NCBI GenBank assembly: GCA_964016885.1
Contig: CAXHJY010000353.1
Coordinates: forward strand, 1-64,000
Reading direction: 5' to 3'
Length of the DNA stretch: 64,000 nt
Origin: Eledone cirrhosa
Lineage: Eukaryota
The notes under the pieces are model-generated. The model had not been told where the DNA came from. It saw only the letters and a program-made list of their open reading frames with translations, and ran no database searches. Shown piece after piece: positions 1 to 64,000 of the stretch (position 1 is the first letter of the stretch; every line of letters starts with the position of its first letter). The position numbers and the translations under genes are program-made.

Positions 1-199
1 CACACGCATACACAGACTCACAATCAAACACACACATATATACAAACCTACGTAAACACATTTCTAATGAAAGCCTTCTTTCATGACAACGAAAAGACTA
101 TAAACATTAAATTCTAGGATATGTCCACCCCTATACAAAGACAGAAGCATATTTGGATATGGCGCTTAAAATTCATATAAAATAATTCGCAAATTCCAA

Positions 200-745
200 C
201 AGAAACCACAGGAGTTTATAAATACAATAAAGTCCCCCAACGAAGTGTTTTTATTTGCAGAAAAAAGAACAGTTTATATGAGGGTGGAATGAACATTTAC
301 AATACCATCCTACGTGACAATATAAATAAAAACGTATTTAAAATCCCACGATTACTTATACAATGACTTCAGTTCAGAAGGAAAACAAATAGCAAACCAA
401 ACTCCGTATATACAACAAAACAAACTGTAGAGCCATGAAAAATGCATAATTTACGTTGAAAGATCACAAAGGAATATTTAACAGCCTGCCGAAACATAGT
501 TTAATTTACATGCAAATAGTGAACTGTACATGGTTAGCAATTGAATTACTAAATACAATCCTTAGAAAGTAAAGTCCTTCACAAAATGCCATCGATATGA
601 TAAGTTAAGTTAAACAGATCGCTATTTTCCCATGTAACCTCGTAAATTTAACTACCACGTAAATTTTCCATAAAGCTATAGCGTTAGACTGTAAGCTAAC
701 AATTAGAACATTAATGTAGATCAAAACTATAAATAACATTGAAAT
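200..745 (+). pseudogene. Decayed Penelope-like RT fragment (same clade as the 48968-53244 ORFs)
   Basis: Manual translation across stops and frameshifts gives NEVFLFAEK..SLYE (cf. KIHVHSDKTGNLY), FTLKDHKGIFNSLPKHSLI (cf. FNLKDHKSNFNSNPSIRLI), SELYMVS (cf. SDIGIIS) and FHKAIAL (cf. LNKALIF), in the same order as the intact ORF in this window. Confidence 0.7.
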
Positions 746-1646
746 TATTCAACATCATTTAACAACAACGAATAACGGAGCAAAACAAGACGCTTCCACC
801 AGTAACAAGACCATGCAGTGGGATTGGCAACAAAAAGGGCTATTCCTCCAGAGTGACCCGGAACAGATAGATAATTATACCAGTCCTTTATTTTATAGGG
901 ACAACGAGCTGTCTCCCGATACCGGAGCGTGTGCATGGTAGGGGTCTCTCCTGGGTAACTCTCACTCAATCACAGTAGGCATTGACCGTTGCATTGTAGC
1001 ACTAGCATATAGAGCTCTGGCTTAACATTTCCAACACACCCAGAACTGCCCCCACCCCAAGCCAGACTTGTTAGCGGTCAAAGCTTCACTGACACTATTG
1101 CAGATCTATCTAATGAAGCCTTATAAAGGTGTTGGAAATGAAATTGTTCTCAACATCACTATCACCATGATAGAGATATACTGGTTATCTAAGACGATTG
1201 GTACATCCTTCCACCCAAGAAAATCCAATCTAGCATGAACTTGTTAGTAGCTGGTCATCAGAGATTACCACATAGATTGTCCTAGTTGGTCATCACAGAT
1301 CACTCCATGCATTGTAACAGCTTAATTTTCTCTTACAGAAAATTGCCTCTAGTCTTTGTTTTGTAGAATAATCAAGACAGTATAGCCATGAGTAATAGTA
1401 TTACGTCACATCAGACAGACACAAGGTATCTATGGGCTCCTCGACTGTACCGAGACCCTTTGCAAAGTTACCCTAGGACTATAAATCAACCAGCAGCTGC
1501 GTGTGTCTACCAGAAAGCTCGGAATGTGTCTTCGTATAGAAAAGGCTGCGATCTGGTAAGAATGACTTACACACTAAATTGTTTCACGATTGACCACACC
1601 ACCTAACAAGCTACTGTGTGTTGTATGCAAAAGAATTGCAAAGATT

Positions 1647-1742
<96 letters not shown>

Positions 1743-1753
1743 TCTCTCATACA

Positions 1754-1792
<39 letters not shown>

Positions 1793-2269
1793 TATCGATT
1801 GATACATACATATATACTCTCTGTATCTCATATACACACATGCACACATATATATATATATATACTATACATATATTTATAATATACATATATATATATA
1901 TATATATACATATATATATACACACACACACACTTACATACATATATATATTTATTTACTCCAGCATATACATAGCTATAAGTCCTTCTGTGTGTATGCA
2001 ATTGTGTGCTTCAAATTAAAGGTATATAATGAAGTAGTGTTAATGTCACGTAGCTATATTATTGTATAATCCAATAAAATACTTCTCAGATATAAAATTG
2101 CATCACGTAAGTACGATGGAATAGACAATGGTTGTGTGTGTTAGAAATGGCGGGATTGTATCACGACTGGTGTAGAGACATTCTATAGAAATGTCTTCAA
2201 CAGACAAAATGGAATTTATTGTGATAATCCGGTCGTGTTTATATTAGTTATGATACAAGGAATTAAAAG

Positions 2270-2632
2270 AAATAGAGAGTAAGGGACAGATTGAGAAAGA
2301 GAGGTGTAAGAGAGAAAGGGAGAGAGAGAGACAGAGAGAAAGGGGGGAGGAGAGAGACATAGATAAAGAGGGAGAGAGTGAGAGAGAGGGAGTGAGAGGG
2401 AGTAGGAGAGAGGGAGTGAGAGGGAGTAGGAGAGAGGGAGTGAGAGGGAGTGGGAGAGAGGGAGGGAGTAGGAGAGAGGGAGGGAGTAGGAGAGAGGGAG
2501 TGAGAGGGAGTGGGAGAGAGGGAGTGAGAGGGAGTGGGAGAGAGAAGGGGAGGGAGGGTGGGAGAGAGAGAAGGGGGAGAGAGTGAGAAGGAGGGAGAGA
2601 GGGAGAGAGTGAGAGAGAAGGAGGGAGGAAGA
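2270..2632. repeat. GA-rich polypurine low-complexity/minisatellite tract
   Basis: Repeats of gggagtgagagggagtaggagaga-like units. Confidence 0.9.
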
Positions 2633-2696
2633 AAGCCTGATGGAATTTGCGTAGGTGTTTGTTTATGGAAGAGAAACGATATAGGTATACTGCATG

Positions 2697-2729
<33 letters not shown>

Positions 2730-2733
<4 letters not shown>

Positions 2734-2865
2734 TGTCGATCGATTTTCGTCCAATCGGACCGAGGAAACAATGTTTCCATAAGTCTTTCCAATTGCTAAT
2801 ACTATCTATCGGTTGCAACTCCAGTTAGAAGGAGCAACGTGAAATAAAGTGTCTTGCTCAAGGAC
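2730..2865 (-). mobile_element. tRNA-derived SINE family B, partial
   Basis: Reverse complement of the body of the 7397-7615 copy (gtccttgagcaagacactttatttcacgttgctcc...ggaaacattgtttcctcggtccg). Confidence 0.75.
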
Positions 2866-2935
2866 ATACACACAGACACACACATATATATATACGCATA
2901 TATCTATATATACATATAGATATATCTATATATAC

Positions 2936-3012
<77 letters not shown>

Positions 3013-3153
3013 TACATATATCTATATATAAACATCTAGCTATTGAAACGGCCGGAGCTCAGCCGTCGGGCTCCTGATTCTTTTCCCAAATGTAAGTATA
3101 TAATTATACATACACACAGATATAGAGAGATTGGTGATATAAATGTAAAACTT

Positions 3154-3211
<58 letters not shown>

Positions 3212-3219
3212 TTTATATA

Positions 3220-3297
3220 GAGGGTGTCCCCAAAATGTATACAATATTTATTAGAATGCTGTTGAAGTGTGTATACATTTTTGGGGACAATATACTG
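3220..3297. mobile_element. Tiny Tc1/mariner-type MITE
   Basis: Imperfect TIR gagggtgtccccaaaatgtatac / gtatacatttttggggaca..ctg, flanked by TA. Confidence 0.55.
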
Positions 3298-4294
3298 TAT
3301 TTAGGTACATAGATAGACACGTAACTAGAGAGACAATGATGTAACCGGAGAATGTTGAAAAGTTGGGAGGAAATAATGAACTTATTGAAGTTAAACGAAT
3401 GAGTTTCACCTTCCAACAATTTATGAATATTATATGTAATTTTTAAATAATCCACATTGTGTTTCTAGAAGGGTTTGGCATATAAACGATAAACAAAATA
3501 CCTTCGCTTGTCATGCTACTAATAAATTGTGGCGGCTTTCTGGGTGGTTGGGCATGACTGAACTCTTTGTTAAACACCTTTCTTTCATTTCTTTTTCATT
3601 TTGAATGCTCTCTCTCTCTCTCGTTCTTTTCTCTGTTTCTCTTTCACAAGCTTTATATAGATTTATATATATGTGTATATTTGTGTGTATGTGTGTGTCC
3701 GTGTGTGCCTGTATGTGTGAGTGAGTATTTGTGTGTCTGTTCGTATTATATATGCATATATATATATATATATATATACAAATACACCCGTGTATATATA
3801 TATATATATACATACACACCCGTATATATTTATTTTATATATATATATATATATATAAGTTATGGAGAAGACACAAATGAGAAAAAAAGACAAAGTCTTA
3901 TTTGTTTCACGCTTTACAGAAGAGGGAAAAGAACTGAAAAGTAAATTATGTAGTTTGAGTGTGTTGGATGATTATCACACATACCTACACACACATACAT
4001 ATACATGCTACACACTCTGGCGGGCGTACATGTATGTAAATATGTATGTGTCTATATATATATATTGACCATGGAACCGTTATTAAATGTTGATTTCAAA
4101 AACTGAATGTGATATCCTGAATTTTAAAAAAAAAACCTATTTGATCCAGACTTTCGGATGAGTTATGAGATAAACTGAAGTTTCTGGATTCTTGTATGAT
4201 ATCATACATATCGATGATATCTTCTAATCCAGAATTTTAGACCAAACTCCGCTTCATAATGATGTTCGGTTGTTAATCAAAATTCCTTTTTTTA

Positions 4295-4475
4295 ACGTAT
4301 CTTCTCGCTTTTGCTCGACGAGGCCGAGGTCATCCCAATCCGGTGATTCCAGAAACACAATTGTGCTTAGAGCCAACCAGGAGTATCCGGGACTTTGCCG
4401 ACATGCATCAGCGTTGTCTTCGCCCAGCTTACCTTAAGACCAAGCATGGTTGATTCCTCCCAGTGTATGATCATT
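4295..4475 (-). mobile_element. Non-LTR (RTE-like) RT fragment
   Basis: Minus strand reads LGLKVSWAKTTLM, resembling the LGLxIxxxKTK motif of LINE RTs. Confidence 0.4.
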
Positions 4476-4604
4476 TCTAACCTATATAGCTTATTAATTA
4501 CTGTTCAAAAATAATTTATTTAGACTCAAGAAATGTGAAGTTTAATTAGAATTTCTAAATTGTTTCCACAACGAGTTCTTTGGGCGTTGCTAGTCTTTCT
4601 GTGT

Positions 4605-5010
4605 ATCTGTTGCTAAATAATTGTTTCTACTTTAGGCACAAGGCCAGCAATTACCCAGTGCATTACTGGGACTTTATTTTATCGACCCCGTAAGAATGAA
4701 AGGCAAAGTGAACCTCGGCGGGATTTGAACTCAGATCGTAAAGGGACGTAACTATGCTGGAAAGCATGGCGTCCGACCCTCTACCGATACTGCCAATCCA
4801 CCACCCATCTATTGCTAAATAATTGTTTCTACTTTAGGCACAAGGCCAGCAATTATCCAGTGCATTACTGGTACTTTATTTTATCGACCCCGTAAGGATG
4901 AAAGGCAAAGTCAACCTCGGCGGGATTTGAACTCAGATCGTAAAGGGACGTAACTATGCTGGAAAGCATGGCGTCCGACCCTCTACCGATACTGCCAATC
5001 CACCGCCCTT
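4605..5010 (-). mobile_element. Two tandem copies (~202 bp each) of tRNA-derived SINE family A
   Basis: Reverse complement carries a B-box-like gagttcaaatcc, the core gcctttcatccttacggggtcgataaaataaagtacc and an (att)n tail. Confidence 0.85.
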
Positions 5011-6340
5011 AATGATACCTAAGCTACATACGAATATATTCATCTGGTTTCCAGATTAGAATTAAATGACATATGGTGGCTCTGTCGCGATACGTTTTGT
5101 GTTTCTAAAGATTCGTGTGAAATTAAAAGTGCTGCATGAGATTACGTTTGAATCATTCGATTAAAGTCTTCCTGTTTGTCGAGAATGTCACAGTGTGCTC
5201 CGATTGCTTTTGAAAATAGCAATCTAAAAGTTTTGCTCAAAGACTCTCTTTCATTTTCTCCAAATCTTGGATTTATCTCAGCTGACCACATATTGATTTG
5301 TAAGGTATTCAACTCAAACATCTTGTCTGGAAAGGAATTAGATGTTGTCTGGTTGTGGCTTTGTTGATCCACAAAATGAAGATGGTTTGCTGTGTACAAC
5401 AGTTGTGTCATATTGTTGATGATAGTAGTTAAAACTGACCATGATTGATTAAAATATTTTTGTTACTGTCTGTCATTGTCATAACTGAAAATTTCATTTC
5501 CTTAATGGCGTTCACTGCTTCCAAGATATTTTTACCCAAACGATGTGTGTATGTAAGTATCTATGCAAGCATGTATGTATTTAAGTATGTATGTCCGTAC
5601 GTATGTGTGTGTGTGTGTATATATATATCTATATATATATATATATCTACGTAGGTACGTATGTATATATATATATATATTATATATAGGTATGTATGTA
5701 TGTATGTATGTATGTATGTATGTATGTATGTATGTATGTATGTATGTACGTATATATGAATGTATCTATACATGTATATATGTATGTATGCATGTGTCTG
5801 TGTGTGAGTTTTTCTATGTGTCTACACCTCTTTATAGACAAATACCTATACGAACCAAGAGAGACTGAGCGTGTTTGATGCAAAACCGAAACTATAATAT
5901 AAAGATATGTCCATACATAACACATTCGTTAAGAGAATATGTGCTGTTAGAATTTCAAACGCATCCTTTGGCATATAATCTAAGTAGATAAAGAGAATGC
6001 CCAGTGAAGGTGAAAAAAGCAGAAAAAATAGAGTAGCCAAACAGAAAAAACAAGACACTGTAGACAAAAGAGACGACATTAAGATGAAGCAAAGCAAATT
6101 GAAACAGTTGTGGAGTTCTCATATTTCCTTCAAGAGTGGGACTTAAATATTTTATATCATTAGACAATGTTTAATCTATCCATCAATTCCATCAATAATA
6201 TATTAGGATATAAACACTGACAATAGAATAGTATAGTCAGAGAAAGAATAATGCATTGAAAAATGTGTTTACCTAAAGAAAATCGACTTTCTTTAAGGGT
6301 GTTCACCTCTCTGCCAATATTTATTTAGGTCAGCATTCAG

Positions 6341-6371
<31 letters not shown>

Positions 6372-6372
<1 letters not shown>

Positions 6373-7293
6373 TAGCAGAATGGCCCGGCGTTGCTCGGGA
6401 TTCTAAACATAGATTGGCATGTTTATCCCTCCTTTCTGAAAAAGTACAGAGAAGTACGGAATACCTCGGCCTCGGGATGGTATCTACATTGTGTGCTTAT
6501 AAAAAAAATTCGTCGAAGATTACCAGGGGTTTAACTTAATTGGCTGCCTGAAAGTAAAACGTTCAACCCACGAAATCCAAGGCGATAGGGTTAAGTAAAA
6601 AGGCATTCCACAAACCGAACATGTATTTGTTGTGCTATGGTACAATGAAAGCAATAGTTACAGAGCAGTAAGCATGTGAGACTGCAGTAGTGGAGAGTGG
6701 TGTTGTCTTACTCCTTTCAATGTTTCGTCATATGTTCACCAATTGATGCAGAAGTACTAATGAAAAGTGAAGTCGCCTTGGGTGAATAGGCAAATAATTA
6801 CGATTTTTCAAAAGCATGTAATTGCATTCCCTCTCTTTTTTGTTGTTGTTTTTGCTGCTGTTTATATTTTGTTTTTGTGTATGCAATAAAATCTGTACAA
6901 TATATATATATATATTAAAATAACAGATTAAAGTTTAAGCAAAGAATCGCTGCCTTTACCCTTAACGGGATCTTCTGAAACTAAAAAAAATCAATCTGTG
7001 AAGGCAGAAGTAAATATTTCGAAAAACGTTACACACTATATATATATACACACACTTTATATACACACACAGATAGCGTCATAATGTCGTAATACAGACA
7101 GCCAGACATACATACAGATATTATAAGGGCGCGACGTTCGGCGCCTAATGCGGTCCCCAGGGCATTGAAAATGTTTTTGCTCAAACACTCACACGACCAT
7201 AAGTATTACATGTTTAAAGTTTGAAAAAAATCGGTTGTGTGGTTCACGAGTTTTAGGGAGTCGGACAGACATGCTCTGTTTTAGATGTATAGA
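6372..7293 (-). mobile_element. Non-autonomous Helitron
   Basis: Minus strand starts A|TC (atctatac) and ends with a GC hairpin (cccgagcaacgccggg) followed by CTAG|T, the canonical Helitron termini. It sits in a TA tract with no TSD. Confidence 0.7.
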
Positions 7294-7396
7294 TATACAC
7301 ACACATGTACGTATGTATACATATATATATATATATTTGTGTATATATATATATATATGTATACATATATATATATGTATATATATATATATTCGT

Positions 7397-7615
7397 GAAG
7401 GCGTGTGGCTGAGTGGTTAGAGAATTGGATTCGCAATCATGAGATGGTGAGTTCGATCCCCGGACCGGGCGATGCGTTATGTCCTTGAGCAAGACACTTT
7501 ATTTCACGTTGATCCTTCTACCTGGAGTTGCGACCGATAGATAGTACTAGCAATTGGAAAGACCAATGGAAACATTGTTTCCTCGGTCCGATTTGACGAA
7601 AGTCGATCGTTCCTG
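7397..7615 (+). mobile_element. tRNA-derived SINE family B
   Basis: A-box-like tggctgagtggt and B-box gttcgatcc, followed by gtccttgagcaagacacttt. Near-identical copy at 57537-57755. Confidence 0.85.
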
Positions 7616-7908
7616 ATATATATATATGTATACATATATATATGTATATATCTGTATACATATATATATGTATATATCTGTATATATATACATATATATA
7701 TATACATGTATACATCTGTATATATATATATAAATATATGTGTATATATATGTATACATATATATATGTGTATATATGTATGTATACATATATATATGTG
7801 TATATATATATGTTTATATGTTTATATATATTTATATATATATATGTATGTATATACCTGTATGCATATATATGAGTGTATATATATATATGTACGTGTG
7901 TGGGGGTC

Positions 7909-7959
<51 letters not shown>

Positions 7960-8054
7960 GCTGGGTGTATGTGTGTATGGGTGGATATATGTGTATGTGT
8001 GAGTGGGTATTTGTGTAAAAAGGTGACTCTCACAATGCTTGAAATGTAAATGCA

Positions 8055-8460
8055 TAGAGTTACGGCCTTTGCCATTCTGAGTTCAAATCCCGCCGAGGTT
8101 AATTTTGCCTTTCATCCTTACGGGGTCGATAAAATAAAATACCAGTAGAGTTCTGAGTAATGACTGGCCTTCTGCTAAAAGTAGAAACAATTATTTTTAT
8201 TGTTTTTAAGGACACTTAAGTCGATCGACAAGATGCCAGACCTCATTCATTTCCTTACCGAATAGGGTGTGTTTATGTGTCAAATCGAACCAAGGAAACG
8301 ATATTTCCATTGATCTTTCCAGCACTGATATTATCTGTTGGTTGCCTGATAGAAAGAACAACGTGAAATAAAGTGTCTTGCTTAAGGACACACAGTATCA
8401 CTAGGTCTGGGAATCGAACTCAAAACCCCAATTCTCTAACCGCCAAGCAATGTGCCTTCA
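8055..8460. mobile_element. SINE A fragment (+) followed by SINE B copy (-)
   Basis: Family A core at 8077-8145 and family B reverse complement (gtgaaataaagtgtcttgcttaaggacac) at 8363-8392. Confidence 0.7.
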
Positions 8461-8624
8461 AGTAGAAATATTAGATATACTGAAAGAGCTAGTTTATGTA
8501 GTACTATAAGCTAGCCCTAAAATATGGCGTCCCTGTCTTTACAAATATATTTCATTCAAGAGATTTGTAAGCTGACAAATATTATTTTGACGAGGCTAAC
8601 AATTTTATGACGATGGGTAAAATG

Positions 8625-11600
8625 CTGGTGTTGGTGGTAGTGTGGTGTTGGTGGTAGTGTAGTGTGGTGTGGTGTTGGTGGTAGTAAAGTGTGGTGTTGG
8701 TGGTAGTGTAGTGTGATTGTTGGTGGTAGTGTAGTGTGGTGTTGGTGGTAGTGTAGTGTGGTGTTGGTGGTAGTGTGGTGTTTGTGGTAGAGTAGTGTGG
8801 TGTTGGTGGTAGTGTAGTGTGGTGTGCTGTTGGTGGTAGTGAAGTGTGGTGTTGGTGGTAGTGTAGTGTGATTGTTGGTGGTAGTGTAGTGTGGTGTTGG
8901 TGGTAGTGTGGTGTTTGTGGTAGTGTGGTGTTGGTTGTAGTGTAGTGTGGTGTTGGTGGTAATGTAGTATGGTGTTGGTGGTACTGTAGTGTGGTGTTGG
9001 TGGTAGTGTAGTGTGGTGTTGGTTGTAGTGTAGTGTGGTGTTGGTGTTATTGTAGTGTGGTGTTGGTGGTAGTGTAGTGTGGGGTTAGTGGTATTGTAGT
9101 GTGGTGTTGGTGGTATTGTAGTGTGGTGTTAGTTGTAGTGTAATGTGGTGTTGGTGGTAGCGCAGTGTGGTGTTGGTTGTAGTGTAGTGTGGTGTTAGTG
9201 GTACTGTAGTGTGGTGTTGGTGGTAGTGTAGTGTGGTGTTGGTGGTACTGTAGTGTGGTGTTGGTGGTACTGTAGTGTGGTGTTGGTGGTACTGTAGTGT
9301 GGTGTTGGTTGTAGTGTAGTGTGCTGTTGGTGGTACTGTAGTGTGGTGTTCCTGGTGGTGTAGTGTGGTGTTGGTGGTAATGCAGTGTGGTGTTGGTGGT
9401 AGTGTAGTGTGGTGTTTGTGGTACTGTAGTGTAGTGTTGGTGGTAGTATAGTGTGGTGTTGGTGGTAGTGGAGTGTGGTGTTGGTGGTAATGTAGTGTGG
9501 TGTTGGTGGTAATGTAGTGTGGTGTTGGTGGTAATGTAGTGTGGTGTTGTTGGTAGTGTGGTGTTGGTGGTACTGTAGTGTGGTGTTGGTGGTAGTGTAG
9601 TGTGGTGTTGGTGGTAGGGTAGTGTGGTGTTGGTGGTACTGAAGTGCGGTGTTGGTGGTAGTGTAGTGTGGTGTTGGTGGTAACGTAGTGTGGTGTTGGT
9701 GGTACTGTAGTGTGGTTTTGGTGGTAGTGTAGTGTGGTGTTGGTTGTAGTGTAGTGTGGTGTTGGTGGTAATGTAGTATGGTGTTGGTGGTACTGTAGTG
9801 TGGTGTTGGTGGTAGTGTAGTGTGGTGTTGGTTGTAGTGTAGTGTGATGTCGCTGGTAGTGTGGTGTTGGTGGTAGCGTAGTGTGGTGTTGGCTGTAGTG
9901 TAGTGTGGTGTTGGTGTTATTGTAGTGTGGTGTTGGTGGTAGTGTAGTGTGGGGTTAGTGGTATTGTAGTGTGGTGTTGGTGGTATTGTAGTGTGGTGTT
10001 AGTTGTAGTGTAATGTGGTGTTGGTGGTAGCGCAGTGTGGTGTTGGTTGTAGTGTAGTGTGGTGTTAGTGGTACTGTAGTGTGGTGTTGGTGGTAGTGTA
10101 GTGTGGTGTTGGTGGTACTGTAGTGTGGTGTTGGTGGTACTGTAGTGTGGTGTTGGTGGTACTGTAGTGTGGTGTTGGTTGTAGTGTAGTGTGCTGTTGG
10201 TGGTACTGTAGTGTGGTGTTCCTGGTGGTGTAGTGTGGTGTTGGTGGTAATGCAGTGTGGTGTTGGTGGTAGTGTAGTGTGGTGTTGGTGGTACTGTAGT
10301 GTAGTGTTGGTGGTAGTATAGTGTGGTGTTGGTGGTAGTGGAGTGTGGTGTTGGTGGTAATGTAGTGTGGTGTTGGTGGTAATGTAGTGTGGTGTTGGTG
10401 GTAATGTAGTGTGGTGTTGTTGGTAGTGTGGTGTTGGTGGTACTGTAGTGTGGTGTTGGTGGTAGTGTAGTGTGGTGTCGGTGGTAGGGTAGTGTGGTGC
10501 TGGTGGTACTGAAGTGCGGTGTTGGTGGTAGTGTAGTGTGGTGTTGGTGGTAACGTAGTGTGGTGTTGGTGGTACTGTAGTGTGGTTTTGGTGGTACTGT
10601 AGTGTGGTGTTGGTGATGGTGTAGTGTGGTGTTGGTGGTACTGTAGCGTGGTGTTGGTTGTAGTGTAGTGTGGTGTTGGTGGTATTGTAGTGTGGCGTTG
10701 GTGGTAGTGTAGTGTGGGGTTAGTGGTACTGTAGTGTGGTGTTGGTGGTATTGTAGTGTGGTGTTAATTGTAGTGTAATGTGGTGGTGTTGGTGGTAGCG
10801 CAGTGTGGTGTTGGTTGTAGTGTAGTGTGGTGTTAGTGGTACTGTAGTGTGGTGTTGGTGGTAGTGTAGTGTGGTGTTGGTGGTACTGTAGTGTGGTGTT
10901 GGTGGTACTGTAGTGTGGTGTTGGTGGTACTGTAGTGTGGTGTTGGTTGTAGTGTAGTGTGCTGTTGGTGGTACTGTAGTGTGGTGTTCCTGGTGGTGTA
11001 GTGTGGTGTTGGTGGTAATGCAGTGTGGTGTTGGTGGTAGTGTAGTGTGGTGTTGGTGGTACTGTAGTGTAGTGTTGGTGGTAGTATAGTGTGGTGTTGG
11101 TGGTAGTGGAGTGTGGTGTTGGTGGTAATGTAGTGTGGTGTTGGTGGTAATGTAGTGTGGTGTTGTTGGTAGTGTGGTGTTGGTGGTAGTGTAGTGTGGT
11201 GTTGGTGGTAGGGTAGTGTGGTGTTGGTGGTACTGAAGTGTGGTGTTGGTGGTAGTGTAGTGTGGTGTTGGTGGTAATGTAGTGTGGTGTTGGTGGTAAT
11301 GTAGTGTGGAGTTGGGGGTAATGTAGTGTGGTGTTGGTGGTAGTGTAGTGTGGTGTTGGTGGTAGTGAAGTGTGGTGTTGGTGGTAGTGTAGTATGGTGT
11401 TGGTGGTAGTGTAGTGTGGTGTTGGTGGTACTGTAGTGTGGTGTTTGTGGTACTGTAGTGTGGTATTTGTGGTACTGTAGTGTGGTGTTGGTGGTACTGT
11501 AGTGTTGGTGTTGGTGGTAGTGTACTGTGGTGTTGGTGGTAGTATAGTGTGGTGTTGGTGGTAATGTAATGTGGTGTTGGTGGTAGTGTAGTGTGGTGTT

Positions 11601-11846
11601 GGTGGTATTGCAGTGTGGTGTTGGTGGTAGTGTAGTGTGGAGTTGGTGGTAGTGTAGTGTGGTGTTGGTGGTAGTGTAGTGTGGTGTTGGTGGTAATGTT
11701 GTGTGGTGTTGGTGGTACTGTAGTGTGGTGTTAGTGGTAGTGTGGTGTTGTTGGTAATGTAGTGTGGTGTTGCTGGTAGTGTAGTGTTGTGTTGGTGGTA
11801 GTGTAGTGGTGTTGGTGGTAGTGTAGTGCTGGTAGTGTAGTGTGGT
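8625..11846. repeat. 22-bp minisatellite (ggtggtagtgtagtgtggtgtt)n with higher-order blocks
   Basis: Direct periodicity. The variant marker ggtgttcctggtgg recurs at ~9345, ~10215 and ~10983. Confidence 0.95.
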
Positions 11847-12039
11847 TGAACTAGAAGATGCCAGCAGATTCTCTAGGATTAAAAGGCCACATTTAAGTAA
11901 TTAAAGTCATCAATTATTGAATTAAAAACAAATAATGTCGCTCCAGACTCTATGAAAACGCCAATTCCCTGACACTTAGAATGCTATAGTATTGCTGATG
12001 CCAAATATTCGGTACCCCCACCAGCAACCGCATCAACAT

Positions 12040-15000
12040 CACTAGCATCACCACCACCACCACCACAACCAGCCCTACCATCTCCACAACCACCACCTAC
12101 GCAAGCACCAACACCTCCAGCAATACAACCTCCACCACTATCACCACCAGCAGTACAACCTCCACCACTATCACCACCATCAGCACCAGCAGTACAACCA
12201 CCACCACCAACACCACCAGCAGTACAACCTCCACCACCAACACCACCAGCAGTACAACCTCCACCATCAACACCTCCAGCAAGACAACCTCCATCACCAA
12301 CACCCCCAGAAATATAACCTCCACCATCAACACCACCAGCAATACAACCTCCACCACCAACACCACCAGCAATACAACCACCACCACCAACACCACCAGA
12401 GGTACAACCTCCACCACAAACACCACCAGCAGTACAACCTCCACCACCAACACCACCAGCAGTAAGTACAACCTCCACCACCAACACCACCAGCAGTACA
12501 ACCTCCACCACCAACGCCACCAGCATTACGACCTCCGCCACCAACACCGCCAGCAGTACAACCTCCACCACCAACACCACCAGCAGTACAACCTCCACCA
12601 CCAACACCACCAGCAGTACAACCTCCACCACCAACACCACCAGCAGTACAACCTCCACCACCAACACCACCAGCCGTACAACCTCCACCACCAACACCTC
12701 CAGCAATACAACCTCCACCACCAACACCACCAGCAGTACAACCTCCACCACCAACACCACCAGCAGTACAACCTCCACCACCAACACCACCAGCCGTACA
12801 ACCTCCACCACCAACACCACCAGCAGTACAACCTCCACCACCAACACCACCAGCAATACAACCTCTACCAACACCACCAGCAGTACAACCACCACCAACA
12901 CCACCAGCCGTACAACCTACACCACCAACACCACCAGCCGTACAACCTCCACCACCAACACCACCAGCAGTACAACCTCCACCACCAACACCACCAGCAA
13001 TACAACCTCCACCAACACCACCAGCAGTACAACCACCACCAACACCACCAGCCGTACAACCTACACCACCAACACCACCAGCAGTACAACCACCACCACC
13101 AACACCACCAGCAGTACAGCCTCCACCACCAACACCACCAGCAGTACAACCTCCACCACCAACACCACCAGCAGTACAACCTCCACCAGCAGTATAACCT
13201 CCACCACCAACACCACCAGCAATACAACCTCCACCACCAACACCACCAGCAATACAACCTCCACCACCAACACCTCCAGCAATACAACCTCCACCACCAA
13301 CACCACCAGCCGTACAACCTCCACCACCAACACCACCAGCAATACAACCACCACCACCAACACCACCAGCAGTACAACCTCCACCACCAACACCTCCAGC
13401 AATACAACCTCCACCACCAACACCACCAGCAATACAACCTCCACCACCAACACCACCAGCAATACAACCTCCACCACCAACACCTCCAGCAATACAACCT
13501 CCACCACCAACACCACCAGCCGTACAACCTCCACCACCAACACCACCAGCAATACAACCACCACCACCAACACCACCAGCAGTACAACCACCACCAACAC
13601 CACCAGCAGTACAACCTCCACCACCAACACCACCAGCAGTACAACCTCCACCACCAACACCACCAGCAATACAACCTCCACCACCAACACCACCAGCAAT
13701 ACAACCTCCACCACCAACACCTCCAGCAATACAACCTCCACCACCAACACCACCAGCAATACAACCTCCACCACCAACACCTCCAGCAATACAACCTCCA
13801 CCACCAACACCACCAGCCGTACAACCTCCACCACCAACACCTCCAGCAATACAACCACCACCACCACCAACACCACCAGCAGTACAACCTCCACCACCAA
13901 CACCACCAGCAGTACAACCTCCACCACCAAAACCACCAGCAGTACAACCTCCACCACCAACACCACCAGCAGTACAACCTCCACCACCAACACCACCAGC
14001 AGTACAACCTCCACCACCAACACCACCAGCAGTACAACCTCCACCACCAACACCACCAGCAGTACAACCTACACCACCAACACCACCAGCAGTACAACCT
14101 CCACCACCAACGCCACCAGCAGTACAACCTACACCACCAACACCACCAGCAGTACAACCTCCACCACCAACACCACCAGCAGTACAACCTCCACCACCAA
14201 CACCACCAGCAGTACAACCACCACCACTAACACCACCAGCAGTACAACCTCCACCACCAACACCACCAGCAATACAACCTCCACCACCAACACCACCAGC
14301 AGTACAACCTCCACCACCAACACCACCAGCAGTACAACCTCCACCACCAACACCACCAGCAATACAACCTCCACCACCAACACCACCAGCTGTACAACCT
14401 CCACCACCAACACCACCAGCAATACAACCTCCACCACCAGCAATACAACCTCCACCACCAACACCACCAGCAGTACAACCACCACCACTAACACCACCAG
14501 CAGTACAACCTCCACCACCAACACCACCAGCAATACAACCTCCACCACCAACACCACCAGCAGTACAACCACCACCACTAACACCACCAGCAGTACAACC
14601 TCCACCACCAACACCACCAGCAGTACAACCTCCACCACCAACACCACCAGCAGTACAACCTCCACCACCAACACCACCAGCAATACAACCTCCACCACCA
14701 ACACCACCAGCTGTACAACCTCCACCACCAACACCACCAGCTGTACAACCTCCACCACCAACACCACCAGCAGTACAACCTCCACCACCAACACCACCAG
14801 CAGTACAACCTCCACCACCAACACCACCAGCAATACAACCTCCACCACCAACACCACCAGCAGTACAACCTCCACCACCAACGCCACCAGCAGTACAACC
14901 TCCACCACCAACACCACCAGCAGTACAACCTCCACCACCAACACCACCAGCAGTACAACCTCCACCACCAACACCACCAGCCGTACAACCTCCACCACCA

Positions 15001-18000
15001 ACACCACCAGCAGTACAACCTCCACCACCAACACCACCAGCAATACAACCTCCAACACCACCAGCAGTACAACCTCCACCACCAACACCACCAGCAATAC
15101 AACCTCCACCACCAACACCACCAGCAGTACAACCACCACCACTAACACCACCAGCAGTACAACCTCCACCACCAACACCACCAGCAGTACAACCTCCACC
15201 ACCAACACCACCAGCAGTACAACCTCCACCACCAACACCACCAGCTGTACAACCTCCACCACCAACACCACCAGCAGTACAACCTCCACCACTAACACCA
15301 CCAGCAGTACAACCTCCACCACCAACACCACCAGCAGTACAACCTACACCACCAACACCACCAGCAGTACAACCTCCACCACCAACACCACCAGCAATAC
15401 AACCTCCACCACCAACACCACCAGCAATACAACCTCCACCACCAACACCACCAGCAATACAACCTCCACCACCAACACCACCAGCAATACAACCTCCACC
15501 ACCAACACCACCAGCAATACAACCTCCACCACCAACACCACCAGCAGTACAACCTCCACCACCAACACCACCAGCAGTACAACCTCCACCACCAACACCA
15601 CCAGCAGTACAACCTCCACCACCAACACCACCAGCAATACAACCTCCACCACCAACACCACCAGCTGTACAACCTCCACCACCAACACCACCAGCTGTAC
15701 AACCTCCACCACCAACACCACCAGCAGTACAACCTCCACCACCAACACCACCAGCAGTACAACCTCCACCACCAACACCACCAGCAATACAACCTCCACC
15801 ACCAACACCACCAGCAGTACAACCTCCACCACCAACGCCACCAGCAGTACAACCTCCACCACCAACACCACCAGCAGTACAACCTCCACCACCAACACCA
15901 CCAGCAGTACAACCTCCACCACCAACACCACCAGCCGTACAACCTCCACCACCAACACCACCAGCAGTACAACCTCCACCACCAACACCACCAGCAATAC
16001 AACCTCCAACACCACCAGCAGTACAACCTCCACCACCAACACCACCAGCAATACAACCTCCACCACCAACACCACCAGCAGTACAACCTCCACCACCAAC
16101 ACCACCAGCAGTACAACCTCCACCACCAACACCACCAGCAGTACAACCTCCACCACCAACACCACCAGCAATACAACCTCCACCACCAACACCACCATCA
16201 GTACAACCACCACCACTAACACCACCAGCAGTACAACCTCCACCACCAACACCACCAGCAGTACAACCTCCACCACCAACACCACCAGCAGTACAACCTC
16301 CACCACCAACACCACCAGCTGTACAACCTCCACCACCAACACCACCAGCAGTACAACCTCCACCACTAACACCACCAGCAGTACAACCTCCACCACCAAC
16401 ACCACCAGCAGTACAACCTACACCACCAACACCACCAGCAGTACAACCTCCACCACCAACACCACCAGCAATACAACCTCCACCACCAACACCACCAGCA
16501 ATACAACCTCCACCACCAACACCACCAGCAATACAACCTCCACCACCAACACCACCAGCAATACAACCTCCACCACCAACACCACCAGCAATACAACCTC
16601 CACCACCAACACCACCAGCAGTACAACCTCCACCACCAACACCACCAGCAGTACAACCTCCACCACCAACACCACCAGCAGTACAACCTCCACCACCAAC
16701 ACCACCAGCAATACAACCTCCACCACCAACACCACCATCAGTACAACCACCACCACTAACACCACCAGCAGTACAACCTCCACCACCAACACCACCAGCA
16801 GTACAACCTCCACCACCAACACCACCAGCAGTACAACCTCCACCACCAACACCACCAGCTGTACAACCTCCACCACCAACACCACCAGCAGTACAACCTC
16901 CACCACTAACACCACCAGCAGTACAACCTCCACCACCAACACCACCAGCAGTACAACCTCCACCACCAACACCACCAGCAGTACAACCTACACCACCAAC
17001 ACCACCAGCAGTACAACCTCCACCACCAACACCACCAGCAATACAACCTCCACCACCAACACCACCAGCAATACAACCTCCACCACCAACACCAGCAGCA
17101 ATACAACCTCCACCACCAACACCACCAGCAATACAACCTCCACCACCAACACCACCAGCAATACAACCTCCACCACCAACACCACCAGCAGTACAACCTC
17201 CACCACCAACACCACCAGCAGTACAACCTCCACCACCAACACCACCAGCAGTACAACCTCCACCACCAACACCACCAGCAATACAACCTCCACCACCAAC
17301 ACCACCAGCTGTACAACCTCCACCACCAACACCACCAGCTGTACAACCTCCACCACCAACACCACCAGCAGTACAACCTCCACCACCAACACCACCAGCA
17401 GTACAACCTCCACCACCAATACCACCAGCAATACAACCTCCACCACCAACACCACCAGCAGTACAACCTCCACCACCAACGCCACCAGCAGTACAACCTC
17501 CACCACCAACACCACCAGCAGTACAACCTCCACCACCAACACCACCAGCAGTACAACCTCCACCACCAACACCACCAGCCGTACAACCTCCACCACCAAC
17601 ACCACCAGCAGTACAACCTCCACCACCAACACCACCAGCAATACAACCTCCAACACCACCAGCAGTACAACCTCCACCACCAACACCACCAGCAATACAA
17701 CCTCCACCACCAACACCACCAGCAGTACAACCTCCACCACCAACACCACCAGCAGTACAACCTCCACCACCAACACCACCAGCAGTACAACCTCCACCAC
17801 CAACACCACCAGCAATACAACCTCCACCACCAACACCACCATCAGTACAACCACCACCACTAACACCACCAGCAGTACAACCTCCACCACCAACACCACC
17901 AGCAGTACAACCTCCACCACCAACACCACCAGCAGTACAACCTCCACCACCAACACCACCAGCTGTACAACCTCCACCACCAACACCACCAGCAGTACAA

Positions 18001-20175
18001 CCTCCACCACTAACACCACCAGCAGTACAACCTCCACCACCAACACCACCAGCAGTACAACCTACACCACCAACACCACCAGCAGTACAACCTCCACCAC
18101 CAACACCACCAGCAATACAACCTCCACCACCAACACCACCAGCAATACAACCTCCACCACCAACACCACCAGCAATACAACCTCCACCACCAACACCACC
18201 AGCAATACAACCTCCACCACCAACACCACCAGCAATACAACCTCCACCACCAACACCACCAGCAGTACAACCTCCACCACCAACACCACCAGCAGTACAA
18301 CCTCCACCACCAACACCACCAGCAGTACAACCTCCACCACCAACACCACCAGCAATACAACCTCCACCACCAACACCACCAGCAGTACAACCTCCACCAC
18401 CAACACCACCAGCAGTACAACCTCCACCACCAACACCACCAGCAATACAACCTCCACCACCAACACCACCAGCAATACAACCACCACCACCAACACCACC
18501 AGCAATACAATCTCCACCACCAACACCACCAGCAATACAACCTCCACCACCAACACCACCAGCAGTACAACCTCCACCACCAACACCACCAGCCGTACAA
18601 CCTCCACCACCAACACCACCAGCAATACAACCACCACCACCAACACCACCAGCAATACAACCTCCACCACCAACACCACCAGCAGTACAACCTCCACCAC
18701 TAACACCACCAGCAATACAATCTCCACCACCAACACCACCAGCAATACAACCTCCACCACCAACACCACCAGCAATACAACCTCCACCACCAACACCACC
18801 AGCAATACAACCTCCACCACCAACACCACCAGCCGTACAACCTCCACCACCAGCAATACAACCACCACCACCAACACCACCAGCAATACAACCTCCACCA
18901 CCAACACCACCAGCAGTACAACCTCCACCACCAACACCACCAGCAGTACAACCTCCACCACCAACACCACCAGCAGTACAACCTCCACCACCAACACCAC
19001 CAGCAGTACAACCTCCACCACCAACACCACCAGCAGTACAACCTCCACCACCAACACCACCAGTAGTGCAACCTCCACCACCAACACCACCAGCAGTACA
19101 ACCTCCACCACCAACACCACCAGCAGTACAACCTCCACCACCAACACCACCAGCAGTACAACCTCCACCACCAACACCACCAGCAGTACAACCTCCACCA
19201 CCAACACCACCAGCAGTACAACCACCACCACCAACACCGTCAGCAATACAACCACCACCACCAACACCACCAGCAGTACAACCTCCACCACCAACACCAC
19301 CAGCAGTACAACCTCCACCACCAACACCGTCAGCAATACAACCACCACCACCAACACCACCAGCAGTACAAACTCCACCACCAACACCACCAGCCGTACA
19401 ACCTCCACCACCAACACCATCAGCAATACAACCACCACCACCACCAACACCACCAGCAGTACAACCTCCACCACCAACACCGTCAGCAATACAACCACCA
19501 CCACCAACACCACCAGCAGTACAAACTCCACCACCAACACCACCAGCAGTACAACCTCCACCACCAACACCGTCAGCAATACAACCACCACCACCAACAC
19601 CACCAGCAGTACAAACTCCACCACCAACACCACCAGCCGTACAACCTCCACCACCAACACCACCAGCAGTACAACCTCCACCACCAACACCGTCAGCAAT
19701 ACAACCACCACCACCAACACCACCAGCAGTACAAACTCCACCACCAACACCACCAGCCGTACAACCTCCACCACCAACACCATCAGCAATACAACCACCA
19801 CCACCACCAACACCACCAGCAGTACAACCTCCACCACCAACACCGTCAGCAATACAACCACCACCACCAACACCACCAGCAGTACAAACTCCACCACCAA
19901 CACCACCAGCCGTACAACCTCCACCACCAACACCATCAGCAATACAACCACCACCACCACCAACACCACCAGCAGTACAACCTCCACCACCAACACCACC
20001 AGCAGTACAACCTCCACCACCAACACCGTCAGCAATACAACCACCACCACCAACACCACCAGCAGTACAAACTCCACCACCAACACCACCAGCCGTACAA
20101 CCTCCACCACCAACACCATCAGCAATACAACCACCACCACCACCAACACCACCAGTAGTGCAACCTCCACCACAA
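12040..20175. repeat. 30-bp minisatellite (ccaccaccaacaccaccagcagtacaacct)n, ~270 units, with higher-order repeats
   Basis: Direct periodicity. The marker cctacacc recurs at ~15343, 16417, 16987 and 18061 (1074/570/1074 spacing). Confidence 0.97.
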
Positions 20176-20314
20176 CCACCACAACAACAACAAAAGTAAA
20201 AACATTGCCAGCAACATCAACAATAACAATACAACAGAAACAAAACAACAACAACAACAACAAGGCCAGCCCTAACAGTATCATTACCTTTAACAACAGT
20301 AAGAACGATTTCAG

Positions 20315-20540
20315 ATTTAGGGACAATGTCAACAATTTTGTCAGGGAAGAAAATGTCGATTTGGGACGTAGGCAAGTCTATTAAATCGACCCCCGTGCAT
20401 TACTGGTACTTCATTTGATCGACCCCGTATGGATGAAAGGCAAAGCTAATCTCAGTTGGATCTGAACTCAGAACGTAAAGGTTTGAAAATCTATACCCAC
20501 AAATATGTTGTCCATCGCTCTACCGATTATTGCCATTCCA
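20315..20540 (-). mobile_element. SINE family A, diverged
   Basis: Contains tactggtacttcatttgatcgaccccgtatggatgaaaggcaaag. Confidence 0.7.
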
Positions 20541-21139
20541 CGGTCTAGTAACAACATAACCAAGATCAACAGTCCCAACAACAACAACAACAACAACATC
20601 ATTAACATTAACAACACCCAACCAACAGCAGGAACAGTAGTGGTGGTGGAAAGGATATTTGTGATGGTGATAATGGCGAATATGATGATGATGGCGATGA
20701 TGATGATGATCATAATGATGGTGATGACGACGATGATGATGATGATATTATTGACGACGACGAAGATGATGATGACAAGTTCAACTGTGGCAGACGGTCA
20801 CCGATGATTGATTGCTTTGGATAGAGAGATTTAATAAAATAGAAAAAATATGTTGTTGATATGTCAACTAGATTGACTTAATAATCAGGTCCATAGACTG
20901 ACTGAAGCAGTTTCATTTCATTTAAGATGACCTTCACCCTTCGACATCTAACAAAATGTTGCCAATATCAGACATGGTGGGGTGTACGGAGTTTGGTAGC
21001 ACCACAAACCAAGGGCGCCAGCTGGAATGGCTCTTCCAGTGAGTCTCCATCACCACCCTCCAAGGAAATACCTTCTCTATTCTGTCCGCCGGAGCCGCCG
21101 GGTAGCCAGCCTTCTCTATTCTGTCCGCCGAGAACGCTA

Positions 21140-21640
21140 AGAGACGTAACTCTTTGACACAAAGCATGTTGTCTGACGCTCTACCGATACTGCCAATCCA
21201 GCACCCTCGTAATAATAATAATAATTGTTTCTACTTTCGGCACAAGGCCAGCAATTACGCAGTACATTACTGGTACTTTATTTTATCGACCCCGTAAGGA
21301 TGAAAGGCAAAGTTAACATCGGAAGAATTTGAACTCAGATCGTAAAGGGACATAACTATGCTAGAAAGCATGGCGTCCATCCCTCTACCGATACTGCCAA
21401 TTCACCGCCCTGGTAATAATAATAATAATATTTTCTACTGTAAGTACAAGGCCAGCAATGTTTGAAGCGGAGGCGAAATTCGATTAAACCGACCCCAGTA
21501 CATTACTGGTGCTTTATTTTATCGACCCCATCAGGATAAAAGGCAAAGCTAACCTCGGCGGGATTCGAACTAAGAATGTAAAGGGACTTAAAAATATTCA
21601 ATAAAACATGTTGTCCGACGCTCTAATGATTACAATCCAC
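21140..21640 (-). mobile_element. Cluster of three SINE family A copies or fragments
   Basis: Repeated family A core and (aat)n tails. Confidence 0.8.
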
Positions 21641-21778
21641 CGATTTTAAAATAGAAGAATAAACATAAGAAGGGTTTTGAAGATGAAGGGGAGAATGGCA
21701 TGGTGGTGGAGTAGGACGGGCGACAATCAATGTACAATAATCAGTGTTAATGGCATCAATAAGATAGATTTCTATATA

Positions 21779-22312
21779 GAGGGTGGTCGAAAAAGATGTA
21801 TCTATTTTTGATAACGTAGCATTTTCTATTGAAAGGAAAACTTTACATTTTTTTTTCATAGACCTGTCTTACAGACATGTGAGTTTTGTGTGGTGTAAGT
21901 TTTTTCGTCGCATACCACCATTTTGCGAGCACAACTCAATAGTTTATAATGTGCTCGATCCAAACTCCTTGGCGCTGAATCACTGTGGCTACTCGAAGTT
22001 TGTAATGACCCTGTCCAACATGTCATGGGGAATTCTCCTGATCTCTGTTCGAATGTTATTCTTGAGCGCATCAATAGTTTGGGGATTGTTAGCATAGACC
22101 CTGTTTTTAGGTATCCCCACAGAAAATAATCTAAAGGGGATAGGTCTGGAGAATGTGCAGGCCAAGTGTGGTCCGTACGACGGGAGATGAGTCTGTCTTC
22201 AGGGAAGTATTCGAGTGAAGCATTGGAGCAATGCGGTGTTGCTCTATCCTGGGTTAATTTTATGAGAAATGATAGCGAAAATAAAATGGATACATCTTTT
22301 TGGACCACCCTG
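21779..22312 (-). mobile_element. Internally deleted Tc1/mariner-superfamily transposon
   Basis: TIRs gagggtggtcgaaaaagatgtatc / gatacatctttttggaccaccctg with TA TSD. Minus strand encodes QDRATPH...WPAHSPDLSPLDYFLWGYLK (catalytic C-terminus), then frameshifts. Confidence 0.9.
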
Positions 22313-22379
22313 TATTTGTCTCCGTCTTTTAGACATCAATTTGTGTGGAGTAAGGAAAACTAAATAAAACCGAAATAAC

Positions 22380-22790
22380 AATGGTTTCTGATTTAGGTAC
22401 AAGGCCAGCACTTTCGGGCGATGGTGAAGTCGATTAAATCGACCCCAGTGTATTACTGGTGCTTTATTTTATCGACCCCGTAAGAATGAAAAGCAAAGTT
22501 AACCTCGGCCAGATTTGAACTCAGAACGTAAAGGGCCGTAACTATGCTGTTAAGCATAGTGTCCGAGGATCTACCCATACAGCCAAATAATGATTTCTAC
22601 TATAAGCACAAGGCCAGCAATTTTGGGGGCGGGGAAATTTGATTAAATTGACCCCAGTGCATGACTGATACTTTATTTTATCGACCCTGTAAGGATGAAA
22701 GGCAAAGCTAACCTCGGCGGGATTTGAACTAAGAACGTAAAGGGCCATAACTGTGCTGCTAAGCATAGTGTCCTAGGCTCTACCGATAAG
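22380..22790 (-). mobile_element. Two tandem SINE family A copies
   Basis: Family A core present twice, followed by (aaaat)n at 22798-22856. Confidence 0.8.
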
Positions 22791-23290
22791 CTAAATAATA
22801 AAAAATAAAATAAAATAAAATAAAATAAAATAAAATAAAATAAAATAAAATAAAAAATATAGATAAATTACAAACAATTGTATTTTCACACCAACAAGAG
22901 TTATCAGGAAGAAAAAAAGTCAATCACATTATTTGTCTCCTGATATTGTTTTGGTTGCTGACACCAAAAAGGCAGTAATTTCTCTTCAAATTATTCGTTG
23001 CCAAGTTACGACATAAAGCGAGCGAAATAAACGCTGAAAAGCAGTTACAGCAAATAACACCAAGTACGTTGATTAAATGCTTCTTCTCTTCCCTAGAATG
23101 CTAGACACTTCGGAACCATACTGTTTTCTTGTCAATTGTTGGCACCCTCCAGTTAACAGTGTAGAAGTGTGTAAGCTTGTGTAATTGTGAGTATGCGTGA
23201 GTTTAAGTGTGTGAAAAGTTGTGGGCGAGAATTTGCCCATATGGGCGCATTTATATATATATAACTATCTATCTCTATCCCTCTCACCCC

Positions 23291-23327
<37 letters not shown>

Positions 23328-23789
23328 ATACGCACACATATATTGATATGTTGTTTAAAATAAGTCACATAAAATAGATAATAGATCAAATCATATCTAC
23401 CACCCCGTCACCTCGTCTCTCTCTATTTATATATATATATTTATAATGTTGCAAAATGCGATCTCCAGCTACAACACAGCTCCGACAGCCCAAAGCCAGC
23501 AGCTGGGTAACCACAAGCCTGCTCAGCTAGACGACTTAGTTAGAACGGAAGAAGACCTACCAGGATGGCTCATTTCATCATCATTTCATTTTACGTCCGC
23601 TTTTCCCTGCTTGCAAGAATGGGACTGGAACTGATTCTGGCTTGATTTCTACAGCTGGATACCCTTCCTAACACCAACCTCATTTACAATGAGTGCTGGG
23701 TGCTTTTTTTCCGTGGCGCCTACACGTTCACTTTACTGTGTGGGCTGTGTGCCTTTTTGCCGTGGCACCTCCACGACCACTTTGCAGTG

Positions 23790-24332
23790 GAATGATATGG
23801 CCCCCAGTCCTATCATCTCATTTCTACAGCTGAGTAAACTGGAGCAATGGGAAATAAAGTGTCTTGCTCAAGGAAACAACACATCACCCGGTCTGTGAAT
23901 TGAACTCACAACCTTTCGATTGCAAGGCCAATGCTCTAACCACTAAGCTATATGCCTCCATGGATGTCCCGTGTAATGTTCTTAGCCACCCGGGTTTACG
24001 CCAACTGTTTTTATCGCCCCACCAACCTCATACCCCTCCTTCAATCAGTTATTCGAATCTATGATACATATCGACAGTCGATCAACAAGATCCCAAACCT
24101 CATTCGCTTTAACGAATGGGGTGGCGCTCGTCAAATTGGACCTAGTATACAATGTTTCCATTGGTCTTTTCAATTGCTAATACTATTTGTCGGTCGCAAA
24201 TCCAGGAAAAAGAAGCAACGTGAAATAAAGTGTCTTGCTCAAGGACATAACGCATAACCCGGTCTGGGAATCGAAATCACACCCTCACGATTGCGAATCC
24301 AATTCCCTAACCACTCAGCCACACGTCTTCAC
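23790..24332 (-). mobile_element. Two SINE family B-related copies
   Basis: gaaataaagtgtcttgctcaagga at ~23851 and ~24222, each followed by a reverse-complement tRNA-like head. Confidence 0.7.
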
Positions 24333-25050
24333 ATAACTACTACACAATTACTTTGAAGAATGTCTGAAGTAGCCTAACACATCGGAGTCTTTGCTCTATA
24401 CATTGCAAGCTTGAAATAATACCAACGATGACTCCCTAATACGAAGTTTTCAGTAAAGATATAAATGAAAGCTATCATCTACAAATGGTACAACATGACC
24501 AAATATCGTCAATCATATTTTAAATGCTACAAATCCAGAATCCTTTAAAAAATAAATGTGAGGAGAAATGCAAATTTTCCTTCGGATTTCATATTTGTAT
24601 AATATGCTGATAAATGGAACTTTAACATAATTCTCAATCAAGCCAATATAACTACTCGAGTATTAGAATTGTTAATCGACTTAATGGAGTTTTTGGAATT
24701 AATATAGTAAATAGGTCTTGCAACATAATTCCAACATTGACGTCTATGCTTTATAGGAAAATGAAATCTCTTTCTCTCAAATATATATATATATACATAT
24801 ATTTCGTTTCTGAATTTGTTTAGCAAGATTCTTTATCTGAAAACGTGTGTTGAAACCGATATTGTTATACTTTTGGAGGGTCATGTTCCCAATAAGAAAC
24901 ACACAATATATAAACAATCATCTGGTTGTGGAACCAACCAACCAACCGGAAATTTATAAATTCCTAAATTTATAAATTTATTATAATAAATTGAAGTGAA
25001 AGCAACTGGTGCGTGTGTTTCTTATTGGCAACATGACCCTCCCAAAGTAT

Positions 25051-25098
<48 letters not shown>

Positions 25099-25542
25099 AT
25101 AATAAATAAGAAGACTAAAATCCGAAGAGGGATCGATAAGGGTTATATATATAAAAATAAGGGCGAAAGCAGCGATTCTTTGTTTAAACTTCAATCTGTT
25201 ATTTTTATAAATATATATATATATATATATATATGTTCACAGTTATGTGAATAAAAAGTTTGCTTTTCAACCAGGAATGGATCCAGTATGTTCTACTGGT
25301 TAAGGAATTCACTTCATCATCATCAAGAATTTGCACATATCGATGCCCCCTGTATCTCTCTCTCTACAGGGCTTACACTCGGTCTCCTTGAATTACCTGT
25401 TACCTTTTAACGCAGACGTAATCACGCTTGCATGAGCTCACATATAAAAATAACTGAGCGTACGCACACACACAAAAACACACAAGGAAAACCACAGACG
25501 CACACACAACCATATCTATCTATCACGCTTTCTTCCGATGTC

Positions 25543-25588
<46 letters not shown>

Positions 25589-26499
25589 TATTTGTATGTG
25601 TGTATATATATATATATATCTGACGTAGGGGTATTGTCTCGCGCGTGTATGTCTCAGTCTGATTCAATAGCTGCACACAGGATTTTGTGAAGAAGGAGAA
25701 GTGATGAGAATGTAGGAGAGATAACCGCAAAATGAAAACCATAAACAAGGAAAAAGCGATGCAATATCATGAAAAAATATTAAAAACAATCAAAAGAAAG
25801 CCAACAAAATCTCTATAAAATGGCGAAATAAAGCCCATCCTTCATCTCTTTCTCTTTTTCTGCCGCCATTATCCTTCTATTACACCACCACGACAGTAGA
25901 GAAATCTTCAAGTATTTATATAATTAAGACCCTATAAATAGCAGTCAGTATAGAATATCTCGAATGAAAACATGTAATGATTGTGTAGAGCAGTGAAACC
26001 GCATGTCAACCATTTGACAACTGCTCACTAACTGATAGTACTTCGGAGACCACGTTAAACAACATTCAAACAACTGTTTATGAATATCAGAACATCGGAA
26101 CGTCAGAATATGCGAATATTAGAATATTTTTCTACAGAGTCGATATTGATCATCATATAATAAACATTTGCCAACATTGAATTCTCAGGTGTCTACCGTT
26201 TATTTTTTGACAATCATCTTCTTCTTTTTTTTTTTTTTTTTTTTTTTCATATTTAAGAAAACAGAAAATAAGAAAACAAAAAAACTTTATATGATCTCCA
26301 CCATTTTAAATTTATATTTATATTTTACGTGTAGTTTTGAAATAAACGAAGCCCACACCACTTCCCACAATTCTCTTTTTATTTTGTGTTCCACTTCAAA
26401 CTTTATACATTTCAATCCAACAGCCACATCAACAACAACAACATTAACAGAATCCACAACAACATTGGCGGCGGCGGCGACTAAACAACAACAACAACA

Positions 26500-26535
<36 letters not shown>

Positions 26536-26769
26536 GCTACTGCTGCTACCGTTGTTGCAGCTGAAGCAAAAGTATCTCCACTATGGATCTCCGTCGATCG
26601 ATTTCAACAGTGAATACTCCAGCTGTTTCATCAATGGAACATCCCGCTCATGTAATGGTGTCTGAGCATTCCACACTTCTGTTTGACATTAACGTAATTC
26701 TACTCAGGCAGATTCAGACTGAAAAAGCATGAGATGAAGCTGACCTTTTGAATTACATATACAGTCCAT

Positions 26770-26937
26770 CTTACGGGCTTCTAAAGAGTTCCGTCTACCA
26801 AGTTCACTGACAAGTCATGGACCGACCCGACGTTATGGAACCATAAATCACTCTAGCCCCAAATGTTACATAGTGGGATGGAATCCGAGACTCAATGATG
26901 GCGAAGTGAACTCCTTAACCATTCGGCTATACCGCAG
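26770..26937 (-). mobile_element. Diverged tRNA-derived SINE of another family
   Basis: Reverse-complement tRNA-like head (gcggtatagccgaatggttaag...ctcggattccatccc). Confidence 0.45.
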
Positions 26938-27381
26938 CCATTCCTGGTTGAAAAGCAAACATTTTATTCAAACAACATTATATATATATATACATATATT
27001 TGAATTTGTTTTGCAAGATTTCTTATCTGAAAACGTGTGTTGAAACAGATATTGTTATACTTTGGGAGAGTCATGTTGTCAATATAAAACACACGCACCT
27101 ATTTGAATTTCACTTCAATCTATTTGAAATTTCCGGTTGGTTGGTTTCGATAACCAGATGGTGTTTATATATTGTCAAAGCCCTTTCGTCACACATTGTG
27201 ACCTCCTCAGTGACTAGGCTTTTATTTTGTGTCTCTTTGTTCTGTCCTACACCAACTTTGACAATATATAAACAACCATCTGGTTATCCAACCAACCAAC
27301 CAACCGGTAATTTATAATAAATTGAAGTGAAAACCAACAGGTGCGTGTGTTTTTTATTGACAGCATGACCCTTCCAAAGTA

Positions 27382-27430
<49 letters not shown>

Positions 27431-27643
27431 GTATGTGTGTGGCCCAGGTCCAATCGGTGGAAACTACAGAAAGTAAGCTACTCAATAAATTAGTAGGTAT
27501 ATACAACAACATTTCATATAGGAATGGTTACAACAGGACTAGAACTGTTTCCTTCAAAGGAAATCATCAGGAAAGCCTTGATGGTTTCATTTGAAGGCAA
27601 CAGTTCTAGTCCTGTAGAAGCCATTTCTATATTAAATTTTGTT

Positions 27644-27689
<46 letters not shown>

Positions 27690-28152
27690 TATATCCAGTG
27701 GGTGTAACTAGGAGTTACTGCAGGTTCACCCGGGTGAGCACTCGATGTTTAGGTTCACTTCTGTGATGATGTGTAGAGCTAATATACATATATATAGTGG
27801 TGGAACACTGGAAGGTAATATCCGTAGTGGTAGAGTACTCAGTCCAAGGGACTGTCCACACGTCACCAAACATCTATTACATAACTACAAGACTCCGGAC
27901 TGATTCTTTGTAATTTTATTTAAAAAATTTTTTATTTTATTTTCAAGCAAAAAACTTTCCGGACTTTCGCAGTTATCTCACTTACAGCCCCGCACGCATC
28001 TACTATTGCCTGTGTGAAATGACCGAGTCGAGTTTCTGCGCATGCCCGTTCGTACGGTTGTCCTGTTCCTATAACCATATACATCCCGATCTGAAGATCC
28101 GCAAGGTGAAACAATTTTTCTCGGTATGGTGAACTAACTGTTGTGTAACCAC

Positions 28153-28189
<37 letters not shown>

Positions 28190-28190
<1 letters not shown>

Positions 28191-29083
28191 GAGGTGGGTC
28201 AGAAAAGTTCCAGGACTGATGTCACAAAAGATTTACTTCAAACCCAAACTTCACACTAAGAGATTTCTCCTTCAGAGTAATCCCCCTGGAGTATGTAACT
28301 ATAATCTTAGCTCTCTGCAGGGATCAAACCTTTTTCTTCATAATTTTATATACATGTGCTCTGTTTCAGGTCGTCAAGCAATGAGCACAGAACAACGAAC
28401 AAACTTGAAAACTCTGTCAGAAGCACTGAGATTGCTGCAGCAAGTGTATGGAGATGAGACGATGTCACGCTCACGTGCTTTTGAGTGGTGCAAGAGGTCT
28501 AAAGAAGGACGCGAGGAGTGGAAGATGACCCAGGAGCGGAACGCCCTCAACAACCAGGACTGAGGTCAACGTTAAGCGAGTTAGGCAGATGGTGCGTAGC
28601 GATCGTCGGCTGACTGTTCGACTGATGGCAAATGAGCTGGGCATGAATCGGGACAGCGTCTGGAAGATTCTCACGGAAGATTTGGACATGCGGAAAGTCT
28701 GCGCGAAGATGGTGCCAAAACTGCTGAACGATGACCAGAAGGGTCGACGCATACAAGTGTGCCAGGACATCCTCGAGCGTCTTGAAAACGAACCAGACTT
28801 GCTAGAGACAGTCATCACCGGTGATGAATCATGGATCTTCGAGTACGACCCGGAGGGGACCCGTTTTGAAGACGTGGACGACATCAAAAAGGCCGTGACG
28901 ACGGAACTGCAGAGGATCCCGGAAGAATCCTTCCAGGAGTGCATGCAAGAGTGGCAGAAAAGGATGGAAAAGTGCATTAGACTCCAGGGGGATTACTTTG
29001 AAGGAGAACACTCTTAGTGTGAAGTTTGGGTTTGAAATAAATCTTTTGTGACATCGGTCCTGGAACTTTTCTGACCCACCTCG
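28190..29083 (+). mobile_element. Internally deleted mariner element with ~103-bp TIRs
   Basis: TIRs 28190-28292 / 28981-29083, in a (TA)n target. Transposase remnants include VYGDETMSRSRAFEW, RLTVRLMANELG and ITGDESWIFEYDP, fused directly to the C-terminal GTRF...QGDYFEG, so the rest of the DDD domain is deleted. Confidence 0.92.
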
Positions 29084-30522
29084 TATATATATATATATTA
29101 TACATATAAAAATGAGAAAACTCGTCACTAGAACAACCGTTAAAACAGCCAAATGCTGGACAGTGACTGGCGGCCTGTGTTCAACAGAGAGACAATCCAC
29201 GAGGTGGGTGACAGGTAGAGGAAATATAGAAAAGATTGAAAGAGGAGGAGGACAAGTATAAGTGTGTTGGCTCACAGAAGTAACTGGAATAAAGAAAGGC
29301 GATGTTAAAGACAAGTTTACACACCCACATTTTCACCCTCATATACACACACACATACATGTGTGTGTGTCTGTGTGTATACGTGTATATATATTAAAAA
29401 AAAACATGTATATATATATATATATGTATAATATGAAAACTAAAACAATTTCTAGAAAATGTTGCGGCAGAAACTTGATTTACCGCCATATTGCCTGAAA
29501 GGTAAAATTGTCAACAGTGATAAAGATGGTATCATAGAGATGGGTTAATGGACTTTGGAATATATATTTTCCTGTTCAAGATAGTGAAATAAGTGTGTGA
29601 TTACATAAATGAATAAATACGTCACTTGGAAATGAAAATTGATCTATGTTTGTTTAAAAAGATTTATAGATGAGTGTCTATCTAATTATTTTACTCTTTC
29701 TGTTCTTGTCTCTCTTTCTCTCCTTTTATATATATATATATATATAAAAAAAGATTCAGAGCCCCGACGGCTGAGCTCCGGCCGTTTCGACAGCTACATC
29801 CGAACATATATCTGTATGTATATATACATCTCTCTCTTTTATATATATATATACCAAGATTAAACGAGTTTTTAAATAGTTAGACCATTATTCAATAGAG
29901 TACTCGATTTTTGGAATAGTAGATAGAGGAGTGAGACTATATTAGAGAGAGTCGAGGCCCAATCGCTAATCTGTTGCCATTTCAACACCTGGAATTAGAT
30001 GTTACTGCTTTTTGAAAATACAGCAGCATAGCCTATTTGTGGTGGTGCTGATAAAGTTGTTAAAGGCTCAAATTGTCCTTGGAAGGATAATTGTAGCGAG
30101 ATTCGGCAGTGTGACCAACAGATTTTGTAGTAGGTAATCACCGATAGTATGGAGATTTTGAGACTAGAAATAGGCAGTAATTTACCACTAACATGCTGCT
30201 CGATACATCGATCTCCATCGATCAATCGACCCTCTGAAATGATCGTAAAACAATGAACTAACTATCTACCTACACCTGACTTCTCATTTTTATTGTTCTA
30301 TGCGCGCACACACACACAGTACACACACACAACACACAAACATATTTATTAAAATAACAGATTAAAGTTTAAGCAAAGAATCGCTGCTTTCACGCTTAAC
30401 GGGATCTTCTGAAGCTATATATATATATATATATATATAAATATGTCACGAATAAACAATTGTACACACATACTTATGTATATGTGCATGCGGATGTGTG
30501 TGTGTGTGTGTCTGTGCCTGTG

Positions 30523-30577
<55 letters not shown>

Positions 30578-31019
30578 CTGTGCATTCATCTATCTATTCA
30601 ACTGTTTCACTCTTTTTCTCTAAAAAGTCTCGTTGTGTCGCTTATGTCACTTTCTCTCTCTATAGGTATGAATACACACACATACCTCTGTGTGTGTGTG
30701 TGTGTGCGTAAATATATATAGTTATCTAAAGAATGTCTAGGGGCTCAGTTTCACAAAATAATTTTACTGTTTCATTTGTACAATTGAGTAATCCAGGAAG
30801 ACAATATAATATTTCAAGAGACTAAACAACTGAAAATAATTTCAAATGTCCATTGAGGTTGTTATGTGTGTAATAACGTAACGAAGAATACAAGTATTGA
30901 AGTACAGCAGTTTAAACTCCTTTATGTATACACACACAAAGGCAACTATATACATACATACACACACGGACACATATATGTATAAATACATACATATATA
31001 TATACATGGGCATGTATAA

Positions 31020-31085
<66 letters not shown>

Positions 31086-31143
31086 TTATATAAACATACA
31101 CACACAAATATATATACACATACATACATATACACGCACACAC

Positions 31144-31192
<49 letters not shown>

Positions 31193-31225
31193 CACACACA
31201 GACACACACACACATATATATATAT

Positions 31226-31302
<77 letters not shown>

Positions 31303-31589
31303 TATATATATATACACACACATATATATACACACACACACACATATATATATACACACACACACACATTATATATATATATATATATATATAGTGTGTG
31401 TATGTATGTATGAAGATATATAATTATTATAAGCATGTTAAAGTGTTTCAAAAGATTAATATTTACTATTGAAAGGATTCCACAGTATCTCATACACATT
31501 CCCTCACTCTCCTTAGTTATTTGGTAAATATTTGAAAAGCAAATACTTGCTAATATTTAATATATATACATAATACTTATATATAATAT

Positions 31590-36560
<4,971 letters not shown>

Positions 36561-36956
36561 ACATATATATACATATATATATATATATGTGTGTGTATAT
36601 ATATATATCCATATGTATATATATATATATCCATATGTATATATATATATATCCATATGTATGTATGTGTATATATATATCCATATGTATGTGTCTGTGT
36701 GTATATATATATATACACACATACGTATAGATATATATATATACACACACACATTCATATGGATATGTATATATATACACATACATACATATGGATATAT
36801 ATATTTATACACACACACACACACACACATATGGATATATATATATATATATATGTGTGTGTTATATATATATATATTATATATATATATATATTATATA
36901 TATATATATATATATTATAATATATAAGATCAAAAGATGGTTAAATGAGTTCCATG

Positions 36957-37027
36957 TATTTTATTATGCGCATTTCAAAAACAAATATCATCATGCAATA
37001 ACATTTGTGTTTTCATCAGATAAAATA
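36957..37027 (-). ncRNA. Minimal type I hammerhead ribozyme (inverted copy)
   Basis: Reverse complement of 37137-37207 with the core intact. Confidence 0.8.
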
Positions 37028-37136
37028 GGAAGACACGATATGAAGGTTAAAAACGCTTTTGGATAGTGTATTTTTAAAACAACATATGAAAACTGCACTA
37101 TCCACAAGTGTTTTTAACCTTCATATCATGTCTTCC

Positions 37137-37207
37137 TATTTTATCTGATGAAAACACAAATATTATTGCATGATGATATTTGTTTTTGAAATGCGCATAA
37201 TAAAATA
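37137..37207 (+). ncRNA. Minimal type I hammerhead ribozyme
   Basis: tattttat-CTGATGA-[aaacacaaatat..atatttgttttt]-GAAA-tgcgca-TA-ataaaata: 8-bp stem I, paired stem II and palindromic stem III. Confidence 0.85.
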
Positions 37208-37381
37208 CATGGAACTCATTTAACCATCTTTTGATCTCATATATCATGTATACTCCAGTCCTACAAAGTTTAGAGTGCTTCTTATCCGATATCTGCATTG
37301 CTTTATTGTACTACAATAAAACTCACCTCCTACATATATATATATGTTATATATATATATATGTTATACATATATATATGT

Positions 37382-37413
<32 letters not shown>

Positions 37414-37987
37414 ATATATTATATATATATATATTATATATAAGTATTATGTATATATATTAAATATTAGCAAGTGTTTGCTTATCAAATATTTACCAAA
37501 TAACTAAGGAGAGTGAGGGAATGTGTATGAGATAATGTGGAATCGTTTGAATAGTAAATATTAATCTTTTGAAACACTTTTTCATGAAAGAGGGGCAATA
37601 AAATGATTTATACGAGGAATGGAGATATGAAGAAATTGGTCTCTCTCTCTCTCTCTCTATATATATATGTATATATATATATATATATACTACTGTTTGA
37701 TAAATAGATATACACATATACATGTATATACATATATACCCACATACACACATATATATATACACATACTTATACATACATACATATATATACATATACA
37801 CACACATATATACATATACATACACATATATACATATACATACACACATATATACATATACATACACACATATATACATACACATACACACATATATACA
37901 TACACACATATATACATATATATATACACACATATATACATATATATATACATACACACATATATACATATATATATATATACACAT

Positions 37988-38026
<39 letters not shown>

Positions 38027-38386
38027 GACACACGTATATATACATACATACACATATATATATACACACATATACACACAAATACACACACACACATATA
38101 TATATGTATATTTATGTTTGTTTGTTTGTATGTATATCTGCACATACATGCATCTATTTTGAAACTTATATAATTAAATTATGAAAAGCTCACATTTTAC
38201 CCAGGAGCCCTTTAAATAAGAATAAGTTCAGAATTTGAAGAAATTAAAAATCTTATAACAAATCTAATTGGATTATAGTATTACGTAGTCACACTTAAAT
38301 TTAACGGAAACTATAGGGAGACAATGTAAAGTTTAATAGCTACAACTGACGTTGGCTTTTATTACTACTACTCTTATTATTATTAT

Positions 38387-38885
38387 AAGCGGTGAATTGG
38401 CAGTATCGGTAGAGGGTCGGACGCCATGCTTTGCAAGCAAAGAGTTACGTCCCTTTATGGTCTGAGTTCAAAACCCGCTGAGGTTAACTATGCCTTTCAT
38501 CCTTACGGGGTCGATAAAATAAAGTACCAGTAATGCACTGGGTTATTTGTGCCAAAAGTAGAAACAATTATTATTATTATAGGCGGTGGATTTGCAGCAT
38601 AGTTACGTCCCTTTACGGACTGAGTTCAAATCCCGCCGAGGTTAACTATGCCTTTCATCCTTACGGGGTCGATAAAATAAAGTACCAGTAATGTACTCTG
38701 TAATTGCTGGCCTTGTGCCAAAAGTAGAAACAATTATTATTATTATTATTACAGGCGGCGAATTGGCAGAGTCGTTAGAACGTCGGATAGAGTGCTTTAT
38801 GGTGTTCGGTTCAGCTCGCTTCTCTCTGAGTTCATATCCCGCTGAGGTCGATATAAAAGTACCAGTCTAGTACTGGGGTCAATTC
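38387..38885 (+). mobile_element. Three tandem SINE family A copies
   Basis: Repeated heads (ggcggtgaattggcag) and cores separated by (att)n. Confidence 0.8.
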
Positions 38886-39429
38886 TTCCTCTATAGCCCA
38901 TTCTCACTTCTTTCTCACTTTCTGTCTTTTTCTGGAAGAAATCTGCTGTATTCAGGTCTGGAGAGGGGTGGGCTCCACCAGACTTAAAATGCTCAAGAAA
39001 CGCCGTATGTCAATACGGCGCTCCTACAACTTTGTCAGGAGTTACGGGTCACTCAGACATACTACTATAACTACTGCTACTACTACCACCACAACTACTA
39101 CTCCCATAACCGCTACCAGCACTACTACTGGTACTAGTATAACGACCAACCCCACCACCACCACTACTACAACTTCATAGTTTAAAAGCAAAAAGGAATA
39201 ACAACAACATCATGAAAAATAACAGAAACCACATTTGCAACGACCACAACAACAAAAACAACAACTACTACTACTACTATCACTGCTACCAATGAAAAGA
39301 ATGCAACATATCTAATGTATTGTTATGCCTGTTATTCATTGTTAAACATCTTGGAACAACAATTGGGTACAATTTAATGAATATACATAGAAATGACTAT
39401 TTTGGGTTCACAAAGATATTAATGCGTAA

Positions 39430-39667
39430 GGGTGGACAGGTTTTACGGGTAAAACCAACCGACAAGAGACCCAGGAGTAGAACCCGAACCGACAGGAGAC
39501 CCAGAGATAGAATCCGAGCAAGATGGTTGGATAATATCCATGAGCTTGGCTGGTTTCGCTTGGGTATCTCGCCGGATCAGTTGGAGACATTTGCTTTTGA
39601 CAAAGCCCGCTGGAAGACTCTGCCCACGATCCTCATAAGAATAAGTGTGCGAAGAAGAAAGAAGAAA
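39430..39667 (+). mobile_element. RTE-clade LINE 3' end
   Basis: Encodes KRPR...RARWLDNIHELG...DKARWK, resembling the RTE C-terminal RxxGRPxxRW motif, and ends in a (gaa)n tail. Confidence 0.6.
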
Positions 39668-40298
39668 GGTATGTTTTGATGGGAATTTGAATGCACACTC
39701 CAGCAGGTCGAATTATAACGTAGAGCAATTAAACAAAGCATATAAAAAGATTAAAAAACAAATTCACACACGTAATAAAATGTTATTTAAGCGAATTAAA
39801 ATGAAATAAAATGCCTAAAATAATTTGAATAAATTATCAAACAAAAAACAGAATAGAAAATGAGTCAAAAATGAATAAAGAAATTTACCCATCTTATTTT
39901 CAACTTGCTCACATCTCGACTGATTCAAAAAACTAAGCCATGGCGGAAGTAGACCAAGAGGACTGAAGTCTGCTTTGTTCCTCCTTTTACAAAAGAGTTC
40001 ATCACCTAAACCTTTGACCTTTCGGCGTCTTCAATCACAAGAAAATCAATGAAATGTACTAACAGTGTAATCCATGCATGGAAAAACACACTCACATACA
40101 TACATACATACATACATGCATACATACATACATATATATATATATATAGAGATTTTGAGTTTATGTTGGTTGTATACCAACACCTCAGTATGCAGGCTGG
40201 AGCACTCGACGAAGTGCGCAGGTTGGTTTGATTACTCCGGAGTAGTGTAAAATAAAGTTAAATAAAAGTCAAATGATTAAAATTTAGCTTCGTTTATT

Positions 40299-40353
40299 AC
40301 TGCTATATATATTTCAGTGACAGCCATCTTTGGCTGTGACCTCTTCAGGCAGT
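40299..40353 (-). ncRNA. Minimal type I hammerhead ribozyme
   Basis: Minus strand: actgc-CTGAAGA-ggtcacagcca aaga tggctgtcact-GAAA-tatata-TA-gcagt. Confidence 0.8.
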
Positions 40354-40609
40354 TTGAATTAGTATGGTATAGACAAGTACATATGTTGTTTAGGTGTATG
40401 ATATTGTCAATACTCTGATATGCCCAGTTCCTTGCTGGGTTGTTAATTCACTGGGGAACTGGAGTCATATCTATATCATATATATATATATTTATAAATT
40501 AATTAAAGTATAGAAATTATTGTGAGCGTGAAGCCAACAGTATTTCATAATATCTAAGTGACTATAACGTAAAAATGGGAAAATAGTTAATATATATATG
40601 TGTGTGTGT

Positions 40610-40930
40610 GTGGTGTGGGGTTTAAAATCAAGAGGTTGTGAGTTCGATTCTCGGACCGGGCTTTACGATGTGTCCTTGAGCAAGACACTTTATTTCACGC
40701 TGCTTCAGTTCACTCAGCTGTAGAAATGAGTTACCACGACACTGGTGCCAAGCTGTATCCGTCGCTGCCTTTCCCTTGGACAATATTGGTGGCGTAGATA
40801 GGGGGTGTGTTGTATGCATGGGTGACTTCTGGCCTTCTACAAACGACCTTGCCCGGACTTGTGCCTCGGAAGGGAACTTTCTCGGTGTAAATCACATGGT
40901 TATTCATGACCGAAGGGAGTCTTTACGCTT
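40610..40930 (+). mobile_element. SINE family B variant with a different 3' body
   Basis: gagttcgattc...gtgtccttgagcaagacactttatttcacg followed by a distinct tail. Confidence 0.7.
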
Positions 40931-40964
40931 TATATATCTAATAATTTGATTAAAATAATATATC

Positions 40965-41130
40965 CCGCATTTCCCGGCGTCGAAGACGCTACCTTTTCCC
41001 TAAGATATGTCTAAAAAATCTACCATGCATCCTGGAGATGCATGGTTGTTTATTATTTTTTTTCAAATTTTTGGTTGTTGAAATTAGGATGCGTCCTCGA
41101 GGCCGAAGCGTCGTCGGCGCCGGGAAATAC

Positions 41131-41132
<2 letters not shown>
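40965..41132. mobile_element. MITE with CCGYATTT termini (Tc1/pogo-like)
   Basis: TIR ccgcatttcccggcgtcgaagacgct / agcgtcgtcggcgccgggaaatacgg, followed by TA. Confidence 0.7.
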
Positions 41133-41192
<60 letters not shown>

Positions 41193-41313
41193 TATAAATA
41201 TATTATATATATATATATATATATATAAATATATATATTATATATATATAATATATATATATATATATTATATATATATATATAAATATTATATATATAT
41301 ATATATATAAATA

Positions 41314-41353
<40 letters not shown>

Positions 41354-41384
41354 TATATATATATAATATATATATATATAATAT

Positions 41385-41430
<46 letters not shown>

Positions 41431-41475
41431 TGAAATAACAGGAGGCTGGACTGGTGTAAATCCTTGAAAGGTTTA

Positions 41476-41540
41476 TTACACTATGATCATTTCAATGACC
41501 GGGTTCCATATGAATCCGGTGATATCATCAGGTATTGTAA
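41476..41540 (-). ncRNA. Minimal type I hammerhead ribozyme
   Basis: Minus strand: ttacaatac-CTGATGA-tatcaccgg..ccggtcatt-GAAA-tgatca-TA-gtgtaa, with palindromic TGATCA stem III. Confidence 0.7.
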
Positions 41541-42158
41541 TATAACAAAGGAATGGCCATGGGTCCGAAAAATCAGAGACAGAGGGGACGGCTGACCGAC
41601 TAGCTTCTCAGCCAGCCGCCCTCAAAGTGTCGGCAACTGAAAAACTACCAATGAATATCTGGTGAGGGGGCGAAGGCTTACAATGCGCTACCACCACTCC
41701 TGTTATTGCATTTATAATTAACTCCGTATTCGCACCACCAACTACACAAACGAAGATGGGTGAACTGCACTGCGTTGAGTACTCTTCACAATATTACACC
41801 AGGTTTGACCATACGGAATGACAAGTTCTATCCAGTGGTGACCCAACAAACCTAAAGATATATATATATACAGAGGTGAGGCATAAGTTTGGAAGCAAAT
41901 AAAAAAAAAAAGCTTTTAATAACAAAACTGCTAACTTTATTGACCAGCAACATAATTGTAAATATACGTAAATAACTTTAGAATATAATATATAGAGTTT
42001 ATTGAAAATAACCTCCTCGAGCAGCAAAAAAAGAATCCGAATCACAACATCTCAGTATAAATATATTTAAAATTTTTTTAATGTGGTGACCTGAAAATAC
42101 CATTCAACTTACCAAGTAGAATTTGACCACTTGTATACATACGTACGCGCACACACAC

Positions 42159-42214
<56 letters not shown>

Positions 42215-42357
42215 TTATATATATATAATTTTACGTTAAATATTGATGCAATTCAAATCAAGGACTCGACGCATTTTTTCCACATAGGAAAATCAGAGTA
42301 TATTTAAAATGAGAAAATGCGAAGTAGTATCAGATGTTTAAGTCCTTTATTGGTAAG

Positions 42358-42432
42358 GCTGTGATACATATTTCAATGACGGCAGTGGCCACACGATTCT
42401 GTGTACCCGGTGCTGTGACATCATCAGACAGC
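42358..42432 (-). ncRNA. Minimal type I hammerhead ribozyme (left arm of a foldback; degenerate partner at 42551-42625 on +)
   Basis: Minus strand: gctgt-CTGATGA-...-GAAA-tatgta-TC-acagc. Confidence 0.65.
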
Positions 42433-42972
42433 TTCTTATACAACAAGGTCCCCTGGGGAACAGGCAGGTGTTTCAAGAACTCATGACTTGTCCGTTTCCC
42501 TGTCGTTTCTGTTTGGATTGCCTTGGGAACGTAACCTTGTTGCATGAGAAACTGCCTGATGATGTCAGGGCACTGAATACAGAGAATCGTGTGGCCACTA
42601 TTGTCATTGAAATATGTATCACAGCATTACCAATAAAGAACATTAACATCTGATACTACTTCGCATTTTCTCATTCTTTCTCTCTCTCTATATATATATA
42701 TATTTATATATACTGTATATACTATACAAAATTAACAAAGAAAAGGCAAGACAACCAACTGAAAGAAAACAAAATGGTAAACCTTAAAATATTATTTTTT
42801 TTAAATATATATATTAACGAAGGACATAGAACTCTATGGTAATTGGCTTTTGAGATGGACTTAGGCAGTTTCGACCCCTACCGACGGTACTGCTGGACCA
42901 GCCCGGGTCACAACGCCTGACATAAGCCAAATGCTGCTCAAATTGTAATAGACGAGAGACAAACATTAATTT

Positions 42973-43152
42973 ATTGGCAGTATCGGTAGAGGGTCGGACG
43001 CCATGCTTTCGAGCATAGTTACGTCCCTTTACGATCTGAGTTCAAATCCCGCCGAGGTTAACTTTGCCTTTCATCCTTACGGGGTCGATAAAATAAAGTA
43101 CCAGTAATGCACTGGGTAATTGCTGGCCTTGTGCCTAAAGTAGAAACAATTA
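42973..43152 (+). mobile_element. SINE family A
   Basis: Near-consensus copy with B-box gagttcaaatcc. Confidence 0.85.
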
Positions 43153-43505
43153 ATTTATAGTCGTTAAGCTACAACAAAAAATATACGATTTTGTTTGACG
43201 TTAAGGAAATAAGAAGGAAATAAGAAAGAAAGAAAAAATGCAAGAAGAAAGTAAGACATCCTGTTAAAAAAATGTTAGCCATTACAATAAATGGGGGAGA
43301 AGAGATAAATATATATATATATTATTATTATTTCTGGCAATATTATAACAATATGACCCTCCCCAAATATATATATATGCTACCAAAATTAGATGAAAGA
43401 TGCCATGTTTGAGAATATCAGAAACATGTGCCATAACATCTGTGGAATAAGTTCAAGAATTCCAAGTAATAAATCCGAGCATTTATTAATATCGTTATTT
43501 TATTT

Positions 43506-43557
<52 letters not shown>

Positions 43558-43608
43558 ATGATATATATTTATCCTTATCGAGCCCTCTTTGGATTTTAGT
43601 CTTCAAAT

Positions 43609-43642
<34 letters not shown>

Positions 43643-43925
43643 GTATAGATATATTTGGGTTAGTAGAGTGTGTCATGAAACATTCGGGACACCGACGGCC
43701 GAACTCCGGCCGTTTCAACAGTTAGATCCGAACTAGTTTATATATATACATATGAAAAGATTCAGGACCCTGACGGCTGAGCTCCGGCCGTTTCGACAGC
43801 TAGATCTAGCCGTCGGGTCCTGAATCTTTTCATAATACCCACTCTACTACCTCAAGTATCGAGTACTCTGGTGGGTTATGGTCTAGCTGGTTTTTACCAC
43901 AGCCTATCTAATTATCTAATTATAC

Positions 43926-43995
<70 letters not shown>

Positions 43996-45241
43996 AAAAA
44001 CATGGGAAGAAAGAGGAAAACTGCGTGGTTGCACATGGCTTACATATTATAAAATTAGTCCCTCATCAGTGATTTGCCAACCATCATTGGTATATATATA
44101 TATATTATGGGATTAGGAGAATGTAAGGATTACAGTTTATGATGTATGGCGCATGATGTAGAACACATAAAAGTGGTGAAACATATGAAACTTATTGCTT
44201 ATGATGTTGGGTAGCCACAGTTAGTGAAGTTTAGGGTTAAGCACAAAAAAAACAAGATGGTGTATAGGACAGAATAAAGGAGAGACACAATATAAAAACC
44301 TCGTCACAGAGGAGGTCACAATATGTATGATGGAAGAGTTTTGACAATACATAAACAACCTTCCGGTTATCGAACCAACAAACAGGTGAAACTCCAGAGT
44401 AACACGACTCAATTTTTAGCCTTAATATTATTGAGAGATTAATTTAGAGGTTGTGAATAGATTCCTTTGTTCACACTCTTGATTTTGCCCGCCAAAGCAC
44501 GGATGTAAATCTTTCTCGTTTCTTGAGAAAGAACACGTGACCGCGCCGCCAAAGTAACTGCTACAGTACATGACAGTGGAGTTACTAAGCCGGACTGGTG
44601 GAATATGGAACGCAACGCCTGTTAGAAAAGGATATCCTCATTCCGTATTAGGAGACATTACTGACTTGCATGTTATGCAACATGGAGTACAGATTTTGGA
44701 TTCCCAGAAACCAATCGGAGATATTTATGTAATATCTACCGATCAGGTCCAGGATCTTTTTTGGTCTCCATCTTGATTTTGTGAATGTTTTTTTCTATCT
44801 CAGATAAGCATGAAGACATACAGAGGCACACAAAAACCAAACTAACAAAACAATTCAGACACACACAAATAGAACAAACAACCAACTAGTGACAAGTAAA
44901 TAAACACACACACACACACACACACAGATGTAAAGAATGCACTAACTAAGCACAAAAAACAAGATGGTGTATAGGACAAAATAAAGGAGAGACACAAAAT
45001 AAAAACCTCGTCACAGAGGTCACAATATGTATGATGGAAGAGTTTTGACAATATATAAACAACCTTCCGGTTATCGGACCAACAAACCACCCAGCCGGAA
45101 ACGTATAATAAATTGAAGTGAAAATCAAGGGGTGCGTTTTTTTTTTTGTTTGGCAGCATGACACGCCCAAAGTATAACAATATGTTTCAACACACGTTTT
45201 CAGATAAGAAATTTCGCAAAACAAATTCAAAAATGAATTGC

Positions 45242-45274
<33 letters not shown>

Positions 45275-45293
45275 TATATATATACTCACACAC

Positions 45294-45326
<33 letters not shown>

Positions 45327-45557
45327 TACACACACATATATATATATACACACACATATATATATATATACACACACACATATATATATATATACACACA
45401 CATATATATATATATATATACACACACACATATATATATATATACATACACACACACATATATATATACACACACACACATATATATATATACACACACA
45501 CACACATATATATATATACACACACACATATATATATATACACACACACATATATAT

Positions 45558-45626
<69 letters not shown>

Positions 45627-45677
45627 AAATATTAAACAAATAATGAACAAACAATTCCTTATATTAAACAAAAAAAG

Positions 45678-45832
45678 TTCACTATTTAACGATCGTTTCT
45701 AGGGTATATATGTGTTATAATTGGTATGCATATTTAACAGATCTATGTACAAAATTATACAAAATTATACAAATTATCAAGATTAAATATACATACCTAA
45801 CTCATATATACGCCGTCTTCAGAAATAATGAA
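45678..45832 (-). ncRNA. Hammerhead ribozyme with extended stem II (mirror of 56374-56528)
   Basis: Mirror copy in the left palindrome arm. Confidence 0.75.
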
Positions 45833-46602
45833 GTATATTTATTGATAATAACAACAATTCAAAATATCAGTTCAAAATTGACCAATGAAAACACAAAGGG
45901 TTAAAAGCAGTTTGGTGTGTGTATATACATGTAAAAACCTTACACATATTTTACAATAATGTGTGTATAATTTGTATGTGCATACTAAAAAGATGGATGC
46001 AAACACAAAATTTCAAGGTTAATATCTCTGTAAGCTTAATGCGCTGATAAGATACGCAATGATACTTATGGAGTCAAGCATATAAATATATTTTTTTCAT
46101 ACTCACACATATCAGTATAATCACACATACATGTGCGTATATGCATAAATATACACATAACCACGAACATACAAACACACACACTCCCCCACTCACATTT
46201 ATATATGTGGATATAAAATCATAAGCAAATAGAAATTAAGTCACTCACATAAAAACACTGGTACACACATTTCAAGATCAAGATACAGAAATTAGGTGGG
46301 AGGGGGGGGGGGAGGGGTCAGTATTAGATTGTCAGACCAGACCGCCTAATATAAATGTATCTATAAATTAAGAAAAATAAAAAAATAAAAACAATAAAAT
46401 ATAATAAATATAATATAATGTACATACACATACAGATATACATACACATACATACATGTACGCGCACATAGAGATATTTACACATACATACATACACACA
46501 TACCTATACAGTCATACACACACATACATTTACACGAACATACACATACACATATAAAAAGATATAAATACACACACACTCACACGCAACACATACACAC
46601 AT

Positions 46603-46643
<41 letters not shown>

Positions 46644-47023
46644 TACACACACACATAGACTCATATATATATATATACACATACACATATATATACAAAC
46701 ATATATATCCACACACTCATACCACCATAAATACACATACAAACACCCACACGTATATATATATATATATATATATATATCCACATACACACACGTACAC
46801 ATATATATATATATACATATATACACATACATATATATATATACACACACATAAAAAACAGACATGCACATATATATATATATATATAAATATATTTCAT
46901 TACTCTTATATATACACATAGTATATATACATACACAACCTCACTTATACACATATACACATAAGTTATATTACAATAATAATAAAGAATAATATATATA
47001 TATATATATATATACATACACAT

Positions 47024-47056
<33 letters not shown>

Positions 47057-47151
47057 TATATACATACACATACATACATACACCTAAATATATACATACA
47101 TAAATACACACATACGAATAAAGACATATATTCACACATAGACACCTATAT

Positions 47152-47234
<83 letters not shown>

Positions 47235-48967
47235 CACACACACACACACACACAGACACACATACACACTCACATATATATATATATATATGTGTATGTG
47301 AGTGTGCGCAAATACACATATATATACACACACACATACAAACACACACAAACACATACATATGCATACGTGCACACACACACACATATATCACATAGAT
47401 ACGAAGATAAACATATAAATAGAGAGACATACAAATATATACAGAACCCATATACACATACATACAAACACGCATATATATATACATACATATATACACA
47501 TATATATATTCCTATATACAAGCATACACATACATACACATATATACATATACATACACATATACATACCACACATTCACATACACATACATATATAATA
47601 CATATATATACATATATATACATACATATGTATGTACAATCATATATACACACTCAATCTTACATTATATTTACATGCTCATATATGTATTTTTATATTT
47701 AGAAATAAATACCAAAACCTATATAGACACCCACCTACACATATATTCATACATATACGCTTACAAAAACAGATGATAATAGTATGGGGGAAAGGGGGGG
47801 TTTGGAGAAGGGGATCAAAGTAAATATATGTTTCAAGAAACATATAATATTTTCCGTATCTTAATTCAATGTATGTTCTTACATATTTTCAGTGCTAGGA
47901 AATACGAAATCTATGCATCTCAAAATAAAAAAGTATACCATTAATCATATGTTAACTAAACCAAAGATAGTCAACATATTGATTTCCAAGGTGTAAATTA
48001 GTTAGGTTTATAATATTTGAAGCAGAATTATGAAGTCAAACAGTAGTAGATTATTAATTACATTATAACTAAATTAAAGTTAATAACGTTATGGTATCAA
48101 TATTAGGAGATGAATTTAGTAATAGGGAAAAGAAACCCAAATAAAAATAAAATAAAGTATTACATCGGTAGTAGCATATAAATTATATGTTAACTAAATT
48201 AAAAATTATATATTTATTTCAATAGTATACGTTAATTAGTATATGTTAATTAGGTATACAATACATAAAGCAGATATTGTATTTCATCAATAGCATAATA
48301 TAATTATATGCAAATAAAAATCAAAATTAAAACGCATACATATACATATACATACACATACACATACATATACATATACACACATATATATATATATATA
48401 CATATATATACACATATATACATATATAGTCACATAAATATACATAGAGATACACATACAACACACACATATACATATACATATAGATATACATATCTTT
48501 TTCAAAAAATTGCACAGAATATATTAACTAGGTATATATCCAAAACACATCCCATTCTATGATTACATGACATTCTGCAATTCGTCTGTACAAGGATACT
48601 AATTTTAAGCAAATTAAAATTAAAGTTTTAGGTTGATTAAAACTAAAACCAAATAATAAATATATTTCCAAAATGTATATTAATTAGGTCTATAATACTA
48701 AAAATTCTTTCTCCGTCATAGGATACATGATATTATTTTGTTATATTTTATCTGTAAAAGAATTATAATAAAAAAAATTATAATAAAAGGTTAAAATAAA
48801 TTAAAATTAATCTATAAATTAAATTACTGAGTATATATTAGTAATATTTAAAGGTTTTTCAAAATTTATGATTACATAATATTTTCTCATCTGTAATAAA
48901 ATATTAATTAAATTAAATTTATAGGTTAACTAACATTTAAATTAAATTAAATTCTAGAATAATGTTA

Positions 48968-51106
48968 TTAATTAGGTTTATAATATTTAAATGTTTTTTT
49001 TAGTTTATGATTACACGATATAATTAATTCCTGTCTTTTATTTAATAAGATATCCCTAGACTTCATTATTTCAAATAGTTCTTGGGAACATAATCTACAT
49101 TCCTTTCTATTATTTTGATAAGGGGTGGCTCTTTTGAGCACACTCCAGGTCAAATCATATTTTATATTTTTATTTTTATAACTATTGATTTTTTCTGCTA
49201 GAGATGTTGTATTAGCCAGTGCGGCATTTTTAAAACTATGTTTGTGGGTATTATACCTTGTCTTAAAATTGTTAGAGGTAGCTCCTATATATGAGCAAAT
49301 AGAATCTTTAGTTTTAACATTACATTTATAGACTATGTTGTTAACAAGACAATTCCCTTTTAATGGGCAGTTTGTTTTGTTTCTACAGTTACATCCTTTC
49401 GTTAATTCTGTATTTGGGGAGATATTATTGTTAATTTGATGTACTGGTGGTATACTTATGGTTTTCTTACATTTATATGCATTATATGCACTTATATTTT
49501 GTTTTATGTTATTTGTTGTAGAGTATGAGAATTTAACTGTAGACCTATTTAAGATTTGATGGTATTTGTGGTTTGGCGGGAAGTTTTTCTCAAGGATATA
49601 AAAAAATTTTTTAGCAATATTATCCTTAACTTGTAAATTAAAAGGAGCATTATACCAAGTAACTCGTCTATTACGGTTTCTATGTTGTTTATTATTTTTA
49701 TTATTTTTATATGTTGTATCATGATTTTTACTAGGAGGATTAATGTTAATGATCTCACCACAACTATTTTTAGTTATATTTGTAGATTTAGGTGTTTTAT
49801 CTTTTTTATTAGGAGTTTTATTATTAATATTTATTATAGTTGTATGATGAGTAGTTTTTTGAGGGTTACTATACTTTATATTAGAAGATTTAGTATTTTG
49901 GGGTATACTGTGGGTGGCATTTAGGTGTGTACTTTTCATTTGGTGTTTGTTGGTAATATTATGCTGTATGCTTTCAGTATTTTTAGTAGAAGGTATATAC
50001 TCTAATCTATTTTTGTGGCCACTTCTATCTAGAGCTTCATTATAAAAGGTCGCATTTTTATCAAATACATCTTGGTTAGAAGAAAGGTTAGAAATTCTAA
50101 GTGATATATTATATGCAAGGTTTTTAAGGATAGATTTAGGGTGATTAGATTGTGAGTGTATGTAATGTAAGTTTTGGTTAGGTTTATGGTAAGGTTGGTA
50201 TATACCCGTAGCTAAATCTAAAGTTATATCTAGGAAATTTACTACTTTACTTGTTTTTTCAAAAGTAATATTAAGATTATAATAGTCTTTAAGGAAAGTT
50301 CTAATATGCTTTTTGTTTTTTTCGATTTCTGAAAGGCTAAGGTTGTTAGAAAGAAGAAGACAGTCATCACGATATAAACCACCTTTGAGGTGGGGAAAAG
50401 AGGCATTTATGTTGAAAAGGAGAAAGAGGCCCACAAGATCAGTAATTTGGGCGGAATCGCTTGAACCCATAGTAATATCAAAAAGATTACTGTATGTGTT
50501 TCTGGTCCAGTATTCATTCTGAAATTCAATAAGTGTTTGTCTAGCATGTGTAATAATGTTAATGTCATCCGAAGTTAAATTAGATCTATTTTTAGCAAAT
50601 ATTAATGCTTTGTTCAGGAGTATGGGTGATATAGAAGAATAGTAATTATCTATATCAAATTGTAGGAAAGAAGCAGAAGATTTACACCTAATATTTTTAA
50701 ACCAATTAATTACCTGGGAGGTGTTTTCCCAGAGTGGTAAAATAACGTATTTTCTTATTTGTGGGATGACTCTATCTAAAATTTTTTTGCTAATTATTCC
50801 AATATCTGATTTGGAGGGACATATAAGTCTAATAGAAGGATTAGAGTTAAAGTTAGATTTGTGATCTTTCAGGTTGAAGTGTGGTCTTTTCAATGCCAAA
50901 GGTTCAGTTCTATCTTCAATATTTAGTTTTTTTACTATGTTGTGTGTTTTGTTGTTGATGTTGGTGAGTGACACATTATTAGATTTTTTATAATTTTTTC
51001 TGAGTTCTTTATATATGAACTCATTATAATGTTCAATATCCATATGATACAAGTTACCAGTTTTGTCCGAGTGGACATGGATTTTTTTAGACTTTTTTAG
51101 GTCCAA
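48968..51106 (-). CDS. Penelope-like RT + GIY-YIG endonuclease, N-terminally truncated (probably Hydra clade)
   Basis: Motifs DKTGNLY, FLQFDIDNYY, MGSSDSA, GLYRDD, VNFLDITL, CNCRNKTNCP (CxCx5C), IVYKC..SYIGAT..FKTRY..H. Uninterrupted 712 codons; the called start is TTG. Confidence 0.92.
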   Translation of the reverse strand: MDLKKSKKIHVHSDKTGNLYHMDIEHYNEFIYKELRKNYKKSNNVSLTNINNKTHNIVKKLNIEDRTEPLALKRPHFNLKDHKSNFNSNPSIRLICPSKSDIGIISKKILDRVIPQIRKYVILPLWENTSQVINWFKNIRCKSSASFLQFDIDNYYSSISPILLNKALIFAKNRSNLTSDDINIITHARQTLIEFQNEYWTRNTYSNLFDITMGSSDSAQITDLVGLFLLFNINASFPHLKGGLYRDDCLLLSNNLSLSEIEKNKKHIRTFLKDYYNLNITFEKTSKVVNFLDITLDLATGIYQPYHKPNQNLHYIHSQSNHPKSILKNLAYNISLRISNLSSNQDVFDKNATFYNEALDRSGHKNRLEYIPSTKNTESIQHNITNKHQMKSTHLNATHSIPQNTKSSNIKYSNPQKTTHHTTIININNKTPNKKDKTPKSTNITKNSCGEIININPPSKNHDTTYKNNKNNKQHRNRNRRVTWYNAPFNLQVKDNIAKKFFYILEKNFPPNHKYHQILNRSTVKFSYSTTNNIKQNISAYNAYKCKKTISIPPVHQINNNISPNTELTKGCNCRNKTNCPLKGNCLVNNIVYKCNVKTKDSICSYIGATSNNFKTRYNTHKHSFKNAALANTTSLAEKINSYKNKNIKYDLTWSVLKRATPYQNNRKECRLCSQELFEIMKSRDILLNKRQELIISCNHKLKKTFKYYKPN

Positions 51107-51159
51107 TAGGGTAGAATCAATCTAAAAAAATCCATGTCCACTCGGACAAAACTGGTAAC

Positions 51160-53244
51160 TTGTATCATATGGATATTGAACATTATAATGAGTTCATATA
51201 TAAAGAACTCAGAAAAAATTATAAAAAATCTAATAATGTGTCACTCACCAACATCAACAACAAAACACACAACATAGTAAAAAAACTAAATATTGAAGAT
51301 AGAACTGAACCTTTGGCATTGAAAAGACCACACTTCAACCTGAAAGATCACAAATCTAACTTTAACTCTAATCCTTCTATTAGACTTATATGTCCCTCCA
51401 AATCAGATATTGGAATAATTAGCAAAAAAATTTTAGATAGAGTCATCCCACAAATAAGAAAATACGTTATTTTACCACTCTGGGAAAACACCTCCCAGGT
51501 AATTAATTGGTTTAAAAATATTAGGTGTAAATCTTCTGCTTCTTTCCTACAATTTGATATAGATAATTACTATTCTTCTATATCACCCATACTCCTGAAC
51601 AAAGCATTAATATTTGCTAAAAATAGATCTAATTTAACTTCGGATGACATTAACATTATTACACATGCTAGACAAACACTTATTGAATTTCAGAATGAAT
51701 ACTGGACCAGAAACACATACAGTAATCTTTTTGATATTACTATGGGTTCAAGCGATTCCGCCCAAATTACTGATCTTGTGGGCCTCTTTCTCCTTTTCAA
51801 CATAAATGCCTCTTTTCCCCACCTCAAAGGTGGTTTATATCGTGATGACTGTCTTCTTCTTTCTAACAACCTTAGCCTTTCAGAAATCGAAAAAAACAAA
51901 AAGCATATTAGAACTTTCCTTAAAGACTATTATAATCTTAATATTACTTTTGAAAAAACAAGTAAAGTAGTAAATTTCCTAGATATAACTTTAGATTTAG
52001 CTACGGGTATATACCAACCTTACCATAAACCTAACCAAAACTTACATTACATACACTCACAATCTAATCACCCTAAATCTATCCTTAAAAACCTTGCATA
52101 TAATATATCACTTAGAATTTCTAACCTTTCTTCTAACCAAGATGTATTTGATAAAAATGCGACCTTTTATAATGAAGCTCTAGATAGAAGTGGCCACAAA
52201 AATAGATTAGAGTATATACCTTCTACTAAAAATACTGAAAGCATACAGCATAATATTACCAACAAACACCAAATGAAAAGTACACACCTAAATGCCACCC
52301 ACAGTATACCCCAAAATACTAAATCTTCTAATATAAAGTATAGTAACCCTCAAAAAACTACTCATCATACAACTATAATAAATATTAATAATAAAACTCC
52401 TAATAAAAAAGATAAAACACCTAAATCTACAAATATAACTAAAAATAGTTGTGGTGAGATCATTAACATTAATCCTCCTAGTAAAAATCATGATACAACA
52501 TATAAAAATAATAAAAATAATAAACAACATAGAAACCGTAATAGACGAGTTACTTGGTATAATGCTCCTTTTAATTTACAAGTTAAGGATAATATTGCTA
52601 AAAAATTTTTTTATATCCTTGAGAAAAACTTCCCGCCAAACCACAAATACCATCAAATCTTAAATAGGTCTACAGTTAAATTCTCATACTCTACAACAAA
52701 TAACATAAAACAAAATATAAGTGCATATAATGCATATAAATGTAAGAAAACCATAAGTATACCACCAGTACATCAAATTAACAATAATATCTCCTCAAAT
52801 ACAGAATTAACGAAAGGATGTAACTGTAGAAACAAAACAAACTGCCCATTAAAAGGGAATTGTCTTGTTAACAACATAGTCTATAAATGTAATGTTAAAA
52901 CTAAAGATTCTATTTGCTCATATATAGGAGCTACCTCTAACAATTTTAAGACAAGGTATAATACCCACAAACATAGTTTTAAAAATGCCGCACTGGCTAA
53001 TACAACATCTCTAGCAGAAAAAATCAATAGTTATAAAAATAAAAATATAAAATATGATTTGACCTGGAGTGTGCTCAAAAGAGCCACCCCTTATCAAAAT
53101 AATAGAAAGGAATGTAGATTATGTTCCCAAGAACTATTTGAAATAATGAAGTCTAGGGATATCTTATTAAATAAAAGACAGGAATTAATTATATCGTGTA
53201 ATCATAAATTAAAAAAAACATTTAAATATTATAAACCTAATTAA
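51160..53244 (+). CDS. Penelope-like RT + GIY-YIG endonuclease, N-terminally truncated
   Basis: Same protein as the minus-strand ORF except NNISSN vs NNISPN. The frame is open from 51121 and the first ATG is at 51169. Confidence 0.92.
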   Translation: MYHMDIEHYNEFIYKELRKNYKKSNNVSLTNINNKTHNIVKKLNIEDRTEPLALKRPHFNLKDHKSNFNSNPSIRLICPSKSDIGIISKKILDRVIPQIRKYVILPLWENTSQVINWFKNIRCKSSASFLQFDIDNYYSSISPILLNKALIFAKNRSNLTSDDINIITHARQTLIEFQNEYWTRNTYSNLFDITMGSSDSAQITDLVGLFLLFNINASFPHLKGGLYRDDCLLLSNNLSLSEIEKNKKHIRTFLKDYYNLNITFEKTSKVVNFLDITLDLATGIYQPYHKPNQNLHYIHSQSNHPKSILKNLAYNISLRISNLSSNQDVFDKNATFYNEALDRSGHKNRLEYIPSTKNTESIQHNITNKHQMKSTHLNATHSIPQNTKSSNIKYSNPQKTTHHTTIININNKTPNKKDKTPKSTNITKNSCGEIININPPSKNHDTTYKNNKNNKQHRNRNRRVTWYNAPFNLQVKDNIAKKFFYILEKNFPPNHKYHQILNRSTVKFSYSTTNNIKQNISAYNAYKCKKTISIPPVHQINNNISSNTELTKGCNCRNKTNCPLKGNCLVNNIVYKCNVKTKDSICSYIGATSNNFKTRYNTHKHSFKNAALANTTSLAEKINSYKNKNIKYDLTWSVLKRATPYQNNRKECRLCSQELFEIMKSRDILLNKRQELIISCNHKLKKTFKYYKPN

Positions 53245-54977
53245 TAACATTATTCTAGAATTTAATTTAATTTAAATGTTAGTTAACCTATAAATTTAAT
53301 TTAATTAATATTTTATTACAGATGAGAAAATATTATGTAATCATAAATTTTGAAAAACCTTTAAATATTACTAATATATACTCAGTAATTTAATTTATAG
53401 ATTAATTTTAATTTATTTTAACCTTTTATTATAATTTTTTTTATTATAATTCTTTTACAGATAAAATATAACAAAATAATATCATGTATCCTATGACGGA
53501 GAAAGAATTTTTAGTATTATAGACCTAATTAATATACATTTTGGAAATATATTTATTATTTGGTTTTAGTTTTAATCAACCTAAAACTTTAATTTTAATT
53601 TGCTTAAAATTAGTATCCTTGTACAGACGAATTGCAGAATGTCATGTAATCATAGAATGGGATGTGTTTTGGATATATACCTAGTTAATATATTCTGTGC
53701 AATTTTTTGAAAAAGATATGTATATCTATATGTATATGTATATGTGTGTGTTGTATGTGTATCTCTATGTATATTTATGTGACTATATATGTATATATGT
53801 GTATATATATGTATATATATATATATATGTGTGTATATGTATATGTATGTGTATGTGTATGTATATGTATATGTATGCGTTTTAATTTTGATTTTTATTT
53901 GCATATAATTATATTATGCTATTGATGAAATACAATATCTGCTTTATGTATTGTATACCTAATTAACATATACTAATTAACGTATACTATTGAAATAAAT
54001 ATATAATTTTTAATTTAGTTAACATATAATTTATATGCTACTACCGATGTAATACTTTATTTTATTTTTATTTGGGTTTCTTTTCCCTATTACTAAATTC
54101 ATCTCCTAATATTGATACCATAACGTTATTAACTTTAATTTAGTTATAATGTAATTAATAATCTACTACTGTTTGACTTCATAATTCTGCTTCAAATATT
54201 ATAAACCTAACTAATTTACACCTTGGAAATCAATATGTTGACTATCTTTGGTTTAGTTAACATATGATTAATGGTATACTTTTTTATTTTGAGATGCATA
54301 GATTTCGTATTTCCTAGCACTGAAAATATGTAAGAACATACATTGAATTAAGATACGGAAAATATTATATGTTTCTTGAAACATATATTTACTTTGATCC
54401 CCTTCTCCAAACCCCCCCTTTCCCCCATACTATTATCATCTGTTTTTGTAAGCGTATATGTATGAATATATGTGTAGGTGGGTGTCTATATAGGTTTTGG
54501 TATTTATTTCTAAATATAAAAATACATATATGAGCATGTAAATATAATGTAAGATTGAGTGTGTATATATGATTGTACATACATATGTATGTATATATAT
54601 GTATATATATGTATTATATATGTATGTGTATGTGAATGTGTGGTATGTATATGTGTATGTATATGTATATATGTGTATGTATGTGTATGCTTGTATATAG
54701 GAATATATATATGTGTATATATGTATGTATATATATATGCGTGTTTGTATGTATGTGTATATGGGTTCTGTATATATTTGTATGTCTCTCTATTTATATG
54801 TTTATCTTCGTATCTATGTGATATATGTGTGTGTGTGTGCACGTATGCATATGTATGTGTTTGTGTGTGTTTGTATGTGTGTGTGTATATATATGTGTAT
54901 TTGCGCACACTCACATACACATATATATATATATATATGTGAGTGTGTATGTGTGTCTGTGTGTGTGTGTGTGTGTG

Positions 54978-55054
<77 letters not shown>

Positions 55055-55149
55055 ATATAGGTGTCTATGTGTGAATATATGTCTTTATTCGTATGTGTGT
55101 ATTTATGTATGTATATATTTAGGTGTATGTATGTATGTGTATGTATGTA

Positions 55150-55182
<33 letters not shown>

Positions 55183-55562
55183 ATGTGTATGTATATATAT
55201 ATATATATATATATTATTCTTTATTATTATTGTAATATAACTTATGTGTATATGTGTATAAGTGAGGTTGTGTATGTATATATACTATGTGTATATATAA
55301 GAGTAATGAAATATATTTATATATATATATATATATGTGCATGTCTGTTTTTTATGTGTGTGTATATATATATATGTATGTGTATATATGTATATATATA
55401 TATATGTGTACGTGTGTGTATGTGGATATATATATATATATATATATATATACGTGTGGGTGTTTGTATGTGTATTTATGGTGGTATGAGTGTGTGGATA
55501 TATATGTTTGTATATATATGTGTATGTGTATATATATATATATGAGTCTATGTGTGTGTGTA

Positions 55563-55601
<39 letters not shown>

Positions 55602-56373
55602 ATGTGTGTATGTGTTGCGTGTGAGTGTGTGTGTATTTATATCTTTTTATATGTGTATGTGTATGTTCGTGTAAATGTATGTGTGTGTATGACTGTATAG
55701 GTATGTGTGTATGTATGTATGTGTAAATATCTCTATGTGCGCGTACATGTATGTATGTGTATGTATATCTGTATGTGTATGTACATTATATTATATTTAT
55801 TATATTTTATTGTTTTTATTTTTTTATTTTTCTTAATTTATAGATACATTTATATTAGGCGGTCTGGTCTGACAATCTAATACTGACCCCTCCCCCCCCC
55901 CCCCTCCCACCTAATTTCTGTATCTTGATCTTGAAATGTGTGTACCAGTGTTTTTATGTGAGTGACTTAATTTCTATTTGCTTATGATTTTATATCCACA
56001 TATATAAATGTGAGTGGGGGAGTGTGTGTGTTTGTATGTTCGTGGTTATGTGTATATTTATGCATATACGCACATGTATGTGTGATTATACTGATATGTG
56101 TGAGTATGAAAAAAATATATTTATATGCTTGACTCCATAAGTATCATTGCGTATCTTATCAGCGCATTAAGCTTACAGAGATATTAACCTTGAAATTTTT
56201 TGTTTGCATCCATCTTTTTAGTATGCACATACAAATTATACACACATTATTGTAAAATATGTGTAAGGTTTTTACATGTATATACACACACCAAACTGCT
56301 TTTAACCCTTTGTGTTTTCATTGGTCAATTTTGAACTGATATTTTGAATTGTTGTTATTATCAATAAATATAC

Positions 56374-56528
56374 TTCATTATTTCTGAAGACGGCGTATAT
56401 ATGAGTTAGGTATGTATATTTAATCTTGATAATTTGTATAATTTTGTATAATTTTGTACATAGATCTGTTAAATATGCATACCAATTATAACACATATAT
56501 ACCCTAGAAACGATCGTTAAATAGTGAA
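56374..56528 (+). ncRNA. Type I hammerhead ribozyme with ~116-nt stem II
   Basis: ttcattattt-CTGAAGA-[gtatatatgagtta/taacacatatatac and ggtatgtatatttaa/ttaaatatgcatacc helices]-GAAA-cgatcg-TT-aaatagtgaa. Confidence 0.78.
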
Positions 56529-56711
56529 CTTTTTTTGTTTAATATAAGGAATTGTTTGTTCATTATTTGTTTAATATTTTATCTTGACTCTGTATACCGT
56601 TTATCTTTCACCGAAAGTGGATTTTCATTACATCTCTTCTTTCCATGATATCCGGAATACATTGAGTTCTTCATACGGATTGGACACTACCGTAAACTCT
56701 TGGTAGATTTA

Positions 56712-56759
<48 letters not shown>

Positions 56760-56779
56760 CACATATATATATATACACA

Positions 56780-56813
<34 letters not shown>

Positions 56814-57042
56814 CATATATATATATACATATATATATATATACATATATATATATACACACACACACACATGCACATATATATACACACACACAGACAC
56901 ATATATATACATACACACATATATATACACTCACATATACATATACACACATATATATATACATAGATACACACACATATATATATATATATATACATAC
57001 ACACATAATATAAGATCAAAAGATGGTTAAATGAGTTCCAAG

Positions 57043-57110
57043 TATTTTATTATGCGCATTTCAAAAACAAATATCATCATATAGATGATATCTGCGTTTT
57101 CATCAGATAT
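57043..57110 (-). ncRNA. Hammerhead of the 37137 family with truncated stem I
   Basis: Minus strand: tat-CTGATGA-aaacgcagatatcatc..gatgatatttgttttt-GAAA-tgcgca-TA-ataaaata. Confidence 0.7.
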
Positions 57111-57451
57111 CAGATATTTGCATTGCTTTATTGTAATACAATAAAACTCACCTCCTACATACATACACACATATATATATACACATATATATCTATATAC
57201 ACATACACACACACACATACACACACACACATATACACTCACACACACATATACACTCACACACACACATATATATATATATATATAAAGGTTTTTTTAA
57301 ATGTCTCACGCGAGTACAAATATAAGGAAACTAATTTGAAAATGCAACTGGAGTATTTCAAGAATATTTATTTACTGTACCACTTTCACAGTTCTTATGA
57401 TTTTCAAAAGTAAAATTGAGATGGAGGGTTTGTGTTTCTGTTGTGGTTTGT

Positions 57452-57534
<83 letters not shown>

Positions 57535-57536
57535 GT

Positions 57537-57755
57537 GAAAGCGTGTGGCTGAGTTGTTAGAGAATTGGATTCACAATCTTTAGGTTGTGAGTTCGATTCC
57601 TGGACCAGGCGATGCGTTATGTCCTTGAGCAAGACACTTTATTTCACGTTGCTCCATCTACCTGGAGTTGCGGCCGATAGATAGTATTAGCAACTGGAAA
57701 GACCAACGGAAACATTGTTTCCTCGGTCCGATTTGACGAAAATCGATCGATCCTA
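57537..57755 (+). mobile_element. SINE family B
   Basis: Matches 7397-7615. Confidence 0.85.
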
Positions 57756-57763
57756 AAAAAGAG

Positions 57764-57829
<66 letters not shown>

Positions 57830-57940
57830 GGAGTGTAACTTGGAGTTACTGCAGGTTCACCCGAGTGAGCACTCGACGTTTAGGTTCTCTTCTGTGTCGA
57901 GGTGTAGAGCTTGACAGAGTGTATTATAGTAATACACTCT

Positions 57941-58130
57941 GGGCGGTGGAGTGGCAGTATCGGTAGAGGGTCGGACGCCATGCTTTGACGTATAGAGTTA
58001 CGGCCCTTGCCATTCTGAGTTCAAATCCCGCCGAGGTTAACTTTGTCTTTCATCCTTATGGGGTCGATAAAATAAAGTACCAGTAATGCACTGGGTGATT
58101 GCTGGCCTTGTGCCAATAGTAGAATCAATT
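57941..58130 (+). mobile_element. SINE family A
   Basis: Family A head, B-box and core. Confidence 0.8.
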
Positions 58131-58267
58131 ATAGTAATATACCAACCAATAAACGTAATGAAGGAGTAACAAATCGTCCTTGTTTTATTTTATTATATAT
58201 ATATATATATATATATATAATGTGCATATGTATGTATATATGTATACATACACGCACAAACACACAC

Positions 58268-58308
<41 letters not shown>

Positions 58309-59719
58309 AACATGCATACATGCATACCTACCTACATAAATAAATACACATACGCACACACACACATATATATATATGCAAACATACATACATGCATACC
58401 TACCTACATAAATACACATACGCACACACACACACATATATGTATATGACCCCACTCTCGCTCTGTATGATTTTCTCTATTTTTCTTTGTGTTAATGTTT
58501 TAGCAGATCAAGGCTGTTGTTATGTGTACGACGGTTGTTTGCTTAAGCAATCGACATTATCTAAGAGCGATATAAATTAATATTCACCACAATAATCGTT
58601 GACTTTAACGTATTAATGATTAATTGCTATCAAGATAGACGTAGCTAGCTTCTCGTCATTCATACTGCTATGTTACTTAAGTAAACATCACGAAAATTGA
58701 AGAGGAAGAATCGAATAAATATGAGATATCAAACATATTGTGAAATTAAGCGGCGCTACTATTAAGCTCAACTAGGTGGCCACCTAGGGCGCAGATCACA
58801 TAAAGGCATATGACTGAAATTTAAAGGATCACAGTATGATAAAATTACAATTCTTGATATATTTCCTACGAGCGATCAATACATATCTAAATATCTTAGC
58901 CACGTAGCTGCTGTCGAAACGACCGGAGCTCAGCCGTCGGGGTCCTGAATTTGTTCATATTACCCACTCTACTACTCCAAGTATCGTGTATTCGGGTACG
59001 TTATCGTCGAGCTGGTTTTTACCACACCCTATCTGATTATATATATATAATTAAGCGGCGCTCCTATTAAGCTCAAACTAGGGCGCAGACCTGAAATTTA
59101 AATGATCACAGCATGATAAAATTTAAATATATAATATATTTCCTGCGAGCGATAAATACATCGCTAAATATCTTTGCCACGTAGCAAAAGTTGTGGAAAT
59201 ATGCAAACAGTTCTGAATGGTAGTATGGTGTCATGATCTGTTACATGATTTGGCGTAGGTTAGTCTGAATTGTGTAGTGGGGGAAATGTAGGCTTATTAA
59301 TTATCTTTGTATGGTCCGAGCAATATGTGTCAAAAACGATGTTCTTCCACTGTAAGTTGAAAGGATTTATTTGTAGCAATGGAACGCAAGTAGTAAAGCT
59401 ACTTACTCTAATGACGCTGGGGGTAGGCAGTGATTGGAGATATGCGAACCTTAGAGTCTCTGACGATACACCTTACACTGTGGTGGGTGGAAACTCTCAA
59501 GAGAGCAGAAGGTCTTCAGAGAAAAATCCCCACCCCCCACACACACACACACTGAAGCAAATGTTTCGGCCCTTAACGTCTAACGAAGGGAGGGGGGGGG
59601 GCGTACTTTGTAAAGCTACTCGAAGGCGTAAAATACACTGGGGTTGGCTGTGATTGAGAATTTACGAATCTTAGTGTACATAGTATTTAAATACTTCCTT
59701 TTATATCCTGAGTGTTGAT

Positions 59720-59932
59720 ATTGGTTTCTGATTTAGGCACAAGGCCAACAATTTTGGTGGAGGGGAAAGTCAGCTAAATCGACCCCAGTGCTTTATTGGT
59801 ACTTTATTATATGGATTCCGTAAGGATGAAAGGCAAAGCTAACCTCGGCGGGATTTGAACTAGAATGTAAAGTGATTTGATTATGTGCAGCAAAGCATGT
59901 TGTCCGACGCTCTACCAATACTGCCAATCCAT
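59720..59932 (-). mobile_element. SINE family A
   Basis: Reverse-complement family A core. Confidence 0.75.
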
Positions 59933-60278
59933 TTCCCTAAAGTACAAATAAGGATGGTAGCATCAATATCAAATGTGGTAGCAAAAGTACCGTTACCAGC
60001 AACACCAACTGCTGTTTCCCAGACATATACCATTACCAAATCAGTAGAAAGTACGTTAAAGAAGGATGCTAATCACAGCAGAAGTGTCAATAGGGTCAGT
60101 AACAAAATAGAAGCTTTCGGTCCCACTACCTAACCATTACAGCACCACCATCATCAGCAACATCATCATCATCATCATCATCTTTGTCATCTTCAAGATA
60201 ATGCTCATAATCATGAACAACTTCATCATCCTCATCGTCATCATCATTACCACCTTCGCATAATTATGATCATCATTA

Positions 60279-60760
60279 TTATCATCTTCACCAGTAGAGT
60301 TACGTCCCTTTACGGTCTGAGTTCAAATGCCGTCGAGGTTAACTTTGCCTTTCATCCTTACGGGGGTCGATAAAATAAAGTACCAGTAATGTACTGGGAT
60401 AATTGCTGGCCTTGTGCCTAACGTAGAAACAATTATTATCATCTTCACCAGTAGAATTACGTCCCTTTACGGTCTGAGTTCAAATCGCGTCGAGGTTATC
60501 TTTGCCTTTCATCCTTACGGGGGTCGATAAAATAAAGTACCAGTAATACACTGGGATAATTGCTGGCCTTGTGCCAAAAGTAGAAACAATTATTATCAGC
60601 TTCACCAGTAGTGTTACGTCCCTTTACGGTCTGAGTTCAAATCGCGTCGAGGTTAACTTTGCCTTTCATCCTTACGGGGGGTCGATAAAATAACGTACCA
60701 GTAATATACTGGGATAATTGCTGGCCTTGTGCCAAAAGTAGAAACAATTATTATCATCTT
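60279..60760 (+). repeat. Tandem triplication (~156 bp) of a 5'-truncated SINE A plus flank
   Basis: The unit ttatcatcttcaccagtag..ttacgtccc...gtagaaacaa occurs three times. Confidence 0.85.
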
Positions 60761-60879
60761 CACCATAATCATCATTATGATCATCCTCATCATCTTCATA
60801 ATAAGCATCATTACCAACCACCATCATCACCATCACCATCATTATCATCATCATTTTCCCCCATCATCGTCATCACCAT

Positions 60880-63150
60880 CCTCACCATCAACATCATCAT
60901 TATCATCACCATCCTCAGCAACCACCATCATCAGCATCAACATTTTCCCTATAATAGTCATCACCATCCTCACCATCAACATCATCATTATCATCACCAT
61001 CACCATCCTCAGCAACCACCATCATCACCATCAACATTTTCCCTATAATAGTCATCATCACCATCCTCACCATCAACATCATCATTATCATCACCATCAC
61101 CATCCTCAGCAACCATCATCATCACCATCAACATTTTCCCTATAATAGTCATCACCATCCTCACCATCAACATCGTCATTATCATCACCATCCTCATCCT
61201 CAGCAACCACCATCATCACCATCAACATTTTCCCTATAATAGTCATCACCATCCTCACCATCAACACCATCATTATCATCACCATCACCATCCTCAGCAA
61301 CCATCATCATCACCATCAACATTTTCCCTATACTAGTCATCACCATCCTCACCATCAACATCGTCATTATCATCACCATCCTCATCCTCAGCAACCACCA
61401 TCATCACCATCAACATTTTCCCTATAATAGTCATCACCATCCTCACCATCAACATCATCATTATCATCACCATCACCATCCTCAGCAACCATCATCATCA
61501 CCATCAACATTTTCCCTATAATAGTCATCACCATCCTCATCATCATTATCATCACCATCACCATCCTCAGCAACCATCATCATCACCATCAACATTTTCC
61601 CTATAATAGTCATCACCATCCTCACCATCAACATCATCATTATCATCACCATCACCATCCTCAGCAACCACCATCATCACCATCAACATTTTCCCTATAA
61701 TAGTCATCACCATCCTCACCATCAACATCATCATTATCATCACCATCACCATCCTCAGCAACCACCATCATCACCATCAACATTTTCCCTATAATAGTCA
61801 TCACCACCATCCTCACCATCAACATCATCATTATCATCACCATCACCATCCTCAGCAACCATCATCATCAGCATCAACATTTTCCCTATAATAGTCATCA
61901 CCATCCTCACCATCAACATCATCATTATCATCACCATCACCATCCTCAGCAACCACCATCATCACCATCAACATTTTCCCTATAATAGTCATCACCACCA
62001 TCCTCACCATCAACATCATCATTATCATCACCATCACCATCCTCAGCAACCATCATCATCAGCATCAACATTTTCCCTATAATAGTCATCACCATCCTCA
62101 CCATCAACATCATCATTATCATCACCATCACCATCCTCAGCAACCACCATCATCACCATCAACATTTTCCCTATAATAGTCATCATCACCATCCTCACCA
62201 TCAACATCATCATTATCATCACCATCACCATCCTCAGCAACCATCATCATCACCATCAACATTTTCCCTATAATAGTCATCACCATCCTCACCATCAACA
62301 TCGTCATTATCATCACCATCCCCATCCTCAGCAACCACCATCATCACCATCAACATTTTCCCTATAATAGTCATCACCATCCTCACCATCAACATCATCA
62401 TTATCATCACCATCACCATCCTCAGCAACCATCATCATCACCATCAACATTTTCGCTATAATAGTCATCACCATCCTCACCATCAACATCATCATTATCA
62501 TCACCATCACCATCCTCAGCAACCATCATCATCACCATCAACATTTTCCCTATAATAGTCATCACCATCCTCACCATCAACATCATCATTATCATTACCA
62601 TCACCATCCTCAGCAACCACCATCATCACCATCAACATTTTCCCTATAATAGTCATCATCACCATCCTCACCATCAACATCATCATTATCATCACCATCA
62701 CCATCCTCAGCAACCACCATCATCACCATCAACATTTTCCCTATAATAGTCATCATCACCATCCTCACCATCAACATCATCATTATCATCACCATCACCA
62801 TCCTCAGCAACCACCATCATCACCATCAACATTTTCCCTATAATAGTCATCACCATGGTCACCATCAACATCATCATTATCATCACCATCACCATCCTCA
62901 GCAACCACCATCATCACCATCAACATTTTCCCTATAATAGTCATCATCACCATCCTCACCATCAACACCATCATTATCATCACCATCACCATCCTCAGCA
63001 ACCATCATCATCAGCACCATCAACATTTTCCCTATAATAGTCATCACCATCCTCACCATCAACATCATCATTATCATCACCATCACCATCCTCAGCAACC
63101 ACCATCAGCACCATCAACATTTTCCCTATAATCGTCATCACCATCCCCAC
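60880..63150. repeat. ~94-bp minisatellite built from (cat/cac) triplets with a fixed ttttccctataatagt core, ~24 units
   Basis: Direct periodicity of 94/97 bp. Confidence 0.95.
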
Positions 63151-63627
63151 CATCCCCACCACCACCACCACCACCACCACCACCATCGTCCTATGGTAAT
63201 AACTACAAGTAGCAACAGCAGCAGTAGTAGTTGCAGAAGTAATGACACTAATATCAGCACCATTTTTTTCCGGTCAGCCACTACTGCCGTTTCAGCAAAA
63301 AAAAAAAAAAATTACAAAACAAAAGGACTTAGTATGGCTGGCATCTATAATTACTACCATACCCTTTTCTTCCCTCTATCATGGAACATTTGGTTCCTCT
63401 GTTGTTCGATGTCTAACCCTATTGGTAGTGAATCCTAAGAGGCAGTTTAATAACTAGCACACTTCACTATAACACAGCTACACATCCGTCTCAATCCCTA
63501 TCAAAACAAAACAGGTTCCTTTCCATCGCTTTTATATGCCTATTTAGTGTGGGTTGCTGGCACACTTCATTCTCCATTAACACGCATATTTCATGTGTGC
63601 ACGTACACACAAAGGCACACATACAGG

Positions 63628-63669
<42 letters not shown>

Positions 63670-63695
63670 CAAATATATATATGTATGTTTATAAG

Positions 63696-63773
<78 letters not shown>

Positions 63774-64000
63774 TGCACATTTATATATCCCCCCAAAAAA
63801 TATATAGTATGTATGTATATTATATATATATACACCCACACACATATATATATACACACACACACACACATATATATATATACAAACACACACATATATA
63901 TATATACACACACACACATATATATACACACACATATATATATATACACACACACATACACATATACACACACATATATACACACACACACACACATATA

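What the first reader, a model, noticed from the sequence alone, without database searches (positions are those of the whole stretch)
45624..56712. 11-kb palindrome made of two head-to-head intact Penelope-like RT-EN copies
Seen: arms 45624-51091 and 51121-56582 are reverse complements separated by a 29-bp spacer, which is in-frame coding sequence of the left copy. Both ORFs are uninterrupted. The arms differ by only a few substitutions (P/S codon, CTA/TTA, cacaaa/caaaaa) and ~6 bp of microsatellite length. Both ends abut TA/CA microsatellite, and only the right arm has a ~130-nt tail. Established: PLEs often insert as tandem or inverted partial copies with a tail on only one copy. Inference: the two 5' truncation points lie within 29 nt of each other, which argues for a coupled fold-back copying event rather than two independent insertions. 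The insertion looks young. A read-through transcript would form ~5.4 kb of dsRNA, a potential ADAR/siRNA substrate.
Basis: partly seen in the sequence, partly recalled or inferred. Interest (0 to 1): 0.85.

Follow-up and report, generated by a model that had tools for sequence, protein, structure and literature searches.

The report
Head-to-head truncated Penelope retrotransposon insertion
This 11-kb mirror-image stretch is two front-truncated copies of a very abundant Penelope-type jumping gene joined head to head, a known and here very common layout, and it likely arose when both cut ends of the chromosome copied the same RNA, rather than by one copy folding back on itself.

Summary
The palindrome is in the assembly as described (arms 45624-51091 and 51121-56582, 29-bp spacer, 4 substitutions, one-sided 133-nt tail). 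Neither copy is intact: they lack the first 96 and 106 of 813 codons, including the ATG. The element has Hydra-clade Penelope motifs, a 6,054-bp unit and at least 4,126 tailed ends genome-wide. The layout is routine: 83 of 100 sampled tail-less ends join an inverted arm, 10 of 78 with over 3 kb mirrored. A single coupled event is supported: the arms share a private allele, arms within a locus are closer than any other copy in 10 of 10 other long overlaps, and symmetric junctions exceed a permutation null. Simple fold-back fits poorly: the spacer belongs to the tail-less arm, the join has no microhomology, and 45 of 83 junctions have a geometry fold-back cannot give. Likely mechanism (inferred): both target strands prime on one RNA at two sites about 134 nt apart, and the cDNAs are joined. 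Reads were unavailable, so an assembly error is unlikely but not excluded; dsRNA and editing are untested. Inverted copies and tails are published; this scan reached the same twin-priming reading earlier on other DNA of this genome.

The parts
45241..45623 (.). (TA)n/(CA)n microsatellite, left part of the target site
45624..51120 (-). Left, tail-less arm: element unit positions 579-6054 (unit numbering from natural copy L031), 5'-truncated
45678..45832 (-). Predicted type I hammerhead ribozyme of the left arm (mirror of 56374-56528)
   Evidence: activity untested
48968..51120 (-). Left RT + GIY-YIG ORF remnant, codons 97-813, no ATG, no stop or frameshift
51092..51120 (-). 29-bp unpaired centre = unit 579-607 in the orientation of the left arm; blunt join to the right arm, no microhomology, no inserted bases
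51121..56582 (+). Right arm, mirrored part: unit 608-6054, 5'-truncated
51121..53244 (+). Right RT + GIY-YIG ORF remnant, codons 107-813 (DKT, YRDD, CxCx5C, IVY...YIG, CxxC, CxH)
53245..56373 (+). 3.1-kb AT-rich 3' region with internal microsatellites; part of the element, present in other genomic copies
56374..56528 (+). Predicted type I hammerhead: stem I 56374-56383 with 56519-56528, CUGAAGA core at 56384, long stem II, GAAA at 56507, predicted cut after 56518. Base 56377 (unit 5849, in TCATT) is the family's 5'-end hotspot and a likely transcription start
   Evidence: (fold z -5.97, 0 of 200 shuffles as stable); motif read by eye, Rfam scan of 51100-57000 listed no hammerhead family
56583..56715 (+). 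One-sided tail, 133 nt (unit 6055-6187), element sequence between the two recurrent 3' ends
56716..57006 (.). (TA)n/(CA)n microsatellite, right part of the target site

Best explanation
It is one head-to-head insertion of two 5'-truncated copies of a Hydra-type Penelope-like element in a TA microsatellite, likely made when both strands of the cut target primed cDNA synthesis on the same element RNA and the two cDNAs were joined at their far ends. Shown in sequence: element identity, truncation, two fixed 3' ends (unit 6054 and about 6188), one of each per inverted insertion, shared haplotype of the arms, blunt join. Inferred steps: (1) the GIY-YIG endonuclease cuts both strands of (TA)n; (2) one end primes at the tail site and the other about 134 nt upstream; (3) both cDNAs run towards the 5' end of the same RNA, here broken near unit 579, which needs the downstream-primed RT to displace or follow the other cDNA; (4) the tailed cDNA stops or is trimmed 29 nt short; (5) the two 3' ends are joined by end-to-end template jump or host end joining and each cDNA templates the other's second strand. 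Neither arm is expected to make a functional mRNA from its own promoter.
For: Family survey of the first 100 of 499 exact tail-less ends (loci L040-L139): 83 of 100 show an inverted junction. In 73 of 83 the opposite arm's tailed end was seen, in 0 of 83 a second exact tail-less end, in 10 neither. Window arms share allele G at unit 5337 (0 of 53 other copies) and T at 2464 (1 of 62), and differ at 3 of 3,672 unmasked sites against a mean of 34.3 and a minimum of 7.7 to 21 other arms. In 10 of 10 other inverted loci with over 1,200 shared sites the arms are closer than any other copy, whether symmetric or not. 15 of 78 have non-overlapping arms, the tailed arm stopping at unit 6045-6180, at or before the second priming site: the twin-priming pattern. 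22 of 83 have both arms ending at unit 5844-5862 around a TCATT initiator-like site. Outside that hotspot 6 of 53 junctions are symmetric within 3 nt (permutation mean 0.32, 0 of 20,000 shuffles); with both arms long, 3 of 31 (mean 0.20, p 0.0009; within 30 nt mean 0.65, p 0.026). In vitro, an anole Penelope-type protein cuts and extends both target strands and starts RT at two internal RNA sites that bound the tail (PMC11167929).
Against: No reads were available, so the locus rests on one assembly. Shared haplotype is also expected from fold-back copying, from two RNAs of one source locus, from gene conversion between arms and from assembly polishing. The arms differ at 4 sites, more than most other long inverted loci (0-2 in 8 of 10), and one difference (unit 5672 T) is a common family allele (12 of 63), which could mean a second template or later conversion. 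13 of 83 junctions have the tailed arm longer and 25 are equal within 3 nt, both compatible with fold-back. Some symmetric junctions sit at recurrent positions (about 5770 in L055 and L153; about 1207-1217 in L044, L102, L146), so they are not fully independent. A cap-derived extra G at unit 5849 was not clearly seen. Junction positions were read by hand; the sample covers only contigs C1 and C2 and one end-sequence variant. Strand displacement by this RT is untested.
Confidence: 0.62

Rival explanations
1. Fold-back: one cDNA snapped back and copied itself (first reader; related to the self-priming idea of Arkhipova et al. 2013), and the spacer was perhaps inverted later by a crossover between the arms.
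For: Arms nearly identical with shared private alleles; 25 of 83 family junctions symmetric within 3 nt and 13 with the tailed arm longer; PMC3846280 Discussion reads junction palindromes as self-priming.
Against: Spacer lies in the tail-less arm and the join lacks microhomology. 45 of 83 junctions have the tail-less arm longer and 15 of 78 have non-overlapping arms. Several perfect palindromes have no loop at all and overlap by a 2-nt self-complementary dinucleotide (L042, L043, L055, L080, L081), as expected if two cDNA ends anneal.
Confidence: 0.13
2. Both target ends primed in one event but on two RNA molecules (or two units of a tandem transcript) from the same source locus; the 29-nt match of end points is chance.
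For: Most long-armed junctions are asymmetric (28 of 31 differ by over 30 nt) yet share haplotype; tandem arrays of near-identical units exist; chance of a match within 30 nt is about 2% per locus (0.65 of 31) and this window was picked for being symmetric.
Against: Excess of exactly symmetric junctions away from the hotspot, and tailed arms stalling at the second priming site, point to one RNA.
Confidence: 0.14
3. Assembly artefact (fold-back chimeric reads or a mis-join of two loci through the repeat).
For: The window begins a small contig (C380); no reads could be examined; no second copy of either flank or empty allele was found in the assembly (only 40 candidates scored each).
Against: The mirror ends exactly at the element's recurrent tail-less end, flanks differ, the tail is one-sided as in 73 of 83 family junctions, and the arms differ at 4 substitutions and 3 indels. 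A chimeric read would mirror flank and tail too. A mis-join of two loci would not give arms sharing a private allele.
Confidence: 0.06
4. Two independent insertions later homogenised by gene conversion.
For: Inverted repeats can convert each other (general knowledge); one arm difference is a common family allele.
Against: Needs a second insertion precisely at the truncated 5' end of the first, inside coding sequence rather than in (TA)n; cannot explain one tailed plus one tail-less end in 73 of 83 loci.
Confidence: 0.04

Closest known systems
Hydra clade of C-terminal-EN Penelope-like elements (Craig et al. 2021, PMC8557442; read: abstract, sections 11 and 12, passages, part 2 of 59 of the supplement)
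   Same: Single RT + C-terminal GIY-YIG ORF; RWR for RWK; DKT; CxCx5C linker; CxxC and CxH near the end; no conserved CCHH; hammerhead in the terminal repeat with CUGAAGA core and GUU site as in several listed Hydra families; (TA)n target. Penelope-13_HM is listed with a 966-nt 5'-truncated inverted copy.
   Different: Unit 6,054 bp against generally under 3 kb, owing to a 3.1-kb microsatellite-rich 3' region; tail about 134 nt against the 30-40 bp described for PLEs; hammerhead stem II about 115 nt; about 90 extra Asn/Thr/Lys-rich residues after the RT compared with most homologues.
Inverted 5'-truncated copy plus one-sided tail of endonuclease-bearing PLEs (PMC8557442 Fig. 2 legend; PMC3846280, read: abstract, passages, Discussion)
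   Same: Head-to-head arrangement, palindromic junction, tail on one side, Inr-like motif in the terminal repeat.
   Different: Here both arms cover about 90% of the unit; the junction survey favours two target-primed cDNAs on a sense RNA over self-priming on an antisense template.
Anole Poseidon in vitro reaction (Frangieh et al. 2024, PMC11167929; read: parts 1-2 of 4, all of the main text)
   Same: Both target strands cut and extended; two internal RT start sites bound the tail; AT-rich target; uncleaved RNA is the template.
   Different: Other clade; the paper saw no difference in start site between strands and leaves joining and second-strand steps unvalidated; in the parts read it does not address head-to-head products.
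L1 twin priming (recalled, not from a call)
   Same: Both target ends prime on one RNA, giving an inverted junction; matches the 15 of 78 non-overlapping cases.
   Different: L1 arms do not overlap; here the arms often duplicate kilobases and the second start site is fixed.

Membership tests
Endonuclease-bearing Penelope-like element | One ORF with RT and GIY-YIG endonuclease | tested here: met
   813-aa ORF; YRDD and IVY...YIG conserved across 9 homologues aligned. Pfam found no family for the truncated ORF; 118 homologues were unnamed but for one misleading fusion, so identity rests on motifs.
Endonuclease-bearing Penelope-like element | Tandem or partial-tandem copies, inverted 5'-truncated copy, one-sided tail | tested here: met
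Hydra clade | C-terminal EN; RWK motif; DKT motif | tested here: met
   RVRWRAY (RWR; RWK/RWR in homologues) in the full copy, SDKTG. RWR is missing from both window arms because of truncation.
Hydra clade | CxCx5C linker, no CCHH, CxxC and CxH near the C terminus | tested here: met
   CNCRNKTNC, CRLC, CNH; no conserved cysteine pair inside the GIY-YIG core
Hydra clade | Canonical hammerhead in the terminal repeat | tested here: met
   Stems I-III and both cores found by eye and by folding; stem II unusually long; Rfam did not list it; cleavage not tested
Hydra clade | (TA)n insertion preference | tested here: met
   4,126 tailed and 499 exact tail-less ends followed by TA, control 0; the patterns required TA, so ends in other targets were not counted
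Hydra clade | Generally short (under 3 kb) | tested here: not met
   Unit 6,054 bp; a stated tendency, not a strict criterion
Hydra clade | Placement in the RT phylogeny with named Hydra families | not tested
Naiad/Chlamys | N-terminal EN, DKA motif | tested here: not met
   EN is C-terminal, motif is DKT
Intact autonomous copy | ATG, full ORF and upstream terminal repeat | tested here: not met
   Arms start at codons 97 and 107

The most novel reading that the evidence does not exclude
Penelope-like elements routinely copy one RNA molecule twice in one integration: a dimer primes both target strands at two fixed RNA sites, and the downstream RT either stalls at the other cDNA or displaces it and runs to the same RNA 5' end, so that perfect multi-kilobase palindromes are a normal product of transposition. 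This locus would be a near-full-length case, and the thousands of junctions in this genome a ready test set for the unresolved joining step.
Probability: 0.5. Interest if true: 0.55.

Novelty: new member of a known kind. Interest (0 to 1): 0.3.

Why it matters
The locus itself is one long example of a published Penelope insertion layout and cannot transpose on its own. Its value is as a data point: how head-to-head Penelope insertions form is still open (self-priming was proposed in PMC3846280; PMC11167929 leaves the joining steps unvalidated), and the junctions of this young, high-copy family favour two target-primed cDNAs on one RNA. If so, the family keeps seeding near-perfect palindromes of up to 10-14 kb, possible sources of cruciforms, rearrangements and dsRNA. 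Three full-text searches found no paper whose title or abstract start proposes twin priming for Penelope elements; the library lacks most subscription papers, so this does not show it is unpublished.

Tried and rejected
Whole-window self-BLAST timed out on microsatellites; replaced by direct arm alignment. Pfam gave no family for the ORF remnant. Rfam gave only microsatellite-driven microRNA-type matches below gathering score and no hammerhead. Sequencing runs could not be obtained, so depth, spanning reads, small RNAs and editing stay open. Searches with both flanks found only old repeats and no haplotig or empty allele (40 candidates scored each, so not proof of absence). Cap-G test at unit 5849: of 48 sites listed, 10 had G at -1, but most are explained by the opposite arm or are not true 5849 ends; about 4 remain (L048, L079, L152, L158): inconclusive. 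A 5'-end hotspot at the predicted ribozyme cut (unit 5991) was looked for; only scattered ends lie near it (L050, L084, L126, L138), far fewer than at 5849. Naiad membership rejected (domain order). 17 of 100 tail-less loci showed no inverted junction within 9.8 kb (simple 5' ends, gaps, diverged derivatives or arms running out of the stretch) and were left out of the junction counts; 12 complex or tandem loci, and loci with under 120 shared sites, were left out of the haplotype table; 5 tandem loci were left out of the overlap counts. No structure prediction or tree was run.
Full report
Observation. Aligning the reverse complement of the left side to the right side shows arms at 45624-51091 and 51121-56582 with a 29-bp centre, four substitutions and three small indels in microsatellite or poly-C tracts, net 6 bp. 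The mirror ends exactly at 45624/56582; beyond it lie TA/CA microsatellites and unrelated flanks. Both frames are open to the same stop. The centre is coding sequence in the orientation of the left copy. A 133-nt extension follows the right arm only.

What the element is. The window is C380:1-64000 of a 3.0-Gb assembly; the ORF DNA had 3,492 candidates, of which 40 were scored, all near 100% identical. A tandem array on C2 gives a natural full unit of 6,054 bp with an 813-aa ORF. Against it the left arm covers unit 579-6054 and the right arm 608 to the tail end, so they start in codon 97 and at codon 107: both lack the ATG, the RWR motif and the upstream repeat, and are not intact. Pfam found nothing for the remnant, but 118 homologues were found and alignment with 9 of them shows RWR/RWK, DK[T/S], YRDD, CxCx5C, a C-terminal IVY...YIG, CxxC and CxH, and no CCHH. 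These are the features given for the Hydra clade in PMC8557442 section 11. A type I hammerhead with a long stem II lies at unit 5846-6000; Rfam did not list it. The clade call rests on motifs; no tree was built. The unit is twice the usual Hydra length and the tail about four times the 30-40 bp described for PLEs.

How common the layout is. Exact patterns count 499 tail-less and 4,126 tailed ends followed by TA, controls 0. I fetched 9.9 kb inward from the first 100 listed tail-less ends (C1 and C2), mapped them and read the junctions by hand: 83 of 100 have an inverted partner. Its tailed end was seen in 73 of 83, a second exact tail-less end in none, neither in 10. Of the first 46 listed tailed ends I fetched 40, skipping 6 that were partners of loci already sampled; by eye 21 of 40 have a clear inverted partner and 3 more are uncertain. 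Mirrored overlaps of at least 3 kb occur in 10 of 78 (5 tandem loci left out); the window's 5.4 kb is the longest of that sample, but inverted structures of about 14 kb with ORF in both arms exist, for example on C8. Inverted 5'-truncated copies and one-sided tails are described as typical of PLEs (PMC8557442; PMC3846280).

One event. Both arms carry G at unit 5337 (0 of 53 other copies) and T at 2464 (1 of 62). They differ at 3 of 3,672 unmasked sites; the mean to 21 other arms is 34.3 and the minimum 7.7. The same holds in 10 of 10 other inverted loci with over 1,200 shared sites, symmetric or not (0-11 differences, always below the nearest other copy). So the insertion is recent relative to the family, though not the youngest, and both arms come from one template or one source. 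Against: one arm difference (unit 5672) is a common family allele (12 of 63), and conversion or polishing would also make arms alike.

Mechanism. The tail-less arm is longer in 45 of 83 junctions, equal within 3 nt in 25, shorter in 13. A cDNA begun at the tailed end and folded back cannot give a longer tail-less arm, and one begun at the tail-less end cannot add the tail. The window belongs to the 45, and its join is blunt with no microhomology. In 15 of 78 the arms do not overlap: the tailed arm stops at unit 6045-6180, at or before the second priming site. In 22 of 83 both arms end at unit 5844-5862, mostly 5849, in a TCATT initiator-like motif (Inr-like motifs in PLE repeats are noted in PMC3846280); three simple insertions also start at 5848-5850 (L160, L167, L177). 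I read this as the RNA 5' end; a cap-derived G was not clearly shown. Away from the hotspot, 6 of 53 junctions are symmetric within 3 nt (null mean 0.32; 0 of 20,000 permutations), and 3 of 31 with both arms long (null 0.20, p 0.0009; within 30 nt null 0.65, p 0.026), including a palindrome of about 9.9 kb (L044, 1217/1217). Several perfect palindromes overlap by a self-complementary dinucleotide. All of this fits both target strands priming on one RNA at two fixed sites, the downstream RT stalling at or displacing the other cDNA, and the two 3' ends being joined. The anole Poseidon protein cuts and extends both strands and starts at two internal sites that bound the tail (PMC11167929). The displacement and joining steps are inferred. 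For this locus the 29-nt match could be chance at about 2% (0.65 of 31), with selection of the window on top, and a crossover between the arms could have flipped the centre.

Artefact. Reads could not be examined. The one-sided tail, element-exact mirror boundary, unmirrored flanks and arm differences argue against a fold-back chimera. No empty allele or haplotig was found (lower-bound searches).

dsRNA. A transcript crossing the locus would pair over about 5.4 kb, which follows from the sequence. The element's likely start sites (45829 on minus, 56377 on plus) face outward, so an outside promoter is needed; I did not identify a host gene here and have no RNA data.

Novelty. The layout is known; the family appears to be a new, long member with Hydra-type motifs. 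Searches for Penelope with template switch, twin priming, or head-to-head plus both strands gave 1, 2 and 0 papers, none on this mechanism by title and abstract start; the bioRxiv retrozyme paper was seen only as passages and did not bear on it, and its supplements were not available. My reading was logged before consulting earlier notes; one search then showed that the scan had reached the same twin-priming reading on short palindromes elsewhere in this genome. Those are unchecked AI notes, not independent support. What this locus adds is the long-arm case and the haplotype test on kilobase overlaps. Verdict: real in the assembly, known kind, interest 0.3.

Noticed in passing
family unit 798-845 and 1137-1276 (loci L046, L060, L113, L124, L127, L135; L044, L073, L102, L109, L137, L139): 5' ends of long arms cluster at about unit 798-817 (5 of 166 ends) and 1197-1217 (4 of 166), suggesting recurrent RNA break or RT stop sites inside the ORF; 5770-5772 recurs in L055 and L153.
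   Followed up: partly
G000:C2:170420759-170448000 (L031-L033, L113, L139): Tandem array of at least three full 6,054-bp units with an intact 813-aa ORF in the unit translated, with inverted arms at its ends.
   Followed up: partly
L071, L072, L104, L150, L163, L175, L185: Internally deleted or diverged derivatives that keep the 3' region and ends but little ORF; possibly a non-autonomous subfamily.
   Followed up: no
window 44810-45240: Older repeat (about 80% identity to dozens of loci) abutting the left microsatellite; some copies elsewhere lie as inverted pairs (C12, C4, C20); may be the end of another Penelope-like family.
   Followed up: no
window 12318-20384 (+): Minisatellite giving a 2,688-aa Thr/Ser/Asn-rich open frame (mucin-like by composition); other frames are also open, so coding status is unclear. 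A second tandem repeat lies at about 8550-11900.
   Followed up: no
window 28529-29017 (+) and 21856-22335 (-): Degraded frames that look like mariner/Tc1 transposase remnants (recalled resemblance; Pfam only weak HTH matches for the first, none for the second).
   Followed up: partly
ORF residues about 475-570 of the full copy: Asn/Thr/Lys/His-rich stretch absent from most homologues, reminiscent of the N-rich inserts in rotifer Penelope ORFs (PMC3846280).
   Followed up: no
L047, L075, L079, L082 junctions: Short locally templated repeats inserted at several inverted junctions, suggesting repeated slippage or end-joining synthesis.
   Followed up: no
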